The notes under the pieces were generated by a model. The model was not told the DNA's origin, did no database searches, and worked only from the letters and a program-made list of their open reading frames with translations. A stretch of 64,000 nucleotides of DNA, from NCBI GenBank assembly GCA_037200905.1, contig JBBCGN010000001.1:180795-244794 (forward strand). Direction: 5' to 3'. The number at the start of each line of letters is the position of its first letter. Positions within the stretch are counted from its first letter, which is position 1. This DNA is from a bacterium. GTDB lineage: Bacteria > Patescibacteriota > Minisyncoccia > Phycocordibacterales > UBA9973. Positions 1-64,000 of this stretch are shown piece after piece. The translations under genes were made by a program, and so were the position numbers.

Positions 1-589
1 AGCGCCTGATCTTCACCAGAACCACCACCGATACCGACAGTGAGGATAGTCGTACCGCCAGCCTTGATGGTGTTTGCAACACTCACAGCAGAAGCGAGAG
101 CAGTTGGTTCGCTGACAGAACCGCTGCTGTTGTGATTCGGGTTACCGTCTGATGCGAAAATGATAAGATCTGGATGAGAAGATGGCTCCGGACTGAAATT
201 GCCTGCAGCTTCGTTCAAGCCCGCCTCCCAGTCTGTAGCGTTTTGACCGACGCCAATGCCATTGATAGTCGACTTGAGGGTAGCTGCATTAGCGCCAGCA
301 TCATCCCCGAATTCGAAGACCGTTTGTGCACTGCCGTCAAACTTTACTACTGAGAATAAAGTCGGAGTCGGAAAGAGCGCAGTAACGAAATCGTTAAAGG
401 CACCTTTCATCGTAGTTAACTCGCCGGCATCGATCGAGCCAGAGTGGTCGAGCACGAGCGCGACATCAAGACCGCATGAATTGCGATCGGAGACACGACT
501 GCCGCCTTCGCAGCATTCAAACCGAAACCAGAAAACACCATTGTGAACATGATCACAAAGGTAGAAACTTTTGATAATATATTCTTCAT
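1..589 (-). CDS. secreted von Willebrand factor A (vWA) domain protein; 3' end lies outside the window; signal peptide and vWA body are in different frames
   Basis: The minus-strand ATG at 589 gives MKNILSKVSTFVIMFTMVFSGFGLNAAKAA, a signal peptide. From about 470 downward another frame reads CGLDVALVLDHSGSIDAGELTTMKGAFNDFV...LIIFASDGNPN...TILTVGIGGG (MIDAS DxSxS plus vWA strands). The vWA frame has no start codon, so I infer a 1-nt indel near 470-500. The gene is absent from the ORF track because it runs off the window edge. Confidence 0.7.
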
Positions 590-1059
590 AATAATTGCGA
601 CGGCTTGCTCCGCCCTGCGGCAGCAAGCAATTAACTAATAAAACGTGGACCTTTAATAAATGAACCTTATAATATAACCCTTTAGACGTTACCGCCTAAT
701 ACCCCACAAAATTACCACACACTATAATATAGGGTCAATAGTATATGGGATAACAACTGCATAAGTCAAGAGCGCTCTTGCAAACATTGGCTTTTGCAGT
801 TGTGGACAATCAGAGACTGGCAGCAGCAGGCTGGGGAAGGTCGGGTCAGATACGGCAACCGCTCTCGCATGACATTCCGAAATTCTTGAGAATATTGGAA
901 TCTTCCTATCACATACCTTTTGCTGCTCGCGAGGGCTGCGGCCATGATAGAGCCGAAATAAAAAAAGCCGGCATCGGCAGAAATAAAACAAAAATTTCCG
1001 ACTCTGGTGAATCGGAAATCGGCGAAACGATTTGTAAAAAAAATGCTGCTGAAAAATTT

Positions 1060-1506
1060 TTAATTCTTTTGGAGAATTTCGACATACTGGGTGTGAAGCA
1101 TGTTCGGCGTAAAAACTTTTTCGAAATTTATGGAAATAAATTTCGAAATGAAAATTTTCCAACCCGGCTGCCAGTAGAGTGAAAATTTTCTGTTGCTCAA
1201 TTGCGGAAATCTCTTGTACAAAGAATTTTCAAAAAATTGATAAATGCACACGCACCTGTCTTCGAGGATGAATACTTTCGCATCGTCATGTTTTCTTTTC
1301 CTTCTGCGGCTTTTTATCTTCTGGATTCTTTTCATCGCGATCATGATGAGCGTGTACGCCACTTTTTCATCGGCATTCATTTCTCCCAAGAGCTTCGCGT
1401 TCGGGGATTCTATTTTGAGCGAAGGAACCTCTGCTATCGGGCCACAATAATTCTTCACTGCCATCTGTACGGCAGCTTGTTCGGAAAACGAGAGTGCCTT
1501 TTTCAT
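1060..1506 (-). CDS. hypothetical protein
   Basis: 148-aa ORF. The first ~85 aa (MKKALSFSEQAAVQMAVKNYCGPIAEVPSL...KRIQKIKSRRRKRKHDD) look protein-like. The tail runs through the AT-rich palindrome region and may be spurious. No recognisable motif. Confidence 0.3.
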   Translation of the reverse strand: MKKALSFSEQAAVQMAVKNYCGPIAEVPSLKIESPNAKLLGEMNADEKVAYTLIMIAMKRIQKIKSRRRKRKHDDAKVFILEDRCVCIYQFFENSLYKRFPQLSNRKFSLYWQPGWKIFISKFISINFEKVFTPNMLHTQYVEILQKN

Positions 1507-1737
1507 AGTCGTGAGTTTTATTTTTATTACGAAGAGGATGTTTCTTGCCTCTAGTATACTCCAACTTCCCCTCTACGGATGAGTGGATAAACCGATGCTC
1601 CCCTTCGGGGCCAAAACTCTGGAAGTGGATAGTTCCGATAGTGAAATGCTTCCCCGTCTGACGCTGCATTTTCTATAGGACACGAGCATCGCCCATGTCC
1701 TTTATAAAGGACACCTCGCGTTTGCCTCAAGCATTAA

Positions 1738-1786
1738 ACAACAAACACCCTGCCACTCATGCAAGAGCGGTCAGGGTGTTTGTTGT
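1738..1786 (-). terminator. long hairpin downstream of the surface-protein gene
   Basis: ACAACAAACACCCTG (1738-1752) pairs perfectly with CAGGGTGTTTGTTGT (1772-1786), a 15-bp stem with a 19-nt loop. It sits 47 nt past the stop at 1833. The T-run is weak. Confidence 0.55.
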
Positions 1787-1832
1787 ATGCAGTTATAGAT
1801 ACGTAGTTGCCTCTTCTAAAGCTTTGAGGGTA

Positions 1833-4269
1833 TTAGATATTCGCAGCCGGAGCCGGGATATGCGTAGGAGTTACGGTAGCGGGAGCAGGAGCCTTTTGGG
1901 AAGCAGCGACGTGAGGAAGCGGAGCCGGAGTCACGCCGGGGTTCTGGCTGAAGTTGATCAGGTTCGCAGGGATAGGCAGGTTGAGGGTCGGGCACATGAT
2001 GTTGTTCACTTCAGTCTGAGTAGTCAGGTAGAAGATGCCGGTAGTGTCGCTGATGCCCCACGGAGCGAGGACGTTCGTATTGCGGGCCGCCTGGAAGTTT
2101 CGGACTGCGGCTTCGGTCTGAGGGCCGTAGACGCCGTCGATAACGAGGCCTGCGTTCATGTAGTCATTCAAGAAAGTCTGGACCTTCTGAACGGTGAGCA
2201 CGTCGTTCGCATAGCCTACGCGGAGGTATTTCTCGACGTAGATGCCGCAGGTGTTCGATGCTGCGAGCACCTGGCCAGCCGGGCGTCCGCCGCTCTTGTG
2301 GGAAGAACCGCCATGATGGGTGCTTCCGCCGCCGTTGTCAGTCGAGTTGGTCTCGTCGTCATCGGTAGAAACATAAGATTCAGCGTTATCCGCATTGCCG
2401 TCTGAGTGACAGCCCGGATCGAGGATATCGATAAGGTTGTCGCCGTCGTTGTCGACGGTATCCGAACACTGATACGTGTCATCGCCGCCTCCGCCCTGGC
2501 CGTCATCGGTCTCGTCATTGTCGGTAGGAACGTACGAACCCTCGTTGTCGGGGTTACCATCGGTGTGGCAGCCTGGATCAGCCTGGTCGATCTTGCCGTC
2601 GCCGTCGTCATCGCCAGTATTCGAGCACTGAGGGACGTCGGTCTCGTCGTTATCGTTCGGGTTGTAGGTATCGGCATGAGTCGGATTGCCGTCAGTGTGG
2701 CAGCCCGGATCGAGGATATCGATCTTGCCGTCGCCGTCGTTGTCAGCACCATCAGAACACTGCGGGTTGCCACCGCCGTTGTGGATAGGATTCACGGTGA
2801 TAGTGACCGTGTCGGTAGCCGTAGCGCCGTCGTTGTCGGTAACGGTAAGCTCGAATACGTACGTGCCCTCGATCAAGTCAGTGATAGTAGGGTTTACGGC
2901 ATCATCAGGATCTACGGTCGAAGGGCCTGAAACTTCGGTCCAGACGTATGAGTCGATCGTACCGTCAGAATCGGCAGAGCCGGAAGCATCAAGGTCTACG
3001 GTGTTCGCAGGAAGGGTGATGATCTGGTCAGGACCCGCGTCCGCTACCGGAGCATTGTTATCGTCCTCAACTTCTTTCAATACGTTGAATCCGATGCAGT
3101 TGTAGGTGTGGCCTGCTTCGATCGGATTTACGAAGTCGTAGTTGTCGTAGTTCAAGACATCGTTGTTGCAGTAAAATTCTGCTGAAACGTCGTCGCTGCG
3201 AGGGTCAGTGGTGTCGCCTGAAAATGGGATGTAGTCGGCGTCAAATTCTTCGCGTACCCATACTTTGGCACCGACAGGGACAGTGGTCGTTCCTTCAAAA
3301 GGAGTCCATGCCGCGCCGCCTTCTTCAACCTGGTCGCCCGGGTTCGCGGTGCCGTCAGGAGCCCACTGGAAAGTCCAGTCGCTCTGCTCGTGACAATCGG
3401 AATGAAGGGCGAGGAATGCGTTCGCGGTAGAAGCCGTGACGTTCGGTCCGCCTGCGCCCCAGTTCGGGAGGTCGGACTCGTTGTCGCAGATGATCTTGGT
3501 AGCGACGATAGTAGCGGTCGGAGTGTTGCTAGAGTCGTCTACGCACTGTCCGCTAGCGAGATGCTTGCCGGCAGGGACAGTAGTCTGGACGCCGTCGATG
3601 TTCGGACAGACGTCCGTCGGAGGAGTAGGAGCGCAGTGCTTGTGCTCGACATAGTCGTACGCGATGAGGTTCGCGGTACCGTAGCTCGGGTTCAAGTGGG
3701 GCCTGGACAGGGCCTCCGTAGAGGTCAGTCTGCCAGTTGCAGGCCAGGTCGGAAGACAAAACTGATGTGGTATGTTCCCGGGCTGTAGGTGTCGGTGACG
3801 TTGTCGGTCAAGACTTGGTCTTCGAATGGTCGGATCGTACCTGCATGGGAGTAGCTTGAGAAGCTCACTTCCACAGGGACAAGCGCCGGCAGGGACTATG
3901 AGGGTAGCGTTCGCGCCGTGCACCGTACCAGTAGCAGTCTTGGTGGTACAGCCCTGGTTGCCGCCATGATTGTTGAAATCGTGGCCGAAGGTGGTGACAG
4001 CGTCATTGTCGCCATTGCTGTCATCCTGATGGGTGTCAGCGTCCTGGCTGTCGCCGCCATGTCCGTTATCGGAACCAGCGTCATGGCTGTCATTGGGACG
4101 GGCCATGATTGTTATTGAAAACGCTTACCACTTTCTTGTGGATGGAGCCGTGCACAGCCTTCGAGTGGCTGCTCGCCGAAACGATAGCGGGATGAGCGAA
4201 ATTCGAGATCGCTGCGAGACCGGCAAAGCCGAAAACCAAAACCATTACTGCGTAGTGAAATTTCTTCAT
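1833..4269 (-). CDS. secreted surface protein: signal peptide, PKD/Ig-like domain, 3 Cys/Asp-rich DNDGDG repeats, C-terminal peptidoglycan-binding domain; several apparent frameshifts
   Basis: Track ORF 1833..4106 lacks a signal peptide. The ATG at 4269 gives MKKFHYAVMVLVFGFAGLAAISNFAHPAIVSA in a frame offset by 1 nt, joining near 4100. Between about 3690 and 3890 the plausible protein text jumps through two other frames (LVPVEVSFSSYSHAGTIRPFEDQVLTDNVTDTYSPGTYHISFVF, then SSDLACNWQTDLYGGPVQAP). PKD-like segment: PVADAGPDQIITLPANTVDLDASGSADSDGTIDSYVWT...VFELTVTDNDGATATDTVTITV. PG_binding_1-like segment: VQTFLNDYMNAGLVIDGVYGPQTEAAVRNFQ. Confidence 0.75.
2340..2765 (-). repeat. three tandem coding repeats (~130-160 nt) of a Cys/Asp-rich motif
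   Basis: Repeat 1: QCSDGADNDGDGKIDILDPGCHTDGNP...NDNDETD. Repeat 2: QCSNTGDDDGDGKIDQADPGCHTDGNP...TDNDETD. Repeat 3: QCSDTVDNDGDNLIDILDPGCHSDGNA...TDDDETN. The DNA units start near 2763, 2632 and 2471 on the minus strand. Confidence 0.85.
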
Positions 4270-4361
4270 AAGCTTTATAAATTACTTCTAATAAATTACG
4301 TTTGACCCTTGATAATAAAACTGAAAACGAAACACTTGAAAACACTGCATTTGATTGCCAC

Positions 4362-4390
4362 TAGTATAGCATAATGTCAAACCCATGTCA
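4362..4390 (-). promoter_or_regulatory. sigma70-type promoter for the surface-protein gene
   Basis: On the minus strand, TTGACA (4390-4385), a 17-nt spacer, then TATACT (4367-4362) preceded by TGc (extended -10). It lies about 90 nt upstream of the ATG at 4269. Confidence 0.55.
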
Positions 4391-4632
4391 AGAGTCTCTT
4401 TACAAAGAGGTTAAAAGGATGGGTAATATTTTTAGCATTTCAAGAGCTCAGAACCGCCGCAATCCTTCCTTGAACTCAACCTATCACTCTAGCCGAATAG
4501 GTCAAGAAAAAATGTGAAAAGTCCTTGAGAAATAAGGCTTAAAGGACATGCATCTTTTATATCGGACATGATATGTTTATTGATGTCCTTTATAATCACC
4601 CGCCTGCCGACAGGCAGGGACGCGGCTGAAAT

Positions 4633-4661
4633 TTGACATTCCCGTATCCGTCTGCTATTAT
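4633..4661 (+). promoter_or_regulatory. sigma70-type promoter upstream of 4704
   Basis: TTGACA (4633-4638), 17-nt spacer, TATTAT (4656-4661) with TGc immediately upstream. Confidence 0.6.
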
Positions 4662-4703
4662 AGATGAGTAAATCAATTCGTTCATTACAAAAAAACAATT
4701 CTG

Positions 4704-5387
4704 ATGAAGAAACAAGGCAAGAACGGCTATGACCGCCTGCAGCCTCAGTATTCCCACGGCCCCTTTTCGCTACAACGCTCCCCGGAGGAGTTTTTTTATT
4801 CTCTGGCAGCAGAGAAAGGCACTGCCAAGCCCAAATTGATCAGCAATGGTATTCCCCATGTGGACCTCCCTGCCCTTTTCGTGCCGATCATGACAGATTC
4901 GTTCCGATGGGGAGTCCTGTATTATCGCAACAAGCACACCACGACTGCGTCCGTATTGGACAATGACACACCCTATGATCTCAAGACACCGGCCTCCACG
5001 CTGCTCGTAGCAAAGGCGGCAAATGGGAAAAGGTTGCGGGAAGCGACAACAAAGTTCAGGTATCGCAATGTACTGACTTTCGGGAAACCCATGACTGATG
5101 TCAATTTTGAAAAAAATGAGCTTGAAGCAGTGAGTTGGATCATCGGAGAGCTGACCAAGCTCAAGAAAATGGGTAACTATATCTTGTCCAAAGATATCCC
5201 TGAGGGAGAAGAATACAAGGATTGCATCCTGAAATTCCGCCCTTTCCAGGAAGAAGACTTTTTGCCGGAAGATGTCATACACATCACTCGCGAACAAAAA
5301 AGAGATCCCTGCTCATGTTTAAAAGTTAGAAACCATCAAATCCGTAACCCCCTTACTATCAGGGGGTTATTTTTTTGTTCATCTTGA
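4704..5387 (+). CDS. hypothetical protein
   Basis: 227-aa ORF downstream of a strong promoter, with no recognisable motif. The last ~15 codons read through the terminator hairpin, so the true C-terminus is uncertain. Confidence 0.5.
   Translation: MKKQGKNGYDRLQPQYSHGPFSLQRSPEEFFYSLAAEKGTAKPKLISNGIPHVDLPALFVPIMTDSFRWGVLYYRNKHTTTASVLDNDTPYDLKTPASTLLVAKAANGKRLREATTKFRYRNVLTFGKPMTDVNFEKNELEAVSWIIGELTKLKKMGNYILSKDIPEGEEYKDCILKFRPFQEEDFLPEDVIHITREQKRDPCSCLKVRNHQIRNPLTIRGLFFCSS
5346..5377 (+). terminator. rho-independent terminator
   Basis: AACCCCC (5346-5352) pairs with GGGGGTT (5362-5368), followed by a T7 run. Confidence 0.7.
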
Positions 5388-5433
5388 GCTTGTCGAAAGG
5401 CCTCAAATCAGTTTTTTATACGCAGTGCGGCAC

Positions 5434-5463
5434 TTGCTAAAATGCCCTACGGCGTGGTAATAT
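5434..5463 (+). promoter_or_regulatory. candidate promoter of the pilus operon
   Basis: TTGCTA (5434-5439), 18-nt spacer, TGgTAATAT (extended -10, hexamer 5458-5463). It implies a long (~175 nt) leader. Confidence 0.35.
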
Positions 5464-5644
5464 GCGAAGCATCTCAGCAGCTACGATACGGGCTCGTTTT
5501 TTTGTTTATAAGGCGGAAAATTATGGATCCCGTTAGAGGGTCAATCAGTCTGACGGAGCAGGAGTGTTTTAATAATGAAGGTCGGCTTACTTTATTAGTA
5601 ATAATTGTGCTCACGGAAATCAGGAGATTCCTAGCTCTAACGGG

Positions 5645-6866
5645 ATGGACGAATTCAACAAAATCATCGAGGGCGAGCTCGCGCACGGCGCGAACCTGTC
5701 TATCATCAACCTGATGGACCATCTCATACAATACGCCTCGGACGTGCACGCCTCCGACATCCACATCGACCCCCAGGAGCACGGCGTGCGCATCCGCTTC
5801 CGCATCGACGGCGTCCTCGAAGACTGCAAGCCCCTGCCGAAAGCCATCCACGGCGAGATCATCTCGCGCATCAAAGTGCTCTCTTCGCTCCGCACGGACG
5901 AGCACGCCGCCCGCCCAGGACGGCCGCTTCCGCAGCACCATCGGCGACAAGACGTCCGTCGACGTGCGCGTGTCCATCGCGCCGACGTATCATGGCGAGA
6001 ACGCCGTGCTCCGGCTCCTCGCCGACAAACGCCGAGAACTTCACCCTCGAGGCCCTCGGCTTCACCAAAGTCGACAGCAGAAGATCCTCTCCGCCATCAA
6101 GCGCCCCTCCGGCATGATCCTCGTCACCGGCCCGACCGGCTCCGGCAAGACCACTACCCTCTACACCCTCATCAAGATGCTCAATTCGAGCGAGATATCC
6201 ATCGTCACTATCGAGGACCCGATCGAGTACGCCGTGGACGGCATCGAGCAGATCCAGGTGAACCCGCGCACGGGCCTCTCGTTCGCGAAACGGCCTGCGC
6301 TCGATCCTTCGCCAGGACCCGAACGTCATCATGGTCGGCGAGATCCGCGACATGGAGACGGCCGGCATCGCCGTGAACACCGCCCTGACCGGACACCTCC
6401 TGCTCTCCACCCTGCACACCAACGACGTCTCTACCACCCTGCCCCGCCTGCTCGACATGAAAGTCGAGCCGTTCCTCGTGGCCTCGACCGTATCCATCGG
6501 CATCGGCCAGCGCCTGGTGCGCAAGATCTGCGAGCACTGCAAGGAGAAGCGCACTATCACCGATGACGCTCTTCGCGACCTCGGCAACCATGTTTCTGCC
6601 AGTACCCTCGGCGATAACAAGGAGTTCTATTACGGCGCGGGCTGCGACAAGTGCGCCGGCACCGGATACAAGGGCCGTCTGGTCATCGCCGAAGTGCTCG
6701 TGGCCGACGAGGAGATGCGCGAAGCCATCGTGCGCAAGTGCTCGGCGAGCGAGATCAAGCAGATCGCCGTCAAGAACGGCATGACGCCGATGCTCGTCGA
6801 CGGATTCCAGAAAGCCCTCCAGGCCTGACCACTGTCGAGGAAGTGCTCCGCGTCACGCACGAATAA
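5645..6866 (+). CDS. pilB: type IV pilus / T2SS assembly ATPase (PilB/GspE family, no N-terminal GSPII domain), broken by about 5 one-nt indels
   Basis: Pieces are track ORFs 5645..6376, 5964..6566, 6331..6828 and 6651..6866. Read across frames the text is ...[90 protein letters not shown]...[10 protein letters not shown]...[29 protein letters not shown]...[10 protein letters not shown]...CEHC...[13 protein letters not shown]...[18 protein letters not shown]. Frame switches occur near 5909-5917, 6027-6029 (AAA), 6066-6085, 6288-6290 (AAA) and 6822-6823 (GG). Confidence 0.9.
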
Positions 6867-6880
6867 TCTTTTACATACTC

Positions 6881-8061
6881 ATGGCCCTCTTCAAGAAGAA
6901 AAAGATCAAGATCATAGCCCAAGACGAACTGCCGGCGAACGAGAAGGTGGTAAAGGCTCCGGTTGCCAAGCCGGCGAAGAAGCGCCCGTTCGAGGGCATG
7001 ACCCTGTTCTCGTCGACGAAGTTCTCCATCAAGAAGCAGACCTTCTTCGCCAAGCGCCTCTCGTTCCTCATCAAGGCCGGGGTACCGATGCTCGAGAGCG
7101 TCATCGTCATCCGCAAGCAGACGAAATCGCGCGGCGAGATAAGGGTCTTCGAGCGCGTCATCGGCGACATCTCGAATGGCCAGACCCTGGCCACCTCTTT
7201 GGGCAAATTCCGCGGCGTCTTCGGCAATTTCGCCATCAACCTCATCAAGGCCGGCGAATCGAGCGGCACGCTCACCCAGAACCTGGCATATCTCGCCGAC
7301 GAGCTGCGCAAGAAAGAGATGCTCAAGAAGAAGATCATGGGCGCCCTGCTCTATCCGATCATCGTGACCGTGGCCACGTTCGGCATCACCGGATTCCTGG
7401 CGGTGTACATCTTTCCGAAGATCCTGCCGATCTTCCAGTCGCTCAACGCCAAGCTTCCCGCTTCGACGCGAGCCATCATCTGGCTCACGGAGACGCTGAA
7501 GAAAGACGGCCTGTGGATCTTCCTCGGGCTGGCGGCCGTCATCACTACTATCGTGCTCCTGGTGAAGAAATCGAAAAAAGTGGCCTTCTTCTGGGACGGG
7601 CTGATACTGCATCTGCCCTTTTCGGCAAGATCGCCAAGAGCTACAACCTGACCAACAGCACCCGTACCCTCGGATTGCTCTTGAAGTCCGGCATCTCGGT
7701 CAACGAAGCCGTGCACATCACCAGCGAGACCACCGAGAACATGCAGTACAAGAAGGCTTTCATCGACCTCAACAAGACCATCATGAAGGGCAAGAGCGTC
7801 TCGGAATACCTGATGCAGAACGAGAGCCTCTTCCCGCCCATGATCGGCCACATGATCTCCATCGGAGAAAAGTCCGGAAACCTCTCCAACACCCTGATCT
7901 ATCTCTCCGAATTCTATGAGAACGAATTCGACGATTTCACCAAGAACCTCTCGAGCGCCATCGAGCCGCTCCTCATGGTCATCATGGGACTCATGGTCGG
8001 CTTCATCGCCATTTCCGTCATCACCCCTATCTATGAAATCACGAACAATCTCAACCGGTAA
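6881..8061 (+). CDS. pilC: type IV pilus platform protein PilC/GspF (two T2SSF domains), one frameshift
   Basis: ORFs 6881..7651 and 7513..8061 join as ...FWDGLILHLP|LFGKIAKSYNLTNSTRTLGLLLKSGISVNEA... at the CCC run 7616-7618. Duplicated GspF-type text is present (FAKRLSFLIKAGVPMLESV / LGLLLKSGISVNEAV), with TM segments. Confidence 0.9.
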
Positions 8062-8554
8062 TAAGGGGTTCACGCTGATCGAAATGCTGATCGTGGTCGG
8101 CATCATCACCATCGTCGGCGGCATCAGCCTGTTCTTCGGCTTCGATTCCCTGCGCGGCTATTCCTTCCACTCGGACAGGGACGTGCTCGTCTCGGCTTTG
8201 CAGCATGCTCGCGCGGAAGCCATGGCGAACATCTGCCGCGGAGCTTCCGGCGACTGCACGACAGGAAAATCGCACGGAGTAAAGATCCGTCCCGATGAAT
8301 ACCCCGACTCGTTCGTCGTTTTCCAAGGCACGAGCTATGCGGCTCATCTGACTACGAGCGACAAGAGCTTCGATGCGGTATTGGAATCCAAGCCGAGCAT
8401 CACCTACTCGGGTGCGGATGAAGTCGTTTTTACCCAGCTCTCTGGCGAGACGAATTCCGCGAACGAGATCGCCATCACCGTCACTGACCACAACACCGGC
8501 AAGACCGATACCATCAGGATAAACCACGCAGGCCAAATAAAATGGGACAACTAA
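8033..8554 (+). CDS. prepilin-type N-terminal cleavage/methylation domain protein (minor pilin, GspH/FimT-like)
   Basis: The internal Met of ORF 7916..8554 gives MKSRTISTGNKG|FTLIEMLIVVGIITIVGG, the class III signal. The start overlaps the pilC 3' end. Confidence 0.8.
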   Translation: MKSRTISTGNKGFTLIEMLIVVGIITIVGGISLFFGFDSLRGYSFHSDRDVLVSALQHARAEAMANICRGASGDCTTGKSHGVKIRPDEYPDSFVVFQGTSYAAHLTTSDKSFDAVLESKPSITYSGADEVVFTQLSGETNSANEIAITVTDHNTGKTDTIRINHAGQIKWDN

Positions 8555-10068
8555 CTGACAAGCAAAAAGCCTTTTCCACCATCGAGCTCATGATCGCCAT
8601 GGCCATCATCGTCATGGTCCTGTCTGCCGTCGTCATGACCTCCTTCGGCTCACAATCGTTCCTGATCGGCAGCCAGACGAACGCCGAAGGCATGAAGCTG
8701 GCCCAAGGGCTCGTGGAAGAACAGCAAGCCTTGGCCCGAAAAGATTTCAATCTCGTGAATTCGATAGCATCGCACATATATACCGATGCAAGCGGCTTTG
8801 CTTGGACGGAAGAAGTGAGTGTAGAAAATCCCAAAAACCCGAGCACGGACAAATACGACTATCTGGCCAAAGAAGTCACAGTGAAAGTTTCCTGGCAGGA
8901 CCAGCGCAAGCAGGAACGAGACGTGACCCTCAAGACACTTGTTTCCAACCTCGATAATTCGAGTTCGAGCGCGACATGCAACTCTTCTCCATCGGGCAAT
9001 TGGACTTCGCCCGATATGCAGTCTTATAGCCTTTCAGCTATCGGTGCAGGAATAAATAATCCAGTCACGGGCCTTGACGCTTTTCAGGATACTGTCGGAG
9101 ACAAGCTCTATGTGACCACAGCGACATCGGGAACCGTTGATAATAAATTTTTAATATTTGACCTGGCTGACAACGGCGAACCGTCGTACAAGAACGGCAT
9201 CGATACGTCGCTCAAAGGCGCAAACGCCCTGACCGTAGTCTCCCCTGCTACCGGAGAAGAGAAGACGTATGCCTTTCTCGCAAACGCGGCCACGCCCACC
9301 AATTGGACCTGCCTAGAGAGCGACGACTGTTCCCAATTTCAAGTAGTGGATGTCAGCAACCCGTCTTCACTCTCGAGCCCTACCAATCTCAAGCTGAACT
9401 GGATCTCAGGCAGCGGCTCGACAGGAAACGGCAAAAGCATCTACTATCGCAACGGATACGTTTTCCTCGGGCTCGTCACCGGCGGCGGGCCGGAATTCAA
9501 CGTCATCGACGTGCACAATCCCCATGCCCCGCAAGCAGTCGGCAAATACTCTGTCGGCCGCACCGTAAACGCAATTTACGCGAATGGAAATTATGCCTAT
9601 CTCGCGACGGACGACAATGCCGGCGGCAATACCCTTTTGGTCCTCGACATCAGCAATCCTACCACTCCAGCGCTGAAGTGGCCGAAGGCAGGCTCGCCTA
9701 TCATGGGTTCGACGTTCGGCTACGGCAACGCGATCACCGCGGTGGCAAATTCGCTCTATTTCGGCATGAGCAACAACTCTTCCAATCCTGAATTCTATAC
9801 GCTGGCAAACCCCAATCCCGCCGTGGCGGCTCCGACGACGAGTACGCCGACAGTAGACCTCCCAAGCGTGAGCGTCAAAGGCATCGCCATCAGAGACTAT
9901 CTGGCGAACATCCTGCGTTCCGACAACAAGCTCGCCATATACAACATGACCACATCGGCAGAACATGACATAAGCCTGCCGTCTAACGGCACCGCCCTCG
10001 ACTGCCAGGGCAATTATCTCTATGCGGGAGACGCGGGCGGGCACATCACAGTAGTAACCGGCTCATAA
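8542..10068 (+). CDS. large pseudopilin: prepilin N-terminus fused to an LVIVD-repeat beta-propeller
   Basis: N-terminus MGQLTDKQKA|FSTIELMIAMAIIVMVLSAVV. Repeated LVIVD-type units: KLYVTT...KFLIFDLAD, TYAFLANA...QFQVVDVSNP, GYVFLGLVTGGGPEFNVIDVHNP, NYAYLATDDNAGGNTLLVLDISNP. Confidence 0.8.
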   Translation: MGQLTDKQKAFSTIELMIAMAIIVMVLSAVVMTSFGSQSFLIGSQTNAEGMKLAQGLVEEQQALARKDFNLVNSIASHIYTDASGFAWTEEVSVENPKNPSTDKYDYLAKEVTVKVSWQDQRKQERDVTLKTLVSNLDNSSSSATCNSSPSGNWTSPDMQSYSLSAIGAGINNPVTGLDAFQDTVGDKLYVTTATSGTVDNKFLIFDLADNGEPSYKNGIDTSLKGANALTVVSPATGEEKTYAFLANAATPTNWTCLESDDCSQFQVVDVSNPSSLSSPTNLKLNWISGSGSTGNGKSIYYRNGYVFLGLVTGGGPEFNVIDVHNPHAPQAVGKYSVGRTVNAIYANGNYAYLATDDNAGGNTLLVLDISNPTTPALKWPKAGSPIMGSTFGYGNAITAVANSLYFGMSNNSSNPEFYTLANPNPAVAAPTTSTPTVDLPSVSVKGIAIRDYLANILRSDNKLAIYNMTTSAEHDISLPSNGTALDCQGNYLYAGDAGGHITVVTGS

Positions 10069-10070
10069 AC

Positions 10071-10612
10071 ATGAAGAACAAAAAATACAATTCGGGATTC
10101 ACGCTGGTCGAGACGATGATCTACGTCGCGCTCTTTGCCATCATCATGTCGGGCGCCATCGTCTCTATCTACGGCATCATCAGCTCGAGCACCCGCAACG
10201 CGACCAAAGCCATGGTGCAGGAGGAGGCAGTTTCCTCGTCGGCAAGATCGACTGGGTCTTGAGCAAGGCCGCGCATGCATCGGTGAGCGCAGACGGGCTC
10301 TCGCTCACTATCCAGACTTTCGACAGCCCTGCAGTCATCATGGAAATTTCCGTATCGTCTGACGGAGAAAGCATGAGCATCGACACCGATGTCGTCGGCG
10401 GGATATACGACGGGCAGAATCTGAATAATTCCAACGTGACCATCACCTGCAATCCGCCGGCAGGAGGGTCCGGATGCTTCACGTACAATACCGGTACCGG
10501 AGACGGCATCAACCCCGAGAGCGTGACCGCGGATTTCACCCTCAATACCAGAACGAGCGAAGGCTTGTCTTATTCCCAGGAATTTTCTACTATAAAATAT
10601 CTAAGAAAGTAG
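10071..10612 (+). CDS. prepilin-type minor pilin (PilW/PulJ-like), one frameshift
   Basis: MKNKKYNSG|FTLVETMIYVALFAIIMSGAIV. ORFs 10071..10262 and 10259..10612 join as ...MVQEEG|SFLVGKIDWVLSKAAHASVS if one G is restored at 10226-10227. Confidence 0.8.
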
Positions 10613-10632
10613 TTCCTCCTTTCCTGCCTGCC

Positions 10633-13242
10633 ATGACGAAAATAACTAACAAAACCAAAGAAAGAATGAGAAACCGACAGGAAGGCTTCATCGCCCTCGT
10701 CACGGTGCTCATCCTCATGACGGTCCTGATGATGCTCATGTTCGCGAACAATACCTCGAGCTATTTCGCCCGCTTCGATGCCCTTGGCAGCGAGAACAAG
10801 AGGATCAGCCTCGGCCTTTCGGAATCATGCTCGAATGCCGCCCTGTTGCGGCTGGCACAGAACTATGATTACGCAGGCAGTGAGACGATCAATGTCGGAG
10901 ACGATGCGTGCTACATAGAGCATATCAGCAGCGCGAAAAATTACGATATCTATGGCACGGAGATCAGCAAGACAGCGACCATCAACACGAAAGCCCAGCA
11001 CCCTTCCGTCAACGGCTCATGGAGCACGAACAGCATCGTGGCGACCATCAAGGATCCCACGTATACCACCACCGCCATCGCGCCGACATGCACGCTGACT
11101 CTCGACAAGAGCGGCACCATCAACAGCGGACAATCATTAACGGCAACCTGGACAGTTTCCAACAGTCCGACTTCTTTCACTATACGCGGCATCACGAATG
11201 CTGCGCCCAACCCGATCCCGAGCGACGGAGATCCTTCGGGGGGTTCGAAGACTTTCCATCCGACCGAGAGCACCACCTATGTGGGCTTGGTCACGGGCGC
11301 AAACGGCCTGCAAGGACAATGCGTAGTATCGATCTCGGTCAAGCCTTCCATCGGCGAATGCGCGAATACGGTCATGATGCTCGACCGCACCGCGAGCATG
11401 AACGACGAAGCCATTGCCGATGAAAAAGCCGCGGCAGAATCATTGCTCGATTTGTATAACGAGCTAGGCATCCCTCCGCTCACCGGCATCGGCCGCTTCG
11501 GCAAGGACAGCAAGACCAGCGCGGAAATCATCCCCGCCATCGGTTCCATACCGGAAGCGAGCATGACGAGCTCGTACGGAGAAAAATCTGCGCCCGGCAG
11601 CCTCGGCCCGTATGCGCCATCGAATGCATCGGCCGGATGGACGAACCCGAACAACGGCCGTGCCCACGAATCGCCTGCCGCTCTATACGCCACGAGCACG
11701 ACAAGCGGGCAGAAGCAGAATTATTACAATTTCGGCTTCAATACGAATTCGTCGAACACTATCCCGTCGAGCGCGACCATCCAAGGCATAGAAGTCACCA
11801 TCGACGGCAAGATAGCGGGCACGGCATCGCAGGATTCGGCGAAAACATATCCGACAAGCACGGGCAATTTCAATTCCTGGACGGCAAATAATGCAAACAA
11901 TTGCAGAAGCACTCCCACGAACACAAAAGGAACGACATGCGTGAACGGCACTGACGCCAGTGATAATACGTACCTAGTTGCACCAGCGCCTACCCCTACG
12001 CCCACACAGGCCACACAGACTTTTATGCTGCCGAACATGAGCATTCCGCAAGGTTCGAAAATAAATTCCGTGGCATTCTTCGCTGTAGTGAAAAATGGCA
12101 GCGCCGGAACCAGCAATGTAAAACTGGTGCTAGAAAACAGCACCGGCCCAGGACATCAATGGCTCGACAGCGGGCATGCGTTATCATCGACTATGTATAC
12201 GACCATACAATACAATAATACACCGACAAATATAAACCCAAGCACCGGCATAGCATGGACGATTGACGACGTGAACACATGGGCTGGAAACGGCAAATTA
12301 CGCTTTGGCATACAGCGTACGAATACGAACAGCGTCGCGCCGCGAGTGACGCAGATCTATGCGATCGTGAACTATTACTCCCCTTCGATCAACGTGGACC
12401 TGTCATGGAACAACGGAGCGAACGGCACCTATACCACCGGAAGCGGGACAGGAGTAAAGACGGTCGTTCTCACCGCCACCGACCCCGGCACGGGAGTCAT
12501 CCTCGGAGGCGCGACCGACCTGTGGGACGAACCGGGATGGGACGATTTTGATTTCGATAACGGCAGCTTCCTCGTGCGGCTGACAAACAATGCCGCAACG
12601 GGCAATACTCTTTCTATCGATTATGTGAAAGTAAAAGTCTATTATACCGGACCGTCGGGCCTCTATGCTTCGATCAAAGAAGGACTCGATAACAGCATAG
12701 GCAGTTATACCAACTTGGGCGATGCCATAAAGTACGGCGCCACGGAACTCGGCACGGTCAATGACGGCAAGAAAAAAGTGCTGATACTCATCTCCGACGG
12801 CACGAATGTGAACTTGGATTCTTCAAATGCTACAGGCAGCACGAACACCACGCAGTCCGCCATCAACTGGGCCAAGACCGAAGCCACGAATGCGAAGAAC
12901 GGCTCCGGCGGCCTGCCGCAGACGGAAATCTATACCATCCACTTCGGCAGTACGGCATCTGACGGAACATACAATCCTTCGCCGCGGAATTTCATAGCCG
13001 GCCTCGCCACGAGTTCCGCAAACGATAAAGCGACTGCTGCCCTGGAAAACTCGGACGATGATCATTTCTTCATCGCTCCAAGCTCCTCGGACATGCAGAA
13101 AGTCTTCAATACCATCGGCAAGCTCGCCTGTCCCGCCCTCACGAACCCAGGCTCGCCTGAACCGATTCCCGACCCGCCGTCTCCTCCGCCTCCACCACCA
13201 CCGGTGTCTATCGGCTCATGGGACGAAGTCATCACGCCATAG
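10633..13242 (+). CDS. PilX_N-like N-terminal anchor plus a vWA domain interrupted by a ~400-aa beta-rich insert, with a Pro-rich C-terminus (putative pilus-associated adhesin)
   Basis: I take Met54 of ORF 10474..13242 as the start: MTKITNKTKERMRNRQEGFIALVTVLILMTVLMMLMF. First vWA half: TVMMLDRTASMNDEAIADEKAAAESLLDLY...GIGRFG. Second half about 400 aa later: SYTNLGDAIKYG...KKKVLILISDGTNVN...IYTIHFG...DHFFIAPSSSDMQKVF. Tail: PEPIPDPPSPPPPPPPVSIG. Confidence 0.75.
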   Translation: MTKITNKTKERMRNRQEGFIALVTVLILMTVLMMLMFANNTSSYFARFDALGSENKRISLGLSESCSNAALLRLAQNYDYAGSETINVGDDACYIEHISSAKNYDIYGTEISKTATINTKAQHPSVNGSWSTNSIVATIKDPTYTTTAIAPTCTLTLDKSGTINSGQSLTATWTVSNSPTSFTIRGITNAAPNPIPSDGDPSGGSKTFHPTESTTYVGLVTGANGLQGQCVVSISVKPSIGECANTVMMLDRTASMNDEAIADEKAAAESLLDLYNELGIPPLTGIGRFGKDSKTSAEIIPAIGSIPEASMTSSYGEKSAPGSLGPYAPSNASAGWTNPNNGRAHESPAALYATSTTSGQKQNYYNFGFNTNSSNTIPSSATIQGIEVTIDGKIAGTASQDSAKTYPTSTGNFNSWTANNANNCRSTPTNTKGTTCVNGTDASDNTYLVAPAPTPTPTQATQTFMLPNMSIPQGSKINSVAFFAVVKNGSAGTSNVKLVLENSTGPGHQWLDSGHALSSTMYTTIQYNNTPTNINPSTGIAWTIDDVNTWAGNGKLRFGIQRTNTNSVAPRVTQIYAIVNYYSPSINVDLSWNNGANGTYTTGSGTGVKTVVLTATDPGTGVILGGATDLWDEPGWDDFDFDNGSFLVRLTNNAATGNTLSIDYVKVKVYYTGPSGLYASIKEGLDNSIGSYTNLGDAIKYGATELGTVNDGKKKVLILISDGTNVNLDSSNATGSTNTTQSAINWAKTEATNAKNGSGGLPQTEIYTIHFGSTASDGTYNPSPRNFIAGLATSSANDKATAALENSDDDHFFIAPSSSDMQKVFNTIGKLACPALTNPGSPEPIPDPPSPPPPPPPVSIGSWDEVITP

Positions 13243-13245
13243 CAT

Positions 13246-13274
13246 TTGCTTATTCAACCGATGTGTGATATAAA
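13246..13274 (+). promoter_or_regulatory. candidate promoter of the major pilin gene
   Basis: TTGCTT (13246-13251), 17-nt spacer, TATAAA (13269-13274). The leader contains the hairpin CTCCGC-cgaat-GCGGAG (13323-13340). Confidence 0.4.
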
Positions 13275-13357
13275 TATCGCTATAAAATATGTCGAATTAG
13301 TAACATTTATTATCAGTTAACTTGCTCCGCCGAATGCGGAGGTAAAAACAAATCATT

Positions 13358-13930
13358 ATGAATTTCAAGAAATCGAACAGGCAGTCTCTCGCCATCATGG
13401 GGGGGGTAAAAGGCAATAAGGGTTTCACCCTCATCGAAATCCTCATCGTTATCGGCATCATCGCCATTCTCGCAGCTATCGTCATCATCGCTATCAACCC
13501 TGCCAAGCAGTTCGCACAGGCTCGCAACACGCAGCGTACTGCGAACGTGAACGCGATCTTGAACGCTATCGGCCAGCGTATTGCAGACAATAAAGGTAAG
13601 TTCGACGGTGATTTTGCAATAGGTACTCCTGCCGTTACCTACACATGCCCAACACTGCCAGACATAGATGCAGGTGACATTCCTACTACTAATATACATA
13701 TGGGACCAGAATTGGATACTACACCAGCAGAAGACAACCTTTCATGTCTAGTACCAACCTATATCCCCACTTTGCCTTACGACCCTTCTCTATCAGACAA
13801 GCCAGCGGGTTCAGACTCAATTGGATACCAGGTTGGCGTAGATCCACAAGGAAGAGTCACTGTATGTTCTACAGAAGCTGCAACTGAGAAAGCAATCCCA
13901 GATCCAGAAGAAATCTGCGTCACTCGCTAA
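13358..13930 (+). CDS. type IV pilin (probable major subunit)
   Basis: ...GGVKGNKG|FTLIEILIVIGIIAILAAIVIIAINP, the canonical class III signal and hydrophobic helix. A C-terminal Cys pair (CPTLP...CSTE...ICV) is present. It is the last gene of the operon and is followed by a strong terminator. The start could be Met1 or Met14. Confidence 0.85.
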   Translation: MNFKKSNRQSLAIMGGVKGNKGFTLIEILIVIGIIAILAAIVIIAINPAKQFAQARNTQRTANVNAILNAIGQRIADNKGKFDGDFAIGTPAVTYTCPTLPDIDAGDIPTTNIHMGPELDTTPAEDNLSCLVPTYIPTLPYDPSLSDKPAGSDSIGYQVGVDPQGRVTVCSTEAATEKAIPDPEEICVTR

Positions 13931-13948
13931 ATTTCTTCCCTCATTCAA

Positions 13949-13975
13949 AAAGCCCCTCACGGGGCTTTTTGTTTT
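13949..13975 (+). terminator. rho-independent terminator of the pilus operon
   Basis: AGCCCC-tcac-GGGGCT (13951-13966) followed by TTTTTGTTTT. Confidence 0.85.
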
Positions 13976-13993
13976 ATTACTGAGATAAAAATT

Positions 13994-14021
13994 AATAAAA
14001 GGGCTGTCCGTAGACAGCCCC
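13994..14021 (-). terminator. minus-strand terminator-like hairpin (T4 of a stack)
   Basis: GGGCTGTC (14001-14008) pairs with GACAGCCC (14013-14020). On the minus strand it is followed by TTTTATTAAT. Confidence 0.55.
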
Positions 14022-14141
14022 AGAGCTGGATGTTCTTTGAATGAAGAGAAACTGTAAAAGATCTAATTCTTTTCACGCATATTGGATACAAGACTGCACC
14101 ACAACAAGCTAACTATAATACAAAAGGCAGAGAAAGCAAAT

Positions 14142-14174
14142 AAAAAAAACCGCCCTCATACGAAAAAGGGCGGT
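14142..14174 (-). terminator. minus-strand terminator-like hairpin (T3)
   Basis: ACCGCCCT (14149-14156) pairs with AGGGCGGT (14167-14174). On the minus strand it is followed by T8. Confidence 0.65.
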
Positions 14175-14283
14175 ACTTTCCTATGAAAATTCACCAAAAA
14201 GAACTGTGGTTCCTCACCGGACACTGGACATGCATATATATCTCGTCTGCAATATATAGCACATATTTGAAAATAAAGCAAAC

Positions 14284-14310
14284 GAAAAAGGACTGTGCGG
14301 AACAGTCCTT
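14284..14310 (-). terminator. minus-strand terminator-like hairpin (T2)
   Basis: AAGGACTGT (14288-14296) pairs with ACAGTCCTT (14302-14310). On the minus strand it is followed by TTTTTCGTTT. Confidence 0.65.
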
Positions 14311-14403
14311 GTGGCTCTCGACAGGATCTGATATTAAAAACGGGTGGCCATCTGCCTATATCATACAAGATGCGACGTATCAGCACAAGCGGATGGGATG
14401 GCA

Positions 14404-14434
14404 AGAAAAAACCGCCGCTAGGAATAGCGGCGGT
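14404..14434 (-). terminator. minus-strand rho-independent terminator (T1), downstream of 14514..14864
   Basis: ACCGCCGCTA (14411-14420) pairs with TAGCGGCGGT (14425-14434). On the minus strand it is followed by T6. Confidence 0.75.
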
Positions 14435-14513
14435 TGGGACCCTGGCTCTTGGCTCTGTGCTGACGTTCTGTGCCGGAGAGTCCCGATTCTTAAGAAGAAA
14501 ACTTCGGACGGGC

Positions 14514-14864
14514 CTACTTGGACACGAGTTCCATGACCGCTTCGGCGCCGCGGATAGCGCCCTTCTCATACGTGGTCATCTCGTCTTTCCTTTCCATGGG
14601 ACTGCCGTTAGTGCGGTTATCGATCCTTTTGTAGATCTCTTCCCTGCGTATTTCGCAGACTTTTTTGATATCTTCGGGAGTGCTGTGCACGCTGATCTTG
14701 GCATTGATCTTGGCGAGCGACGAGACGAACCCGTCATGGAATTTCTCAGAGAGCTGAAATCGAGCGCTTTCTGCGCGGGCGTGAGCGTGGTAGCTTTGGA
14801 CTTTGCGGCTGTTTCCATACTTTCTTGATTTTGAATTTTTAGTTTGAAGAAATAGATTGGGCAT
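14514..14864 (-). CDS. hypothetical protein (116 aa)
   Basis: The internal Met33 of ORF 14514..14960 is preceded by GGGAGGGAGGcaagg-ATG, a strong SD. Protein MPNLFLQTKNSKSRKYGNSRKVQSYHAHARAESARFQLSEKFHDGF... has no known motif. Confidence 0.45.
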   Translation of the reverse strand: MPNLFLQTKNSKSRKYGNSRKVQSYHAHARAESARFQLSEKFHDGFVSSLAKINAKISVHSTPEDIKKVCEIRREEIYKRIDNRTNGSPMERKDEMTTYEKGAIRGAEAVMELVSK

Positions 14865-15001
14865 CCTTGCCTCCCTCCCGGAGATGCGCAGGGCGAGGAA
14901 CAAAGACATCCAATCTACACGAGCATGGAAACGGCCCGCCGGAAAGAACAAAATCGGCATATACTATATATGATCCAAGCTCGACTGTCAATCGGGCACA
15001 T

Positions 15002-15030
15002 AAAAAGGCCTCCGCTTCCGGGGAGGCCTT
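15002..15030 (-). terminator. rho-independent terminator after 15045..15605
   Basis: AAGGCCTCC (15005-15013) pairs with GGAGGCCTT (15022-15030). On the minus strand it is followed by TTTTTA. Confidence 0.7.
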
Positions 15031-15044
15031 TGGTCAAGATCCGA

Positions 15045-15605
15045 TTATACTGTAATCTTGTGGGGAATTCTAAAAAATGTGATCAGCCGCTCGAGCCGCC
15101 TGAGAGGATTCACGTGCTTGTGCACGGCGAAGTCGAATAGGACAAGCTCCAAGTTGTAGATCTCATACGTTTTTTCATGGTACGACACGCGCACCTGGCA
15201 GCGCCGCTCGTCCTTGCACAGACGGTAATACACCGTCTCGGAACTCGCCGATTGCCGCTTCTCTTCTATCGCGATCGAAAGGGTGCCGCATACCATCTCA
15301 AGCAGAGAGCAGAATTTTTCCACCTTGTCGCGCTTGACGTGTTCGCATTTCCGTTCGGCGATCTCATAGCCGAGAAAGCTCGCGATGTGCGCGGGCCTGC
15401 AATTCTCGCCGATCAGTACGATGACTTCCGGATACATCTGCGCCAGCACGATGCCGTGCGCCATCTGGAAGTGGAGCGGACGCCGCAGCACTACGTCGAA
15501 CGCATGGCCTTCTGCGTGAGTGATCCTGTACGCGACAGAATCGAGAAACTTGGCATCGAGCCGTTCCGTAAGCTTTACGAAAGAGAGTATGCGCTTCTTC
15601 TTCAA
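15045..15605 (-). CDS. hypothetical protein; its C-terminal ~75 aa are paralogous to 30627..30953
   Basis: 186-aa ORF with a TTG start, which is uncertain. C-terminal text KVEKFCSLLEMVCGTLSIAIEEKRQSASSETVYYRLCKDERRCQVRVSYHEKTYEIYNLELVLFDFAVH aligns with EVEKFCKNLESVCKSFGMQIRKKTESGRSESRYYVLFKKERECTIRVSCHRSSSDRKRDFDFVITH. Confidence 0.5.
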   Translation of the reverse strand: MKKKRILSFVKLTERLDAKFLDSVAYRITHAEGHAFDVVLRRPLHFQMAHGIVLAQMYPEVIVLIGENCRPAHIASFLGYEIAERKCEHVKRDKVEKFCSLLEMVCGTLSIAIEEKRQSASSETVYYRLCKDERRCQVRVSYHEKTYEIYNLELVLFDFAVHKHVNPLRRLERLITFFRIPHKITV

Positions 15606-15711
15606 GAGACCCTTAAGGATTTTATTGGCTTGGGTTATATGCCCAAGCGTTTTTCGTTTTTTGGCATGACAAACCTCCTTTTTGTTAAAGATATATTCGG
15701 GTTTATTATAT

Positions 15712-15753
15712 ACCGAAAACGAAAAGATGTCAAAGGCTGCCCTCTGACATCTT
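15712..15753 (-). terminator. terminator after the cupredoxin gene
   Basis: AAGATGTCA (15724-15732) pairs with TGACATCTT (15745-15753). On the minus strand it is followed by TTCGTTTTCGG. Confidence 0.6.
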
Positions 15754-15770
15754 TCGCAACCAAGAGAACC

Positions 15771-16244
15771 CTAGTTCACGACGACGATGGTGGCCTTCAT
15801 ATTCGGATGCAGGGCGCAATGGTACGTGTAGATGCCGGCCGTCGAGAGCGTCAGGCTGTAAGTACTGCCCTCCGCGAGCGAGCCGGAGTCGAGCAGCTTG
15901 CCCGAATCCGAGGTGACAGTGTGGCTCATCTGGTCGTAGTTCTCCCAGGTGACCTTCGTGCCCTTTTTAACGGTCAGATAGGCGGGGCTGAAAGCGGAGT
16001 CCCTGATCTCGACAGTGGCAGTGCCGGTAATCGGCGCTGGCGCAGCAGTGGTAGGGCTCGGTGCCGGAGCAGTCGTTGCCGGCTTCGTGCCCGGCGGAGT
16101 CGTCGGCCCGCTCATGCCCGCATCCGCGCCGGCCGGCGGCATGTCGGTGGCGGGCGGCAAGCTGTTCTTCTTCATCATCACGTACGCGACGATAGTGATG
16201 ATGACTACGATTATCAAAACGATATATATTCCCGATTTTTTCAT
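15771..16244 (-). CDS. membrane-anchored cupredoxin (plastocyanin/amicyanin-like type-1 copper protein)
   Basis: N-terminal TM helix IYIVLIIVVIITIVAYVMM, then a Pro/Thr/Ala linker. Cupredoxin ligand pattern: ...QMSHTVTS... and ...YTYHCALHPNMKATIVV (His, Cys-x2-His-x2-Met). Confidence 0.8.
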   Translation of the reverse strand: MKKSGIYIVLIIVVIITIVAYVMMKKNSLPPATDMPPAGADAGMSGPTTPPGTKPATTAPAPSPTTAAPAPITGTATVEIRDSAFSPAYLTVKKGTKVTWENYDQMSHTVTSDSGKLLDSGSLAEGSTYSLTLSTAGIYTYHCALHPNMKATIVVVN

Positions 16245-16330
16245 ATGAATTTACAAGTTATCTGCTAATAATGATTGTTCTCGGCATGACAGGTTCCGCT
16301 ATGCTAATAGCCGAGCGAGCAAGATATATG

Positions 16331-17512
16331 TTACGCATTCGCCACCCTCTTCACCTCGTCGAGCGTGGTGATGCCGGCGACCACTTTTTCCAGTCCTGCG
16401 TCCCAGAGCGTGCGCTTCTGCTTCTCCTTGAATATCTCGAGCAGCGAGGAGTTCGGCTTGTCGAGGATGGTGGAGCGGATCTCTTCGTCGAAATTCAGGA
16501 TCTCGTAGATGCCGACGCGGCCGATATAGCCGGTCTTGTGGCACTTGTCGCAGCCGGCGCCCTTGCGGAAGTTGTTGTAGTTCGTGACATGCGGCATCAG
16601 GCTCTTCTCTTCCTCGGTCGGGCGGTACGGCTCGGCGCAGGCGTCGCAGACCTTGCGCACCAGGCGGGACGACACCACGCCGGCGATGCCGTAGGCGATG
16701 ACTGACCGCGGCACCTCCATCTCCATCATGCGCGATACCACGCCACGGATGTCGAAGGTATGGAATGTCGAGAATATGAGCATGCCGGAGAGCGATGACT
16801 GCGAAGTGATCTGCGCGGTCTCCGCATCGCGGATCTCGCCCACCATGATGATGTCCGGGTCCTGGCGCAGGACGTACTTGATGGCCTTCGAGAAATCGAG
16901 GCCGATATCCTGGTTTATCTGGAGCTGGCGGATGCCTTCGATCTCGAATTCCACCGGATCCTCGATGGTGACGATGTTCTTCTCCACCTTGTTGCACGAG
17001 TTCAGGAAGGAATACAGGAGCGAGGTCTTGCCGGAGCCGGTCGGGCCGGTGATGAGGATCAGGCCGTTCGGGCGGTAGATGAGCTTCTTCACGTCCTCGA
17101 GCTGGGTCGGGGTGAAGCCGAGATCCTCGATCTTCATGACCACGTCTTCCCTGTTGAGCACGCGGAGCGCCAGAGCCTCACCATGGGCCGTCGGGAACGT
17201 GGAGATGCGCAGGTTGTACGTCTGGCCCTTGGCCTTGGATTCGAATTCGAAATGGCCGTCCTTCGGCAGGCGGAACTCGGTGATGTCGATCTGCGACAGG
17301 ACCTTCAGGCGGGAGATGACGTGACTGCGCAGGTCTTTCGGCAGGGCGAGCTCGTGATGGAGGATGCCGTCGATGCGGTAGCGCACGTTGAATATTTTCT
17401 TGCCCGGGTCGAGGTGAATATCGCTCGCGCGTTTCGCGATGGCGTTCTCGATGATGTAGTCGATGAGAAATTCCGGCTCGATCTGATCGATGACTTTCGT
17501 GATGTCTTCCAT
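16331..17512 (-). CDS. PilB/GspE-family secretion ATPase (second, intact copy)
   Basis: 393 aa. Motifs: ASDIHLDP, Walker [22 protein letters not shown], Walker [21 protein letters not shown], tetra-Cys CDAC...GCDKCHKTGYIGR, and C-terminal AGITTLDEVKRV. Confidence 0.9.
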   Translation of the reverse strand: MEDITKVIDQIEPEFLIDYIIENAIAKRASDIHLDPGKKIFNVRYRIDGILHHELALPKDLRSHVISRLKVLSQIDITEFRLPKDGHFEFESKAKGQTYNLRISTFPTAHGEALALRVLNREDVVMKIEDLGFTPTQLEDVKKLIYRPNGLILITGPTGSGKTSLLYSFLNSCNKVEKNIVTIEDPVEFEIEGIRQLQINQDIGLDFSKAIKYVLRQDPDIIMVGEIRDAETAQITSQSSLSGMLIFSTFHTFDIRGVVSRMMEMEVPRSVIAYGIAGVVSSRLVRKVCDACAEPYRPTEEEKSLMPHVTNYNNFRKGAGCDKCHKTGYIGRVGIYEILNFDEEIRSTILDKPNSSLLEIFKEKQKRTLWDAGLEKVVAGITTLDEVKRVANA

Positions 17513-17547
17513 ATGGCAAACATTATACCAAGACGCCTAAGAGAGTG

Positions 17548-19296
17548 CTAGCTATCGGTGCGCTCGCCGATCTGCTGGCGCCACATGGCGTTGTAGAGGC
17601 CCTTCTTGGCGAGCAGTTCGTCATGCGTGCCGATCTCCGCGAGTGCGCCCTTCTCGAGCACGTAGATGCGATCGGCGTGCATGATGGTGGAGAGCCGATG
17701 GGCGATGAGTATGGTGATGCGGCCCGCGCCGAGCGAGACGTCGCGGATGGTCTTGGTGATCTCTTCTTCGGTGATGGAATCGAGCGACGACGTGGCCTCG
17801 TCGAAGACGAGGATGGACGGCTTGCGCAAGAGGGCCCGGGCGATGGAGAGGCGCTGCTTCTCGCCGCCGGAGACCTTCACGCCGCCCTCGCCGATGACCG
17901 TGTCGATGCCCTTTTCCGCGCGAGCGAGCAGCGAATCGGCCGCGGCCCGGTGCAAGGCGTCGAGGCATTCTTCTTCGGTGGCGCTCGGATTGACGAAGAG
18001 CAGGTTCTCGCGGATGGTGCCGGCGAAGAGCTGGGTGTCCTGGGTCACGAAGCCGAACTGGGTGCGGAGCTTGTTCAAATTGACGTCTTTGCCCGAGATG
18101 CCGTTATAGGCCACTACGCCCCCCTTTGGCTCGTACAGGCCCACCAGGAGCTTCACGAGGCTGGTCTTGCCCGCCCCGGACGGGCCTACGAAGGCGATGG
18201 TCTCACCGGCGCGGGCCTGAAACGAGATGCCTTCGAGAGCCGGCCGCTTGGCGGCATTGTACTGGAAGCCGACATCCCTGAATTCGAGCGAGTCAATCTT
18301 GCCGACGGACTGCGCATCGGCAGGCACGGGTTCGACGGGCGTATCCATGATGGCCTTGAACTTGCCGAGGGCCACTTCTGCATCGCGGTAATTGTTTATG
18401 ACCGTGCCGAGATCCTGCAGCGGGCCGAAGACGAAGAACGAATAGATGTAGAGCGAGAAGAATTCCCCGAAGGTAATGGTGCGTGAGAAGACCAGATACA
18501 GAAGGAACGCGAGGATCAGGGTGCGCAGGGCGTTGATCAGGGTACCCTGGATGAAGCTGATGCTCCTGATATAGCGGAGCTTCTTGAGCTCGAGAGCGAG
18601 GATGCGGTCGGTAGTATTGTTCAGGCGCAGGATCTCCTGATCGACGAGGCCGAGGGACTTCACGAGCTCGATATTGCGCAGCGACTCCGTGGTCGAGCCT
18701 GCGAGCGCGGTCGTCTCGGCCAGGATGACTTTCTGTATCTTCTTCACGCGCGACGTCAGGGCATAGCTCGCCACGCCGATGATAGGAATGGTCAGGGCGA
18801 AGACTACCGCTACTCCCCAGTACACGTGGATGGCGTAAATGGTGACGAAGATGAAGCCGATGAGCGACACGAACATGATATTGATGAAGGTATTGAGGAA
18901 CGTCTCGCTGGCCGTGCGCACGCTCTGCAGGACGCCGAGGGTCTCCCCGCTGCGCTGATCCTCGAACACGGCGTACGGCAAGGCGAGCGAATGCTCGACG
19001 CCGTCGTTATAGATCTTTGCGCCGGTGCGCTGAGTGACCGTGTTCAGATAGTAGTCCTGGAAATTCTTGGCCACGCGCGAGACGAAGGCCGCGCCGACGG
19101 CCAAGAGCAGCAGCACCGACACGCCGCGCAGGAATTCATGCAGGGTGTACGTGTCGAATTTGGTGGCATAGTCGTCGATGACGTGCCGGAAGATCAGCGG
19201 GTCGAGCAAGGAGAAGACCTGGTTGACGGACGCGAGCACCACGACCAGTATGCAGAGCTTCCAGTGCTTTTTCAGATATTCGTAAAGTATGTTCAT
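17548..19296 (-). CDS. ABC transporter, fused permease/ATP-binding protein (MsbA/multidrug-exporter type)
   Basis: N-terminal 6-TM domain. Walker A GPSGAGKTS, signature VSGGEKQRLSIARA, Walker B ILVFDEATSSLD, H-loop IAHRLST. I take the ATG at 19296 (MNILYEYLKKHW) as the start, because the track's TTG start lies inside the upstream terminator. Confidence 0.9.
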   Translation of the reverse strand: MNILYEYLKKHWKLCILVVVLASVNQVFSLLDPLIFRHVIDDYATKFDTYTLHEFLRGVSVLLLLAVGAAFVSRVAKNFQDYYLNTVTQRTGAKIYNDGVEHSLALPYAVFEDQRSGETLGVLQSVRTASETFLNTFINIMFVSLIGFIFVTIYAIHVYWGVAVVFALTIPIIGVASYALTSRVKKIQKVILAETTALAGSTTESLRNIELVKSLGLVDQEILRLNNTTDRILALELKKLRYIRSISFIQGTLINALRTLILAFLLYLVFSRTITFGEFFSLYIYSFFVFGPLQDLGTVINNYRDAEVALGKFKAIMDTPVEPVPADAQSVGKIDSLEFRDVGFQYNAAKRPALEGISFQARAGETIAFVGPSGAGKTSLVKLLVGLYEPKGGVVAYNGISGKDVNLNKLRTQFGFVTQDTQLFAGTIRENLLFVNPSATEEECLDALHRAAADSLLARAEKGIDTVIGEGGVKVSGGEKQRLSIARALLRKPSILVFDEATSSLDSITEEEITKTIRDVSLGAGRITILIAHRLSTIMHADRIYVLEKGALAEIGTHDELLAKKGLYNAMWRQQIGERTDS

Positions 19297-19310
19297 ATGG
19301 ATAAAGTGTA

Positions 19311-19336
19311 AAAAACCCGGCAACCGGGTTTTTTAT
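19311..19336. terminator. bidirectional hairpin terminator
   Basis: AAAAACCCGG-caa-CCGGGTTTTT, flanked by A and T runs on both sides. Confidence 0.75.
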
Positions 19337-19341
19337 TTATC

Positions 19342-19479
19342 TTATTTCCTCTTGCCTTTTGTGCCTTTCTTGGCCGCCTTCTTGGCGAGCATCTCGTGCT
19401 TGATAGCCAGGCGCTTCTTGGTCTTGTGCGAGCGTCGTGACTTATTTTTCGGGCTCAATGTAGTACCTCGTTTTGCCAT
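19342..19479 (-). CDS. 45-aa highly basic protein, possibly ribosomal protein bL34
   Basis: Not in the ORF track (under 60 aa). MAKRGTTLSPKNKSRRSHKTKKRLAIKHEMLAKKAAKKGTKGKRK. Length and spacing resemble L34 (MKRTxQPSxxKRxRxHGFRxRMxT..GRxVLxRRRxKGRxxL): KR.T...., the R-SH motif, and LA++.A.KG. It is followed by its own terminator. The assignment is tentative. Confidence 0.45.
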   Translation of the reverse strand: MAKRGTTLSPKNKSRRSHKTKKRLAIKHEMLAKKAAKKGTKGKRK

Positions 19480-19652
19480 GTGATTCTGCGAATCACTCCG
19501 CGCAAGTCGATTTGGCGCGAAGCTTTCGTTTATTATCTGTTAAAATTTTTGCCCACTGAGTATAGCATACTTTTCGAAAAGTGAGCCTTTTGACATTTTG
19601 CCGAAAATCTAGTAACGTAAACGAAATTTTGCTCATCAAAAAACCAAATAAC

Positions 19653-20681
19653 ATGAAACTGAAAAATCTTGATTTCAGAACCTACGTCTTCGGACAGTCG
19701 GGAGTTCAAGGCTTTTACGGCGGATACGAATATCCGCACCAGAAGCTCTTCCGATACATCCCTGGCTATTCGTATCGGGGCATGGGATTGGTGGCGAAAA
19801 CCATCACCGCCGAACCGCGCACCTACCCGGAAAAATCTAATACCCCCCTCAAGGGGTACAAATTGACCAGCTGGCTGCCAAAGTCCATCTGGGTCAGCAT
19901 CAGGTCATTTTTCGGAGGCTATATGCTGAACGCCATGGGCATCCCGAACGAAGGAGCGAAAAAAGCACTGGAGCGCCTGTGGTGGCAGCCGTATGGAAAA
20001 CCGTTCCAAATATCTTTCGCCCCCGAGGGCAAGACTGTCGCGGAGAAAGTCGCGGATACCAGGAAATTCTGCAACTTTCTCAAATGGTACATGCCTTTCA
20101 ATTACAGGTACGCCATCCAGGTGAACTTGTCCTGCCCGAACACCGAAGTGAAGCACAAGCAGGACACGGCTGAAGCCATCGCCATCCTCTCGGCCATCGG
20201 CGAAGCACTTCCGCACGTGAGGATCATCCCGAAGTTCGACCTCTTGGTCGAGCCGGAGACGGTTTCCGCGCTGAAGCACTACTGCGATGCCTTCTGCATC
20301 GGCAATTCCCTGCCGTTCGGCAGGATACTCCCGGAGTCATGGTGGAAACGCCAGTTTCCCCACGGCTCGCCGCTCGAGAAACGCTTCAAGGGTTTCTCCG
20401 GCGGATTGTCCGGCGCTCCCCTTTTCCCGCTGCTCGTGAAGTGGCTGAAGAGGATGCAGGCGCACGACTCCGATGTAATCATCATCGCCGGCGGAGGCAT
20501 CATGCAGAAGAAAGATATTCTTCGCCTCTCGCATTTCGGCATCGTCCACGGCATCGCTCTCGGCGCCGTGGCCACGCTGCGGCCCTGGAGGCTGCAATCG
20601 CTCATCGATTACGGAAACAAGATTTTCTCACAACGCAAAACAGCAAAGAATGAAAGAGATTACGCTTACGAATCCTTTTGA
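19653..20681 (+). CDS. pyrD: dihydroorotate dehydrogenase-family protein
   Basis: I take the ATG at 19653 (MKLKNLDFRTYVFGQSG) as the start. DHODH-like motifs: LNAMGIPNEG, QVNLSCPNT, SGGLSGAPL, VIIIAGGGI. It sits next to pyrC. The sequence is divergent, so the exact activity is uncertain. Confidence 0.6.
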   Translation: MKLKNLDFRTYVFGQSGVQGFYGGYEYPHQKLFRYIPGYSYRGMGLVAKTITAEPRTYPEKSNTPLKGYKLTSWLPKSIWVSIRSFFGGYMLNAMGIPNEGAKKALERLWWQPYGKPFQISFAPEGKTVAEKVADTRKFCNFLKWYMPFNYRYAIQVNLSCPNTEVKHKQDTAEAIAILSAIGEALPHVRIIPKFDLLVEPETVSALKHYCDAFCIGNSLPFGRILPESWWKRQFPHGSPLEKRFKGFSGGLSGAPLFPLLVKWLKRMQAHDSDVIIIAGGGIMQKKDILRLSHFGIVHGIALGAVATLRPWRLQSLIDYGNKIFSQRKTAKNERDYAYESF

Positions 20682-21786
20682 AGGACACGGGCACTTGAGA
20701 AGACTGGCGACATTGATGCTCGAAGTGATCGAATATACTATCCGCCAATTTTCCGGCATGATAGTCATGCCGAACGTTGCCGTAAAGGAACTCAATCTTC
20801 CTCACATCATTGACCTGAAAAAACTGCTGGACTACAGAAAGGAATTAATAGGAGTACTGAGAGGATTAGGCCAAAAAAGTAATTTCATGCCCTGCTTCAC
20901 GTACTACCTATCGCCACAACTGACCGTACATGACCTGCTCTTCGCTTGGGAAAATAACCTCATTACCGGCGTAAAATCATATCCTGAAGGAGCGACAACG
21001 GGATCGGACATGGGATTAGGCAGTTTCAACGAAGTCACGAAGATCCTTGAAGTCATGGAAAAGCATGGGATTCCCCTTCTCATTCATGGCGAAACGCCGA
21101 AATGGAAAGGTGACGTCGTCGAGGACTTGAAGCGCGAGCCGCTTTTCTTCAATGAAGAGGCTTGACCCCTCCTTGAAAAATTCCCGGGATTGAAAACTTC
21201 TTTCGAGCACATCAGCACCAAGGTAGCCAGAGATTTCGTCCTGTCAAAAGGCGACAATGTCGTAGCTACCATCACGCCCGGATTCTGCACGCTCGATCTG
21301 CGCGCGGTATTCAACGGCATCACCATGGATGATGACGGAAACAATTTCCATTATGATCTCAAGAAGAACGGCGTGTATCCGAGCATGGTCATGCGGCCCA
21401 TACCCAAAGAGATAAAGGATCTGCGCGCCATCCAGGAAGGGCTCGTTCTTCAGGCGAAAAACGGCCTGCGGAAATTCGGCCTCGGCACCGACACGGCGCC
21501 GCATCTGACCGAACACAAGCATCGCGAGGGCGGTTCATGCGGGCAGTTCTGGGCGCCCCACGCGCATGAGATGTATGCTTGGATATTTGAAAGACTTGGC
21601 ATTCTTGATGATTATCCCAGGTTCGCCTGTGATATTATGCCGGATTTTTACGGCATCAAGGACAAGCTGCCGAAGAAAACGGTTACCCTGAAAAGAATGC
21701 CTTTAACAATTCAGGATGATTATAACGGCATTATTCCCCCGCTCGCAGGACAGACTATCCCCTGGAGCGTGGCGTATGAACAGTAG
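20650..21786 (+). CDS. pyrC: dihydroorotase (E. coli-type class II PyrC) with an in-frame TGA at 21163-21165
   Basis: ORFs 20650..21165 and 21190..21786 are in the same frame. Read through: ...GHGHLRR...MPNVAV...SYPEGATTGSDMG...LLIHGE...REPLFFNEEA*PLLEKFPGLKTSFEHISTK...ATITPGF...FGLGTDTAPH...PFLAGQTIPWSV. This is colinear with E. coli PyrC ([29 protein letters not shown]). Confidence 0.75.
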
Positions 21787-21843
21787 TTCTTATTCATCGG
21801 CTTTGTGATAGAAGCCAAAGCATGCTTTGTATCACGTTGCAAT

Positions 21844-21873
21844 CGCTTCCCTCACCCGGAAGCGGTTTTTTTT
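21844..21873 (+). terminator. rho-independent terminator after pyrC
   Basis: CGCTTCC (21844-21850) pairs with GGAAGCG (21858-21864), followed by T8. It overlaps the mltG stop codon on the other strand. Confidence 0.7.
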
Positions 21874-22651
21874 ATTGCAGATACCGCTTGATGTTCACGA
21901 GATGCTCTTCGTACGTCTTGGCGCAGTGGATCTTGTGGCGCTTGTCGTGCAGGTAGAACAGGCAGTCCGTCTTGGCCGGATTGAAGGCGGCGGAAATGGC
22001 GGCGAGGCCGGGGTTCGAGATGGGGCCCGGCGGCAGGCCCTGGTAGAGGTAGGTATTGTACGCGGACTCGATAGTCTTGTCTGCGGAATCCACCTTGGTC
22101 CACCAGCCGTCCTCTTCGTTGCCCTTGGCGTACTGGAGCGTGGCGTCGATCTGCAGCTTCATGCCGTTGAACAGGCGGTTCCAGATTATGCCGGAGATGA
22201 GATTCATGTCCTGCTTCCCCGCCGCTTCGCGCTGGATGATGCTCGCGATCTTGATGGCGGTATCCTGATTGATGATCTGCATGGATGCCGGTTTCTTGAC
22301 CTTGCCCATTTCCTTGGCGAACTCGTCGGTCATGGTTTCCGTCACTGCAGCCGGATCAGCGTCCTGGTCGAGCAGATACGTCTTCGGAAAGATGTGGCCT
22401 TCGACGGATACGCTGTTCAGGAATTCCGCCTTTTCCGCCTCGCTCCAGGCGAGCTTGTCGCCGACGATGTCCGCCACCTGCTCGTTGCGCAGGCCTTCCT
22501 GCACTTTCACGATGCGCACGTAGGGGTTGGCCAGGTTCAGGTAGAATGAGAGCCGCGTCAGCAGGCCGGGGTCGAAGCGGTAGTAGAAGAATATCGCCAA
22601 GAATATCCCGAGAGTCAGCGAGAGAGCGATGAAGACATACTTGAATTTCAT
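21872..22651 (-). CDS. mltG: endolytic murein transglycosylase MltG (YceG family)
   Basis: N-terminal TM helix. Motifs: EGHIFPKTYLL, IASIIQREA, LQIDATLQY, YNTYLYQGLPPGPISNPG, FYLHDKRHKIHCAKTYEEH. Confidence 0.9.
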   Translation of the reverse strand: MKFKYVFIALSLTLGIFLAIFFYYRFDPGLLTRLSFYLNLANPYVRIVKVQEGLRNEQVADIVGDKLAWSEAEKAEFLNSVSVEGHIFPKTYLLDQDADPAAVTETMTDEFAKEMGKVKKPASMQIINQDTAIKIASIIQREAAGKQDMNLISGIIWNRLFNGMKLQIDATLQYAKGNEEDGWWTKVDSADKTIESAYNTYLYQGLPPGPISNPGLAAISAAFNPAKTDCLFYLHDKRHKIHCAKTYEEHLVNIKRYLQ

Positions 22652-22687
22652 GACAGTGCAGGAATTATAGCATACGGCAGGGGCAAA

Positions 22688-22714
22688 TAAAAAAGCCCCT
22701 GATATTCGGGGGCT
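22688..22714 (-). terminator. terminator after the small lipoprotein gene
   Basis: AAGCCCC (22693-22699) pairs with GGGGCTT (22708-22714). On the minus strand it is followed by TTTTTTATTT. Confidence 0.7.
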
Positions 22715-22737
22715 TCATGCAAACCGGTCGGCATCGC

Positions 22738-22872
22738 TCAATGCTGGTTCGCGGGGCATTCTCCGCCGTGGCGGCCGTAGCCCTGGTAATTGCCGCGGAA
22801 CTCTTTCGAGGTCCCGCAGGAAGCCAATACGCCACAAGCTATGAGCAGAGCGAAAAAATAAATCTTTTTCAT
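22738..22872 (-). CDS. 44-aa putative lipoprotein
   Basis: Not in the ORF track. MKKIYFFALLIACGVLASCGTSKEFRGNYQGYGRHGGECPANQH carries a signal peptide with the lipobox LASC. It has its own promoter and terminator. Confidence 0.55.
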   Translation of the reverse strand: MKKIYFFALLIACGVLASCGTSKEFRGNYQGYGRHGGECPANQH

Positions 22873-22909
22873 TTGAAAACAGTTTTGATGTGAAGAATAT
22901 GTCGGGTAT

Positions 22910-22938
22910 ATGATAGCATAATAGTATTATTATGTCAA
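22910..22938 (-). promoter_or_regulatory. sigma70-type promoter of the small lipoprotein gene
   Basis: On the minus strand, TTGACA (22938-22933), 17-nt spacer, TATCAT (22915-22910) preceded by TGc. Confidence 0.5.
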
Positions 22939-23321
22939 GTTCTGTGAATGAAAGGCGGGAGGGGCCTGTAAACCAAAAGCCCCCGTACATGACGCAGGGC
23001 TTCGGCTCAAACAGCTCGCCTGTGGAGAAGGGGCGCTTACCTTTTTTGTTTACATTTCGTCCCGCTCATCGGTTCATAACTCCCGACGAATATGGAACTA
23101 TACTTTGTTAACGAAGCTCCCCTTCAAGGCTTCGCTTGCGTACATTATTGCACTATCACAAAATTCGACAAGCCTTAATGTGAATTTAACCAATGTACAA
23201 GATGTGCATAGTTTGTGCATAACTGCCATATTCCTGTGCAAAACATTTTAGGAAATATATTTCTATGATGTCCATAGCGGAGAATATCTTTGCAGAATTT
23301 ATTATTATTGAAATTTAAAAT

Positions 23322-23354
23322 AAAAAGACCCTACGCATGAGCTGCGCAGGGTCT
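23322..23354 (-). terminator. rho-independent terminator after purL
   Basis: AGACCCTACGC (23326-23336) pairs with GCGCAGGGTCT (23344-23354) with one mismatch. On the minus strand it is followed by TTTTTATTTT. Confidence 0.75.
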
Positions 23355-23374
23355 TGCTGTTTTTGAATAAAGAA

Positions 23375-26300
23375 CTAAGGCTTGTTCGCGATACACCAAA
23401 CTCTCGCGTTCTGGAACATTTTGAGCCAAGGTGATGCTTCCAGGTCCTGCCAAGAAGCCGGCATCCAAGGCCATTGCCATTTGAGGAATGAGCGTTCCGG
23501 ATGCGGCATCATAGCGAGATGTCGCCCATCAGGTGAACACAGTCCCGTGACACCCATCGGCGAACCGTTGGGATTGTACGGATACTTTGCTGTTGGCGCA
23601 CCAAGCGAGTTTATATAACTCATGCACCAGAGATTCTGATCGATAACCTGATTCATTATAGTATCATCAGGAATTATCAGTTGTCCCTCGCCATGAGCGA
23701 CCCAGATACCCAACCGAGAACCTTCCATACCTTTTAAAAGTATTGATGGGCTCTTTTGGATTTCTACATTCACCCAGCGCGATTCGAATTTGCCGGATAC
23801 ATTGTCCATGAAACGCAGCCGTTTTTCCATTGCCAGATCCTTGAATGGCACCCATCCGAGAATCAGCGCTAGCTGTGCACCATTACAGACTCCGAGTGAG
23901 AATGTATCAGGCCGAGCATAAAATTCATCAAACATCTTTTTCAACTTCTCGTTGAAGAGGATGCCCGCTGCCCAGCCTTTCGCGCTGCCAAAGACGTCCA
24001 TATAGGAGAACCCTCCGGCGAATATAACTCCCTGAAAAGATTTCAGAGTAATCGCTCCGCTCAAGAGATGCTGCATGCTGACATCGACAGGTTCAAGCCC
24101 CGCAGCATAGCATGCTGCTGCCATTTCCCTGTCGCCGTTAGTGCCTTCTTCGCGGATGATTGCCACCCGCGGATTATCACCTATGTCGAAAATATTCGGC
24201 GATGTTACCCCCGGAACAAACGACAAGCGATACATCTTGGATCCGAACAATGTATCGGAATGGCTCTGAAATTCTTTTTCAGCGCATTCTTCATTTGTTT
24301 GCTGCTTTTCCAATTCGTAGCTTGTCCGTTCCCACATCCTGCGTACCTCCTTGATATTCGATTGCCAGTATCTCGTAGCATCGTTACCGACACTACATAC
24401 ATCTTTTTTATCAGTTCGTCCGATCTTTTGAATCTTCACAGTGACTGATGCGCATATCTCACCAATGCGCTCTTTGTTCTTTTCTTCGTACTCAAATACG
24501 AAGCCGAGCTCTTCATTGAAAAGCGTTGCAAAAGGATTGAATCCAGAATCGAAATTCAATTGAAATCCGCACTGGCTCGCCATGCACATCTCTGCGACGG
24601 TAGTTATCAAACCGCCATCGCTTCGATCATGCAAGGAAAGAATCAAATTTTCTTCGATCAATGCTTGTACTGCGTTGAATGCGTTCAAGAGATGATGCGG
24701 AAAATCCACATCAGGACATTCATCGCCGATTTGATTGAGCGCCTGGAGAAATGCAGAACCGCCGAGACGATTCTTGCCGAATCCAAGATCAATCATGCCG
24801 AGCAAACTTTTTCCTGCTTTCTTGATATCGGGAGTCACTTTCTTCGTGATATCTGGCACCCGTGCGTAGCCGCACATTACCAGAGACCCCGGGGATTTAA
24901 CTTTTTCATTGCCGACATTAGCGACCATAGACAAACTGTCCTTGCCGCCATCGATGCCGATACCGAGATCTTTCAAGATGTTTACCAATGCGACCATCGC
25001 ATCATACAGTCCTGCTCCTTCGTGAGGCATCTTTGCCGGCCACATCCAGTTAGCGCGCGTCATGATGGAATTAATGCCTTCAATTTTCACGCCTGTCATA
25101 TTGGTAACCATTTCGCCGACTGCCATTCTGGCACCGGCTGGATCATTGACCAGCATTTTCAAAGGCTGTTCGCCGATCGCAGCTACGCTGCCCGTCAATC
25201 CAAAATGGCTCTGGGCAACAACGCTTGCATCAGCGATAGCGATCTGTGCGATGCCGCAGCATTGCTGCTGTGCTACCAATCCAGTCACGCTTCTGTCAGC
25301 TTTGTGCACCAAAAATCCTTTCGAACCGACGCTGGGAAGTTTGAATACCATTTCTATTGCATCACCGACACTCATTGTCGGTATGTACGCAGGTTTGAGA
25401 TTCTTTTTTCTCCGTTTCGACTTGAATGTCTTCTGAGGCATCTTCGAGAGAATCTGCTCCAAATTCAAATCGACCGGTGTCGTGTTATTTGAAGAATCTT
25501 TTACTACGACTTTTCCGCTGCCGGTAATTTCTCCGAGCACTTCGCAGTTAACTCGTTCGTTCTGGCAGATGAATTGGAAAAGTCCGATACATTCCGGCCT
25601 GATCAAAAGACCAAAACCTTCTTGAAATTCTGCGCTCCATATTTCCATCACTGACATAGTCTTGTCGCCAAGTACTATCTTTCTGATATCTATCTCTCCG
25701 CCGAGCGGCTCAAGTAGTTCAGTCAATACATTGCTTGGGCCGCCAGCGCCCTGATCATGAATGCTTGAGATGGGATTCCTTTCTCTCATCTCAATACAAG
25801 CGCGAATAACACGATGGTTTTTATTTTCCATCTCTGCATTGCCGCGCTGTACGGAATTGAAATCCAATGCTTCAGTATTCTGTCCGGGCATCATGCTTGA
25901 AGCAGCTCCTCCGCCTACCCCGATCGGGTATGCTGGTCCGCCGATCCGCACGATCAGCATTCCTACTTCCGCTTTTTCTTTCTGCAGGTGTTCATCAAAG
26001 ATTTGACCGACACCAGCAGTGTAGAGAATTGGTTTTCTGTATCCATACCATTCTTCATCCACCATCTGTTCAAATGATCGGCTAAAACCGCCAGTCAGCG
26101 GCTCGCCGATTTGATTGCCATAACTCGATATGCCGTTGCTGCCTTCGATTAAAATCGAAAGTGCTGAAGCATATTTTGACAGCTTGCCTTTGCCTGTTAC
26201 TTCACCAGGAATTTCATTTCCTGACATAAATAAATTGGCAACTGCATAACCAGCCAAACCCATACCAAAAATTCCTCCGCGCCCATCTGCTTCTATATCA

Positions 26301-27199
26301 CGAAGCCGTCCACCTCCGCCAGTTTCGGCGCCAGGTCGCGGTGCGACAAGAGTCGGATGATTGTGGGTTTCTGCAGTACAGCTGACATGAACAATCACAT
26401 CAAAGAGTTGAAATGACGAAGATCTACCAGGAATGATGGGCAGCATTACCCGTGTTGGGAATCCGCGAATTACCCCGGCATTGTCTTTGAATGAAACCAG
26501 ACTGCGGTTGTTGGATCCGAGATTGGCCAATGGCTCTTTGACGAGCTGCATCAGCGTTTTCTCCATCATAACACCGTCGATTTCCTGCAATGCATTCCAA
26601 TAGCCGTGCCGCGAATGCTCGCTGTTCATGTTGCCGAGTTGAAACAACTCAACTTCGGTCGGATTGCGTTTTGCCAGCTCTGTAAAAAGATAGCAGTAAT
26701 AATCCATGTCCGAGTCTTCCATGCCCAGTCCGCGATCGCGGTTCACTTGTTGAAGAGCAGCTTTGCCGCCGGAAATAAGATCAATCGTTCCAACAATTTC
26801 TGGAAAAACTCCAGTGTCGAAATTTTGAATTCCAAACGGGTAATGCTGCTGTACCATCTTATCAAGATGTTTTTTTAGAATTTCGTTATCTGAATGGATA
26901 CTGCCACTCAGGTAACGATTTGTGCGCTCGATTCGTACGACTTGAGGAATGCCCATAGAATGAGACATCCCTATAGCGTTCGATGAGTACGGAGTCTCGA
27001 TAGAAAGCCGCGGGCCGATTTCAACAATTTTTCCTTCAGTAAATTTTGATCTCACTTGTGTGAGATCCGGTTCAAATGTTTCAGCGATGAGCCAATGCAG
27101 CATGCTGAGTTGCGGCTCTGACAAGGGGCTGTTAGTTTCAATACAGAAACCATTTTCAGCCGGTACGCCGTGTAACAAGCGATAAAAACGATACATCAT
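23375..27199 (-). CDS. purL: phosphoribosylformylglycinamidine (FGAM) synthase, single-chain large PurL
   Basis: 1274 aa and intact. FGAM synthase core CTAETHNHPTLVAPRPGAETGGGGRLRD with duplicated AIR-synthase-like domains. C-terminal glutaminase: LGVCNGAQL, VAHGEG, MMPHPER. Confidence 0.95.
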   Translation of the reverse strand: MMYRFYRLLHGVPAENGFCIETNSPLSEPQLSMLHWLIAETFEPDLTQVRSKFTEGKIVEIGPRLSIETPYSSNAIGMSHSMGIPQVVRIERTNRYLSGSIHSDNEILKKHLDKMVQQHYPFGIQNFDTGVFPEIVGTIDLISGGKAALQQVNRDRGLGMEDSDMDYYCYLFTELAKRNPTEVELFQLGNMNSEHSRHGYWNALQEIDGVMMEKTLMQLVKEPLANLGSNNRSLVSFKDNAGVIRGFPTRVMLPIIPGRSSSFQLFDVIVHVSCTAETHNHPTLVAPRPGAETGGGGRLRDIEADGRGGIFGMGLAGYAVANLFMSGNEIPGEVTGKGKLSKYASALSILIEGSNGISSYGNQIGEPLTGGFSRSFEQMVDEEWYGYRKPILYTAGVGQIFDEHLQKEKAEVGMLIVRIGGPAYPIGVGGGAASSMMPGQNTEALDFNSVQRGNAEMENKNHRVIRACIEMRERNPISSIHDQGAGGPSNVLTELLEPLGGEIDIRKIVLGDKTMSVMEIWSAEFQEGFGLLIRPECIGLFQFICQNERVNCEVLGEITGSGKVVVKDSSNNTTPVDLNLEQILSKMPQKTFKSKRRKKNLKPAYIPTMSVGDAIEMVFKLPSVGSKGFLVHKADRSVTGLVAQQQCCGIAQIAIADASVVAQSHFGLTGSVAAIGEQPLKMLVNDPAGARMAVGEMVTNMTGVKIEGINSIMTRANWMWPAKMPHEGAGLYDAMVALVNILKDLGIGIDGGKDSLSMVANVGNEKVKSPGSLVMCGYARVPDITKKVTPDIKKAGKSLLGMIDLGFGKNRLGGSAFLQALNQIGDECPDVDFPHHLLNAFNAVQALIEENLILSLHDRSDGGLITTVAEMCMASQCGFQLNFDSGFNPFATLFNEELGFVFEYEEKNKERIGEICASVTVKIQKIGRTDKKDVCSVGNDATRYWQSNIKEVRRMWERTSYELEKQQTNEECAEKEFQSHSDTLFGSKMYRLSFVPGVTSPNIFDIGDNPRVAIIREEGTNGDREMAAACYAAGLEPVDVSMQHLLSGAITLKSFQGVIFAGGFSYMDVFGSAKGWAAGILFNEKLKKMFDEFYARPDTFSLGVCNGAQLALILGWVPFKDLAMEKRLRFMDNVSGKFESRWVNVEIQKSPSILLKGMEGSRLGIWVAHGEGQLIIPDDTIMNQVIDQNLWCMSYINSLGAPTAKYPYNPNGSPMGVTGLCSPDGRHLAMMPHPERSFLKWQWPWMPASWQDLEASPWLKMFQNARVWCIANKP

Positions 27200-27279
27200 A
27201 ACTTCTCCTTTTTTATTTGAGTATTTTGTTTACGAATAGCGGTGCGCCCGTCGGAAGTCGAGGGCGCTATCTGCCCGTC

Positions 27280-27307
27280 ATACTACCTGAAAATTGACAC
27301 AAAGCAA
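27280..27307 (-). promoter_or_regulatory. purL promoter with a spacer shared with the purM promoter
   Basis: On the minus strand, TTGCTT (27307-27302), spacer tgtgtcaattttcagg (16 nt), TAGTAT (27285-27280). The spacer matches the purM promoter spacer at 14/16 positions. Confidence 0.5.
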
Positions 27308-27322
27308 GAAAAATTCTGTAAG

Positions 27323-27352
27323 AAAAAAGCGGCTCGTTCGAGTCGCTTTTTG
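27323..27352. terminator. bidirectional hairpin between purN and purL
   Basis: AGCGGCTCG (27328-27336) pairs with CGAGTCGCT (27339-27347), with A6 upstream and T5 downstream. Confidence 0.6.
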
Positions 27353-27358
27353 ATCGTT

Positions 27359-28024
27359 TCAGGCATCAGCATCGATGCTGTAGCCAGGAGGCACATGGAG
27401 TGTCCGATGGTTTATGCCATCCCAATAAATCTCACGATGCACCACCATGCTGGTGATCCTTGCCTGCCATCTATGCTCTCCGATATTCACTCGGGCGCCG
27501 AGCGTCACGGCATTGTCCCCGTCGATGATATCCACGTATCGCCTGCAGAAAACCGGACCTTGGTCATACACAGGCGTCACGAAGTGCATACAAAGCGCTG
27601 AGCGCGTAATCTTGCCTTCCTTGTAATCATGTATGACTTTTTCATGCACATGATGTCCGTACATTCCGACGCCGCCGTATTCTGGCAGATCACCGGGATG
27701 AATGTTGAAAACTGTCTGCGAATTGAAGGCTGTTTGCGGATCAAGCCCGTATGCGGGCAGCAGCCATCCGGAAAAAGCGAAAAAGTCCGCGCCTGATTCT
27801 TTAGCTACCTGCTGATAGAGGCCGGAATCCCATCGCGAGGTGGGATGATAAATCATCGGTATGCCGAGCCTCTGCGCCCGTTCATGGATGCCGGCGCTCT
27901 TTCTATTGCAGACGAAGCCGACGATATCAGCATCGAGCACTCCGCCGGGGCGGGAACTTTCTACTAGCTTTTCAGCACCCGAGCCGCTTCCCGAACCGTA
28001 AACAAGGATTTTGGGTTTACTCAT
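27359..28024 (-). CDS. purN: phosphoribosylglycinamide formyltransferase (PurN-like)
   Basis: I take the internal Met as the start (MSKPKILVYGSGSGSGAEKL), which follows AAGGAGG. Formyltransferase motifs: FFAFSGWLL and FNIHPGDLPEYGG. Confidence 0.8.
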   Translation of the reverse strand: MSKPKILVYGSGSGSGAEKLVESSRPGGVLDADIVGFVCNRKSAGIHERAQRLGIPMIYHPTSRWDSGLYQQVAKESGADFFAFSGWLLPAYGLDPQTAFNSQTVFNIHPGDLPEYGGVGMYGHHVHEKVIHDYKEGKITRSALCMHFVTPVYDQGPVFCRRYVDIIDGDNAVTLGARVNIGEHRWQARITSMVVHREIYWDGINHRTLHVPPGYSIDADA

Positions 28025-28068
28025 TATGACCTCCTTATGTTTTATTTTTGAATGTTGTTTCCAGAGAG

Positions 28069-28096
28069 ATACTACTCCAAATCCCCACTTTTGCAA
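28069..28096 (-). promoter_or_regulatory. purN promoter
   Basis: On the minus strand, TTGCAA (28096-28091), 16-nt spacer, TAGTAT (28074-28069). Confidence 0.45.
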
Positions 28097-28110
28097 GAAA
28101 ACTGAATTTA

Positions 28111-28138
28111 TTGCATTTTGTCAAATTTCAGGTAGTAT
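28111..28138 (+). promoter_or_regulatory. purM promoter with a spacer shared with the purL promoter
   Basis: TTGCAT (28111-28116), spacer tttgtcaaatttcagg (16 nt), TAGTAT (28133-28138). Confidence 0.5.
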
Positions 28139-28188
28139 GAGACCGAACAATATTGCTCATCAAAAAAATAAAAAGGAGGAACATAATT

Positions 28189-29313
28189 ATGGAAAGTATG
28201 ACGTATGCGGGTTCAGCTGGCGTGAATTACGCCCTTATGGATCCGTTCAAACTGCAGGCACAGCTTGCCGCACGAGAAACCGACAAAGAAATCAAGCGCT
28301 TCGGTTTCAATGTAGTGGAGTGGACCCGAGGAGAAAGCGCATTTCTCATCGAAACCCCTTGGGCATATTTCGGTTTCGTAGTGGAAGGCTTAGGTACAAA
28401 ATCTCTCGTCGCTGATGCAATGCGCTTGGCAAAAGATCTGAAGTCTCTGACCGGAGTGACGCATTACGACAAAGTCGCCCAGTGCAATGCAGCTATGGCA
28501 TTCAATGACCTCTGCACTGTCGGAGCCATGCCGTTAGTGTACGGCCAGTACACGGCAGTCGGAGAATCAGAGTGGTTCGAAGACGAACAGCGTGCCAAAG
28601 ATCTGATCGAAGGCACCAAGAAAGCCTGTCTGCAAGCACGATGTGTCTGGGGCGGTGGAGAAACACCAACGCTGAAAGGCATCATCGTACCAGGAACGGT
28701 AGACTTGGCAGGAGCGACGTTCGGCATTATCCCCTACAACAACCGCGTCATAAATCCGGCGCGTATTAAACACGGCGACGTGATTGTCATGATCGAAAGT
28801 TCCGGTATTCATGCTAACGGCCTTTCTCTGGCAAGAAAAATTGCTGAAAAAGTTAAAGGCGGCTACCTTGCCAAATTGCCTGACAGTAAAACGTTTGGTG
28901 AAAGCCTGCTTGAACCGACGTATATTTACTCCCCGCTTATCGAAGACTGCATCGATTATGGCATCGATATCCACTATGCGGTGAACATCACCGGTCATGG
29001 CTGGCGCAAGCTCATGCGGGCGAACGAGCCCTTCACGTATGTCATAGAGACTCTGCCGCACTCGCTACCGATCTTCGAATTCATGCAGGAGCATGGGCCA
29101 GTGAGCGACGAAGAAGCCTATGGCAACCTGAATATGGGTGCCGGTTTTGCCCTCTACGTACCGCAAGGCGATGCAGAATACATTATCGAGAACATCGCTC
29201 CCATGCTCGGCTTCCGCGCTTTCATCGCCGGACACATCGAAGCAGGCGAGAAAAAAGTGGTCATCAAGCCGAAAGGCATTGTCTTTGAAGCTGATACTCT
29301 CGCTGTGCGCTAA
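28189..29313 (+). CDS. purM: phosphoribosylformylglycinamidine cyclo-ligase (AIR synthase, PurM-like)
   Basis: The ATG at 28189 is preceded by AAAAGGAGG. AIR-synthase-family text: VVEGLGTKSLVA, NDLCTVGAMPL, WGGGETP, VDLAGATFG, NITGHGWRKLMR. Confidence 0.85.
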   Translation: MESMTYAGSAGVNYALMDPFKLQAQLAARETDKEIKRFGFNVVEWTRGESAFLIETPWAYFGFVVEGLGTKSLVADAMRLAKDLKSLTGVTHYDKVAQCNAAMAFNDLCTVGAMPLVYGQYTAVGESEWFEDEQRAKDLIEGTKKACLQARCVWGGGETPTLKGIIVPGTVDLAGATFGIIPYNNRVINPARIKHGDVIVMIESSGIHANGLSLARKIAEKVKGGYLAKLPDSKTFGESLLEPTYIYSPLIEDCIDYGIDIHYAVNITGHGWRKLMRANEPFTYVIETLPHSLPIFEFMQEHGPVSDEEAYGNLNMGAGFALYVPQGDAEYIIENIAPMLGFRAFIAGHIEAGEKKVVIKPKGIVFEADTLAVR

Positions 29314-29337
29314 ATTATTTTTTCCTTTTACAAGCGC

Positions 29338-29375
29338 AATGCTCCGCACGGATTTTCCGGCGGAGCATTTTTATT
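29338..29375 (+). terminator. rho-independent terminator after purM
   Basis: AATGCTCCGC (29338-29347) pairs with GCGGAGCATT (29360-29369), followed by TTTTATTTT. Confidence 0.8.
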
Positions 29376-29385
29376 TTAAAAATTA

Positions 29386-29415
29386 AAAACCCTCATGCAT
29401 TCGCATGAGGGTTTT
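29386..29415. terminator. bidirectional hairpin (terminates 29434..30483 on the minus strand)
   Basis: AAAACCCTCATGC-attc-GCATGAGGGTTTT, a perfect 13-bp stem. Confidence 0.8.
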
Positions 29416-29433
29416 ATAAACAGATAGGCAGAT

Positions 29434-30483
29434 TCAAAACGTCTTTTTGACGATCACCGACACGGGAAAGGACACCGTGAGCTTGCCGTCTTGTATCTCA
29501 GGCCGGACGGCAGTGGGCATCGTTTCCGTATGCACGATCGTGGGTTCTATGGGCAGCCACGTCTCGGTCGAGATGACCTTGAAGATAGCTTCCCTGTGTT
29601 CCGAATTTTCGCGAGGAATCCATTCGCTGTCTGTTTTGACAAGCAGGTGCTCTTCCGTGAAATACTCATGGTCGAACTTGAGCTCGACCTCCTTTCCCGG
29701 CAGTCCGTCGGGAATAGCGGACGGGAAAAATGCGCCAGTATCCGGCCGCCACACGTAAAAGGACCGCGCTGAGAGCCCCAACCCCTCGCCAATGGCTATG
29801 ACCACATACTTCTGAAAGATATGCCGGAAGATTACGCAGCTAGTTCTGTATTTTTCCTGAAAACCAGGCGGGCTTGAGATACTGAGATATCCGCCGGCAA
29901 GAGATTTCAAGAAATATAATGAAAACGGATTCATGGCCCTTTTCTCGCTCGTCAGCAAAAGCGCTTCCTTCGTGCCAAAGGAGATCTTCTTGATTTCCTT
30001 AAAGTGAATGACAGGGCGAGGAAAACCCATGTCCGCATACGGCACGCTGATCCACTGCTTGTGCCTGAAGACATATACCCTGTTCTGGAAACAGTCGTGC
30101 GCGCAGCCGATATGGATGTATTCGGCCTGCACTTCGAGCACCTCGAAAAAGTTGTACATCTTCCGCTTGCTCTTCTTTTGAGCAGGATCGAGCATCCGGA
30201 CTATCTCTGGATTTTCGAGCCATTTTCGGGACTCCCGCACATATACCCGGAATCTGGACAGAGGCTCTTCTCCTTCCTTTTCAAGATTCGCGGGCAGACG
30301 ACAGACGACAATGTGCTCGTGCACGTTAATACTTGCGAAAGCCGTACGGCCGTCAGGGCATTCGGCTATTAGATTTCTCGACACAACGGGTTTGAAATAC
30401 ATCAGGCCCGTTTCTTCGTTCTTATACAGCCGGACGCCGTACCTGCTTCCTGCCTCTGCGAGAGGCATGGTGATTGTTTCCAT
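29434..30483 (-). CDS. hypothetical protein (349 aa)
   Basis: Long ORF with its own terminator and no motif I recognise. Confidence 0.6.
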   Translation of the reverse strand: METITMPLAEAGSRYGVRLYKNEETGLMYFKPVVSRNLIAECPDGRTAFASINVHEHIVVCRLPANLEKEGEEPLSRFRVYVRESRKWLENPEIVRMLDPAQKKSKRKMYNFFEVLEVQAEYIHIGCAHDCFQNRVYVFRHKQWISVPYADMGFPRPVIHFKEIKKISFGTKEALLLTSEKRAMNPFSLYFLKSLAGGYLSISSPPGFQEKYRTSCVIFRHIFQKYVVIAIGEGLGLSARSFYVWRPDTGAFFPSAIPDGLPGKEVELKFDHEYFTEEHLLVKTDSEWIPRENSEHREAIFKVISTETWLPIEPTIVHTETMPTAVRPEIQDGKLTVSFPVSVIVKKTF

Positions 30484-30626
30484 GATAAATGGTTTTATGT
30501 TAAAGAATTAGTTTCATCCTCAAATTACCACATATGCCCGTTTTTGCAAGGTCGATCCGGACGCTGTCGGACCGCATTTGCTTTTTGCCTCCGCTTGCCC
30601 CACAATACGGTCAAACGTAATCGCCG

Positions 30627-30953
30627 ATGGACTTCAAGTTCGAGAGGTTGAGCGACTCTCAAAAAAGAATAGAGGTGGAGAAATTCTGCAAGAATCTGGA
30701 AAGCGTCTGCAAGAGCTTCGGCATGCAGATCCGCAAGAAGACCGAGTCGGGCCGTTCGGAGAGCAGGTATTACGTGCTGTTCAAGAAAGAGAGGGAATGC
30801 ACTATCAGGGTGTCCTGCCACAGGAGCTCGAGCGACAGGAAGAGAGATTTCGATTTCGTCATCACGCATCGGAGCCTGAACAATTTCCAGAGCGAGATGG
30901 ACGAAGTGCTCCTATTTTTCAATATCCGCAGAATTGCGCCAAGGACCGAGTGA
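30627..30953 (+). CDS. hypothetical protein sharing a domain with 15045..15605
   Basis: 108 aa. The block EKFC..LE.VC....I..K...S..S..YY.L.K.ER.C.IRVS.H....DF.I.H is conserved with the C-terminus of 15045..15605. Confidence 0.55.
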   Translation: MDFKFERLSDSQKRIEVEKFCKNLESVCKSFGMQIRKKTESGRSESRYYVLFKKERECTIRVSCHRSSSDRKRDFDFVITHRSLNNFQSEMDEVLLFFNIRRIAPRTE

Positions 30954-30989
30954 TCGGTCCTTTTCCTGTTTTGCGCGGCATGTGCTAAG

Positions 30990-31289
30990 GTGGAGAAAAA
31001 GGAGGTTCTTGTGTACGAATTCATCACCGACGAGCAATGCAAGGCCGACGGCGCGAGCGGAGCCCGCTTCTGCAAGGCCTGCAGGCAGGTCATCTATATG
31101 GGGAGCACGCTGCCCGAGGATGCCTACTACGCCGATGCGGACGGCTATTACCGGCACCAGGCATGCCCTGCCCCGCTCCCCGAACGGAGCCTGGCCGAGA
31201 AGCTGGCCGCCATCACGGACGACATTGACGAAAGCCTCTTCCCCCTGGAAGACCGCGACGAATTGTGGGGCTTGCAGACAAGCCATTGA
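30990..31289 (+). CDS. hypothetical Cys/His-containing small protein
   Basis: 99-aa ORF with a GTG start, which is uncertain. A possible zinc-binding pattern is C-x10-C-x2-C ... H-x2-C (EQCKADGASGARFCKACRQ...YYRHQAC). A terminator follows. Confidence 0.4.
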   Translation: MEKKEVLVYEFITDEQCKADGASGARFCKACRQVIYMGSTLPEDAYYADADGYYRHQACPAPLPERSLAEKLAAITDDIDESLFPLEDRDELWGLQTSH

Positions 31290-31317
31290 GACTATGCCTT
31301 ACAGGCATAGTCTTTTT
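31289..31317 (+). terminator. rho-independent terminator
   Basis: AGACTATGCC-ttaca-GGCATAGTCT followed by TTTTTA. Confidence 0.75.
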
Positions 31318-31333
31318 ATGGTATGATAAAGCC

Positions 31334-31798
31334 ATGGAATTCAAACCGGAAAACTACGAGAATATCGTCGGCCCGTCGTCGCAGATCGATCCGGGCATCC
31401 CCAAAGTGGAAACGTTCAACGAAGCCCAAGGCGCCCTGACGGAGAACTCGAGGAACGTCAAATTCGTGCTCGATGACCTCAAGGGCCGCGGACAGTTTCC
31501 CGAAGAAGTCGAAAAGCGCATCCAGGAAGTGCGTGACTTGGAAGACGAGCTGGCAGAGATAACAAACAGCATCAAGATGACATCCGCTCGACCGCTCGAT
31601 GTCCCCGAGCGCGGGAAAGAGATCGAGGAGCTGCTGAATCAAAGAAAAGAGATCCTCGGAAAAATAGATAATGAATATATGCAGATAGGAAAATTGCTTC
31701 AGGGAAATGATGACATGCTTAGAAATCTGAACGACCATGAAGACATGCATGACGAGCACAAGGACATCATGAACCCGGGCGATCCGAGGGCTAATTAA
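31334..31798 (+). CDS. hypothetical acidic coiled-coil protein (154 aa)
   Basis: I take Met24 of ORF 31265..31798 as the start, because earlier codons overlap the terminator. Text EEVEKRIQEVRDLEDELAEITN...EIEELLNQRKEILGKIDNEY is heptad-like. Confidence 0.5.
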   Translation: MEFKPENYENIVGPSSQIDPGIPKVETFNEAQGALTENSRNVKFVLDDLKGRGQFPEEVEKRIQEVRDLEDELAEITNSIKMTSARPLDVPERGKEIEELLNQRKEILGKIDNEYMQIGKLLQGNDDMLRNLNDHEDMHDEHKDIMNPGDPRAN

Positions 31799-31989
31799 GC
31801 GGCCATTCTTGTTTTTAATAGGATTTCTGGTACTATATCTGAGTTGTTTTTCCGCATATTCATTCCGGGGTAGCTGAAATGCCATGGGTATGGCATTTCA
31901 GGGGGCGCAGGCGCGACGGCGCCGAGCCGGGGTAGCGAGATTTTCCAGCAGGAACATACTCGTGACCAGCGGTTCCGCTGAGCTATCTC

Positions 31990-31998
31990 TGATATAAT
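31990..31998 (+). promoter_or_regulatory. extended -10 element upstream of tRNA-Asn
   Basis: TGaTATAAT ends 9 nt before the first tRNA nucleotide. There is no good -35. Confidence 0.35.
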
Positions 31999-32007
31999 AC
32001 ATAACAT

Positions 32008-32082
32008 TCCGGGGTAGCTCAGCGGTAGAGCGGTCGCCTGTTAAGCGATTGGTCGTAGGTTCGATCCCTACCCCCGGAGCCA
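32008..32082 (+). tRNA. tRNA-Asn (anticodon GTT), CCA encoded
   Basis: Cloverleaf read by hand: acceptor TCCGGGG/CCCCGGA, D arm GCTC-AGCGGTA-GAGC, anticodon arm GTCGC-CTGTTAA-GCGAT, T arm GTAGG-TTCGATC-CCTAC, discriminator G plus CCA. Confidence 0.93.
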
Positions 32083-32124
32083 AGTCGTGCTAGCACGAGA
32101 CGCGTTGAAATAATTATTAAACTT

Positions 32125-32805
32125 ATGAAATACTCCCTTGAATTAGCCAAAGACTATTCGCAAAAGAGAGAACAATTTAATGAGACCGATAAGGTTTTGG
32201 TGGACGCACTAGAATCTATTGGTGTTCAAGATAAAAAAATTCTAGACCTTGGCTGTGGCGATGGTCGACATGCTCGGCTTATCAAAGAAATGGGCGCGGC
32301 TCATGTTATCGGTATAGACGTGAATGAAAAAATGATTGAGATTGCCAAAGACAAGAGTGCTGAAAATCCTGACGTTACCTTCTTTGTAGCAGATGGAAGA
32401 AATTTGCCAGCAGAAGACAACTCAACAGATATTGTAGTTTCAAACTTTGTTGTTCACTATTTCCCTGACGCGAAAGAAATTTTTAATGAAATAAGCAGAG
32501 TATTGAAAGACAAGAGTTACTTTATCGGGACTTTTAATATTACAGATGTGGAAGAAGGCTTTGAATATCTTTATAATCAGCAAATGCCAATACGACTTGG
32601 TCAGGGTGAAGGCTCGATAATTGTTCAGAATCTTATTAAGTCTCGCCAGGAGATTGAAGCGGCAATAGCAGAAGCTGGTTTTATAGTTACACAAGAACAG
32701 GAACTGGATCATCCCAACGCTATAGTTGATGACTCGTTCTCTGATAAGCTACATATTCAAAAGCATGCTACCATGCTGGTTTTGCAAAAAAATATCAAGA
32801 AGTAA
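32125..32805 (+). CDS. class I SAM-dependent methyltransferase
   Basis: Motif I ILDLGCGDGRHA, post-I VIGIDVNEKM, and DIVVSNFVVHYF. About 38% GC, well below the flanks. Confidence 0.85.
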   Translation: MKYSLELAKDYSQKREQFNETDKVLVDALESIGVQDKKILDLGCGDGRHARLIKEMGAAHVIGIDVNEKMIEIAKDKSAENPDVTFFVADGRNLPAEDNSTDIVVSNFVVHYFPDAKEIFNEISRVLKDKSYFIGTFNITDVEEGFEYLYNQQMPIRLGQGEGSIIVQNLIKSRQEIEAAIAEAGFIVTQEQELDHPNAIVDDSFSDKLHIQKHATMLVLQKNIKK

Positions 32806-32913
32806 TTGTCGTGCTCAGGATGCGTCGGTTTAGTATATTGGAAAGTACCCAAAAAGCCTTGTGGGGCAAGGCGGTAAAAGTCCCCATCTCAGGACAGCGA
32901 GCAAGCAGATCAA

Positions 32914-32939
32914 GGAAACAGCGATGTTTCCTTTTTTTA
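32914..32939 (+). terminator. rho-independent terminator after the methyltransferase
   Basis: GGAAACA-gcga-TGTTTCC followed by T7. Confidence 0.75.
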
Positions 32940-32947
32940 TTTTCTCT

Positions 32948-32961
32948 ACCCTACCCCGGAG
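32948..32961 (+). repeat. direct repeat of the tRNA-Asn 3' end (att-like)
   Basis: CCCTACCCCGGAGC matches tRNA positions 32067-32081 (CCCTACCCCCGGAGC) except for one C in a C-run. Confidence 0.6.
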
Positions 32962-33144
32962 CATAATTAAAAAACGTCCGGCATTGCTGTGGGACGTTGA
33001 TAATTTCCTGATGTCATTTTCTGAAAATGAGCCAATTCTCCCCTCTTTCATGATTAGGATTGCCTATCACGCTAGCTTGGCAGATCAGGCACGGCCTGAC
33101 TACTTCATTGCAATCCGTACAGAAAAGCCGTAATAATTTTATTA

Positions 33145-33903
33145 TTACGGCTTTATGATTTCTACATGCAGATAAAACGGCTTGCACCATGCCATCCAAT
33201 CGGTATCCGGATTTTCATCGTCGAAATCCTGCCGGGTCGATCGCTTGAGCGCTTTGTACGAATTCGGAAGATATTTGAAGAATTGGTCAGTGTTACTGTT
33301 CAAAGTTCCTCCGCTTTGATTCCAATGGCTGGCATTCAATTCGTCAGGAACGCTTCGCGCTTCCGCGACAGAAAGGGCATTTCTGCAAGTTGGAAAGACA
33401 GGATCTTCGTCAGCAATCAATAGAGACAAAAAAGGTTTTTTCCGGAACCAGAGCACGGTATTTTCGATCTGCGCCGCTTCCGGCACGAAGCGTCTGTCTG
33501 ACGTCTTCGTGAACCAGATCGGAAGAGTATGCATTGACGGCTCCTCTGCCAGAGCGAACTTCGTCTCGAGTTCCAAGATCCAATTGGAAAAATGGTCCGG
33601 CGATGAAGCCGCATGCTCATGCGCCTTATCCGCTCCCCAGAGATCGCGTTCCCCTATCTCGCTGTCGCAGATCAATTTCCAAACGACATCCACGAAAGGA
33701 AATCCGAATTTCGTCCCGAAGAAATGCGCGGATATGTATTCATAGCCTGGGCGGTGCCAGCCGAAGCGCCATTCCGGTTCTTTCATCTTTTCCGGCTTCT
33801 CGAACCAGAGCTGCACGCCGCCTGACTCGAAACCATCGCACGAGAGATCGAACGAATCCCTTTTCGTGATCCACAGACTGACTGTGTCGCTGATAACGCT
33901 CAT
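33145..33903 (-). CDS. hypothetical protein with an internal two-fold repeat (252 aa)
   Basis: Two similar modules: SLWITKRDSF...GVQLWFEKPE and LPIWFTKTSDRRF...NTVLWFRKKPF. No known motif. A bidirectional hairpin lies at 33126-33158. Confidence 0.55.
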   Translation of the reverse strand: MSVISDTVSLWITKRDSFDLSCDGFESGGVQLWFEKPEKMKEPEWRFGWHRPGYEYISAHFFGTKFGFPFVDVVWKLICDSEIGERDLWGADKAHEHAASSPDHFSNWILELETKFALAEEPSMHTLPIWFTKTSDRRFVPEAAQIENTVLWFRKKPFLSLLIADEDPVFPTCRNALSVAEARSVPDELNASHWNQSGGTLNSNTDQFFKYLPNSYKALKRSTRQDFDDENPDTDWMAWCKPFYLHVEIIKP

Positions 33904-34030
33904 GATTCTGATTTTTTAATGAACAATATGTTTCGAATGTCGCTCATACCTTATCATAGAAAACAGGAAAATCAAAGAAGAAAGAAAGTCTTTGGTACCT
34001 CCTGAGAGCAAAAGAAAAAGACCTTAGCTT

Positions 34031-34558
34031 TTAACTAAAGTCTTTTAACAAATACGTCGCATACAGCGTATTTTCCGCCGTCGCAACGACGATGTCTTCT
34101 GCAGCCTTATAGAGGTGAACACAGCCGTATCCGCCCGGGTCGTGCAGCCGCGTCGACTGCACCAGCGTCCGGCTCTCGTACGTCTTTTTCACTTCTGCTC
34201 TCGAGAAATAGTCGCCGTGATCGCGGAAGGCGAAAAGTACGCCCCTGCTCCCCAGCCAGATGCCGACGACGACGCTCGTGCCGGTGTCAGACCTGTTCCC
34301 GTGCTCCATGGCATTGCGCAAAGGCTCGTGGAACATGTTTATCAAGAGCAGCTGGCTGTGTCCTCGCGTATACCTTTCCCGGTAATACTCGGAGAATATC
34401 GTCCGCAAGGCGCCGACGCATGCGGCATCGAGCCTGGCCTCCTCTTCGGTCGCGCCATCTTCAGCCAAGGTCGGGATGATCAGGATCAACGGCGATCGGT
34501 GCTGAAAGCCTATGGACTGCAGAAGCTTCTGTTCCGGAAAGAACTGGATCGCGGCCAT
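34031..34558 (-). CDS. small GHKL/HATPase_c-like ATP-binding protein (RsbW/SpoIIAB-like anti-sigma kinase fold)
   Basis: N-box HEPLRNAMEHGN, G1-like FRDHGDYF, G2-like DPGGYGCVHLY. 175 aa. Confidence 0.55.
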   Translation of the reverse strand: MAAIQFFPEQKLLQSIGFQHRSPLILIIPTLAEDGATEEEARLDAACVGALRTIFSEYYRERYTRGHSQLLLINMFHEPLRNAMEHGNRSDTGTSVVVGIWLGSRGVLFAFRDHGDYFSRAEVKKTYESRTLVQSTRLHDPGGYGCVHLYKAAEDIVVATAENTLYATYLLKDFS

Positions 34559-34668
34559 ATGTATCGATTTGAGACAACTTTAGCCCAGTCGCGGCAAATG
34601 GTCAAATCCCCTTGTATCACATATTGTAATTTATATATTTTCGTGTATTATGGGCTATACGAATATAC

Positions 34669-34741
34669 GGGCCGTTAGCTCATCTGGTAGAGCACCTCAT
34701 TTGCAATGAGGGGGTGGCAGGTTCGAGTCCTGTACGGTCCA
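34669..34741 (+). tRNA. tRNA-Ala (anticodon TGC), CCA not encoded
   Basis: Acceptor GGGCCGT/ACGGTCC with the G3:U70 Ala identity pair. D arm GCTC-ATCTGGTA-GAGC, anticodon arm CCTCA-TTTGCAA-TGAGG, T arm GCAGG-TTCGAGT-CCTGT. Confidence 0.93.
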
Positions 34742-34755
34742 CTTGTAAAAACATG

Positions 34756-34781
34756 AGCGCCTTCGGGCGCTTTTTGTTTTT
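34756..34781 (+). terminator. terminator after tRNA-Ala
   Basis: AGCGCC-ttcg-GGCGCT followed by TTTTTGTTTTTT. Confidence 0.8.
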
Positions 34782-34951
34782 TAAGCGGACCGTAAGCGAA
34801 TGAACTGCTTCATTCGCGTCAGGACGAGAAAGACTTTTCCATGCGAGCGAAGCGAGGCGGAAAAGTACCCGCGACCGTAGGTCGAGAGTCCTCCCCTCAC
34901 AACAAAAAAAATGCCATCATAACGATGGCATTTTTGTTTTCTATACAATTT

Positions 34952-35906
34952 TTATTTACTCATGACCATGCCCAAGAGGTCTACCCTGATGCCTGCATAG
35001 AAGGCGCCCCAGGTGCCTGTGAGCCCCGTTCCCCTTAACAGGAGCGGAAAATTCAGCGCATGCCAGTCACGTTCATAACCGAACAGAAATCTCAGCTTGC
35101 CCATGGGCTTCATGGGAATGTTGTATGATCCTTCTATCTTGCCGGTCGATTCGCCCGGCACGATGCGATCATAACTTGCCTTCTTTCCGGTAAGCAGAGT
35201 TGGCAACTGCAGATCAACAAGTCCTGACCAGTGTTTCGTATCATACTTTGCTTTGACGCGCAGAGCATGCACCAGCGTGCCTTTCGGCTGCCACGTGTTG
35301 AACGGCGCGCCGAGATCGGTGGGGAGCATGACGTTAGCTTCGAGAAAAAGCTTCTTATTCTCGGAATAATTCCGTTCCCACTGGCCCACCAGATACAAGG
35401 TGCTGTAATAGGTGCCACGGATGCCCGACACTTTCTCATGCACGGCATCGCTCACATCCTGAAATGCCTGATTCTTGGGCCCGGGCACGACGGATCCTAA
35501 AAAATAGGAAATCCTGTTCCAGGCGGGACCGACGTACAGCCTCCCGCCAGCAAGCTTGCGCGTATACACGATACCGAGCGCGCTATGAAAGCCTGACTGG
35601 CCCAGAGATCGCGACTCGATAGAATACGCACGGTCATACCTGTCATAGCTCTGCCACAGCCTGCCCGCCTGCCATGATCGATATGTGCTTATGCACATTG
35701 AGGATGAACTGCGTTCCTGCGGAAAGGCGCCAGGTCATGTTGAACCTGTTACCGCCTGAAGGAAGATAGCTCTGAATCTCCGCGAAAAGCGGCACGATGA
35801 GTATCGGAAACGAGTGAGAAGGTTTTCTCGGTACGGAATCGGTTTTCTGCGCCTTGCCTGCAAGGCCTGCCGCAGAGATGAGCAGAAGAAGAGCGATACG
35901 CTTCAT
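34952..35906 (-). CDS. secreted beta-strand-rich protein (hypothetical), one frameshift
   Basis: Signal peptide MKRIALLLLISAAGLAGKAQ (Met24 of ORF 35643..35975). It joins ORF 34952..35698 near 35700 as ...LSAGTQFILNV|ISTYRSWQAGRLWQSYDRYDRAYSIE.... The sequence has an alternating aromatic/polar pattern. A terminator hairpin lies at 34905-34935. Confidence 0.5.
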
Positions 35907-35993
35907 GTTTTTTATTTTTAAAAGGTGAACAATCTGATTCGTCAAAACACTACCATATTTTATAGTAAATGTCAAATATGACTGCTTGGCCCG

Positions 35994-37883
35994 CTACAGG
36001 ATCTTCAGCTCCCCTCCCGGCTCGCCCTTGAGTATGAATTCCGCCACTTTGTTCTCTACCAGTTCCTCGATGGCGCGCTTGATAGGGCGGGCGCCGAACT
36101 CCGGATCAAAGCCGGCCGCAGAGACTTTATCTATGAGGGCATCGCTGATTTCCAGTTTGATATTCTTATCAGCCTGCAGGCGCTCGGCGAATTCTTCGAG
36201 CAGGAGCTTGGCGATGCTGCGGGCCTGAGCCGCGTCGAGCGGACGGAAGAGGATGATGCTGTTGAAACGGTTCAGAAATTCCGGCGCGAAGATGTTGTTC
36301 TTTATCAGTCCGTCGACGAGGGTTTTCTTGTCGACGTTCGGGTTGGCGATGATGTCGGCGCTGCCCGCGTTCGACGTGGTGATGATGATTGCTTCCTTGA
36401 AGTTCGCCTCCCGGCCCGACTCGCGGGTCAGGCGACCCTCGTCGAGGACCTGGAGCAGCAGGTTATGGATGACGCGGCTGGCTTTCTCGAGCTCGTCGAA
36501 GAACACGAGCGACAGCGGCGCTTCCTCGATGACGGCGGTGAGCCGGTCGGCGAAGGCGCCGACCGAGTCCGGCTGGGAGAATTCGCTCATGTCGAAACGG
36601 ATCATGGCGTTCTTCCTGCCGAAGTAGCTCTCGGCCAATATCTTTGCCGTATAGGTCTTTCCCACGCCGGTCGGACCGAGGAAAAGGAAGCTGCCGGCCG
36701 GTTTGCTCGGATCGTTCACGCCGGTACGCAGGCGGCGCAGGGCCTCCGACACGTCTTTCACGGCCTCGTCCTGCCCCACGATCTTCTTGCGCATATTTTC
36801 TTCGAGGTCGAGCAGGACTTTCTTCTCGTCGGCGCCCATGGCCCCGACGGGCACATTGGTCTTGTCGGATATCACTTGGCGCACGTCGTCGATGGTGATG
36901 GCCCGGTGGAGCGAGCGAAGCTCGTCGAGTATCAGGAGCGACTTCATAGGCTGGGGCTGGTTGCCGATGAGGCGGTCCGTCAGGCGGATGATTTCCATCA
37001 GGGCCTCATCGCCGACAGCCACGCCTTCGACGCTGGTCTCGTTCTTCAGGATGGCGAGCGTCTCCTCGGCGGTCGTCGGCTCGATGTCTATCTTCTCGAA
37101 TTTGGAAAGGAATTCCGGATAATTTTTCAGCACTCTGTCGTAATTTGAAAAATCCGTAGTGACGATGATGCCGAGATGGCGCGAGTTCAGGTACGGCGCC
37201 AGTTTGTCATAGATGCCGGTATACGAATGGATATTCTCGATGGCCACGATGACGTTGCCGGCCTTCGAGGCTTCTTCCAGGGATTTGTCGAAATCATCTG
37301 CCGTGATGTTCTCGGCAGAAAGCTCCACCACGCGGTGATTCTGGATGCTCGGGAACGACAGGCCGCTCTCGCCGAGGCGGGCCAGGTATTTGATGATGGT
37401 GGACTTGCCCACGCCGGTGTCGCCGACGAGGAGGACATTGTGATTGTTCTCCTTGGAAAATGCGCGTTCGATCATGCGGAAGACGCGCTCCTTGCCGAAA
37501 AACTTCTCGCCGGGATCGGTAGCGAGTTCGCGGCTGTGCTTGTTGAGCGTATAGGTGTTGCCGTACGAGAGCGAAGCGCCGAAGCTGCCGAGGCCCTGCA
37601 GGCGCTCGCGGCCGATCTTCACCGGCAGGATGAGGAATATCGGAAACAAGCATATCATCACGGCAGTAAACGCGAGGCCGAGGGCGATGAGCACGATGCG
37701 AGCCGCAAAACCGAGCACTCGGGAGATGATGCCGAAGACGAATTTCTCGAACCAGGAGTAGCCTGAGCCGTCGGCCGTGTCCATCTTCCACGGCGCGAAG
37801 AGAGTCTTCACGAGGAGCCGTATGGAAAAGACGTTGAAAGCGAAAATCACCAGATTCTTCCACGACTGTATGCCCGAATTCAT
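35994..37883 (-). CDS. Clp/Hsp100-family AAA+ ATPase with an N-terminal membrane anchor in place of the Clp_N domain
   Basis: N-terminal hydrophobic helices (LVIFAFNVFSIRLLV; ARIVLIALGLAFTAVMICLFPIFLILPV). D1 Walker A VLLVGDTGVGKST. D2: KKIVGQDEAV, FLFLGPTGVGKTYTAK, LVFFDELEKA, IIITTSNAG, FAPEFLNRFNSIILFRPL, GARPIKRAIE. Confidence 0.85.
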   Translation of the reverse strand: MNSGIQSWKNLVIFAFNVFSIRLLVKTLFAPWKMDTADGSGYSWFEKFVFGIISRVLGFAARIVLIALGLAFTAVMICLFPIFLILPVKIGRERLQGLGSFGASLSYGNTYTLNKHSRELATDPGEKFFGKERVFRMIERAFSKENNHNVLLVGDTGVGKSTIIKYLARLGESGLSFPSIQNHRVVELSAENITADDFDKSLEEASKAGNVIVAIENIHSYTGIYDKLAPYLNSRHLGIIVTTDFSNYDRVLKNYPEFLSKFEKIDIEPTTAEETLAILKNETSVEGVAVGDEALMEIIRLTDRLIGNQPQPMKSLLILDELRSLHRAITIDDVRQVISDKTNVPVGAMGADEKKVLLDLEENMRKKIVGQDEAVKDVSEALRRLRTGVNDPSKPAGSFLFLGPTGVGKTYTAKILAESYFGRKNAMIRFDMSEFSQPDSVGAFADRLTAVIEEAPLSLVFFDELEKASRVIHNLLLQVLDEGRLTRESGREANFKEAIIITTSNAGSADIIANPNVDKKTLVDGLIKNNIFAPEFLNRFNSIILFRPLDAAQARSIAKLLLEEFAERLQADKNIKLEISDALIDKVSAAGFDPEFGARPIKRAIEELVENKVAEFILKGEPGGELKIL

Positions 37884-37962
37884 AGCGATATTTTACCACA
37901 GGGCCCGGCCCGCACCAAGGCGCGGCCATAGACGAAAAAACATCCCTGTGAGGGGATGTTGA

Positions 37963-38439
37963 TCAGATTGGGAGCAGAAGCACTACGGTGTGCGGACGGA
38001 ATTTGCCTTCGAGGATCACTCTGTTGACCATGCGCTTGATCACGGTCACAAAGACGTCTTTGGAAAAGCCGGAAAATCCGAGCAGACGATCGATTTCGTA
38101 ATAGGCCGTCTCATAAATATGCGTGGCATCTTTGTGAAGTACGGGATATGCCCGGGGATCGAACGGATCCAAGACATGCTTGCCGCCATGCGCCCTGACC
38201 TTTTCTATCAGGTCAGCAATGAGGTTCACCAGCCTGTTGTGCTGCTTGAAATTGTACTTCCCGTTATATTTCGGCAACCGCACATCGGGCAAATGATTCG
38301 GGATTTCAGAAATTATATGCGCTGGCAAGATATCAGCCAAGGTCGGCATATCGGGCAGAAATTGCCGCACGGCACGGGTCAGAGAGACAGCATTGACATA
38401 GCCTCCGTAGCTCCTGCATTCTTTTTTATTTCTTTTCAT
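37963..38439 (-). CDS. hypothetical protein
   Basis: ORF 37963..38514. I take the start as Met26 (MKRNKKECRSYGG). No motif recognised. Confidence 0.45.
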   Translation of the reverse strand: MKRNKKECRSYGGYVNAVSLTRAVRQFLPDMPTLADILPAHIISEIPNHLPDVRLPKYNGKYNFKQHNRLVNLIADLIEKVRAHGGKHVLDPFDPRAYPVLHKDATHIYETAYYEIDRLLGFSGFSKDVFVTVIKRMVNRVILEGKFRPHTVVLLLPI

Positions 38440-38519
38440 GCAACGAACTGTTTTATGCTGTATATTATAGCAAAAATATATGGGATAGTCAATAGCATGT
38501 CCTGCCTGTCGCACAAGCT

Positions 38520-38978
38520 TTACTGAAAGATCTTGACGAGAGCAGCAACGCCCTCTTCAAGGGCGTGCACTTGATTGCCGAGGATATTGGCGAGCTCGGC
38601 GTTCACGGTGACGGTATCGTCCTGCCCTGCCGTCTCCCATTTTTTCATGAGTTCTACTTCGTGCTCCGAGTGGATTATCTCGTTGGCGATGTCTTCTATG
38701 TCTTCGAGCAGTTTTGTCTGGCTCTCGTCGAGCTGCGGGCCGAAATCTTTCTTCAGGCGGAAGACGGTCGAGCGGAGCTCGCCGACGGCGAGATGCAGCT
38801 TGATGAGCTTGTGCACGTCGAGATTGTGAAAACGCTCGGACGCCGGCCCCTTGTAGTCGAAGGTGCCCCAATAGCGCTCGTCGCGGTCGAAGTCTGCCGC
38901 GATCTTCTCTATTATCTTTTTGAGGGCCGGCTGTATTTCGTGCATTTCTTTAGGCGTTTGCGGTGATTCGAATCCCAT
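38520..38978 (-). CDS. hypothetical helical protein (152 aa)
   Basis: ORF tightly packed between neighbouring genes on the same strand. No motif recognised. Confidence 0.5.
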   Translation of the reverse strand: MGFESPQTPKEMHEIQPALKKIIEKIAADFDRDERYWGTFDYKGPASERFHNLDVHKLIKLHLAVGELRSTVFRLKKDFGPQLDESQTKLLEDIEDIANEIIHSEHEVELMKKWETAGQDDTVTVNAELANILGNQVHALEEGVAALVKIFQ

Positions 38979-38996
38979 ATGTCGATTATAGCACTT

Positions 38997-39719
38997 TTAC
39001 TTCTTTCCCTTCTTCCACTCTTCAATATCCTTATGGTTTCCGGAGAGCAATACGGGTGGTACTTTATAGCTCTTATTCTTGTATTTCAAAATTTCCGGCC
39101 GCGTGTAGACCTCGCTCGAGGACACGCGCTCCTCTTCGAGCGATTCGTATTTGCCGAGCACGCCAGGAATCTGGCGCGAGATGGAATCGATCAAGAGCAT
39201 GGCCGGCAGCTCGCCGCCGGTCAGGACATAATCCCCCACGGAAACCTCTTCCGCCTTGAAAATCTTTTTCACGCGGGCATCGATGCCTTCGTACCGGCCG
39301 CAGATCATGATGATGTCGGTATATTTCTTCACAGCTGATTTTGCGTATGCCGTCTCGAACCTCTTTCCTGACGGAGAGAAAAGAATTATTTTAATCTTCG
39401 AGCCGCTCAGAAGTTTTCTGAATGGTCTGGCCGAGGCAGTAGCCGAGGAGATCCGAGGACCTGAAGAAAACTTCTGAGCGGTGAGAACTGCCTTCTCAAT
39501 CGCTTTCAGCATCGGCTCGGCACGCATGACCATGCCCGGGCCGCCGCCATATGGTTTGTCATCGACTGGTCGGTAATTATTCTTTGGAGCTTTGATGAAG
39601 TTGCGCGGATTGTAGAACTTCACATCAATCAGCTTATTCTTCAGTGCCCGCCCGATAATAGACTCATCGAGATATGAGCTGAAGCTGTCGGGAAAAATGG
39701 TGATGATATGAAAACGCAT
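38997..39719 (-). CDS. trmD: tRNA (guanine37-N1)-methyltransferase TrmD
   Basis: MRFHIITIFPDSF, DDKPYGGGPGMVM, ICGRYEGIDARV, SVGDYVLTGGELPAMLLIDSISR, VPPVLLSGNH. I take Met10 of the track ORF as the start. Confidence 0.9.
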   Translation of the reverse strand: MRFHIITIFPDSFSSYLDESIIGRALKNKLIDVKFYNPRNFIKAPKNNYRPVDDKPYGGGPGMVMRAEPMLKAIEKAVLTAQKFSSGPRISSATASARPFRKLLSGSKIKIILFSPSGKRFETAYAKSAVKKYTDIIMICGRYEGIDARVKKIFKAEEVSVGDYVLTGGELPAMLLIDSISRQIPGVLGKYESLEEERVSSSEVYTRPEILKYKNKSYKVPPVLLSGNHKDIEEWKKGKK

Positions 39720-39763
39720 AAGCACACTATAGTATAAAAACAGCAAATAAAAAAGCCTGAACT

Positions 39764-39805
39764 AAAGTGACACACTTTCGGCCTATGCTAAGTTTGTGTC
39801 ACTTT
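39764..39805. repeat. hairpin module A (inverted copy of module B)
   Basis: AAAGTGACACA (39764-39774) pairs with TGTGTCACTTT (39795-39805). The loop contains GCCTATGC. It abuts the stop codon of 39806..40282. Confidence 0.8.
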
Positions 39806-40282
39806 TCATGTATACGGTTTGGCCAGTTTGAAGGTCTTTATGCATTCCTTCAGCTTTATTTCTTTCATATACTCCAAAAAGTCTTTGGGCAGGGGCGACG
39901 GTCCTACCCAGACGCTCTTTTGTATCATGCTGTAGCCGAATTTTTTGAGATGAAAACGGAACCATTCCCTTTCAGCTTTCTGTGCCACCGGCACGTCAAA
40001 CATCACCAAGAGATCCTTTACTGAACTCATCGTCGCCGGCTTGTGAAAAATCCGGAGCGAGTCTGCCTTTTTCCTCAAATATTCCCTACCCTTAGCGGTC
40101 AAGATAAAACCGTTCAATTCTTTCCTGATCAGGTCATTTTTCGCCAATCTATCGGCACTAGACCGGAGGCTTCTCTTCGAGTAACGGCCAAGCCGAGGCA
40201 CACCGAAAAGATTTACTGGTATCCCTTTATATTTCAGCTGTGTGCGCGAAAGTTCCCTTAAAATTTCTTCCACCAGAGACAT
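39806..40282 (-). CDS. PaaX-like regulator: winged-helix N-terminus plus a Cas2-like/PaaX_C-like ferredoxin-fold domain
   Basis: I take Met45 (MSLVEEILRELSRT) as the start, because upstream codons cross hairpin B. wHTH-like text: RSLRSSADRLAKNDLIRKELNGFILTAKGREYL. C-terminal text LLVMFDVPVAQKAEREWFRFHLKKFGYSMIQKSVWVGPSPLP matches the PaaX/Cas2-like pattern (hhhhaD.P...R..h+..L...GF..h..ShWhsP). Confidence 0.5.
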   Translation of the reverse strand: MSLVEEILRELSRTQLKYKGIPVNLFGVPRLGRYSKRSLRSSADRLAKNDLIRKELNGFILTAKGREYLRKKADSLRIFHKPATMSSVKDLLVMFDVPVAQKAEREWFRFHLKKFGYSMIQKSVWVGPSPLPKDFLEYMKEIKLKECIKTFKLAKPYT

Positions 40283-40306
40283 GCCCGCATCATATCTCAA
40301 ACTGCC

Positions 40307-40346
40307 AAATGACACAAACCCCGCATAGGCAGAGTTTGTGTCATTT
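40307..40346. repeat. hairpin module B (inverted copy of module A)
   Basis: AAATGACACAAAC (40307-40319) pairs perfectly with GTTTGTGTCATTT (40334-40346). The loop contains GCATAGGC, the reverse complement of the loop core of module A. Confidence 0.8.
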
Positions 40347-40429
40347 CGTTGTGCATATGTATAAATAAAAAACGGCCAAATAAAAAAGCTTCCGCCGTGG
40401 AAGCTTTTAAACATGCAAAAATTAAGGAA

Positions 40430-41083
40430 TCATTCGGTCACCGCCCACTCGCCTGCTAAAAACTTTTCTGACATAGTTTCCTTGTACGCATCAATGAGCG
40501 AATCGATGTCGGGATTAAGCAGTAGTATTTTTTCAACGATATCCGCTTTCAGTGTCTTTTCCGTCTCCCGCAATTCTACAGCTTCTTCAAACTTTTTTGC
40601 TCTCACATATCCATGCTTTTCTGTTTTTATATCATCGAGCCTCACCTCGAGGTGCAGTATCTCATCGTTAAGCGTAATGCGTTCATGGATATCTTCCGGA
40701 AGATACAGGATGGCCTGAAAGCCGGTCGTGAGTTCGGAAAGGTACGCGAGCGGTTCGTGGAAGGAGATAGGAACGAAATAATTTTTCTCGCGCACTTCGA
40801 TGCATAGCACCATTTTCTTCTTGCGGCCATGGCTGACTTCCTGAGGAAGCATGCCGTTGAATTCGCCCGGAGAGAAAGTGACGCACCCCTTGCCAATAAG
40901 GGGCAAGGTGATCTTTATATTCTGGGAAATCAATCCGCCCCTTTCTTCAGGAAGCCTGAGTCCGGGCGTAGTGATCTTGCCACCCAGAGCTACGATTTTG
41001 AGGCAGAGATCGGTAAAATTGCCGTGCCTCGGCAAGAGGAAAATCCTTTTGTCATCGCCAATGACGAGTTCTGTAATTTTCAT
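40430..41083 (-). CDS. hypothetical protein with a UVR-like motif
   Basis: 217 aa. VRAKKFEEAVELRETEKTLKADI resembles the UvrB/UvrC (UVR) helical hairpin motif. The rest is unassigned. It occupies the position where rimM is often found, between rpsP/KH and trmD. Confidence 0.45.
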   Translation of the reverse strand: MKITELVIGDDKRIFLLPRHGNFTDLCLKIVALGGKITTPGLRLPEERGGLISQNIKITLPLIGKGCVTFSPGEFNGMLPQEVSHGRKKKMVLCIEVREKNYFVPISFHEPLAYLSELTTGFQAILYLPEDIHERITLNDEILHLEVRLDDIKTEKHGYVRAKKFEEAVELRETEKTLKADIVEKILLLNPDIDSLIDAYKETMSEKFLAGEWAVTE

Positions 41084-41165
41084 GATTATTAAGTTTTAGA
41101 GTTACAAAATCGGTTTTGCTGTAATAATACTATATTTTTCAAAAAAGTCAATTCATCTCCTGCAC

Positions 41166-41197
41166 ACAAAAAACTCGGATTGCTCCGAGTTTTTTGT
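41166..41197. terminator. bidirectional terminator after the KH-domain gene
   Basis: AAAAAACTCGG-attgct-CCGAGTTTTTT. Confidence 0.8.
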
Positions 41198-41213
41198 GTA
41201 TTTATTTTAAAAA

Positions 41214-41552
41214 CTAGATTCCTTTGAGATCTTCCATCGCCTCATCAACGGTTTTCATCGTTGGACTGGCTGGGCGTTCATGGACGATGTCTGCATGCGT
41301 GCCTCCTTCCGGCTCGTTGATCTTCAGGTTCACGCGGGCATTGTTCTTCATGCCGATGATGCGGAGCAACGTGCGGATGGCTTTCGCAGTGTTGCCCATG
41401 CGGCCGATGATCTTGCCCATGTCGGCAGGATTGACGGTGAGGGTGATGAGCACGCCCATCTCGTCGACAGTGCGGTCTATCTCTACGTCGTCAGGATTAT
41501 CGACGAGGGCTTTCACTACGTACTCGAGGAAGGCCTTATCAGTGTCTTGCAT
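41214..41552 (-). CDS. KH-domain RNA-binding protein (YlqC/UPF0109-like)
   Basis: LEYVVKALVDNPDDVEIDRTVDEMGVLITLTVNPADMGKIIGRMGNTAKAIRTLLRIIG contains the GxxG KH loop. It shows the usual synteny after rpsP. Confidence 0.85.
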   Translation of the reverse strand: MQDTDKAFLEYVVKALVDNPDDVEIDRTVDEMGVLITLTVNPADMGKIIGRMGNTAKAIRTLLRIIGMKNNARVNLKINEPEGGTHADIVHERPASPTMKTVDEAMEDLKGI

Positions 41553-41749
41553 ATCAGATATTATATTTAAATTTTAAAATTGGAGTGCAACGACCAAAAA
41601 GCGAACTGCACTACCTATGCGTATAGTATAACAACAAGCGAGAGACGGAAGCAAGCAAACTTGTTTATAGTCCGAGCGCCGTTGTTATATGGTAATCCAT
41701 ATAACAAGCGGAGTGGAAAAGGCGCAAGCCTGTCCCGCAGCAGGCGAGG

Positions 41750-42058
41750 CTATTTCGCCGCCTTCATTTCTTTTCGCTTGCCGGTAGGCTTCTTCTTGGA
41801 CAAGACGTTGATCTTCTTGCCCGGGATGACTTTCTCGTGCACGAGGAAATTGTGCATAGTATCGGAGAGCTTGGCGCCCTTGCTCATCCAGTATTTGATG
41901 CGGTCAGCCTTGAAAGCAGTCTCTCCGGCCTTGGGATTGTAGGTACCCACGATCTCGAGGAATCGGCCGCTCTTGGTGCTGTTCTTGGAATCGGTCAAAA
42001 CCGCCCTGAAAGCCGGGTCGTTCTTCCTGCCGATGCGCTGTAATCTGATCTTTAACAT
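41750..42058 (-). CDS. rpsP: 30S ribosomal protein S16
   Basis: I take Met55 of ORF 41750..42220 as the start: MLKIRLQRIGRKNDPAFRAVLTDS...GTYNP...DRIKYWMSKGAKLSDT. Confidence 0.9.
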   Translation of the reverse strand: MLKIRLQRIGRKNDPAFRAVLTDSKNSTKSGRFLEIVGTYNPKAGETAFKADRIKYWMSKGAKLSDTMHNFLVHEKVIPGKKINVLSKKKPTGKRKEMKAAK

Positions 42059-42167
42059 ACGGAACAGCTTAACATATTTTTGGAAAAAGGCAAACCCCGC
42101 CGCGGCGGGGCGAATAAAAAACCGCCCAAGCATTTGCTTGAGCGGTAAACCTACCATAATACACGAA

Positions 42168-42638
42168 TCAATAATGATACACACGAACCTGTCCATAACC
42201 GGCTGCGCCATAAGCGACATTTCTGATTACAGCACCTAACACGTTGCCGGCAACGCCTCTGTTACGGCCATAATTTCCTGAACCGTAATAGTTGTTGTAC
42301 CAGCCATCATAAGCTTCCTGCGCAGTCTGATACTTGTGACGCTTGCCATTGTTGCCATCTACCACTTCACCGTTTCTATTGGTCATAGTGTAAATCCAAC
42401 CCTGGAGACGTGCACCCTTGTACAAAGGTATAAGGGTAACGACATTGCCATTCGGCAGCTCTGTGATTGTGATCTGGTTAGTGGCAGTACCGCCCGTACG
42501 GGTGTTTATGCCGTTGGTGGTAGTCCTGTTGTTGCTCTCATCCTGCGTACCGCTTACGGTAGTCCGGCGAGCTGCGCCGCATGAAGTAAGGGTTACGATT
42601 ACGATAGCGGCAATAACTGAATAGATTGAACTTTTCAT
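42168..42638 (-). CDS. putative lipoprotein (156 aa), Asn/Gly/Tyr-rich
   Basis: MKSSIYSVIAAIVIVTLTSCGAA carries a signal peptide with the lipobox LTSC. Confidence 0.6.
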   Translation of the reverse strand: MKSSIYSVIAAIVIVTLTSCGAARRTTVSGTQDESNNRTTTNGINTRTGGTATNQITITELPNGNVVTLIPLYKGARLQGWIYTMTNRNGEVVDGNNGKRHKYQTAQEAYDGWYNNYYGSGNYGRNRGVAGNVLGAVIRNVAYGAAGYGQVRVYHY

Positions 42639-42709
42639 ATACTTTTTATTTAATTTTCAATGAAGAATTACGAACGATATCTTATACAGTATAGCATATT
42701 TTATACCTA

Positions 42710-44767
42710 TTGTCAAGCACTATTTTATGCTATATTTACAGGGTGAAAAAGCTCAAACAGGGTCCTACCCCGACCAAGTCCGGCCAGCCCGAAAAACATA
42801 CTGACAAAGGCGCAAGGCTCGAAGGCCTCGCCCGTGATCGGGCTACGGCCGAGGGCACCATATCTATCAACTCAAAAGGCGTCGGCTACGTCAGGGTGCT
42901 CGACCGCGAAGACGATCCGGAAATACAGCCGAAAGACCTGCATACGGCCCTCCATGGCGACACGGTAGAGATCGCCCTCGGCAGCAAATCGCGCGGCCGG
43001 CAGATGGCGGAAATCACCAAGGTCATCAAGCGCGCAAAGCCCGGCTTTGCCGGCGTGCTCGAGCGCGAGAACGGCAGGACATTCTTCAAGCCCGACGACA
43101 GCCGCATGTACACCGACATCATCATCCCCGCAGGCCAAGAAAGCGGCGCCACAGCCGGACAGAAAGTCTTCGTGAAGATCACCTCCTGGGAGGACGGCAT
43201 GAAAGCTCCTGAGGGCCAGGTGGTAAAAATCTTCGGCACCCCCGGCGACAACAGCGTGGAGATGCACGCCATCGCCATGGAAAAAGGCTTCGATGCCGAT
43301 ATCGGCGGCAAAGCCGAAAGCGAAGCGGCCGCGATCAAGGCCCGCGGCATCCAAGAATCCGACTACGCCGGCCGCCGGGACTTCCGGAAGATCCTGACCT
43401 TCACCATCGACCCGTCGGATGCCAAGGATTTCGATGATGCCCTGTCTTTCGAAGAACTGAAGGACGGCGATTTCGAAGTGGGCATCCATATCGCCGATGT
43501 TTCCTACTATGTCCGCCCTGGCAGCGAGCTCGATATCGAAGCCCGCGAGCGCGGCACCAGCGTGTACCTCGTCGACCGCACTATCCCCATGCTGCCGGAA
43601 GTGCTTTCAAATGATCTGTGCAGCCTCGTGCCGGAGGCTGACCGCCTGACCATGAGCGCGGTATTCGTCATGGACCGCGAAGCGCGGGTAAAGAGCGAAT
43701 GGTTCGGCCGCACCATCATACATTCCGCCAAGCGCTTCACCTACGAAGGCGCGGAAACATCCATCAAGGACGCGAGCGCACCGCTGCACAAAGAACTTTC
43801 CATACTGAACGCCATGGCCAAGCAGCTCACGAAAGACAGATTCGCCAAAGGCGCCATTTCCCTCGATCAGGAAGAGGTGAAATTCGTCCTCGACGAGAAC
43901 GGTGTGCCGATCAAGGTCGTCAGGAAAGAGCGCGGCGACTCGAACAGGCTCATCGAAGAATTCATGCTGCTCGCCAACCGCAAGGTAGCGGAAAAGATTT
44001 CCGGCGTCATAGCAGGCAAAAAGGACAAGAAGGAGGATGAAGAGGGCGACAGTGTCTTCGTCTACCGCGTGCACGACCTGCCGAGCAAGGAAAAGATGGA
44101 AGACTTGGCATTCTTCCTGAAGAGCCTCGGGCACAAAGTGGCGCTCGAGAACGGCATCATCCCTTCGTTCGAGCTCAACAAGATATTGGCAGACTTGGCC
44201 GGCACCGGCGAGGAAGACACGGTAAACCGCGCCGTCATCCGCTCCATGGCCAAAGCCGTCTACTCCACCAAGAACATCGGCCACTACGGCCTGGCATTCG
44301 AATATTACACGCACTTCACCTCCCCCATCCGCCGCTACCCCGACATCGTGGTACACCGCATCCTGGCCGAATACGTGGCAGGCAAGAAGATCGGCAAGGA
44401 GCGCATCAAGGAATACGACACCATCTCGCGGATATCTTCCGAGCAGGAAAAGCGCGCGAGCGACGCGGAACGGGCCAGCGTGAAATACAAGCAGGTGGAA
44501 TACATGTCCGTCCGCGTCGGCCAGGAATTCAACGGTGTCATCTCCGGCATCACCGAGTGGGGCATGTACGTGGAAGAAGTCGAGACGAAATGCGAAGGCC
44601 TGGTGCGCACCCGCGACATGACGGATGATTTTTACGTATTCAACGAGAAGAAGCTCGAACTGGTAGGAGAAAAGAAGAAAAAAGTATTCCGCCTCGGCGA
44701 CAAGGTCAGGATAAAAGTGGCAGGGGTTGATTTGGAGAGGAAAAACATAGATTATGTATTAGTATGA
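42710..44767 (+). CDS. rnr: ribonuclease R (RNB family 3'-5' exoribonuclease)
   Basis: RNB core: FTIDPSDAKDFDDALS, YLVDRTIPMLPE, HYGLAFEYYTHFTSPIRRYPDIVVHR. C-terminal S1 domain: VGQEFNGVISGITEWGMYVE. The start is uncertain (TTG at 42710 or GTG at 42743). Confidence 0.9.
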   Translation: MSSTILCYIYRVKKLKQGPTPTKSGQPEKHTDKGARLEGLARDRATAEGTISINSKGVGYVRVLDREDDPEIQPKDLHTALHGDTVEIALGSKSRGRQMAEITKVIKRAKPGFAGVLERENGRTFFKPDDSRMYTDIIIPAGQESGATAGQKVFVKITSWEDGMKAPEGQVVKIFGTPGDNSVEMHAIAMEKGFDADIGGKAESEAAAIKARGIQESDYAGRRDFRKILTFTIDPSDAKDFDDALSFEELKDGDFEVGIHIADVSYYVRPGSELDIEARERGTSVYLVDRTIPMLPEVLSNDLCSLVPEADRLTMSAVFVMDREARVKSEWFGRTIIHSAKRFTYEGAETSIKDASAPLHKELSILNAMAKQLTKDRFAKGAISLDQEEVKFVLDENGVPIKVVRKERGDSNRLIEEFMLLANRKVAEKISGVIAGKKDKKEDEEGDSVFVYRVHDLPSKEKMEDLAFFLKSLGHKVALENGIIPSFELNKILADLAGTGEEDTVNRAVIRSMAKAVYSTKNIGHYGLAFEYYTHFTSPIRRYPDIVVHRILAEYVAGKKIGKERIKEYDTISRISSEQEKRASDAERASVKYKQVEYMSVRVGQEFNGVISGITEWGMYVEEVETKCEGLVRTRDMTDDFYVFNEKKLELVGEKKKKVFRLGDKVRIKVAGVDLERKNIDYVLV

Positions 44768-46723
44768 TCCGCGGCCCGAGGGAAATGAAACTGGTATTCG
44801 GCATTATCGCATGCGTGATACTGAGCTTCGTGTTCGCCTCGATATATATGAGGACCTCTGCCGGGTACGAAAAGATTCCCCAGGACAAGAGCGCACTCTC
44901 TCCGAGAGAAAACGAGCAGCCGGACCAGGCGGACAAGCCGCTGCAAGGCTTTCTATTTCATAAAAGACGCGAAGAAAAAGCCGCAGGTATCCGCGGAAGC
45001 CTACTATGTCGGCGATCTCGATACCGGAGAAGTGATACTCGCCAAGAACGAGGAAAAGATCTTCCCTATCGCCTCCGTTTCCAAGCTCATGACCGCCGCA
45101 GTATCCGAGGATACGGAAGACCAGAATGACATCACGGAAATCAGCGCGAAAGTCCTTGCTACCGAGGGCGAGAATGGCGACCTGCGCACGGGCGAAAAGA
45201 TCCGCGTCGGCGACCTGATATATCCGCTCCTCCTCGAATCGTCGAACGACGCGGCAGAAGCCATCGCTGCCGATTCCGGCCGCGGCGCTTTCATCGCCGC
45301 CATGAACGACAAGGCCAAAGACTTGGGCCTTGCCTCTACGGCATTTGCCGACCCTACCGGACTCTCGGAACAGAATGTTTCGACCGCCAAAGACCTTTTC
45401 ACATTTTCAACATATCTCAAAGCCGAAAAACCGGACTTGCTGGCCATGACTATCAAACGGAGCTACAGTAACAAGAAGCATACGTGGTTCAACAACAGCC
45501 AGTTCTTGGGCGTGAACGGCTACGAAGGCGGCAAGCGCGGCTATATCAACGAATCCCTGCAGACCGCAGTATCGCTCTTTACCCTGCCGCTGGGTTCATC
45601 CGGCACGCGCAATATCGGCATCACGGTCCTGCGCAGTCCCGACCGATATAAAGACGTACAGAATATATTGAATTACCTCAAGCGCAACGTATATTACGGC
45701 GGTGATGCCGATGCCGATCTGGCCTGGGTCAAGCAGAAAGAAAGCCCGCTCGCCGGAGACTATGCCCTGCTGCCGAAGATCGACGCGGTACCGGATATAT
45801 TCTCGACCATCACGGAACGCGAGCCGGATACCGTCAGCATGCTTTTCGGCGGAGACATCATGCTCGACCGCGGCGTGAGGAATTCCATCATCAAGAATTT
45901 CGGCGGCGACTATTCCGCCATGTTCGAGCACCTCGGCATATTCCATGATACCGACATCGTCTTTGCCAACCTCGAAGGCCCGGCGAGCGACAAGGGCGTC
46001 GACCGTCACAATCTCTATTCTTTCCGCATGGACCCGTCAGTCATACCGGCCATGAAAGGCGCAGGCGTGAGCATCCTCTCCGTGGCGAATAATCACGTCG
46101 GCGACTGGGGACCGCTCGCCTATGCCGACACTATCGCCCGTTTGAAAGAAAATGAAATCCTCTATGCCGGCGGCGGCACGAATGCGCATGAAGCCGAGCA
46201 GCCGCAAATCATAGAGAAGTACGGCATGAAGATCGGCTTCATCGGATTCTCCGACAAGGGCCCGAACGATTTGGCTGCCAGAGAGGACAATCCAGGACTC
46301 CTCCTCGCCAGCAATCCGCGGTTTGATGAGATCGTACAGAACGCCGCCAAGCAGGTAGATTTCTTGATCGTATCGTTCCACTTCGGCGAAGAGTACGAGG
46401 CGAAGCACAACGAGCGCCAATCCTACCTCGCCCACAAGGCCATTGACGACGGCGCCAAGATAATCATCGGCGCCCATCCGCACGTGGTGCAGGATTTCGA
46501 GACATACAAAAATGGATATATCGCTTACTCCCTCGGCAATCTCATTTTCGACCAGTACTTTTCGTCGAGCACCATGCAAGGAATGCTCCTCGGCATCGAC
46601 GTGAACAGGGACGGCAGCCTCGTCGTCAATAAGAATATCGTGCAACTCAACCGCGCCTTCCAGCCGGCAAAAATCATCATGGGCAAGGATGAGAAAATAG
46701 CATTTCCTGCGAACACGCAATAA
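44764..46723 (+). CDS. fusion of a D-alanyl-D-alanine carboxypeptidase (S11) with a CapA-type metallophosphatase domain; one frameshift
   Basis: TM segment MKLVFGIIACVILSFVFASIYM. Frame switch near 44940 (...ADKPLQ|KAFYFIKDAKKKPQVSAEAYYVGDLDTGEVILAKN). S11 motifs: SxxK IASVSKLMT and SxN LLESSND. CapA-type text: VFANLEGP, SVANNHVGDWG, IIGAHPHVVQ. The start overlaps the rnr stop (ATGA). Confidence 0.8.
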
Positions 46724-46728
46724 TTTTT

Positions 46729-48929
46729 TTATTTCGCAATAGCGGCAGCCTCGTCGAACTTCACGGAGAGGAGCTTGGAAGCCCCGTCGGCGCCGATGGT
46801 CACACCGTAGAGTACGCCGGCGCGCGACATGGTCTCGCGGTTGTGGGTGACGACGATGAGCTGGGAATGCTTGGAGAGCTTTTCGATCATGTCGCCGTAC
46901 TTGCGGGAGTTCGCCTCGTCGAGCGCGGCATCGGTCTCGTCGAGCACGAGGAACGGCGGCGGATTGACCTGGGACATGGCGAACAAGAGGGCAATAGAAA
47001 CGAGCGAGCGCTCCCCGCCCGAGAGGGCGTGCAGCTCTTTCACTTTCTTGTGCGGCAACGAGACGTTGATCTCGATGCCTTCGCGCGTCTCTTCCTCGTC
47101 GTCTTCCGGTTCCGGCTCAGGCTCTTCGTCAGGATCTTGTTTGGCGCTTTTCTTGCGCTTCTGTTCCGCCACGATCGAGAGCGAGCCTGTGCCGCCGCCG
47201 AACATGAGCGAGAAGAATTCCTGGAACTCCGTATTTATCTTCCGGATGCCTTCTTTGAACTCGATATCGATCTTTTCTTTCAGTTCTGCCATGAGCGTCT
47301 CGAGCGATTTCATGCTGGCATCAAGGTCGATCATCTCCTTTTCGAGAAAGGCGTCTCGATCGACGGTGTCCTGATACTCTTTCATGGTCTCGCCGACGCC
47401 GATGGAGCCGTAGTCCTCGAGCTTGATCTTCAGGCGCTCGATGTCCTTCTTCAAATCTGCCTTGTTCACATCATCCGGCATGGTCTCCGGCTCGTGCTTG
47501 AACAGAAGGCCGAGTATCGCTACGGCTTCTTTCTGCTCGTTCTTGAAATCCTCGTCGATGCGGGAAAGATTGTCATGACGGCCGCGGATGCCGGCAAGCA
47601 CGGAGTTGAGCTCCGTCTTCTTGATATTCCATTCATAGCGGCGGGCGTTCGCCAAGCTCCTCGTCTCGCGGGATTTCTCGAGGTCTTCCTTGGCCGGGAG
47701 ATTTCTTCGGACAGGTTCTTCTCTTCGTCGGCGATTTCCGCGAGCTTCTTGTTTATCTCGTCGCGGGCGCCTTCGAGTTCGGACAGGTCGATCGTGCTTT
47801 CGCCGCCCTTGTCGAGGCCGTCGATGAGAGCGCGGATGTCTTCAAGCGCATGGCGGAGGGAAATGATATTGTCGTCTTCGAGCGCAGCCTCGATGGTCTT
47901 ATTGAGAGCCTTGATGAATTCGTTTATTTCCGCATCGGTATAGGTACGGTCTTTCTGGGTGCGCAGGGCGGATTCGAGCGAGCCTTCCACGCGGCCGAGC
48001 TTGCGGAGCAGTTCTCCGGATTCCGATTTGAGGGCGAAGATGCGGGTCTCGATGCGGGAAAGAGAATTCTCTTCCTCTCCGCCGCTCGATTTCGATTCGG
48101 CGGGAAGCGAGGCGATCTCGTGCTCGATATCCCTGATCTCGTTCTTCACCTTTTCCTCTTCGCTCCGCATGCTTTCCTTTTCGGAGGCGATATATTCGTT
48201 CTCGATCTTGAAATAGATGGCATAGAGCCCTGCAAGCTCTTCGCGCATGTTCTTTCCTTTCTCTATCTTCTGCACTTGTCCGGCGAGGAATTTCAGGTGC
48301 GGCGCGATCTCGCGGCGGAGGAGCGTCACTTCTTTCATGTTCTCGGCGGTGCGCTCCAGCTTGCGCTCCGAATCGCGGATCTTGTACTGATAGATTTTCA
48401 GGCCGAGGGCATCTTCGATCATCTCGCGGCGGTCTTTCGAAGAAGCGTTCAATATCCTGTCCGCTTCGCCCTGGGAGATGATGTGATGGCTCGACGAGCC
48501 GATATGCACGGAGGAGAGCAGATTATTGATATCCTTCAGGCGCACTTCGCTGCCGTTCAAGATGTATTTGTTGAGGCCGTCCGGATAGACTTCGCGGGAA
48601 ATCGAGACGACGTCGTAATTCAAATTCACTTCTTCCCCTGCTTCGTTCGAGAGCTTGAAAACTTTGTCCTTGTTATTGAAATAGATGGTGACGCTCGCGC
48701 GCGTGCCTTTCGGCAAAGCTTTCGAGCCTTTGAATATGAGATCGGTGCCGGCCTTGCCACGCATGGACTTCATGGACTGCTCGCCGAGCACGAAGCGGAT
48801 GGCCTCCACCACGTTCGACTTGCCGGAGCCGTTCGGGCCGACGACGGAAACTACCGGATGTTCGAATTCAAGCGTAGTTTTTTTGGAGAACGATTTGAAG
48901 CCGTTGATTTCTAAGTTCGCAAGTCGCAT
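46729..48929 (-). CDS. smc: chromosome segregation protein SMC (short form, ~735 aa), one frameshift
   Basis: N-terminal head FKSFSKKTTLEFEHPVVSVVGPNGSGKSNVVEAIRFVLGEQS. C-terminal head LSGGERSLVSIALLFAM and PFLVLDETDAALD. ORFs 47520..48929 and 46729..47655 join as ...EKNLSEEIS.|AKEDLEKSRETRSLANARRYEW near 47695 (GG run). Confidence 0.85.
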
Positions 48930-48944
48930 ACAAAATTATTTGGA

Positions 48945-49639
48945 TTAGTCGAGCCAGTTCTTGGCTTTTAATGCCGCTTCGGCCGCCTTCTGCTCCGCTT
49001 CTGCTTGGATTTGCCCTTGCCTTCGGCGATATGCTCCGCGCCGAAGAAAATGCCCACCGTAAAATGCTTGTCATGGTCTGGGCCGGCTTCATGCATCACC
49101 TTATATGATGGCGTAACGGAGGCGTATTCCTGAGCCTTTTCCTGAACGAGGGATTTCGCGTCGCGCCACAGTTTCTTTGCTACGATTTCCTCTATGTGCG
49201 GCAAGAGCGTCGTAGTGACGAATTTTTCTGCCGTCTTGTAGCCGCGATCCATATATACGGCGCCGATGTAGGCTTCGTATGTGTTCGCAAGGATGTATTG
49301 GCGGGCCTTGCCGTTGTCTTTGGCTTCGCCGCGGGAAAGCAGGAGGAAATCGTTCATGCCGGCGGCCGATGCCACTTCGGAAATGATGACGGCATTCACG
49401 AGGGCGCTGCGGAGGGCCGTGAGCTCGCCTTCGGTGTGGCCCGCATATTTGCGGTACAGGAAATCGGTGACGATGAGCTCGAGCACCGCGTCGCCGAGAA
49501 ATTCCAGGCGCTCGTTATGCGAGAGTCCCATGGAAGGATTCTCATTGATATAGGAGCGGTGCACGAAAGCCTGCTTGAGCAAGGCCTTATCCTTGAAAAC
49601 TATTTTTGTCTTTTTCTCGAAATCTGAAAATTGGATCAT
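48945..49639 (-). CDS. rnc: ribonuclease III, C-terminal frameshift
   Basis: Signature NERLEFLGDAVLELIVTDFLY. dsRBD: SYKVMHEAGPDHDKHFTVGIFFG. The track ORF ends in a KRSRRRPKRH tail. Restoring one base near 49001 gives GKSKQEAEQKAAEAALKAKNWLD*, with the stop at 48945. Confidence 0.9.
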
Positions 49640-49676
49640 AATGTCGCTCGAAGTGCCAGGCTTTGGCTTTTGAATT

Positions 49677-49698
49677 TGCTAGTGCCCAGGGCCTAAGG
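49677..49698 (+). repeat. 22-nt intergenic direct repeat, copy 1
   Basis: TGCTAGTGCCCAGGGCCTAAGG is identical to 50652-50673. It lies 38 nt upstream of the rnc start on the minus strand. Confidence 0.85.
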
Positions 49699-49699
49699 C

Positions 49700-50605
49700 C
49701 TACTGCCTATCCTTACTGATAATCTCGATAGCCTTTGAGATGAGCGGGATGATGTCGTTGTAAATGCGCAGCTCCGGAATCTCGGAGAGCTGGAACCAGC
49801 GGGCATTGTCGAGGCCGCCGGAAGACTCGAGCACGAGCTCGCGATATTCGCTCTCGGCGAGGAAGTAGGTCACCTTCTTCAGGCTCTTGCCGCGCTCCGG
49901 ATGGCTGGCCACGTACTCGTTGACGCCCAGCTTCTCGATGATGGTGATGTCGAGGCCGATTTCTTTCTTGATCTCCTTGACCGTGCCGTCTTCGAGGCTG
50001 TCGCTTTCTTCGACATGGCCCTTTGAGAGGGTCCAGTAGCCGAAGACGTCATGCACGAGGCCGAAATACGTCTGGCCGTCTTTCTTCGCGTAGATCAGGG
50101 CGCCGCCGAGCCTCTCGACCGGCAGCTTGGTGATGTCGACGGGCTCGTCGGACTTTTTCTTCTTGCTCGTCTCTTCCTTGCCCGGTTCGCCGATCTCTTT
50201 GTAGACCGCGCCGAGCACGCCGTTCACGAATTTGCCGGAGTTTTCTCCGCCGAAGGTCTTGGCGAGCTCGATGGCCTCGTTGATGGCCACTTTCGGCGGT
50301 ACTTCCTTGCGGTCGCCGAAGAGCAGCTCGACGAGGCCGATGCGCAGGATGTTCCTGTCCACGACGGAGATCTTTTCGATGGGCCAGTCGGGAGCGGCGC
50401 GCTCGATGATCTCGTCGATGATCTTCTGCTTCTTGAGAATCTCGTCCACGAGCGAGAATACGAAAGTTTCGTCCTCGAGGCCGGGAGCGAATTCGTCGAG
50501 ATTGCGCTTCATGACGGCGTGGACGTCCAGCTTTTTGCTATTGCTAAAATCCCACTCGAAAAGCGTCTGAAGTACTATTGATCTAGAAAGGTGCCTGTTT
50601 GCCAT
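49700..50605 (-). CDS. nusB: NusB antitermination factor fused to a C-terminal Nudix hydrolase domain
   Basis: NusB text: MANRHLSRSIVLQTLFEWDF, AINEAIELAKTFGGENSGKFVNGVLG. Nudix box: GHVEESDSLEDGTVKEIKKEIGL. Confidence 0.85.
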   Translation of the reverse strand: MANRHLSRSIVLQTLFEWDFSNSKKLDVHAVMKRNLDEFAPGLEDETFVFSLVDEILKKQKIIDEIIERAAPDWPIEKISVVDRNILRIGLVELLFGDRKEVPPKVAINEAIELAKTFGGENSGKFVNGVLGAVYKEIGEPGKEETSKKKKSDEPVDITKLPVERLGGALIYAKKDGQTYFGLVHDVFGYWTLSKGHVEESDSLEDGTVKEIKKEIGLDITIIEKLGVNEYVASHPERGKSLKKVTYFLAESEYRELVLESSGGLDNARWFQLSEIPELRIYNDIIPLISKAIEIISKDRQ

Positions 50606-50651
50606 GATTTTAGGCGCTCGGCCCTAGGCGTTAGGCGTTAGCATGTTGCTC

Positions 50652-50673
50652 TGCTAGTGCCCAGGGCCTAAGG
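50652..50673 (+). repeat. 22-nt intergenic direct repeat, copy 2
   Basis: TGCTAGTGCCCAGGGCCTAAGG lies 46 nt upstream of the nusB start on the minus strand. Confidence 0.85.
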
Positions 50674-50691
50674 GGCCTCATCGCTACGTAA

Positions 50692-50922
50692 TTACTTGCC
50701 CGCTGCTGCCTGCTTCGCCTTCGCTTTTTTCTGCTTCTTTTCCGCCTTCTTCACCAAGTCTATCACTTTCATGCCGCGATAAAAGCCGCAGTTGGTGCAG
50801 ACGGTATGGCCTTTCGTCGGGGCCTTGCAGTTAGAACATACGGCGAATTTCACCTGCTTGAGGGCATGGTGGGAACGTCGGTTCGCCGTATGCGATTTTG
50901 TGTGTCTCATTCGTACTACCAT
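50692..50922 (-). CDS. rpmF: 50S ribosomal protein L32 (Zn-ribbon C+ form) with a Lys/Ala-rich tail
   Basis: MRHTKSHTANRRSHHAL plus CSNC...CTNCGFYRG. Confidence 0.85.
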   Translation of the reverse strand: MVVRMRHTKSHTANRRSHHALKQVKFAVCSNCKAPTKGHTVCTNCGFYRGMKVIDLVKKAEKKQKKAKAKQAAAGK

Positions 50923-50995
50923 AATGTACCTATACTAGCATATCCCCCGACAAATGCAAACGAGCCCAGTGGCATAAAGATATAAATGTGATATC

Positions 50996-52253
50996 ATGGA
51001 AAATATGGAAAAAGAAGATATCAAGGACGACAGCCGGGACCACAAGAGGCTCGGGCGAGAACTGGAACTCTTCACGTTCAGCGACACCGTAGGCAAGGGC
51101 CTGCCGCTCTGGCTACCGAAGGGCGCCACGGTCCGCCGCGAACTCGAACGCTTCATCGTGGACGAAGAGATCCGCCGCGGATATCTCCATGTCCGCACGC
51201 CGGACATCGCCAAGCTCGACCTCTACAAGAAATCGGGACACTACCCGCACTACAAGGATTCCATGTATGCGCCTATCGTGATCGACGACGAGGAATTCAT
51301 GCTCCGTCCGATGACCTGCCCGCACCACTTCGAACTGTATCTTTCCAAGCCTCACAGCTACCGCGAGCTGCCGATGCGCATCGCGGAACTGGCCCAGCTC
51401 TACCGCTACGAGCAGTCCGGCGAACTGATGGGGCCTCCAGCGCGTGCGCACCTTCTGCCTTTCCGACGCGCACATCATCTGCGCCACGGAAGAACAGGCG
51501 GTGGAGGAGATCGGCAAAGCGCTTGACCTCATCGAATACGTCACGAGCGTGTTCAACCTGAAGCTCGATGTGGATTACCGATACCGACTGTCTCTCGGCG
51601 ACAGGGCCAACACCGAGAAATACTACAAGAACGACGAGGCCTGGGAGAAAGGAGAAGGCCTGCTCCGCCAGCTGATGCAGTCCCGCGGCTCGAAATTCGA
51701 AGAAGCGAAGGATGAGGCGGCGTTCTACGGGCCGAAGATCGACATCCAGATGAAGAATGTGAACGGCAAGGAAGATACTGCCTTTACGGTACAATACGAC
51801 TTCTGCATGCCGAGCCGGTTCAATCTCACCTATATGGGCGAAGACGGCGCGGAGCACGAATGCTTCGTGGTCCACCGTTCCTCCATCGGCGCCATCGAGC
51901 GCATCATGGCTTTTCTCATCGAGAAATACGCCGGCGCCTTCCCTCTCTGGCTCGCGCCGGTACAGGTGAAAGTCATCCCGGTACGCGATACGCATAATGA
52001 ATATGCGAAGAAAATCACGGATGCGCTGAAAGAACACGACATCCGCGTCGACCTGGACGACAGTGATAGCAACCTCGGCGGCAAAGTCCGCGACGCGAAG
52101 AACAACAAGATCCCCTACTGGATCGTCATCGGCGACAAGGAGATCGAAGCGGACAAGGTCACGCTCGAATCCCGCGACCGGGGGCCTCTCGGGCAGCTCT
52201 CGAAAGAAGACTTACTTTCAAAATTTCTCGAAGAGATAAAGAATAGGAAATAA
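50996..52253 (+). CDS. thrS: threonyl-tRNA synthetase, minimal form (catalytic core plus anticodon-binding domain, no TGS/editing domains), one frameshift
   Basis: [30 protein letters not shown]. The frame switches at the GGGG run 51430-51433 into [16 protein letters not shown]...[17 protein letters not shown]...[14 protein letters not shown]. Confidence 0.9.
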
Positions 52254-52255
52254 AA

Positions 52256-52280
52256 AGGCTCCCGGACTGTGCGGGAGCCT
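52256..52280 (-). terminator. hairpin terminator between the convergent thrS and 52281 genes
   Basis: AGGCTCCCG (52256-52264) pairs with CGGGAGCCT (52272-52280). On the minus strand it is followed by TTTTTA. Confidence 0.65.
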
Positions 52281-52628
52281 TCATGCTGGAGCCGTGGCGA
52301 AAATTCCTGACTCTGCCAAGACGAATTTCACCGTGATGCAGAAGTCGGCAAAACCCTCGCTTGTCCCGTTGCGGGTATATTTCGCCGGCTCATCCCTGAA
52401 CAGGTCGCACAGTTCTTGCTTGAAGCCGAGCTCGCGGCCCGCGAGAAACTCATCGACAGCTTGATTGCGCTGTATATATAGGGATCTCTCGTCCAGGGGC
52501 TCGAACTGTCCTTCGAGGAATTCGCCCTCATCGCCGATCTTGTTCACCCGGGCTTTTTCATAGAAATGCAGGATGAGGCCGTACATGGCCCTGCCTAGGG
52601 GCTCGTAGCCGTTTTTGTTATTTCCCAT
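52281..52628 (-). CDS. hypothetical protein
   Basis: ORF 52281..52676. I take Met17 (MGNNKNGYEPLG) as the start. No motif recognised. Confidence 0.4.
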   Translation of the reverse strand: MGNNKNGYEPLGRAMYGLILHFYEKARVNKIGDEGEFLEGQFEPLDERSLYIQRNQAVDEFLAGRELGFKQELCDLFRDEPAKYTRNGTSEGFADFCITVKFVLAESGIFATAPA

Positions 52629-52728
52629 TGTTAAGCGATTTGCCCGCACTATAGCACTGGCCAGCCGATTTGTCACTGGCTTGCATTTGAGCCGGTTTTG
52701 CCTATAATCAGCGGAGAATCAAGATTGT

Positions 52729-53235
52729 ATGGAAGAAAAAACATTGCTCGAAGCCACGCTCTGCTTCCTCATCAAGGACGGTTATGTCATCCTTGCCATC
52801 AAGGGCAGGAATATCGGCAAAGGACTATGGAACGGCTATGGCGGAGACATCAAGCCGGGCGAGACGCTCGTACAAGCTCTGATCCGAGAACTGGATGAAG
52901 AATCGGAAATGCAAGTTCTGCCTGAACAGATCGAGAAAAGGGCTGTAGTCGATTTTCACAATACCAAGAGCGACGGGAGCGTCTTTACCTGCCGGGTCCA
53001 TGTGTACTTCGTACACAACTGGCAAACCATGCCGAAAAGCACTATTGAGATGAAGTACCCACGGCCTTTCCCTTTTGATGCTCTGCCGCTCCGACGCATG
53101 CTGCCCGCAGACCGCATTTGGCTGCCGCTCGTCCTCGCAGGAAAGAAAATCACCGCCGAAGCCTGGTACGGGCCGTTCCAGAAGGGACTGCTGAGAGAAG
53201 TCATCGTCAAAGAAGTCGATTCATTGCCGAACTAA
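52729..53235 (+). CDS. Nudix hydrolase (MutT-like)
   Basis: Nudix box GYGGDIKPGETLVQALIRELDEESEM. Confidence 0.85.
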   Translation: MEEKTLLEATLCFLIKDGYVILAIKGRNIGKGLWNGYGGDIKPGETLVQALIRELDEESEMQVLPEQIEKRAVVDFHNTKSDGSVFTCRVHVYFVHNWQTMPKSTIEMKYPRPFPFDALPLRRMLPADRIWLPLVLAGKKITAEAWYGPFQKGLLREVIVKEVDSLPN

Positions 53236-53261
53236 AATGCCCCACCGAAGTGAGGCATTTT

Positions 53262-53507
53262 TTATTCAAGAGTCGCGATAAAACTTTTTATTCTTTGATA
53301 GTATTCCCTTCCTTCTTTGTCTCTGTATTTTTCTTCATTGTGGGACATGTATTTCTCCAGATTAGAGATGATCCATCTTTTCTCCTCAGCGTTCTCCGGC
53401 TTCTGGCTCTCCTCGATCTCCTGACTATTTCCGAGGCTCTGGATGATCGAGTCGTACTTCCTGCTCCAGCGCAATGTTTCTTCTATGTTTGAAAATTGAT
53501 CTTCCAT
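53262..53507 (-). CDS. hypothetical small charged protein (81 aa)
   Basis: ORF in a low-GC patch. No motif recognised. Confidence 0.4.
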   Translation of the reverse strand: MEDQFSNIEETLRWSRKYDSIIQSLGNSQEIEESQKPENAEEKRWIISNLEKYMSHNEEKYRDKEGREYYQRIKSFIATLE

Positions 53508-53564
53508 ATGCGTGTGTATGAGCTTAATTTAATATTCGCACCCGCACTTGCGGGCCCGCCCCTA

Positions 53565-54734
53565 TCAGATCTTCAAGCCGGAATGCTTCTTGACCGTGTA
53601 CATGCGGCGCTTGAAGATGAAGGAGATCAGCGAGTTGATGATCCACGTCACGGCCAGGAGGCCGACGAAATACCCGAGTCCGAATCTCGTGATCGGAGGG
53701 AAGCCGTCTTTGCCGAGATAGGCCACCAGCCCGGATATGACTCCCACCGTGGTGACGAGCTGTAGCGACGAGATGCTGGTCTTCGTGCTTTCCGCCTGCA
53801 GGGCCGTGAGCATGTCCAGGGCCGATTGCAGATAATTCTTGGTCATCGACCACAGGTGCTTGATGTATTCGTGGGTATCGAGGAGGTCTTCGAAACGGAG
53901 CGAAGTGGTGAGGACCAGGTTCTCGTCCCCCTCTATCACCGTCAGCTTCTGGCGCGTCTTGACGTAGGCAGGCATCTGATTGATGCGGGCCTCGATGAGA
54001 TTGACGCTCTTCTGATATCCCTGCAGTTCCGTCCGGATGGGCTCGATATCTGTTCCCTTTATCTCGTCGGATTCGAGGACGGTCTTTATCTTCTCCCACA
54101 GGGTGCGATGTATGGACAGGTAGCGCTCGAGCTGGACCTTGAACTCCCGGAAAAATATGTGGGTCTCGACGATCATGGCTGTCTGGACATCATTGACCGG
54201 ATCATGGAGCACCATCGTCGAAGATCCCTTGAATATCGAAGTCTGCTTTCCCTTCATCGCGCTGTGAAGCCGCTCGGTGCCCGGCGCGAAGAAAGCTTTT
54301 TCTATGTCGTCATCGCTCCCGCCCGACACGACGAACATGTACGGCAGGACCGTAGGGATATTGGCCAGCTCTTTCGGGATCGGGGCGCCCTTGCTGAACA
54401 AGTACGTCACGCACGTGGACAAGCAATTCTCATAATACCGCCTCAGGGATTCCTTCGCTTTCTCCGTATCGGATACGTCGCTCGTTTCTATGACCATCAA
54501 GCCGTCTTCGTATATCGTTCCTGAAATGCCTTTCGCGGTCTTGAATCTTATGCATTCGAATCCCGAGGTGATGCGCTCGGCCGTTTCGAGATCGAGCTGT
54601 TTGCGGAGAGACAGCAGATCCCCAGCCGCGAAGAACGTCTCAGGCCCTTCCATATCGAAAAGCCTCCAGAGTTCGGACAGGTGCAGCGTCGTGCGTTGGA
54701 ACCAGGTACCGATGTAGAGTTTTTCTATATGCAT
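53565..54734 (-). CDS. hypothetical membrane protein (soluble N-domain plus two C-terminal TM helices, CorA-like topology without GMN)
   Basis: 389 aa. The C-terminus LQLVTTVGVISGLVAYLG...GLGYFVGLLAVTWIINSLISFIF forms two TM helices. No catalytic motif recognised. Confidence 0.55.
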   Translation of the reverse strand: MHIEKLYIGTWFQRTTLHLSELWRLFDMEGPETFFAAGDLLSLRKQLDLETAERITSGFECIRFKTAKGISGTIYEDGLMVIETSDVSDTEKAKESLRRYYENCLSTCVTYLFSKGAPIPKELANIPTVLPYMFVVSGGSDDDIEKAFFAPGTERLHSAMKGKQTSIFKGSSTMVLHDPVNDVQTAMIVETHIFFREFKVQLERYLSIHRTLWEKIKTVLESDEIKGTDIEPIRTELQGYQKSVNLIEARINQMPAYVKTRQKLTVIEGDENLVLTTSLRFEDLLDTHEYIKHLWSMTKNYLQSALDMLTALQAESTKTSISSLQLVTTVGVISGLVAYLGKDGFPPITRFGLGYFVGLLAVTWIINSLISFIFKRRMYTVKKHSGLKI

Positions 54735-54744
54735 GTGGTTCTTA

Positions 54745-56843
<2,099 letters not shown>

Positions 56844-56846
56844 TCA

Positions 56847-56875
56847 AGTATAGCAGATTTTACCTGACTTGCCAA
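56847..56875 (-). promoter_or_regulatory. gyrB promoter (near-leaderless arrangement)
   Basis: On the minus strand, TTGGCA (56875-56870), 17-nt spacer ending TCTGC, TATACT (56852-56847). Only 9 nt separate the -10 from the ATG at 56837. Confidence 0.55.
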
Positions 56876-56944
56876 CCGTCTTTCTCCTTGATTTTGTTGG
56901 TTAAAGTAGTTCTTATTATTTCTTTTTGATAGTCAAAACAGAGT

Positions 56945-57659
56945 TTAAAAGACATCATTTTTATATCCTGTCACGAGGATATCTCTCGGCACAAACGAAT
57001 ATTCAGCTCCGTGGCTTTTAGCAAACTCATGGACAGTCTCTTCCCAGGTTTTTCTTGATTCATCAAGATGCGCGTAGAAATTCGCTATGGCAGGTTCTTG
57101 GATAGGATAAATTCGTATTTCGCCTTTCTCTTTGAGAGCAGCAAGTGCATTTTCCAAGATGGCTTCAATGTTCATAATTTTTTCGGTACCTGAAATCCCA
57201 AGCGACACAGCGCCGACAGAGACAACATAATCCACATCATGCACTGGTAAGGGCTTTTCAAAATCACCTTGAAAAAAGTGACCTTCGGCAGCGTTGTCGG
57301 CTTCAACTTCGCGAGACCCTTCATCAACACCGTATGCTTCTTGAGTGGTTCCTTTTTCAATAAGCCCTTTCACAAACTCACCCTCGCCATAACCGAGGTC
57401 AAGAACTTTCTTATTCTTCAATGTCTGTTCATCAAGCCCGAGCCCGTTAAGATATCGTTTTAATGTATTCTCAATCTCTTCTTCTCTAGTGGGTTCTGTT
57501 TCATCATTCTCTAGGGATTTATTTTCGGCAATCTTTTTTTTCTACTAATTGCTTAAATCTATCGTCCCATTTTTCTTTTGGAAGTTTGATTTGCTGAAGC
57601 AGGAAATCTGAATCTAAAATATTTTTTTCTTGATTTGAGCGATTTTCAAAATTTTCCAT
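56945..57659 (-). CDS. SAM-dependent methyltransferase, frameshift in an A8/T8 run
   Basis: Motif I VLDLGYGEGEF in ORF 56945..57421. The same frame continues upstream (EEEIENTLKRYLNGLGLDEQT). The ATG at 57659 (MENFENRSNQEKNILDSDFLLQQIKLPKEKWDDRFKQLVEKK) is out of frame by one at the T8 run 57534-57541. About 38-40% GC. Confidence 0.65.
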
Positions 57660-57663
57660 ACAT

Positions 57664-59481
57664 TTATCGCACTTGCCAATTATCCTTAGTTTTTAACTTA
57701 TTTGCAATTGCAGTCATAATTTCATTAATTTCTGCATCGGTCAGGGTACGGCCAAAAGCCTGAAAAACGATCTTGAAAGCATAGGAGACTTTTCCGTCCT
57801 TTTCGAACTCGTCGAAAATGGTCGGGCCTTTTACTGCAAGAGCGCCCATTTCATCCCGAATGACGTTCTCTACCTCCTCTGCCGAGACATCCTCTGGCAC
57901 CCATACGGCGATATCGCGGGCGATAAATGGGAACAATGACCACATTTTAAATGGAGCCAAGCCTGCATGCTCTGGCGAATGGTCTGGCCGAGCCGAAGGC
58001 GAAGGAGAACCGAGGACCTGAGCAAGAGCATCAGGCGAGGCGGACTTAGAAAATTCATCCAAGCTGACTTCTATAATCTTGTCTTTCTCATTGTATGCCA
58101 CCCGCACTTCCTGCTTGTCTTTCAGGAATATGTTTCCGATCTCGAAAATTTTTATTTCTCTCGCGTCGAGAAGCGCCGCATTGATCCTGTTCAGCTTCAG
58201 GCTTTCTTTCAATCCGTCAGTCAGATTCGTACGCATGAATTTCTTGTCCGAAGCGCTCTCGAGCACCTCCACTTCCCCTTTGGCCGCAAAGGCAATGTCA
58301 TGACTTCGGAATATCCTTCAGCAAGCAGCTTACTGCGAGCCCAAGCGATCTTGGCATGCGTTTCATTCACTTTCGGCTTAAAGTCGATTTGCGGAATCTT
58401 CGGCACGAGCTTGTCATAGCCCATGATGCGGCCGATTTCTTCGGCCATGTCTTCCTCGATGACGAGGTCGAGGCGCATCGGCGGCACGGTGATAGTAAAA
58501 GTGCCCATATCGCTCGTATGCTCGATATGATAGCTGTCGAGGATATCCGCGATCTCTTTTGCAGAAACATCGGTACCGAGAATATTGGAGATCTTTTCTT
58601 GGCGGAACGACAGGGTCTTTGCCTCCTGCTTGTTCGGATATATGTCTACGATATCCTCGAAATCCGTGGCGCCGTTCTCTGCCATGAGCGCGCTCATCTC
58701 AAGCATGGAAAAATCACCGAGCGTCGGCGACAGATCATTCTCAAAACGCTTGAGGGCATCGGTAAAGATGTGCGCCGTCTTGCCGGTCTTGCGCACGCTC
58801 GCTGGATCAAAATTCGCAACTTCAATAATGATATTCTTTGTGTTCTCATCCACTTCCGCAATCTTACCGCCCTTTACGCCAGCAATGCTGAGCACATTCT
58901 TTTCATCAGCGATAACTAAATCAACTGGTCGCAATTTTACTTGTTTGTTATCAAGCGTGGTAATCTCTTCGCCTTCGCGGGCCATGCGTATGACGAGCGC
59001 GCCGCTGACCTTGTCGAGATCGAAAGCATGAATAGGCTGGCCGCAGTCGTACATAGTGATGTTTGCGCCGTCGACGACATTGTTGATGCTTCTCTGTCCG
59101 ATTGATTCCAAATGTTTCCTTCACCCAGTCAGGACTTGGCCCGACTTTCACATTGCGCACGATGCGGCCCATGTAACGGCGGCATTTGTCTGATTCCACT
59201 TTGATTTCGAGAGCAGTCGGTCTTGATTCGGGCACTTTATACTTCGGCGTAGGGTCGACATAATCGATACCGAGCTGCGAAGCAACCTCGCGCGCGATAC
59301 CCTGATGGCTAAGCAAATCATGCGCGCGGTTCGGCAGGATGTTGATGTCGAAAATATGATCGTCGCCTTTCTTCTCCACATCTTCAACTTCAGCCAAATG
59401 ATACGTAAAAACATCAGCCAGTTTTTCCGGAGTCAGAACATCCGGTATATACCATTTCAGCCAGTTGTAAGAAATTTTCAT
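57664..59481 (-). CDS. pheT: phenylalanyl-tRNA synthetase beta subunit (short form), two frameshifts
   Basis: MKISYNWLKWYIP...PNRAHDLLSHQGIAREV...PDWVKE| then (AAA run 59110-59112) LESIGQRSINNVVDGANITMYDCGQPIHAFDLDK...AEGYSEVMTLP| then (near 58291) FAAKGEVEVLESASDKKFMRTNL...C-terminal ferredoxin-fold domain. Confidence 0.9.
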
Positions 59482-59482
59482 A

Positions 59483-60196
59483 TTAAAACTGATTAAGTCT
59501 CAAGTCACCCTGATAAAAAAACCGTACGTCGGGAATGTTCCATTTAATCATGGCAATGCGGTCGAGACCGCCGCCGAAAGCGAAGCCCTGGACTTTTTCC
59601 GGATCATAGCCGAGATTGCGCAAGACGTTCGGATGCAGCATGCCAGCGCCCATCATCTCGAGCCAGCGGCCCTTGAACTTGGCGTGGACTTCGATAGACG
59701 GCTCGGTAAACGGAAAGAAGCTCGGACGGAATTCTACTTCCACTTCGTCGCCAAGAATCTTCTTATAGAAATGCGACAGCACGCCCTTGAGGTCGGACAT
59801 GGAGATATTCTCCCCTATCATGCTGCCGTCGATCTGGAAGAACTGCATCTCGTGCGTGGCATCGGTAGCTTCGTTCCGGAAGACCTTGCCGATAGAGATA
59901 AAACCCGCAGGCGCTCGGCCTTCTATGCGAGCTTGTTCCAAGGCCCGAGCACTGACGTTCGTAGCATGGGTGCGCAGCACCTTGCCCGGCTCTCCCTTGA
60001 TCCAGAAGGTATCCTGCATGTCGCGAGCGGGATGATCTTTCGACACATTGAGCGCGTCGAAGTTGTACCATTCGGTCTCGAGCTCCGGGCCTTCGGCTAT
60101 CTCGAAACCGAGATCGGTAAAGACGCCATACGCTTCGCGGGCGAGCAATGACAACGGATGTTCAGTACCTGATTTTTTTTGTTCTTCCTTTTCCAT
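59483..60196 (-). CDS. pheS: phenylalanyl-tRNA synthetase alpha subunit (catalytic core only, 237 aa)
   Basis: HPARDMQDTFW, FRNEATDATHEMQFFQIDG, RPSFFPFTEPSIEV, GFAFGGGLDRIAMI. Confidence 0.9.
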   Translation of the reverse strand: MEKEEQKKSGTEHPLSLLAREAYGVFTDLGFEIAEGPELETEWYNFDALNVSKDHPARDMQDTFWIKGEPGKVLRTHATNVSARALEQARIEGRAPAGFISIGKVFRNEATDATHEMQFFQIDGSMIGENISMSDLKGVLSHFYKKILGDEVEVEFRPSFFPFTEPSIEVHAKFKGRWLEMMGAGMLHPNVLRNLGYDPEKVQGFAFGGGLDRIAMIKWNIPDVRFFYQGDLRLNQF

Positions 60197-60197
60197 A

Positions 60198-60431
60198 TTA
60201 TGCTCCGCGCAGCTTCAGGGTGCAGATATGCCTTTCGTTGCAGGAGAAGCTGAATTCGTTGCCGGCAGCCATGATGTATTTCTCCCCGGGAAAAATCTCT
60301 CGCGCGCTGCCGTAATAGCCGCGCATCTCGGCATCGCGCTTCTCATCCTTCAAATACGCGACAAAATCCCGGACCCGCGGATCGGAGTCGTCATAGGTGA
60401 CGCGGACATGGTGAATCGTGGCTTCGGTCAT
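60198..60431 (-). CDS. hypothetical small protein (77 aa)
   Basis: Packed 1 nt from pheS and 5 nt from the next ORF. The N-terminus TIHHVRVTYDDSDPRVRDFVAYLKD resembles that of 60437..60694. Confidence 0.5.
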   Translation of the reverse strand: MTEATIHHVRVTYDDSDPRVRDFVAYLKDEKRDAEMRGYYGSAREIFPGEKYIMAAGNEFSFSCNERHICTLKLRGA

Positions 60432-60436
60432 GATGA

Positions 60437-60694
60437 TTAATAACCCGTGCGTCGTCGCAATTCGTATTCGCCCGACCCGGTATGGACGAGAGTGAAATGA
60501 TGGCTGGCGCCATGATGCTCTCCGTCATGCGGAGTCTCGAAATGAGCGATACCCGCATCGCCATCTATCCGCTTGGCTTCGTGGAAATACGCCTGCGCGG
60601 CATCAGGATTTTTTTTAAGAAATTCAGCGGCCAGTTTCGCCGAATGATCATCCTCAACGTGCACTTTCATGCCATGTATGTCTATTGGTTGCAT
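60437..60694 (-). CDS. hypothetical small His-rich protein (85 aa)
   Basis: MQPIDIHGMKVHVEDDHSAKLAAEFLKKNPD...HFETPHDGEHHGASHHFTLVH. It is a weak paralogue of 60198..60431. Confidence 0.5.
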   Translation of the reverse strand: MQPIDIHGMKVHVEDDHSAKLAAEFLKKNPDAAQAYFHEAKRIDGDAGIAHFETPHDGEHHGASHHFTLVHTGSGEYELRRRTGY

Positions 60695-60731
60695 ATGATT
60701 TAATCATGTAAAATTTAAGTTGCTAATAGGC

Positions 60732-61672
60732 TTATTGTAGCAAATTCGCTTCGACGGGACTAATGCGGCGGCCATGGCGGGAAAGCACGCAGCCGCCGGG
60801 GCAAAATGACTTGCCGCCATTCTGTTCGAGGCATTTCTCGCAGTTCAGGAAGTGCCTGTGGCAGACGGGATTGTCACAATTAACGAAATGCTCCGTCTGC
60901 TCGCCGCAATTATCGCACTTGCCCACCACTTCGTGCTTGGCATCGTCGGTATAGAAGCCCATGGTCACCCGGCCGTCGAAGACATACAGCTTGCCCTTGA
61001 AATCTTCGTTCGGATAGCGTTCCATATAGCTCACGATGCCGCCGTCAAGCTGGTAGACATCGGTAAAGCCTTGGGTCATGAGAAATCCGGAAGCTTTTTC
61101 GCAACGCACGCCGCCGGTGCATACGGTCAGCACCGTCTTGTCTTTCAGATGCTTTATCTGCTCGACAACCTTCGGCAAGTCGCGGAAATTCTCTATCGGC
61201 GGCAGGATAGAACCTTCGAAGTGCCCGACCTTATGCTCGTAGATATTGCGCATATCGACGATATAGAATTCTTTCTTGTCGGCGAGCCACTGATGAAGTT
61301 CTTCAGGCTTGAGATGAATGCCGCTGACCTGATTCGGATCGATGTCGCATGTGCCCGATTGACCTAAGTGGAGCGACACGATTTCCGGTCGCACTTTGAC
61401 GGAGAGTTTTGGAAAGGCTGTACCGGTGCCTGCGCTTAGTTTGAAATGAATATTCGAAAATCGCTCATCCTTTTGCAATTCCTTGATATATGCCGCGATA
61501 TTCTCCCACGTACCCTCGTAGGTGGCATTGATGCCTTCGCTCGCGAGGATGCATCTGCCCGTGAGGCCGAGCCGCTCGCATGCCGCCTGCTCCCGCTCGC
61601 GTACGGCTTCGGCATCGGCAGATGGACGTATTTATAGAACAGCAGTATTTGATAGTTGTCTTTCCCTTCCAT
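60732..61672 (-). CDS. trhO: rhodanese-domain tRNA uridine(34) hydroxylase TrhO (YceA/UPF0176 family), one frameshift
   Basis: MEGKDNYQILLFYKYVHLP| then (near 61617) DAEAVREREQAACERLGLTGRCILASEGINATYEG...KLSVKVRPEIVSL...active-site loop LTVCTGGVRCEKAS...C-terminal Cys cluster CDNCGE...CDNPVCHRHFLNCEKC. Confidence 0.85.
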
Positions 61673-61714
61673 ATGTCCATACTAGCTAGAAAAGACCTAA
61701 AATTCAAGCTCCTC

Positions 61715-61723
61715 TGCTATAAT
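61715..61723 (+). promoter_or_regulatory. extended -10 element (TGcTATAAT)
   Basis: It lies within TCTGCTATAATAGATGAGT, which matches 4651-4669 at 18/19 positions. Confidence 0.35.
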
Positions 61724-61725
61724 AG

Positions 61726-61825
61726 ATGAGTGAAAAAATCATATTGGATTCTCATCATCTTAATCGTCTTTTTCCTCGCCGTAGGTTTCTACCTCGGCTG
61801 GCTCGACAACGGCCCGAGCTTCTAG
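61726..61825 (+). CDS. possible ~32-aa single-TM peptide
   Basis: The frame W-ILIILIVFFLAVGFYLGWLDNGPSF* is a clean TM helix. It is reached from the GTG at 61730, or from the ATG at 61726 if the A6 run is one base shorter. Speculative. Confidence 0.25.
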
Positions 61826-64000
61826 CTATGCCTTGAAGAGAGAACACCATTCGCAGTCTTTTTTATTGCAGCCCATGGTGAGAAATTTCATCGAAAGAAC
61901 TTCATCAGCGCAATTATCTATTTCTGCACAGAGCTTATCAAGATCTTCTTTTGTAGCTTCCATATCATGTTGCTCGAATACGCCCTTCTTATTTTTCTCG
62001 ATAAAATCGAGCGTACTATTACGTACAATAAAATCCTCTTTACCTGGATTCTCTAATAAAAGTTTATAAAATACCAGTTGGCGTTCATAATTTTCCTTTT
62101 CTTCTTTTGTTTTTTCGGAATACGCTCTACCTGTTTTATGATCGACAACATGAATATGTGGTGAAAATAAGTCATCGAGATACTCTATTTTATCCACCGT
62201 TCCAGAAAGACGCAAATTGTCTCCATTCGATAACTTGAAATCTCTTTCTGTAAATTTCTGCGCATCTACCTTTGCGGTCCATGACTTCGCGTATGCATCA
62301 TAGTACTCGCTCATGGCCTGTTCTCCCCTTTCGTGGAATTTTTCTTCTTCTTTTTCAGATACATTGTAATCAGATAAACTTTTCTCAAATTCCGCCATAA
62401 AAACTTCTTTCGAAAGAATTTTCTCTTCTTGCTTAGATTTCTTGAAAAAATTATTCAATGCTATATCAATAATATTTCCATATCGCTGTGCCGAGGAAGA
62501 AACATCAGGTAATTGAATCAAATTCCTATAAAGGAATTTGATTGGGCAGGATAGATAATTATTAAGTGCTGACACATTAAGACCTCTCTTGAAAAAGAGC
62601 TGGCGTAGATATTCGGGTTCAAAGAGCGAACTTTTACTTCGTGATGCATTTAAGAACTTAGATAAGTCACTTTCATGATTTTTTTCAAAGTCATGCATAT
62701 TTTTTAATATAGTGAATTCAGTATCAATCTCGCCGACAAATTGAGATTCTTCATGCTCACGACCATCATCATCTATATGAGCAAATGAAATAGTGAGTCC
62801 TGCTTTTGCTCGCGTCATTGCTACGTAAAAGAGCCGTCGTTCGTCTTCAAGGTCTCCGTCGTATTGATAGATAGGCAAAGTAATATTATTCGTTCCTCCC
62901 CTTCGTGCCTCCCATGCCTTACGAGTAGCATTAATAATATAGACATACGAAAATTCTCTTCCTTTTGATCCATGAGCTGTCATCAGTGAAACACCTTCAA
63001 TGATTTCGGGATCAGTACTCTTTATATCCAATTTATACTTTACAAAAGAATCAATAAAATAAACGAAATCAGAAAGAGTATAGTCTTTCTTAGTTTGGTC
63101 CTGTTTCTTTATCTCATTAAAAAGTTTATTCACCTTAGTGAGCTGAAGTCTGCTGTCATCCCCCTCGAGCATAAATGAAAGATACCCTGTTTTTTCCAGG
63201 AATATTTTAAAGAAATCGGGAAAATTATTATTTTCGGATTCTGTTTTTAATTCTTTTAATAATTTCTGCAAACCGGGAAAACTGTTCCCGGTGTTCGCAC
63301 TTCCATGTCTTTAAGCATTTTTTTGTCATTTATTATCGCAAACACATGCTTTTTTTCGGCCTTGCGCAGGGAACGATATTTTTCCAAAATTTTTACAATG
63401 TCATATGCATCAAGTTTGAGGAAGCGCGCAAACAAGACCTTTCCCAGACTTACATCATCATTAGGATTTGATATTACTTTCAGAAGAAAAATTAGGTTTT
63501 TTTATATGCGCATCTTCGAGAATATTATCCTGAGATAATATAGTATATGGGATATGCATGAAGTCAAAAATCGGCTTTATGTCTGCCACATTTTTATTGG
63601 CGCGGTATAGAACCGCAATTTCAGAAGGAGCAACTCCCTTCGCTAATTTTATTCTTTATCTCTTCAGCCAAAGAAAGTAATTCAAACTTGAAATTCGAAA
63701 ATTCCCCGCACTTCGATTTTTTCGTTCTTTTCATCACTATGTGATAATAAGCGAATGCTTTCAGCGTGTTCAACTGATACTCGCATCAGACTGTGTGCAC
63801 CATCGAGAATATTCTGAGTAGATCGATAATTATCCGCAAGCGTGATAGAAACTATATCTTGATACAACGAAACGAACCGCGAAAATGTTTCTTTAGTTGC
63901 GCCTTGAAATTTATATATCGACTGTTTCTCATCCCCCACCGTAAAGACATTTGGGTTTACCTTCGAGGTGAGGCGCATCACTCAACGATTCAATAATGGC
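61826..64000 (-). CDS. UvrD/PcrA-type superfamily-1 helicase fused to a C-terminal PD-(D/E)XK / Cas4-AddB-like Fe-S nuclease; 5' end outside the window; several frameshifts in 63272-63700
   Basis: Upstream piece (63682..63981): VGDEKQSIYKFQGA and ADNYRSTQNIL (SF1 motifs III/IV). Main ORF: VSLMTAHGSKGREFSYVYI and RRLFYVAMTRAK (motifs V/VI). Nuclease: YLSCPIKF...VDKIEY...HVVDHKTG...QLVFYKLLL...GCNKKDCEWC (the 4-Cys pattern of AddB/Cas4). About 35% GC. Confidence 0.85.

What the first reader, a model, noticed from the sequence alone, without database searches (positions are those of the whole stretch)
5645..13930. Compact type IV pilus-like operon with very large accessory pilins and no pilD, pilM-O or pilT in the window
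Seven co-oriented genes with short gaps or overlaps encode a PilB-type ATPase, PilC, three class-III-signal pseudopilins, a PilX_N/vWA protein and a major pilin. They end in a strong terminator. Two of the putative pilus subunits are 508 and 869 aa long, whereas minor pilins are usually around 150-200 aa. A secreted vWA protein and a PKD/peptidoglycan-binding surface protein lie directly upstream (1-4269). If the host is an episymbiotic CPR-type cell, this looks like an adhesion or host-contact apparatus rather than a plain motility pilus.
Basis: partly seen in the sequence, partly recalled or inferred. Interest (0 to 1): 0.55.

Follow-up and report, generated by a model that had tools for sequence, protein, structure and literature searches.

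The report
Conserved CPR pilus operon, modular tip pilins
This is an ordinary but uncharacterised seven-gene type IV pilus cassette of an ultrasmall Patescibacteria (CPR) bacterium: two of its minor pilins carry large adhesin-like domains, the layout recurs in at least 80 related species, and the apparent gene breaks are sequencing errors.

Summary
The seven co-oriented genes at 5645-13930 are real: a short PilB/GspE ATPase (406 aa), PilC, four minor pilins and a major pilin, followed by a strong terminator.

An independent short-read assembly is identical over 8.8 kb and restores pilC and the third pilin, so those two breaks are assembly errors. The five pilB breaks have the same homopolymer pattern but were not checked this way.

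The source is a MAG whose nearest relatives are all Paceibacteria-type Patescibacteria.

Gene order pilB-pilC-pilin-(about 500-aa LVIVD pilin)-pilin-cap pilin-major pilin recurs in 80 species. All seven genes are in order in 28 of the 39 loci with enough flank.
- **508-aa pilin:** a pilin stalk plus a roughly seven-bladed beta-propeller (AF2 pLDDT 90). It is the family norm.
- **869-aa protein:** an expanded form of a usually 130-200-aa, Glu5-less cap pilin. Ig-like, vWA and beta-sandwich modules are inserted before a conserved last strand.

PilX_N is not supported. No pilD, pilMNO or pilT lies in the window, but a second PilB-like ATPase does.

Most likely function: a pilus displaying tip adhesins for host contact (inferred). 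Modular pilins and CPR pili are already known.

The parts
5415..5443 (+). Promoter-like site in the AT-rich gap upstream of pilB (weak evidence)
   Evidence: Sigma-70-like match, 9 of 12, with TG. It follows a terminator-like hairpin at 5344-5370 that ends the unrelated 227-aa ORF. The number of such sites in the region is not above the shuffled expectation.
5645..6866 (+). pilB/gspE-type assembly ATPase. It is 406 aa after repair and lacks the N-terminal GSPII/MshEN domain. In the window it is split by five single-base homopolymer indels near 5912, 6029, 6077, 6290 and 6822.
   Evidence: Pfam T2SSE 402 bits. NCBIfam GspE 484.7 and PilB 476.2 bits, both below the equivalog cut-offs. Walker [10 protein letters not shown], Walker B IMVGEIRD, His box and CxxC...CxxC are read directly. 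Five +/-1 nt corrections in C, A, C, A and G runs give one 406-aa ORF, the modal length of homologues (82% best identity).
6881..8061 (+). pilC/gspF platform protein, 391-393 aa, with one missing C at 7616 in the window
   Evidence: Pfam T2SSF twice, 178.6 bits. It is intact (391 aa) in the Logan assembly L002, which differs from the window only by indels.
8033..8554 (+). Minor pilin 1, 173 aa, class III signal KG|FTLIE (FimU/GspH position)
   Evidence: N_methyl 28.7 bits and TIGR02532 26.2 bits; weak GspH N-terminal match. Glu5 is invariant in 60 orthologues.
8542..10068 (+). Minor pilin 2, 508 aa: a pilin module (helix 13-67, sheet 75-135) fused to a roughly seven-bladed LVIVD beta-propeller (158-506). 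Signal KA|FSTIE.
   Evidence: LVIVD 44.9 bits; N_methyl 20.4 bits. AF2 pLDDT 90, pTM 0.86, 28 propeller strands. Foldseek gives 7-8-bladed propellers at E~1e-11. The gene is present at this position, at 460-730 aa, in 80 species.
10071..10612 (+). Minor pilin 3, 180 aa, signal SG|FTLVE, with one missing G at 10226 in the window
   Evidence: N_methyl 30.8 bits. It is intact (180 aa) in L002. Glu5 is invariant in 60 orthologues.
10633..13242 (+). Cap-type minor pilin, 869 aa, signal-like EG|FIALV without Glu5. Layout: pilin-like module (17-140), Ig-like domain (152-237), vWA split into 245-289 and 678-832 (DRTAS 251-255, SDG 721-723) by nested beta-sandwich inserts (~320-672), poly-Pro (851-857), conserved last strand IGSWDEV (860-866).
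   Evidence: AF2 pLDDT 69.7, pTM 0.40. The family profile hits vWA domains in PDB at E=1.4e-7. Homologues carry VWA/VWA_2. The profile of short orthologues matches residues 8-140, and the last 14 aa add 6-8 bits. The C-terminal SW[EQ]E motif is shared by short and long forms.
13243..13396 (+). AT-rich spacer with a hairpin (CTCCGC-CGAAT-GCGGAG) before the major pilin gene. It may be a separate promoter or 5' UTR.
   Evidence: Read directly from the sequence; not tested further.
13397..13930 (+). Major pilin candidate, 177 aa (alternative start 13358 gives 190 aa), signal KG|FTLIE
   Evidence: N_methyl 32.2 bits and TIGR02532 32.1 bits; N-terminal matches to GspG, PilA and ComGC. Median identity to orthologues is 49%, the highest of the five pilin-type genes; only PilB (61%) is more conserved. 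'Major' is inferred from sequence type and position.
13946..13981 (+). Intrinsic terminator closing the operon
   Evidence: 11-bp stem with 6 GC pairs, 4-nt loop, then TTTTATTACT.
16331..17512 (-). Context, not shown to belong: second PilB/GspE-type ATPase, 393 aa
   Evidence: T2SSE; GspE 439.6 bits against pilT_fam 161 bits; has CxxC...CxxC. 41% identical to the cassette PilB. It is not a conserved neighbour in relatives.
1..4269 (-). Context: two secreted surface proteins. One is a vWA protein (window 1-626, running off the window). The other is a PKD/PG_binding protein (1833-4106) whose signal peptide is split off as ORF 4090-4269.
   Evidence: VWA E=2.8e-16. K319L-like_PKD 86.7 bits and PG_binding_1 31.5 bits. 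Homologues of the PKD protein lie within 10 kb of the cassette in about 10 of 80 loci.

Best explanation
The region is a complete, self-contained type IV filament (type IV pilus-like) cassette of a Paceibacteria-type Patescibacteria bacterium.

**Proposed mechanism**
- A short PilB/GspE-type hexameric ATPase drives the PilC platform, which extracts processed pilins from the membrane and polymerises them.
- The four minor pilins form the priming complex that ends up at the pilus tip. The Glu5-less sixth gene product sits on top as the cap, as GspK does in type II secretion.
- The major pilin, encoded last and probably with its own promoter, builds the shaft.
- Two tip subunits are modular. The 508-aa pilin carries a roughly seven-bladed beta-propeller that is conserved in all relatives.
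- The 869-aa cap carries Ig-like, vWA (MIDAS-like) and beta-sandwich modules. They are inserted between its pilin-like core and its conserved last strand, and this cargo differs greatly between species.
- The pilus therefore most likely presents adhesins at its tip for contact with a host cell or surface.
- The prepilin peptidase and any retraction ATPase are encoded outside the cassette.

**Shown:** gene identities, domain content, conservation of gene order, and that two of the seven breaks are assembly errors.

**Inferred:** that the five pilB breaks are also errors, tip location, cap role, adhesion, and which pilin is the major one.
For: - Family assignments come from HMM searches.
- Four prepilins have G/A|F-x-x-x-E5 signals, and they are the only such ORFs in 64 kb. 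Glu5 is invariant in orthologues of pilins 1 and 3 and nearly invariant in pilin 2, but absent from the whole gene-6 family.
- The AF2 model of the 508-aa protein has pLDDT 90 with a pilin stalk plus propeller.
- vWA is supported at family level, with the conserved motif DxTxS...SDG.
- Gene order B-C-1-L-3-X-A is found in 80 species. All seven genes are in order in 28 of 39 loci with enough flank, and pilB-pilC upstream of the LVIVD pilin (pilin 1 detected in 38) in all 39.
- Gene 6 ranges from 103 to 1408 aa, yet keeps the same N-terminal module and C-terminal SW[EQ]E strand.
- The frameshifts are artefacts. Logan contig L002 has 0 mismatches over 8.8 kb and restores pilC and pilin 3. All five pilB shifts are +/-1 nt in homopolymers, and repair gives the modal 406 aa. 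Housekeeping genes are split in the same way.
- A terminator closes the operon.
- Published precedent: in Saccharibacteria TM7x, a propeller-bearing PilX2 without a PilD signal is needed for host binding (PMC12206443). A vWA-bearing pilin is a tip adhesin in S. sanguinis (PMC8179133).
Against: - There are no functional data for this cassette or any orthologue.
- No prepilin peptidase, PilT or PilMNO was found in the window or as a conserved neighbour, so processing and retraction are unverified.
- An intact pilB of this organism was not recovered from any assembly; the best hit is 82% identical.
- The 869-aa model is only of medium confidence (pTM 0.40), and its nested topology rests on alignment and secondary structure.
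- The equivalence of each minor pilin to GspH/I/J/K could not be shown by sequence. PDB profile hits cover only the N-terminal helix.
- The propeller is well conserved in length and motifs. That fits a structural or docking role as well as it fits ligand binding.
Confidence: 0.7

Rival explanations
1. It is a competence (DNA-uptake) pseudopilus of the ComG type. It would be a short filament that captures DNA and hands it to ComEC, supplying nucleotides to a reduced genome.
For: The composition equals a comG operon: ATPase, platform and five pilins, with no PilMNO, no PilT and the peptidase encoded elsewhere. The ATPase is short, like ComGA, and gives a partial ComGA match of 242.7 bits. CPR are reported to combine pili with competence genes (PMC6744442). 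The cassette is near-universal in this lineage, as expected for a core nutritional function.
Against: The ComGA and ComGB equivalog thresholds are not met, and GspE/PilB and GspF score about twice as high. The major pilin is encoded last and is 177 aa, not a ~100-aa ComGC encoded first. The vWA, Ig-like and propeller cargo, and its turnover between species, fit surface recognition better than DNA binding. The two roles are not mutually exclusive.
Confidence: 0.2
2. It is a type II secretion-like pseudopilus that pushes proteins, for example the neighbouring vWA and PKD surface proteins, through the envelope rather than forming an external pilus.
For: The best NCBIfam scores are to GspE (484.7 bits) and GspF (280.4 bits). 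The set of one major plus four minor pilins with a Glu5-less cap mirrors GspG-H-I-J-K. Secreted surface proteins lie next to the cassette here and in about 10 of 80 relatives.
Against: All Gsp equivalog cut-offs are missed. No secretin or GspC/L/M was found, and CPR are regarded as lacking an outer membrane (PMC6744442). The 500-870-aa tip modules make no sense on a periplasm-confined piston. The neighbouring genes are not conserved.
Confidence: 0.06
3. It is a decaying, non-functional operon, and the seven frameshifts are real pseudogenising mutations.
For: As assembled, pilB, pilC and the third pilin are interrupted. No intact pilB of this organism was found.
Against: Both frameshifts that could be checked are absent from an independent assembly that is otherwise identical over 8.8 kb. 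All seven are +/-1 nt in homopolymers. Essential genes (SMC, tRNA synthetases) are split in the same way. Repaired PilB is 82% identical to intact homologues over its full length and keeps all motifs.
Confidence: 0.03

Closest known systems
Type IV pili of Saccharibacteria (Nanosynbacter lyticus TM7x T4P-1/T4P-2; Grossman et al., ISME J 2025, PMC12206443)
   Same: Both are pili of a Patescibacteria cell without an outer membrane. Both have minor pilins with expanded globular parts. In both, a PilX-type subunit without a canonical PilD signal carries a beta-propeller (PilX2) or jelly-roll (PilX1). PilX2 is needed for host binding.
   Different: The TM7x loci include pilM/N/O, pilD and pilT; this cassette has none of them. 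Here the propeller (LVIVD type, not RCC1) sits on a Glu5-bearing pilin at the second minor-pilin position, and the Glu5-less cap carries vWA, Ig-like and beta-sandwich modules. PilB here is a 406-aa short form. Direct sequence homology to the TM7x pilins was not tested.
Modular type IV pilins (S. sanguinis PilB with vWA and PilC with lectin; Raynaud et al., PNAS 2021, PMC8179133)
   Same: A pilin module carries a grafted adhesion module that is compatible only with the pilus tip. The vWA module has a MIDAS-type site. That paper's InterPro survey already lists many CPR pilins, including one with 12 IPR013211 motifs. I take IPR013211 to be the LVIVD repeat from my own knowledge; I did not check it here.
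   Different: In S. sanguinis the module is appended C-terminally through a short loop. Here the cap's cargo is inserted before the last strand and is itself nested. S. sanguinis T4P has PilT and PilMNO.
PilY1 plus the FimU-PilVWX priming complex of T4aP (P. aeruginosa, M. xanthus)
   Same: Four minor pilins sit in one operon. Tip-displayed vWA and beta-propeller modules are used for adhesion.
   Different: PilY1 is a non-pilin that docks on the minor pilins and holds both modules in one chain. Here the two module types are fused to two different pilins, and no PilY1-type Pfam domain matched. This cassette has no PilMNOPQ or PilT.
ComG competence pilus operon of Firmicutes
   Same: Seven genes: ATPase, platform and five pilins. 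The ATPase is short. The peptidase is encoded elsewhere. There are no PilMNO and no PilT in the operon.
   Different: ComGA/ComGB thresholds are not met. The major pilin is last, not first. Huge modular minor pilins are present.
GspK, the cap pseudopilin of type II secretion
   Same: It lacks Glu5. It is the last and largest minor pilin. An extra domain is inserted into the pilin fold rather than appended.
   Different: No sequence or Pfam match. The cargo here is vWA, Ig-like and beta-sandwich, and its size varies from zero to ~1270 aa between species.

Membership tests
Type IV filament superfamily system | PilB/GspE-family secretion ATPase with Walker A/B, Asp and His boxes | tested here: met
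   Pfam T2SSE 402 bits over residues 19-403 of the repaired protein. The motifs were read directly.
Type IV filament superfamily system | Polytopic platform protein with two T2SSF domains | tested here: met
   T2SSF 178.6 bits in two stretches. It is intact in L002.
Type IV filament superfamily system | Pilins with a class III signal peptide (G/A at -1, hydrophobic helix, Glu5) | tested here: met
   Three pilins are above the N_methyl threshold, one is borderline (20.4 against 21.2 bits) and one lacks Glu5.
Type IV filament superfamily system | Prepilin peptidase (Peptidase_A24) | tested here: inconclusive
   None was found in the 64-kb window or as a conserved neighbour in 80 loci. The remaining ~256 kb of the contig and the rest of the MAG could not be searched.
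Type IVa pilus (T4aP) | PilB equivalog with an N-terminal GSPII/MshEN domain | tested here: not met
   TIGR02538 scores 476.2 bits against a cut-off of 675.65, and the match starts at model position 180. The protein is 406 aa with no N-terminal domain.
Type IVa pilus (T4aP) | PilM/PilN/PilO alignment proteins and the PilT retraction ATPase with the system | tested here: not met
   All are absent from the window and from the flanks of orthologous cassettes. The second ATPase is GspE/PilB-like; pilT_fam scores 161 bits against a cut-off of 319. They may lie elsewhere in the genome.
ComG competence pilus | ComGA and ComGB equivalogs | tested here: not met
   NF041000 scores 242.7 bits (cut-off 300). 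NF041012 scores 145.1 bits (cut-off 240).
ComG competence pilus | Operon of ATPase, platform and five pilins without PilMNO or PilT | tested here: met
   The gene order differs, with the major pilin last.
Type II secretion system | GspE and GspF equivalogs, a secretin, and GspC/L/M | tested here: not met
   TIGR02533 scores 484.7 bits (cut-off 630.25). TIGR02120 scores 280.4 bits (cut-off 424). No secretin or GspC/L/M appears among the Pfam hits in the window.
Modular type IV pilins (sensu Raynaud et al. 2021) | N-terminal pilin module plus a domain not specific to pilus biology | tested here: met
   508 aa: N_methyl-like signal plus LVIVD, and an AF2 pilin stalk plus propeller. 869 aa: pilin-like N-terminus plus vWA and Ig-like modules.
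Pfam PilX_N (PF14341) | Match to the PilX N-terminal model | tested here: not met
   No hit at E<=0.01 for the 869-aa protein. No hit at E<=0.1 for any of 47 short orthologues.
vWA domain with MIDAS | VWA model match and a DxSxS...T...D metal site | tested here: inconclusive
   The protein itself scores 17.4 bits (cut-off 23.8). The family profile hits PDB vWA domains at E=1.4e-7, and homologues carry PF00092/PF13519. The motif is DRTAS (Thr in place of the first Ser) plus SDG. Metal binding was not testable.
PilY1/PilC tip adhesin | C-terminal PilY1-type propeller domain on a non-pilin protein | tested here: not met
   No such Pfam hit. The propeller is LVIVD-type and is fused to a pilin.

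The most novel reading that the evidence does not exclude
The seven-gene cassette may be a distinct, lineage-wide class of type IV filament in Paceibacteria-type CPR bacteria, with three defining properties. First, it runs on a short PilB and PilC alone, without PilMNO. Second, it splits the two PilY1-type adhesion modules (beta-propeller and vWA) onto two different tip pilins. Third, it uses a cap pilin with an insertion slot before its last strand as a swappable cargo site (0 to ~1270 aa, with nested domains) that sets host specificity, while the conserved propeller provides a constant docking or binding function.
Probability: 0.3. Interest if true: 0.55.

Novelty: new member of a known kind. 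Interest (0 to 1): 0.35.

Why it matters
Paceibacteria-type CPR bacteria are abundant and almost entirely uncultivated, and how they find and hold their hosts is unknown. This cassette is one of their most conserved surface machines. The LVIVD-pilin profile finds thousands of cluster representatives.

It pairs a constant propeller pilin with a cap pilin whose cargo changes between species. If the cap cargo is the host-recognition element, its sequence could be used to predict or compare host ranges from metagenomes.

For this particular window the practical lesson is different. The locus is a normal member of that family, and its broken genes are artefacts of a long-read-type assembly.

Tried and rejected
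- **Intact pilB elsewhere.** I searched for an intact PilB of the same organism in other assemblies. The best hit was 82% identical, so the pilB repairs rest on homologues and the homopolymer pattern only.
- **Wasted look-ups.** Two encoding-contig look-ups failed because my minus-strand coordinates included the stop codon and dropped the start codon.
- **Minor-pilin equivalence.** Profile searches of the three small minor-pilin families against PDB sequences gave only generic N-terminal helix matches or nothing. Equivalence to GspH/I/J/K or FimU/PilV/W/X is by position and Glu5 status only.
- **Foldseek of the 869-aa model.** It returned only generic Ig-like and beta-sandwich or glycan-binding surface proteins at weak scores. 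It does not name the inserted domains.
- **PilX_N.** Tested and rejected.
- **Conserved flanking genes.** Clustering the flanks of 80 loci gave no family in more than 12 loci. The top families are ABC ATPase, DNA pol III, CAP, glycosyltransferase, HisRS and FtsX, none pilus-related.
- **GxGD-K motif scan.** A regex scan for prepilin peptidase motifs found nothing credible. The motif was recalled from memory, so this is weak evidence.
- **Second ATPase as PilT.** Rejected on NCBIfam scores and on its tetracysteine motif.
- **Literature.** Searches for LVIVD plus pilin, and for Parcubacteria/Paceibacteria pilus adhesins, found no description of this cassette.

Full report
**1. What is in the sequence**

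On the + strand between 5645 and 13930 there are seven genes. The gaps run from -26 to +20 nt, except for a 154-nt AT-rich spacer before the last gene.

HMM searches identify the following:
- a PilB/GspE-type ATPase (Pfam T2SSE, 402 bits);
- a PilC/GspF platform protein (T2SSF twice, 178.6 bits);
- a 173-aa prepilin (N_methyl 28.7 bits);
- a 508-aa protein with a prepilin-like N-terminus (KA|FSTIE; N_methyl 20.4 bits, just under the 21.2 cut-off) and an LVIVD repeat (44.9 bits);
- a 180-aa prepilin (30.8 bits);
- an 869-aa protein with only a sub-threshold VWA hit (17.4 bits);
- a 177-aa prepilin (32.2 bits).

A hairpin with an 11-bp stem and a T-run lies at 13946-13971, 16 nt after the last stop codon. 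A motif scan of all six frames shows that the four Glu5-bearing prepilins of this operon are the only ones in the 64-kb window.

**2.

As assembled, three of the seven genes are interrupted:
- pilB is spread over three reading frames (ORFs 5645-6376, 5964-6566, 6331-6828);
- pilC is split at about 7616;
- the third pilin is split at about 10226.

The window is part of NCBI assembly GCA_037975565.1, contig JBBCBH010010871.1 (window position = record position - 19995), a MAG labelled only 'bacterium'. A Logan assembly of run SRR28211700 contains an 8,839-bp contig (L002) covering window 6822-15664. It has 0 mismatches. It has one more C at 7616 and one more G at 10226, both in homopolymer runs. 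That gives an intact 391-aa PilC and an intact 180-aa pilin.

For pilB no second assembly was found; the best database hit is 82% identical. Comparison with that homologue places all five shifts at +/-1 nt in C, A, C, A and G runs. Correcting them gives one ORF of 406 aa, the modal length of hundreds of homologues, with all ATPase motifs intact.

Other genes in the window are split the same way:
- SMC;
- a class II tRNA synthetase;
- pheT;
- the signal peptides of the two upstream surface proteins.

I conclude that the breaks are homopolymer errors of the assembly, not pseudogenes. This is shown for two of the seven sites and inferred for the other five.

**3. Organism and conservation**

The closest relatives of the 508-aa protein, the 869-aa protein and PilB all come from Patescibacteria MAGs. 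They are labelled Paceibacterota, Pacebacteria, Kaiser-, Nomura-, Adler-, Jorgensen-, Wolfebacteria and similar.

A scan of one genome per GTDB species with the 508-aa family returned 80 loci. Six-frame ORFs of those loci were compared with the seven window proteins, with these results:
- The same order (pilB, pilC, pilin 1, LVIVD pilin, pilin 3, gene 6, major pilin) is the modal arrangement. Most deviations are truncation at contig ends.
- Among the 39 loci with enough flank, 28 show all seven genes in order at BLASTP E<=1e-5. All 39 have pilB and pilC upstream of the LVIVD pilin, with pilin 1 detected in 38.
- The LVIVD pilin is about 460-730 aa in 75 of the 78 loci where its ORF is complete (median 503); the three shorter ORFs all come from one frameshifted long-read locus (L073).
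- PilB is about 406 aa throughout.
- No flanking gene family occurs in more than 12 of 80 loci, and none of the frequent ones is pilus-related.

The cassette is therefore a self-contained, vertically conserved unit. An exhaustive profile search finds 8,865 cluster representatives at E<=1e-30. More than 100 of the best 150 are full-length 470-560-aa pilin-plus-propeller proteins.

**4. The two large subunits**

*The 508-aa pilin.* AlphaFold2 with a 44-sequence alignment gives pLDDT 90 and pTM 0.86. The model has a long N-terminal helix (13-67), a small pilin sheet (75-135) and 28 further strands (158-506), which corresponds to about seven four-stranded blades. Foldseek against the PDB returns seven- and eight-bladed propellers at E about 1e-11, with nothing more specific.

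*The 869-aa protein.* The model is of medium quality (pLDDT 69.7, pTM 0.40). Its secondary structure and the family alignment agree on the layout below.

| Residues | Element |
|---|---|
| 17-76 | N-terminal helix, preceded by EG\|FIALV (no Glu5) |
| 84-140 | pilin-like sheet |
| 152-237 | Ig-like sandwich |
| 245-289 | first part of the vWA fold, with DRTAS at 251-255 |
| ~320-672 | about 350 residues of beta-sandwich modules that appear to be nested |
| 678-832 | rest of the vWA fold, with SDG at 721-723 |
| 851-857 | poly-proline stretch |
| 860-866 | final strand IGSWDEV |

The vWA assignment is weak for this protein alone. It is supported at family level: homologues carry PF00092/PF13519, and the family profile hits collagen VI vWA domains at E=1.4e-7. 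PilX_N is not supported for this protein or for 47 short orthologues.

**5. Gene 6 is a cap pilin with a cargo slot**

In the 80 loci the sixth gene is bimodal. About three quarters encode 103-200-aa proteins and about one quarter encode 650-1408-aa proteins. Short and long forms share two features:
- the G|[FY][IV]AL N-terminus without Glu5;
- a C-terminal [IVL]xSW[EQ]E motif. In the long forms this motif follows a poly-proline linker.

A profile built from the short forms matches residues 8-140 of the 869-aa protein at about 116 bits. Appending the last 14 residues extends the match to the end of the profile and adds 6-8 bits. Shuffled tails add 0-2 bits.

The cargo is therefore inserted before the last strand of the pilin-like fold rather than appended. 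This is the logic known for GspK, which also lacks Glu5 and caps the pseudopilus (established knowledge). The propeller pilin is constant in all species, while the cap's cargo is highly variable. That pattern suggests a constant function for the propeller and a species-specific one for the cap. This is inference.

**6. Missing partners**

Precomputed and new Pfam scans cover the whole window. They show no Peptidase_A24, PilM/N/O or secretin.

A second T2SSE ATPase lies at 16331-17512 on the minus strand, between an ABC transporter and a cupredoxin gene. It is 41% identical to the cassette PilB and has the tetracysteine motif. It scores 439.6 bits on GspE against 161 bits on the PilT family model, so it is not a PilT. 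It is not a conserved neighbour in relatives.

One relative (L074) has a canonical long pilB (with an MshEN domain), a pilT-like gene and pilC 3.6 kb downstream of its cassette. At least some of these organisms therefore own a second, T4aP-like machine. CPR genomes in general are reported to encode PilD, PilT and PilMNO (PMC6744442). Whether this genome does could not be tested.

**7. How it most likely works**

It is a type IV filament machine. Short PilB energises PilC. The four minor pilins prime assembly and stay at the tip, with the Glu5-less gene-6 protein as cap. The major pilin forms the shaft. The tip then exposes a propeller and a vWA/Ig-like/beta-sandwich array for binding.

Gene identities and conservation are shown. 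Tip location, cap role and adhesion are inferred from three sources: the general architecture of minor-pilin complexes, the vWA tip pilin of S. sanguinis (PMC8179133), and the propeller-bearing PilX2 that is required for host binding in Saccharibacteria (PMC12206443).

The main rival is a ComG-like DNA-uptake pilus, which the gene composition resembles. The two roles are not exclusive. A secretion pseudopilus and a decayed operon are unlikely.

**8. Comparison and novelty**

The system works like a type IV pilus with modular tip pilins. It does not meet the equivalog thresholds for T4aP PilB, ComGA/ComGB or GspE/GspF. It lacks PilMNO and PilT, so I do not file it under T4aP, Com or T2SS specifically.

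Modular pilins, including many from CPR and one with LVIVD-type motifs, have been catalogued (PMC8179133). CPR pili with propeller-bearing PilX proteins have been studied genetically (PMC12206443). I found no paper describing this particular cassette.

The locus is a new member of a known kind. The family-level features deserve study but are not surprising in principle. They are the fixed propeller on the second minor pilin, the insertion slot in the cap pilin, and the minimal machinery.

Interest 0.35.

Noticed in passing
window 46729-48929 (-), 50996-52253 (+), 57664-59111 (-), 4090-4269 / 1833-4106 (-), 1-626 (-): Several genes outside the operon are also split into adjacent or overlapping ORFs: SMC, a class II tRNA synthetase, pheT, and the signal peptides of the PKD and vWA proteins. 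This points to assembly-wide single-base indel errors. Gene calls on this MAG should not be trusted for pseudogene inference.
   Followed up: partly
window 16331-17512 (-): A second short PilB/GspE-type ATPase (393 aa, tetracysteine motif, 41% identical to the cassette PilB). It lies in a minus-strand run with an ABC transporter (17548-19296) and a cupredoxin (15771-16244). No platform protein or pilins lie next to it, and its partner system is unknown.
   Followed up: partly
window 1833-4106 (-) and alignment A2 columns ~2230-2270: A Cys/Asp-rich repeat (C..DDDGDG.ID..DP.CH.DGN...Y.P.D.DE) occurs three times in the upstream PKD/peptidoglycan-binding protein. It also occurs near the C-terminus of gene-6 homologues from other species (P0127, P0131-P0133, P0135, P0137). 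This suggests module exchange between surface proteins and the cap pilin.
   Followed up: no
window 13243-13396: A 154-nt AT-rich spacer lies before the major pilin gene. It contains a hairpin (CTCCGC-CGAAT-GCGGAG) and TATAAA-like boxes, and may be an internal promoter or regulatory 5' UTR that allows higher expression of the major pilin. The start codon is ambiguous (13358 or 13397).
   Followed up: no
L074 15409-19792 (+): A Parcubacteria-group MAG carries a canonical long pilB (582 aa, MshEN domain), a pilT-like ATPase (357 aa) and pilC 3.6 kb downstream of its seven-gene cassette. Two type IV filament systems therefore coexist in at least some relatives.
   Followed up: partly
window 6902-6907: The NCBI and Logan assemblies differ by one copy of a tandem AAGATC in the 5' end of pilC. 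The change is in frame (two residues, Lys-Ile) and may be a real strain variant or an assembly difference.
   Followed up: no
window 19581-20681 (+), 23375-29313: Genes for de novo nucleotide synthesis are present: a 1274-aa FGAM synthase (purL), purM, purN and a dihydroorotate dehydrogenase. Together with the cupredoxin gene (15771-16244, -) noted in the second-ATPase item, this is more biosynthetic and redox capacity than is usually ascribed to CPR genomes.
   Followed up: no
window 8542-10068 (residues C146 and C488 of the 508-aa pilin): Two cysteines, at the start and the end of the propeller, are nearly invariant across 44 homologues. They could form a disulfide that closes the propeller ring. 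This was not checked in the model.
   Followed up: no
window 4704-5387 (+): A 227-aa ORF lies directly upstream of pilB with its own terminator-like hairpin (5344-5370). It has no Pfam or NCBIfam hit and no homologue in any of the 80 related loci. Its function is unknown, and it is probably not part of the cassette.
   Followed up: partly

Follow-up and report, generated by a model that had tools for sequence, protein, structure and literature searches.

Displaced fragments of both ends of a tRNA-Asn gene accompany an imported methyltransferase in a Patescibacteria genome

An intact tRNA gene accompanied by a displaced terminal fragment of itself is the signature by which tRNA-gene islands are mapped, with 3760 cases of the 3' kind and 159 of the 5' kind on record (PMC4383910). 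At one tRNA-Asn gene of a Patescibacteria genome both ends have such fragments, and a single methyltransferase gene lies between the two copies of the 3' end. How did these fragments come to be there, and was the gene between them delivered by integration? The window, by which we mean the whole 64,000-nucleotide (64 kb) stretch of DNA that was analysed, had been the subject of a sequence-only reading, which saw in the 3' copies the attL/attR geometry of an element integrated into the tRNA gene. We conclude that the locus is probably an ordinary integration scar, but one that is unusually small and has no integrase. The features of the tRNA gene and its 3' side are given below; here and in later lists, features with no program or database named were read from the sequence.

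32008-32082, plus strand: intact tRNA-Asn(GTT) gene with CCA encoded (ARAGORN; Rfam RF00005, 70.2 bits)
32066-32080, plus strand: proximal 3' core CCCTACCCCCGGAGC, which runs from the final base of the T loop through the 3' strands of the T and acceptor stems and the discriminator to the first C of CCA
32949-32962, plus strand: displaced 3' fragment CCCTACCCCGGAGC, the tRNA 3' end minus one C, with ATAA next and so without CCA
32973-32998, no strand assigned: hairpin AACGTCC-N12-GGACGTT, preceded by an A run, directly after the displaced 3' fragment

Every repeat named in the sequence-only reading was found in the sequence, and neither 15-mer occurs elsewhere in the 64 kb on either strand, allowing up to two edits. 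The 3' repeat exists as described, but both copies had been placed wrongly by one base (CCCTACCCCCGGAGC at 32066-32080, not 32067-32081; CCCTACCCCGGAGC at 32949-32962, not 32948-32961). Its identity block begins at the end of the T loop, and 868 nt separate the two 3' copies, compared with 129 nt between the 5' copies considered below. In a shuffle test of the tRNA against its downstream flank, 2 of 300 shuffles matched some part of the tRNA as well; when a terminal fragment on the same strand and the correct side is demanded, we estimate the chance at about 1e-3. The 3' copies differ by a single base within a C5 run, and apparent splits in several conserved genes of the window raise the possibility that this is an indel error and that the repeat is really a perfect 15-mer. 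The presence of CCA on the working end and its absence from the displaced fragment were considered as a clue to which end is foreign and set aside, CCA encoding being too variable among these genomes. The hairpin at 32973-32998 is a candidate for the original tRNA trailer, a role suggested by the sequence. Read on the minus strand, the same hairpin resembles a terminator.

Between the 3' copies the following features were recognised.

32125-32805, plus strand: class I SAM-dependent methyltransferase, 226 aa (Pfam Methyltransf_11/25, 1e-25 to 1e-26)
32912-32943, plus strand: intrinsic terminator of the methyltransferase, AAGGAAACAGCGATGTTTCCTT and a T run
32084-32091, plus strand: GTCGTGCT, left copy of an 8-nt direct repeat bracketing the methyltransferase CDS, inside the palindrome TCGTGCTAGCACGA (32085-32098)
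32808-32815, plus strand: GTCGTGCT, right copy of this repeat, 3 nt past the stop codon

The class I assignment is given by scores of 91.7 bits to PF08241 (cutoff 21.2) and 89.4 bits to PF13649, together with the glycine-rich motif I DLGCGDG in the translation. No specific NCBIfam family or equivalog reached its cutoff, and searches for a function gave neither a specific family nor a defence model, nor any close homologue of solved structure. The gene has the terminator that had been claimed for it (32912-32933, then a T run), and its supposed GC content of about 38% was measured at 38.2%, with 33.5% GC3, against 52.7 +/- 4.7% GC and 64 +/- 12% GC3 for the other genes of the window; its GC thus lies three standard deviations under theirs, in a genome of 52% GC. 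A foreign origin, which the sequence-only reading had also proposed, is upheld both by this outlying composition and by 82-83% DNA identity to genes on Patescibacteria contigs of 37-42% GC that are otherwise unlike the window. As a housekeeping comparison, PurM of this genome has no relative above 69% amino-acid identity. The methyltransferase family occurs in ten gene contexts, the window and nine others, so the gene moves between genomes; taken with the low GC and the high DNA identity, this marks it as a recent horizontal import from a low-GC Patescibacteria lineage. Its recurrent neighbours (NUDIX, nucleoside deoxyribosyltransferase, LOG) point to nucleosides or nucleotides as candidate substrates. 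Relatives in viral contigs reach at most 33% identity.

The extent of the imported DNA can be compared with the position of the repeat. Homology of donor type is confined to the CDS and about 17 nt upstream, and neither the homology nor the low GC, both of which stop at the CDS, reaches the repeat 143 nt further on; the 143 nt from the stop codon to the 3' fragment have 45.5% GC, a normal intergenic value (44 +/- 9%). The attL/attR-type geometry therefore stands as far as the fragments are concerned, which are terminal, in the same orientation and on the correct sides, with the methyltransferase as the sole gene between the 3' copies, but the expectation that low GC and donor homology extend to the repeat does not. 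Because both stop at the CDS, the methyltransferase could have entered a scar that was already there.

This boundary is an argument for a different history, in which illegitimate or microhomology-mediated recombination brought the methyltransferase in, for example when DNA was taken up by natural transformation. The insert would then be the 724 bp bracketed by GTCGTGCT (32084-91, 32808-15), and the downstream 14-mer an older unrelated scar or a product of chance. We consider such an entry possible but rather unlikely. The 8-mer is placed exactly at the limits of foreign composition and homology to the other methyltransferase loci, the window carries type IV pilus/competence-type genes (pilins, T2SSE, T2SSF), and natural competence is documented in Patescibacteria (PMC10633639, PMC12455944). 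However, the chance of an 8-mer common to two 45-nt flanks is about 0.04, which makes it a much weaker match than the tRNA fragment, and this history leaves unexplained why the same methyltransferase family lies between a tRNA-Asn gene and its displaced fragment at another locus, L012. The two accounts would also differ in a relative that lacks the gene: under integration, but not under microhomology-mediated entry, the site at the 14-mer would be empty, with ATAATTAAAAAACGTCC directly after the tRNA 3' end and no 143-nt spacer.

On L012, one of the low-GC Patescibacteria contigs that carry the gene, a tRNA-Asn gene (2138-2210) is followed by an 80% identical methyltransferase (4001-4678), in the same order and orientation as in the window. 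Some 3 kb beyond the tRNA gene, at 5217-5235, its 3' end recurs as an 18/19 copy, which none of 300 shuffles equalled, and a second, more decayed 3' fragment at 5781-5800 is the older of the two. The first fragment reads CCTAC where the tRNA of L012 itself reads CCTGC, and therefore was not copied from the resident gene. The two loci might have been expected to share the arms of one element, and this was rejected: similarity is limited to the tRNA and the methyltransferase, and the arms of the islets are unlike. We estimate at about 0.03 the chance that one of the nine other contexts falls within 3 kb downstream of the single tRNA-Asn gene. L012 thus repeats the layout of the window independently. 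A third locus, L029, has a tRNA-Ser gene preceded by a perfect 5' fragment of 30 nt and followed by a perfect 3' fragment of 19 nt, the latter being seen again in independent assemblies. Here the tRNA and its 3' fragment are 191 nt apart with no gene inside; an empty scar could therefore have predated the methyltransferase in the window, a point in favour of entry by microhomology.

The same two loci, which come from independent samples, bear on whether the pattern is real at all. The repeats might be coincidental, or the locus an assembly artefact, either a chimera of two organisms joined at a conserved tRNA or a local misassembly, and we consider this very improbable. The sequence is a metagenome-assembled genome in which SMC, PheT and a class II aaRS look split, suggesting indel errors, and the 3' repeat taken alone was equalled in about 2 of 300 shuffles. 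Against this, a second assembly of the run (a 17.9-kb Logan contig) matches it perfectly for the 12.6 kb that span the locus; a chimera would produce a single switch of genome, but beyond 33145 both GC and gene content are again of the host type; the 14-15-nt repeats are below assembly k-mer length; and L012 and L029 show the same pattern. Coincidence is further opposed by the upstream side of the gene, where a 15-mer is accompanied by two more copies within 150 nt. Its features are these.

31809-31836, plus strand: putative ancestral-type tRNA-Asn promoter, now upstream of copy A, with a -35-like TTGTTT at 31809-14, a 16-nt spacer, TG at 31828-29 and a -10 box TACTAT at 31831-36
31861-31875, plus strand: displaced 5' fragment, copy A, CATTCCGGGGTAGCT, comprising 3 nt of leader and tRNA nt 1-12; this 15-mer is identical to 32005-32019 and, within two edits, has no further match in the window
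31874-31901, no strand assigned: hairpin with a perfect 12-bp stem, CTGAAATGCCAT-GGGT-ATGGCATTTCAG (stems 31874-31885 and 31890-31901), at the left edge of the 129-bp insert
31876-32004, plus strand: segment between the two 5' copies, 129 bp, 56% GC, without a homologue in the window or any fetched locus
31927-31936, plus strand: partial 5' copy B, CCGGGGTAGC, tRNA nt 2-11, a direct repeat
31975-31985, minus strand: inverted copy CCGCTGAGCTA, the reverse complement of tRNA nt 8-18 (32015-32025), absent from the sequence-only reading
31990-31998, plus strand: putative extended -10 promoter TGATATAAT, 9 nt before tRNA +1

The 5' repeats had been described accurately: CATTCCGGGGTAGCT at 31861-31875 matches 32005-32019 exactly, and CCGGGGTAGC starts at 31865, 31927 and 32009. 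A perfect hairpin does lie between the 5' copies, but its stem is 12 bp long and not 10; it shares 2 nt with the end of the upstream 15-mer, is followed by no U/T run on either strand, and is among only about three perfect hairpins of at least 12 bp in the 64 kb. The inverted 11-mer belongs to an 18-nt inverted repeat of 83% identity (31975-31992 versus 32008-32025), with the -10 box inside the loop, and CCGGGGTAG or its complement has four sites in the 64 kb, all inside 1.1 kb. When the tRNA was compared with its upstream flank, 1 of 300 shuffles scored as well on the 12-nt tRNA part, a weaker match than the leader-containing 15-mer; that 15-mer with two further copies within 150 nt cannot be chance.

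Alignment with L012 indicates what the upstream copy may represent. The stretch 31805-31856 aligns to the promoter and leader of the L012 tRNA-Asn (TTGaTTTT..GTACTATA..CGCATAT), with about 1 in 200 shuffles as good (p ~0.005), while no such alignment is obtained for the sequence immediately before the intact window tRNA (p 0.77). The native promoter thus appears to have been displaced with copy A, and the intact gene would now use a different, extended -10 promoter, from which transcription is predicted to start near 32005, the first base of the repeated 15-mer. The 5' repeats have the look of a scar of their own, distinct from the 3' one, whose formation moved the native promoter away. Several other explanations of these sequences were rejected. 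Tandem duplication was discarded because the sequences upstream of the two 5' copies are unrelated, as is likewise the case at L029; templated insertion has no source within the 64 kb; and the idea of a known RNA family fails, Rfam giving no match for the 129-bp segment and only the two tRNAs otherwise, with sub-threshold matches that merely mirror the inverted repeat.

The flanking copies might alternatively be functional RNA elements, a leader and trailer that mimic or pair with the tRNA ends and control processing or expression of a tRNA-methyltransferase co-transcript. The segment 31840-32082 is predicted to fold with unusual stability (z = -6.3), and the predicted structure joins the upstream copy to the tRNA 3' end, and 31975-31992 to the tRNA 5' end, by base pairing. 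A stretch of 10 nt in copy A is the perfect complement of one in the distal fragment. Such complementarity is, however, automatic once the strands of the acceptor stem are copied, the z-score takes in the tRNA itself and the perfect hairpin, and no Rfam family matches. Furthermore, the leader copies precede the predicted active promoter and may therefore be absent from the tRNA transcript. We consider a role of this kind highly improbable.

We regard as somewhat probable a history in which the tRNA gene was a recombination target at both ends and retained the scars, DNA carrying a tRNA 3' end having recombined downstream, with one or two similar events at the 5' end. Downstream, incoming DNA with a copy of the tRNA-Asn 3' end would have recombined at the junction of T stem and acceptor stem in the resident gene. 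The incoming copy would complete the working tRNA, with CCA encoded, and the resident 3' end would have been displaced 0.88 kb downstream to 32949-32962; what remains between the 3' copies would be one imported low-GC SAM methyltransferase and its terminator. The recombinase may have been deleted, or supplied in trans, as for integrase-less, att-flanked elements. Upstream, one or two like events would have moved the original promoter and tRNA nt 1-12 to 31861-31875, leaving a 129-bp remnant whose extended -10 box would now drive the tRNA. Site-specific recombination as the maker of the repeats, this order of events and the choice of active promoter are what we infer from the arrangement. Integration predicts an empty site of the form ...CCCTACCCCCGGAGC-ATAATTAAAAAACG, without 32081-32948, and would give a circular junction of the form ...TTTTCTCTA-CCCTACCCCCGGAGCCAAGTCG.

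Several observations argue against integration. The inserts (0.88 kb and 129 bp) are far smaller than functional integrative elements of any kind; the 3' identity block is a short one of 14-15 nt that leaves out the T loop and contains an indel; foreign composition and donor homology end at the CDS; and a simple integration leaves the inverted 11-mer and the hairpin unexplained. The remark that no integrase remains was correct: no integrase or recombinase domain was found in some 70 ORFs scanned across the window, where the methyltransferase is the only ORF of the candidate island with a domain, or in the islets of L012 and L029. An unoccupied tRNA-Asn site was sought and not found, because the databases hold no close relatives of the genome. 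A PurM scan of species-representative genomes returned one relative, 51% identical and without synteny; the best PurM relatives anywhere are 69% identical, on contigs that end too early or are not syntenic. The downstream neighbour (33145-33903) is an ORFan, with no homologue among 5.8 billion proteins. All 17 matches to the tRNA-Asn 3' motif in viral contigs were full tRNA genes, and none an attP. A multi-copy element was also rejected, no insert segment recurring in the window or in 50 fetched loci, as was a MITE or insertion sequence: the insert ends have no terminal inverted repeats, the repeats are 15 and 14 nt long, and no further copy exists in the window or the 50 loci.

A broader route can be imagined, in which tRNA genes of Patescibacteria are two-sided landing pads for very small integrase-free insertions (48-870 bp), each bringing a replacement tRNA end together with either a promoter or one cargo gene. 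Gene capture of this kind would be templated by tRNA ends, perhaps through natural transformation and short-homology recombination, and we think it decidedly unlikely. If true, it would be a process separate from classical integrase-borne islands, and it would account for displaced end fragments without a nearby recombinase at three unrelated loci (the tRNA-Asn of the window, that of L012 and the tRNA-Ser of L029).

Taken alone, the locus is probably an ordinary integration scar of a known type. It nevertheless offers a clean, small case of single-gene acquisition by a genome-reduced, uncultured bacterium, the gene being a recent import at a tRNA gene, with its boundary marked to the base. Horizontal transfer among Patescibacteria is reported to be frequent in a study that never mentions tRNA genes or integrases (PMC12455944). 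Candidates shorter than 2 kb or lacking an integrase are dropped by standard island finders, and scars of this kind therefore escape counting. Were a survey to show them to be common, tRNA ends would be a main entry point for accessory genes in the phylum.

The locus may finally be set beside three known systems. Islander (PMC4383910) maps islands by an intact tRNA gene with a cognate fragment, a tyrosine integrase inside and a length of 2-200 kb. Here, the intact gene (32008-32082) and its fragments (3' 32949-62; 5' 31861-75) share a replicon; the terminal 3' block (about nt 60-74) lies downstream and the 5' block (-3 to +12) upstream, both on the plus strand. No tyrosine integrase was found in the candidate island, and at 868 nt and 129 nt the lengths fall outside the range. 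The enclosed DNA is of foreign origin by its GC and GC3 and by its identity of 82-83% to low-GC genomes in unrelated contexts. The locus therefore resembles the tRNA islands of tyrosine integrases (Islander; sublocation classes of Williams 2002) in its intact tRNA, its terminal fragment, which shares the tRNA's orientation and lies on the correct side, and the foreign cargo between; an identity block running from the T loop/T stem edge to the 3' end, the 5'-fragment variant and tandem fragments, as at L012, are likewise known from them. It differs in lacking an integrase, in inserts of 0.88 kb and 129 bp against a 2-kb minimum, in an identity block of only 14-15 nt with an indel, and in that both ends of one tRNA are affected.

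In homology-facilitated illegitimate recombination during natural transformation, the usual outcome is loss of resident DNA without a direct repeat. The locus is like it in that a conserved anchor, here the tRNA gene, would have captured adjacent foreign DNA in a competent bacterium, with the gain of a single gene and no mobile-element genes, but unlike it in the duplicated anchor end, which that process alone does not produce.

Cis-mobilizable elements (CIMEs), described in streptococci, are what remains of integrative elements when the integrase is absent but the flanking att sites persist. The described examples are much larger than the islet, and neither a cognate integrative element nor its integrase was identified in the 64 kb of the genome or in relatives. 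As in a CIME, however, direct repeats resembling attL and attR flank the islet at a conserved target, and it holds cargo but no recombination or transfer genes. The best reading of the locus is that it resembles a CIME without an integrase, formed by the mechanism suggested above, and the islet could be moved in trans by the integrase of a related element.

The window holds a tRNA-Asn(GTT) gene with an encoded CCA, scored at 70 bits (ARAGORN, Rfam), both ends of which recur in its flanks. The features of the locus are as follows.

31861-31875: exact second copy of the 15-mer CATTCCGGGGTAGCT (displaced 5' copy)
31874-31885 and 31890-31901: perfect hairpin after the upstream copy, 12-bp stem
31927-31936: CCGGGGTAGC again, a partial copy
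31975-31985: inverted copy of tRNA nucleotides 8-18
31990-31998: perfect extended -10 box TGATATAAT, preceding the intact tRNA
32005-32019: CATTCCGGGGTAGCT, comprising 3 nt of leader and tRNA nucleotides 1-12
32008-32082: intact tRNA-Asn(GTT)
32066-32080: tRNA 3' end CCCTACCCCCGGAGC
32084-32091 and 32808-32815: 8-nt repeat GTCGTGCT
32125-32805: 226-aa class I SAM-dependent methyltransferase
32912-32933: methyltransferase terminator
32949-32962: second copy of the 3' end, minus one C
33145-33903, minus strand: 252-aa ORF just past the second 3' copy

Neither 15-mer has a further match with two or fewer edits on either strand of the whole 64 kb, and CCGGGGTAG or its complement occurs there at four sites only, those at the tRNA-Asn locus. 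When the tRNA was compared with shuffled flanks, an equally good match arose in 1/300 cases upstream and 2/300 downstream; taking its leader bases and the two further copies into account makes the upstream repeat far stronger, and for the downstream repeat we estimate a chance of roughly 1e-3 if the match has to be terminal and to lie on the right strand and side of the tRNA. The left edge of the 3' identity block is the T-loop end, and the single-base difference between the 3' copies falls within a C5 run and could be spurious. The sequence-only reading had described the 15-mer and 10-mer repeats correctly, as well as a perfect hairpin, which it made 10 bp long, and a repeat of the 3' end, for which both sets of coordinates were off by one base. 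That the flanking copies act as functional RNA has as its sole basis their complementarity to the tRNA, which is automatic once acceptor-stem strands are copied, and we consider this very unlikely.

No gene other than the methyltransferase lies between the 3' copies. Pfam places it in Methyltransf_11/25 (1e-25 to 1e-26); none of the specific NCBIfam families was reached, and no close homologue with a solved structure turned up. Its GC content of 38.2% (GC3 33.5%) lies well below that of the other window genes (n = 38; 52.7 +/- 4.7%, GC3 64 +/- 12%), as had been noted for a lone gene of ~38% GC. The nearest relatives, with 78-83% protein and 82-83% DNA identity, stand on Patescibacteria contigs of 31-45% GC, whereas the best relative anywhere of the housekeeping protein PurM from the same genome reaches 69% amino-acid identity. 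Composition and homology, both proposed earlier as checks on foreign origin, thus indicate that the gene is a recent import from a low-GC donor lineage within the same phylum, in agreement with a report that names other members of the phylum as the source of most transfers into Patescibacteria (PMC12455944). It occupies ten distinct gene neighbourhoods, the window included. Recurrent neighbours (at the homologue-bearing loci L007, L028, L050, L012 and L001) are NUDIX hydrolases, nucleoside 2-deoxyribosyltransferase/DUF4406, a LOG-methyltransferase fusion, Lactamase_B_3 and toxin-antitoxin genes, which hint that the enzyme acts on nucleosides or nucleotides and that its gene resides in variable regions. 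In two low-GC relatives (L001 ~880-900; L004 ~1600-1620) a TATAAT box lies 7-8 nt before the start codon, pointing to a leaderless mRNA; the window copy has this box in decayed form (TTATTAAAC, 32108-32124) and, lying 42 nt past the tRNA, may be co-transcribed with it. A second low-GC tract (61826-63981; about 35% GC, 31% GC3), with no tRNA nearby, encodes an AddA/UvrD-type helicase-nuclease (PDDEXK_1 and UvrD_C, the UvrD N-terminal piece being in a separate ORF) that may be another imported or atypical gene.

DNA homology to the relatives is limited to the methyltransferase CDS and ~17 nt upstream. Foreign composition likewise ends at the CDS, the 143 nt from stop codon to fragment having ordinary intergenic GC (45.5% vs 44 +/- 9%), and the 8-nt repeat brackets the CDS exactly (chance about 0.04); thus illegitimate recombination, perhaps following DNA uptake, could have placed the gene in a scar that was already there and empty. 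Pilins and pilus ATPases are encoded in the window, and members of the phylum are known to be competent (PMC10633639). We regard such entry as unlikely, if a serious contender, and it leaves unexplained the parallel at a second locus, L012 (GCA_964952985.1, CBBRFI010000016.1). Here an 80%-identical methyltransferase (4001-4678) lies 1.8 kb downstream of a tRNA-Asn in the same orientation, and is followed by a copy, matching at 18/19 positions, of the final 19 nt of tRNA-Asn, from T loop to discriminator (5217-5235; equalled in 0/300 shuffles), and by a second, more decayed 3' fragment (5781-5800), as tandem scars. The first fragment reads CCTAC where the L012 tRNA reads CCTGC, so it was not copied from the resident gene. 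The 3-kb interval encodes a nucleotidyltransferase, a DUF4406-like protein, the methyltransferase and a small ORF, with no integrase; all that L012 has in common with the window is the tRNA and the methyltransferase. Just past the tandem fragments lies an AbiEii/AbiEi toxin-antitoxin pair (6855-8149).

A third locus, L029 (ERZ27293400 k141_999874; contig GC 31.5%), has its methyltransferase 2.2 kb downstream of a tRNA-Ser(GCT) at 3508-3599. Perfect copies of this tRNA's 5' end (30 nt) and 3' end (19 nt) lie 48 nt upstream and 191 nt downstream respectively (3430-3809), the latter past both the tRNA terminator and a GC-rich segment of 150 nt; two independent assemblies agree exactly in the downstream part. 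A strong promoter is predicted before the 5' fragment and not before the intact tRNA-Ser, a layout that matches that of the window tRNA-Asn. In the window, TTGTTT, a 16-nt spacer, TG, TACTAT and then CGCATAT stand within the 50 nt before the displaced 5' copy. This region aligns to the promoter and leader of the functional L012 tRNA-Asn (p about 0.005), whereas the sequence just before the intact window tRNA does not (p 0.77) and instead holds the extended -10 box, whose predicted start site is close to position 1 of the repeated 15-mer; the upstream copy thus has the look of the original gene start with its native promoter. The 129-bp insert would have displaced both and would now supply the tRNA promoter, and the partial copy at 31927 could stem from an earlier event. 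Such displacement accounts for neither the inverted 11-mer nor the hairpin. The window contains two instances of the hairpin stem AAATGCCAT/ATGGCATTT, one by the displaced 5' fragment (31877-31898) and one in a bidirectional terminator 170 nt downstream of tRNA-Ala (34909-34933); no such pair is expected in shuffles, with only the core TGCCAT specific once terminator-typical A/T runs are discounted. Positions 34775-34905, which separate the tRNA-Ala terminator from the one after it, weakly resemble the GC-rich insert of L029 (GAGCGxAGCGA..GAAAA..GCGACCGT; p about 0.016) and contain no significant tRNA-Ala fragment.

No close relatives of the window genome were found in the databases, and the ORF at 33145-33903 has no homologue but itself among 5.8 billion proteins. 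Several conserved genes are split into overlapping ORFs in different frames (SMC, 46729-48929; PheT, the PheRS beta subunit, 57664-59111; a class II aaRS, 50996-52253; a T2SSE ATPase, 5645-6376), which suggests assembly indel errors or real pseudogenes; the overlaps hold no homopolymer runs of at least 5 nt. That the locus itself is an artefact is nevertheless very unlikely indeed, since a second assembly shows the same sequence over 12.6 kb, composition is again of host type after 33145 (GC 50.5% in that ORF) and the repeats are shorter than assembly k-mers. Amid housekeeping genes (TrmD, S16), 39806-40414 on the minus strand encodes a 202-aa protein with a Cas2-like/PaaX_M domain.

An island that integrates into a tRNA gene brings with it a duplicate of one end of its target, so that the gene is made whole again and the original end is moved away; the tRNA gene and the terminal fragment therefore mark the island limits (PMC4383910). 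Islands with 3' fragments dominate (3760), and the 5' kind is known (159) (PMC4383910). At both ends of the window tRNA, the fragments are of the type, orientation and side described for islands; the inserts (0.88 kb and 129 bp) fall below island size, and about 70 ORFs scanned across the 64 kb contain no integrase domain; the sequence-only reading had likewise noted that no integrase remains in the element. We therefore favour, with some reserve, recombination scars without an integrase, whose recombinase would have been lost by deletion or provided in trans. Of the att-like integrated element first proposed, the import and the geometry stand, replicated in a second genome, while integrase-mediated integration is only inferred. 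Scars of tRNA integration are a known kind of locus, of which this is a further case, notable chiefly for its small size, its scars at both tRNA ends and its lineage. With tRNA-gene islands it shares the terminal fragments, their orientation and their side, and differs in its small inserts and lack of an integrase; with cis-mobilizable elements it shares similar scars, without a recombinase of its own.

Follow-up and report, generated by a model that had tools for sequence, protein, structure and literature searches.

The locus described here raises the question of why a small gene in the rpsP-trmD region of a patescibacterial genome lies exactly between two ~40-nt palindromes. Three readings of these palindromes (modules A and B) had been offered in the original prediction: operators for autoregulation, a terminator/attenuator pair, or the terminal repeats of a small mobile cassette. 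How CPR/Patescibacteria control transcription is, to our knowledge, almost entirely uncharted. Based on sequence comparisons, we consider it probable that modules A and B are cognate double-stranded DNA operators of protein X, the product of the gene encoded between them. The following features of the window (the whole 64-kb stretch of DNA that was analysed) define the locus, in the reading direction of gene X:

40384..40408, minus strand: intrinsic terminator of ORF217, AAAAGCTTCC-ACGGC-GGAAGCTTTT followed by a T-tract, outside the operator pair
40366..40389, minus strand: flank direct repeat, copy 1, GCTTTTTTATTTGGCCGTTTTTTA, in the tail of the ORF217 terminator just outside module B
40307..40346, minus strand: module B, the predicted upstream (UP) operator, AAATGACACAAACTCTGC-CTAT-GCGGGGTTTGTGTCATTT, read 40346-40307
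40344-40309, minus strand: palindrome of module B (36-40 bp), ATGACACAAACTCTGC-CTAT-GCGGGGTTTGTGTCAT plus A/T flanks
39806..40282, minus strand: gene X (158 aa), between modules A and B
39764..39805, minus strand: module A, the predicted downstream (DOWN) operator, AAAGTGACACAAACTTAGC-ATAG-GCCGAAAGTGTGTCACTTT, read 39805-39764
39802-39767, minus strand: palindrome of module A, GTGACACAAACTTAGC-ATAG-GCCGAAAGTGTGTCAC plus A/T flanks
39733..39756, minus strand: second copy of the flank direct repeat, GCTTTTTTATTTGCTGTTTTTATA, immediately beyond module A, 5' of the trmD -10 hexamer

Both modules were found where they had been predicted (A: 39764-39805; B: 40307-40346), and the gene that they bracket is PaaX/Cas2-like, with Pfam matches to PaaX_M and Cas2. 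Its neighbours in the window are rpsP, KhpA, trmD, and hypothetical genes. Module A directly adjoins the TGA stop codon (39806-39808), and a gap of 24 nt separates module B, centred 44 nt 5' of the ATG (40282-40280), from this start codon, in agreement with the earlier description of one module touching the stop codon and the other lying ~25 nt before the start. Each palindrome is ~40 nt long and both have identical outer arms (TGACACA...TGTGTCA). Module B folds as RNA at -28.2 kcal/mol (z = -7.8), with complete pairing on the sense strand only, via G·U pairs. Module A (-16.4 kcal/mol; z = -4.0) pairs perfectly in the outer 11 nt only; its register is that of the family design, its outer arms are perfect, and its inner core has decayed and is degenerate. 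The modules had also been described as inverted copies of each other. As each module is a palindrome, the inverted alignment (78%) barely exceeds the direct one (73%), and their orientation is set only by the central 4 nt (CTAT vs ATAG). UP and DOWN sites of relatives are sometimes inverted and sometimes direct, so that inverted orientation is not a conserved property. A zero-mismatch search of the 64-kb window for TGACACA-N20-TGTGTCA returned modules A and B only, TGACACAAAC was confined to their arms, and the window contained no further module copies or paralogs of gene X. A candidate third family site at 41164-41199 was rejected as an ordinary KhpA terminator, homologous to the terminators of two related loci (L008 and L129). 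No homology was detected between ORF217 and the ORFs found at the same position in relatives.

A gene with bracketing palindromes is a family trait and not a chance arrangement. The family of gene X, found in ultra-small (CPR) bacteria, is large: clustering at 50% identity gave 838 clusters (E <= 1e-10), and a single tiny genome can have up to three or more paralogs (51-60% mutual identity). When a site was defined as a GC-N4-GC core plus at least 11 of 16 arm pairs, 72 of 78 related loci (92%) had an UP site within 130 nt and 64 (82%) had a DOWN site within 150 nt, compared to one site in 274 control windows of the same loci (0.4%). Using a stricter core, 474 kb of sequence contained 52 UP sites, 48 DOWN sites, and five sites elsewhere. 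Among group-1 relatives the UP design is equal, with the operator centre at -44 to -48 from the ATG. The distances between UP and DOWN sites fall into clusters (539-546, 552-568, and 574-586 bp), and the 542 bp between the centres of modules A and B lie inside the main one. Two patterns had been named as speaking against a specific role of the modules, and neither was found: relatives carry the gene together with its flanking repeats, and in this lineage the motif does not occur as a generic terminator at many unrelated genes. An exact-motif metagenome scan, which missed close orthologues of the gene X locus, recovered palindromes of the same design at unrelated genes in other CPR lineages, with no close homologue nearby and no cognate protein to which they could be linked. 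There, identical copies of a TGACACA-type palindrome lie scattered, on both sides of a 414-aa ORF, or behind toxin-antitoxin cassettes, implying that the sites have a role beyond self-regulation.

Protein X is composed of an N-terminal winged helix (approximately residues 1-75) and a C-terminal Cas2-like domain (approximately residues 88-155), and is a truncated PaaX-like regulator ("mini-PaaX"). It matched Pfam PaaX_M (PF20803; E = 3.2e-12; 46.8 bits vs a cutoff of 24) and Pfam Cas2 (E = 2e-6), with no match to Pfam PF07848 or PaaX_C. Residues 34-148 aligned to positions 32-146 of the 279-position NCBIfam PaaX profile (TIGR02277), at 27.7 bits vs a cutoff of 264.6 bits. The AlphaFold2 model in use was built from 119 sequences (pLDDT 85); a first model (29 sequences; pLDDT 69) was dropped because its N-domain was too poor. 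The top Foldseek matches over both domains were Rv0674 (3kfw) and E. coli W PaaX (8a39), with 127-128 columns and a probability of 0.97-0.99 but weak E-values (0.02-0.03). The C-domain matched Cas2 (probability 0.95-1.0) and the N-domain matched the DNA-binding domain of CggR on its operator (~1 Å over 42-43 residues). The modelled fold, together with the TIGR02277 alignment from residue 34 onward, suggests that the winged-helix domain is arranged as in PaaX. Within this domain, the model places the following helix:

40139..40177, minus strand: predicted recognition helix, residues 36-48 (KRSLRSSADRLAK), AlphaFold2 helix 36-48

PaaX, the phenylacetyl-CoA-responsive paa repressor of E. coli and Pseudomonas (8a39, 3l09, 3kfw), shares with protein X the winged helix and the Cas2-like PF20803 domain, and this second domain is the dimerisation module of PaaX. 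Protein X (158 aa) is half the size of PaaX (~300 aa) and lacks its C-terminal ligand-binding domain. It also differs in belonging to a multi-paralog family with diversified specificities, hosted by CPR/Paceibacteria, and paa genes were found neither near gene X in the window nor among the clustered neighbours of 80 loci. Literature searches turned up nothing specific on this family, on Cas2-like winged-helix regulators, or on PaaX in CPR. With respect to Cas2, the C-terminal 70 residues of protein X are a true Cas2-fold homologue that retains the Asp motif, since F95-D96-x-P98 at the end of beta-1 is invariant or nearly so in 119 sequences. The PADLOC Cas2_II profile also matched (E = 3.6e-9), with PADLOC matches limited to the Cas2 domain, and a PHROGs search with protein X returned no match. 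Nevertheless, stand-alone Cas2 is ~90-110 aa long and lies beside cas1 and a CRISPR array, whereas protein X is a 158-aa winged-helix fusion. No cas1 was found among the adjacent genes, no CRISPR array or tandem repeats in the 64-kb window, and neither cas1 nor a CRISPR array in the neighbour clusters of the 80 loci. The database name "Cas2" for this family, which derives from a marginal TIGR01573 score (28.1 vs a cutoff of 24.5 for protein X), is a misannotation. The label "CRISPR-associated endonuclease Cas2" is widespread, and CRISPR surveys of CPR genomes should leave these genes out when tallying orphan cas2.

The palindromes of the family share one architecture and differ in their arms. 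The inner core, CTGC-N4-GCAG, is common to the whole family, including all paralogs, and the invariant part of the half-site is TGT/ACA. Palindromy ends at ~19 nt per arm, a footprint-sized limit. Each predicted operator comprises four symmetric elements spaced ~10 bp apart, which would put all four on one face of the helix. The outer arms vary among paralogs and match between the two copies of one locus: the outer 5-mer of the UP site equals that of the DOWN site in 30 of 38 loci, compared to 10.5% of cross-locus pairs. Within single genomes (10 examined), paralogs have different outer arms in all nine genomes with at least two site-bearing paralogs. Among others, the following arm types are found with these helix sequences:

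arm TGT(G/A)TCA: helix xRSxR(T/S)(T/S)
arm TGTAGCA: helix SKSVR(A/G)T
arm TGTACCA: helix (E/D)GSIRNT
arm TGTTGCC: helix KKSxQIT

The bases of the outer arms change in step with residues 36-44, in the predicted recognition helix. When protein columns were ranked by corrected mutual information with the outer-arm bases, residues 36, 37, 40, 41, and 44 made up five of the top seven columns, in statistics that ignore shared ancestry, and all five fall within model helix 36-48. From sequence alone, one can read the operator of the family, its promoter geometry, and a first code of recognition between helix 36-44 and the outer-arm bases, and the naturally orthogonal protein-operator pairs predicted here could serve as engineering parts.

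Module B also coincides with a predicted promoter of gene X, the elements of which are:

40312..40317, minus strand: predicted -35 hexamer TTGTGT, forming the inner portion of module B's promoter-proximal outer arm, 17 nt 5' of the -10
40289..40294, minus strand: predicted -10 hexamer TATGAT, separated from the ATG by 6 nt

In 64 of 69 loci of the family, a distance of 6-9 nt separates the ATG from the end of a TATAAT-like hexamer (at least five of six positions matching). Between TTGTnn in the arm and the -10, 26 of 33 relatives have a spacer of 17 nt. TTG is found in the promoter-proximal arm of 34 of 54 UP sites vs 20 of 51 DOWN sites (p = 0.02 with phylogeny ignored). The placement of the predicted -10 only 6 nt before the ATG implies a leaderless mRNA. 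The upstream palindrome therefore overlaps the -35 of a conserved, predicted leaderless promoter, and gene X has, at this predicted promoter, the palindrome expected of an autoregulated repressor. E. coli PaaX binds TGATTC-N27-GAATCA, an inverted repeat with its halves far apart, and acts as a repressor of its own promoter, Px, by steric hindrance of RNA polymerase (PMC9493321). The sites of protein X differ from the PaaX operator in their additional conserved inner core and in being paired so that they bracket the gene. Protein X can also be compared to the BlaI/MecI/CopY and CggR regulators. BlaI-type operators are palindromes on TACA/TGTA, reminiscent of the invariant TGT/ACA half-site of protein X, and the N-domain gave a weak sequence match to BlaI (E = 0.03), with the region of residues 36-48 aligned to the BlaI recognition helix, in addition to its structural match to DNA-bound CggR. 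In contrast to these regulators, protein X has another second domain, a far longer site, and no sensor-protease partner.

To place the locus in its genomic context, gene order was compared among relatives. The closest relatives by trmD (71-82% identity) have clean empty sites, whereas more distant ones (55-69% identity) carry the unit at the same place. In three empty sites (L128, L130, and L131), KhpA is followed by a terminator and trmD, with neither gene X nor a palindrome, and in L129 an unrelated ORF occupies the position of gene X. Gene X and every family palindrome were absent over 8.7 kb in the empty-site relatives, indicating that the gene and its sites come and go as one. The whole gene-plus-sites unit has been gained or lost; the presence/absence pattern among relatives is equally well explained by deletion. 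A search for empty sites had been suggested at the outset, and the closest relatives do have KhpA-trmD without gene X. Compared to them, the gene indeed interrupts the rpsP-KH-trmD array as first described, yet it is a stable resident of this position in many Nomurabacteria-like genomes. Subfamilies retain their genomic context across many genomes, the neighbour clusters of 80 loci contain housekeeping genes, and the divergence of protein X from its L008 homologue (73% identity) roughly matches that of trmD, KhpA, and rpsP (68-83%). Regarding target-site duplication, flank alignments of related loci gave z <= 2.4, none significant. The T-rich direct repeat (~24-30 nt) that flanks the window unit had the highest score of the loci tested (z = 4.4) and is not a family feature. 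Its motif is single-copy in two empty-site relatives (L129 and L131), and the repeat may be left over from the rearrangement by which this locus arose.

Of the readings first offered, autoregulatory operators are favoured by the family-wide bracket, the arm-helix co-variation, and the overlap with the -35. In an RNA-hairpin reading, the modules would serve as terminators, RNase III processing sites, or stabilisers that separate the regulator mRNA from the rpsP-trmD polycistron, possibly bound by protein X. Both modules fold well, module B is fully paired on the sense strand only, some relatives have DOWN copies with T-runs or shapes like bidirectional terminators, and some Cas2 and VapD proteins are ribonucleases, all of which would suit an RNA role. 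However, the arm mismatches of 105 sites show no RNA-type G·U bias (45 G·T vs 44 A·C and 113 transversions on the sense strand), and unpaired transversions are frequent at arm positions 6-8. A terminator scan flagged neither module while flagging 40384-40408 and 41164-41199, so canonical terminators stand beside the modules, and the module tails (TTTGGCAG and TTTAGTTC) have no U-tract. ORF217 has its own terminator, and module B is thus not needed as one. An Rfam search returned no match at gathering score for the modules. The UP copy lies 5' of the conserved -10, outside the predicted transcript of gene X, and the co-variation of arms and helix points to base readout in duplex DNA. We therefore set aside the terminator/attenuator pair and regard an RNA role of any kind as quite improbable; the missing G·U bias and the lack of terminator likeness make double-stranded DNA operators the most likely identity of the modules. 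It is even harder to credit that the palindromes are bound by a factor encoded elsewhere, or are structural DNA, with a historical and not a functional link to gene X. A common factor could use the inner core that is equal in all paralogs, and similar palindromes do occur away from close homologues in other lineages, but the paralog-specific outer arms co-vary with the helix of protein X, the sites vanish with the gene in empty-site relatives, and >80-90% of family members keep both sites. We regard this explanation as extremely unlikely.

In a mobile or selfish cassette, protein X would be a nuclease or recombinase with specificity for both structure and sequence, excising or inserting the gene that encodes it, and the palindromes would be hairpin- or cruciform-forming ends. 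Such a cassette would bear a loose resemblance to REP/RAYT or IS200/IS605 elements. In REP/RAYT and IS200/IS605 TnpA systems, a small gene is flanked by cognate hairpin repeats of paralog-specific types, and the gene X locus resembles this pattern in having cognate palindromes on both sides, of one type per paralog, with several paralogs in each small genome. The empty sites without palindromes in the closest trmD relatives and the occupied sites in distant ones, the direct repeat around the window unit that is single-copy in empty-site relatives, the retained F-D-x-P motif at the end of beta-1, and the TGACACA-type palindromes that are dispersed or associated with an ORF or toxin-antitoxin cassettes in other CPR lineages can be read in the same way. 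On the other hand, tens to hundreds of REP copies lie scattered in a genome, whereas the palindromes of this family number 100 flanking vs five other sites in 474 kb, and only the two flanking copies exist in the 64-kb window. The unit encodes no transposase, its sole product being the winged-helix/Cas2-like regulator, and inspection of the family alignment by eye revealed no HUH/Tyr nuclease signature or other transposase motif. Moreover, subfamily neighbours are constant across many genomes, protein X has diverged about as much as its neighbours, flank duplication was seen in no other locus tested, and the UP palindrome is built into the predicted promoter with a fixed geometry that a transposon end does not need. 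We therefore consider a mobile cassette distinctly unlikely: the clean empty sites speak weakly for the terminal repeats that had been proposed, and the conserved context, the lack of duplication in the family, and the lack of a transposase speak against most of that proposal. A selfish CPR module in which protein X acts on the cruciform or hairpin form of its two cognate palindromes, and so excises, inserts, or protects the gene that encodes it, is, in our assessment, very unlikely; if true, it would define a new type of minimal element, one that may be a surviving relative of the ancestral, pre-CRISPR Cas2. The empty sites, private repeats, Asp motif, and dispersed copies are compatible with a pure regulator model, although not required by it.

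For modules A and B as operators of protein X, the following mechanism can be proposed. We infer that the outer half-sites (TGACAC/GTGTCA) would be read by recognition helix 36-48 and would set specificity. A single winged-helix dimer normally has no need of a 40-bp site, and the inner core CTGC-N4-GCAG could be read by a second dimer, by the wing, or by the Cas2-like domain. Bound to module B, protein X would compete with RNA polymerase. The resulting negative autoregulation is expected from the position of the -35 hexamer TTGTGT in the arm of module B; an operator centred at approximately -44 would also suit a class-II-type activator. This model is testable in vitro, and no culturing is required.

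Module A would most likely be an auxiliary operator. The DOWN site has no fixed geometry to any neighbouring promoter, with distances of 53, 65, 71, 76, and 100 nt between the DOWN centre and the trmD ATG showing no pattern. In phage lambda, as with the repressors of phages 186 and TP901-1, the CI gene lies between its own operator sets (OR and OL), and distant operators (lambda; lac/gal auxiliary operators) cooperate via DNA looping, which sharpens autoregulation. By analogy to OL/OR, looping out of gene X could raise the local concentration of the repressor. The likeness to CI consists of a repressor gene between its own operators. The folds are unrelated, and the loop that we postulate would be ~540 bp long, with one palindrome per side and the regulator gene as its only content. 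One cognate operator at each gene end is an unusual and compact design. Alternatively, module A could be a protein roadblock that insulates the unit from rpsP-trmD transcription, and the bracket may thus show how a gene inside a strongly transcribed ribosomal operon is insulated and controls itself. Module A may bind poorly because most of its inner core is lost. Helical phasing between UP and DOWN sites is marginal (Rayleigh p ~0.01-0.02, ignoring relatedness and the multiple periods considered).

Every gene around modules A and B, the two ~40-nt palindromes flanking gene X, is carried on the minus strand of the window:

about 41750-42040, minus strand: rpsP
41214-41552, minus strand: KhpA-type KH protein
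40430-41083, minus strand: ORF217, an unannotatable ORF
40346-40307, gene strand: module B, AAATGACACAAACTCTGC-CTAT-GCGGGGTTTGTGTCATTT
40317-40312, minus strand: predicted -35 hexamer, TTGTGT
40294-40289, minus strand: predicted -10 hexamer, TATGAT
40282-40280, minus strand: ATG of X
39806-40282, minus strand: X, 158 aa
39805-39764, gene strand: module A, AAAGTGACACAAACTTAGC-ATAG-GCCGAAAGTGTGTCACTTT
38997-39719, minus strand: trmD

Both hairpin modules proposed to bracket a winged-helix gene are present, and both fold far above shuffled sequence (module B: -28.2 kcal/mol, z = -7.8; module A: -16.4 kcal/mol, z = -4.0). Module A had been described as touching the stop codon, and its first base directly abuts the TGA of X; module B, placed ~25 nt before the start, ends 24 nt from the ATG. 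The description of the modules as inverted copies holds in part: the inverted alignment (78%) is barely above the direct one (73%) because each module is itself a palindrome, and only the central 4 bases give an orientation. Within 64 kb, the 14 outer-arm bases TGACACA-N20-TGTGTCA occur with zero mismatch in modules A and B only; in module A, the outer arms are perfect and the inner core (CTGC-N4-GCAG) is mostly lost. ORF217, between KhpA and X, has no match in Pfam, NCBIfam, PADLOC, or PHROGs, and its C-terminus (RAKKFEEAVELRETEKTL) resembles, by eye, a UVR motif. Its position is empty in relatives or holds unrelated ORFs of 188-500 aa, and this slot therefore turns over quickly. Downstream of trmD, ORF152 (38520-38978, minus strand) has a faint DksA-like NCBIfam match (E = 0.0095, far below cutoff); in relatives, but not in the window, trmD is followed by rpoB.

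The X family is large (1698 word-indexed hits; 838 cluster representatives at E <= 1e-10, almost all 150-180 aa), and several genomes contain three paralogs. Scanning one genome per species yielded 276 relatives, and 80 loci were kept, in which a palindrome of common design lies both upstream and downstream of nearly every X copy. When a site was defined as a GC-N4-GC core with at least 11 of 16 arm pairs, upstream sites (the module B position) were found in 72/78 loci and downstream sites (the module A position) in 64/78, compared to 1 of 274 control windows. A stricter core gave 52 upstream sites, 48 downstream sites, and 5 elsewhere (474 kb). Bracketing by two palindromes is a trait of the X family. 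From the centre outward, the half-site reads GCAGA(G/A)(T/A)TTGT followed by 4-5 variable bases, with palindromy reaching about 19 nt per arm before dropping to background. The central 4 nt vary (CATG, TATC/GATA, ACCT/AGGT, and others), and their orientation in the upstream and downstream sites is inverted in some loci and direct in others.

The modules are best explained as a pair of cognate operators for a mini-PaaX regulator specific to CPR bacteria. In 30 of 38 cases, both sites of a locus share the same outer 5-mer (cross-locus pairs: 10.5%), and arms differ between paralogs in every genome with at least two paralogs having a detected site (9 of the 10 examined); one MAG combines TGGTACA, CTCTACA, and GGCAACA arm types. 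The sequence of X residues 35-42 co-varies with arm type. Using mutual information with average-product correction at arm positions 12-16, statistics that are inflated by shared ancestry, residues 36, 37, 40, 41, and 44 make up five of the seven most informative protein columns, all within the predicted recognition helix (36-48). Common descent alone would not focus the signal on a single helix, and this focus is the main argument that X probably recognises, in double-stranded DNA, the sites on either side of its own gene.

In Pfam, X matches PaaX_M (E = 3e-12), which is the Cas2-like middle domain of PaaX, as well as Cas2 (E = 2e-6). Residues 34-148 align to positions 32-146 of the 279 in the NCBIfam PaaX model, with a score far below cutoff, whereas the cas2 model TIGR01573 is narrowly cleared (28.1 bits vs. 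cutoff 24.5). An AlphaFold2 model (119 sequences, pLDDT 85) predicts a winged helix (H3-13, H36-48, wing strands 52-61) and a beta-alpha-beta-beta-alpha-beta second domain. The best Foldseek PDB matches over both domains are Rv0674 (3kfw) and E. coli W PaaX (8a39), with Cas2 proteins ranking next for the C-domain; the N-domain superposes on the operator-bound CggR DNA-binding domain at about 1 Å over 42-43 residues. X is not PaaX proper, lacking both the C-terminal domain and paa linkage, nor Cas2 proper, lacking cas1 and CRISPR linkage (neither cas1 nor a repeat array lies within the window). It is a truncated PaaX-like protein, not a CRISPR Cas2. Many members (P0001, P0016, P0019, P0037, and others) are named "CRISPR-associated endonuclease Cas2" by NCBI and JGI because of the marginal TIGR01573 score, and no cas1 or CRISPR array was found near Cas2-named members. 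The naming is a systematic misannotation touching hundreds of protein clusters. The result is of moderate interest, since it supplies an operator and a recognition code that can be tested, for a large and wrongly annotated family, in bacteria about whose regulation almost nothing is known.

Aligning the 85 nt upstream of family start codons revealed a hexamer matching TATAAT in at least 5 of 6 positions and ending 6-9 nt before the ATG in 64/69 loci, which predicts leaderless mRNAs. The spacer between TTGTnn of the promoter-proximal arm and this -10 hexamer is 17 nt in 26/33 loci, and TTG at that arm position is somewhat commoner in upstream (34/54) than in downstream sites (20/51; p = 0.02). 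Because the promoter-proximal arm supplies the predicted -35 element, protein bound on module B should occlude it. The PaaX of E. coli recognises TGATTC-N27-GAATCA and represses Px, its own promoter, via steric hindrance (PMC9493321); the mechanism proposed for X would resemble this autorepression, even though X fails PaaX membership. Given this precedent and the -35 overlap, negative autoregulation via module B is the most economical reading, and a class-II-type activator position is still conceivable. The -10 hexamer of trmD (TATAAT-like; window 39717-39731, and near 4000 in the trmD relatives L128, L130, and L131) also ends 6-7 nt before the ATG, suggesting that these Paceibacteria commonly make leaderless mRNAs (trmD, X, and most paralogs alike).

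The downstream operator would be auxiliary. It lies 0 to about 80 nt from the stop codon (directly after it also in L099, L121, and L122, metagenome contigs with homologues of 31-38% identity). Distance to the next gene start is variable and that gene is often convergent, so the role of the site must concern X itself. Distances between the two centres cluster at 539-546 bp (window: 542), 552-568 bp, and 574-586 bp, a pattern that hints only marginally at helical phasing. The site may be a looping partner, acting cooperatively like lambda CI at OL and OR around cI, or alternatively a roadblock or insulator.

The original prediction had also offered a terminator/attenuator pair and a mobile cassette with terminal inverted repeats. 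A hairpin acting as RNA and selected on one strand should favour G·U, yet sense-strand arm mismatches (mostly at spacer positions 6-8) comprise 45 G·T vs. 44 A·C and 113 transversions, a balance that counts against RNA. Neither module is terminator-like, canonical terminators adjoin them (40384-40408 and 41164-41199), no Rfam family matches either, and module B is outside the predicted X transcript; an RNA hairpin or terminator role thus has low probability. The KhpA terminator (41164-41199; 15-nt arms ACACAAAAAACTCGG / CCGAGTTTTTTGTGT) superficially resembles the family palindrome, probably by chance, and was rejected as a member, since its homologues in L008 and L129 are ordinary KhpA terminators.

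For the mobile cassette, the evidence points both ways. In the four relatives closest by trmD (71-82% identity), rpsP, KhpA, a terminator, a TATAAT hexamer, and trmD are present with neither X nor a family palindrome in 8.7 kb; these are empty sites, and they indicate that gain or loss affected the whole unit at once. At 55-69% identity, more distant relatives do have the bracketed unit at the KhpA-trmD position. A T-rich direct repeat (GCTTTTTTATTTG..GTTTTT; 39733-39756 and 40366-40389, z = 4.4) lies just outside both modules, and is the strongest flank-to-flank similarity among the loci tested. At their empty sites, L129 and L131 have its motif in a single copy. The repeat may be an insertion footprint or a substrate for deletion of the unit; both directions are possible. 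However, no other locus tested has a flank duplication, and subfamily contexts are conserved across genomes: the subgroup of the window has its place between KhpA and trmD (L001-L010, L012, and L018; 0-2 other genes inserted), and other subfamilies keep their own places beside Nudix-, glyA-, tmk-, dut-, and recJ-like genes. A mobile or selfish element is accordingly improbable. The operator reading, in contrast, gained from the family-wide bracket, the co-variation of arms with helix 36-48, and the position of module B within the predicted promoter.

Four sites of the family type lie away from the bracket positions, the first three with locus-specific arms, and hint that small regulons exist in addition to self-control:

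L008, core 1830-1841: after KhpA, upstream of the ORF277 promoter
L015, 1128: upstream of a purD-like gene
L016, 5172: within an argS-like ORF
L085, 4053: between a recJ-like gene and a small ORF

An exact-motif metagenome scan for TGACACA-type palindromes revealed this design in further CPR lineages, where the palindromes have no close X homologue nearby, which shows that sites of this type are not confined to self-control. Identical 36-mers occur at different loci of these contigs (among the matches L102, 1681-1716 and 3221-3256; L088, 121-156 and 807-842; L114, L115, and L118); two identical palindromes bracket a 414-aa ORF, and in tandem arrays of RelE-like toxin-antitoxin pairs a copy comes after every pair. 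Such palindromes may represent either regulon sites or dispersed elements. In L008-L087, X is flanked by conserved neighbours that differ per paralog subfamily and are often nucleotide-housekeeping genes (Nudix-like, dUTPase-like, thymidylate kinase, SHMT-like, HIT-like, and recJ-like, judged by eye from the sequence start). Many of these neighbours run divergently from X, and the upstream palindrome may thus serve to control them as well.
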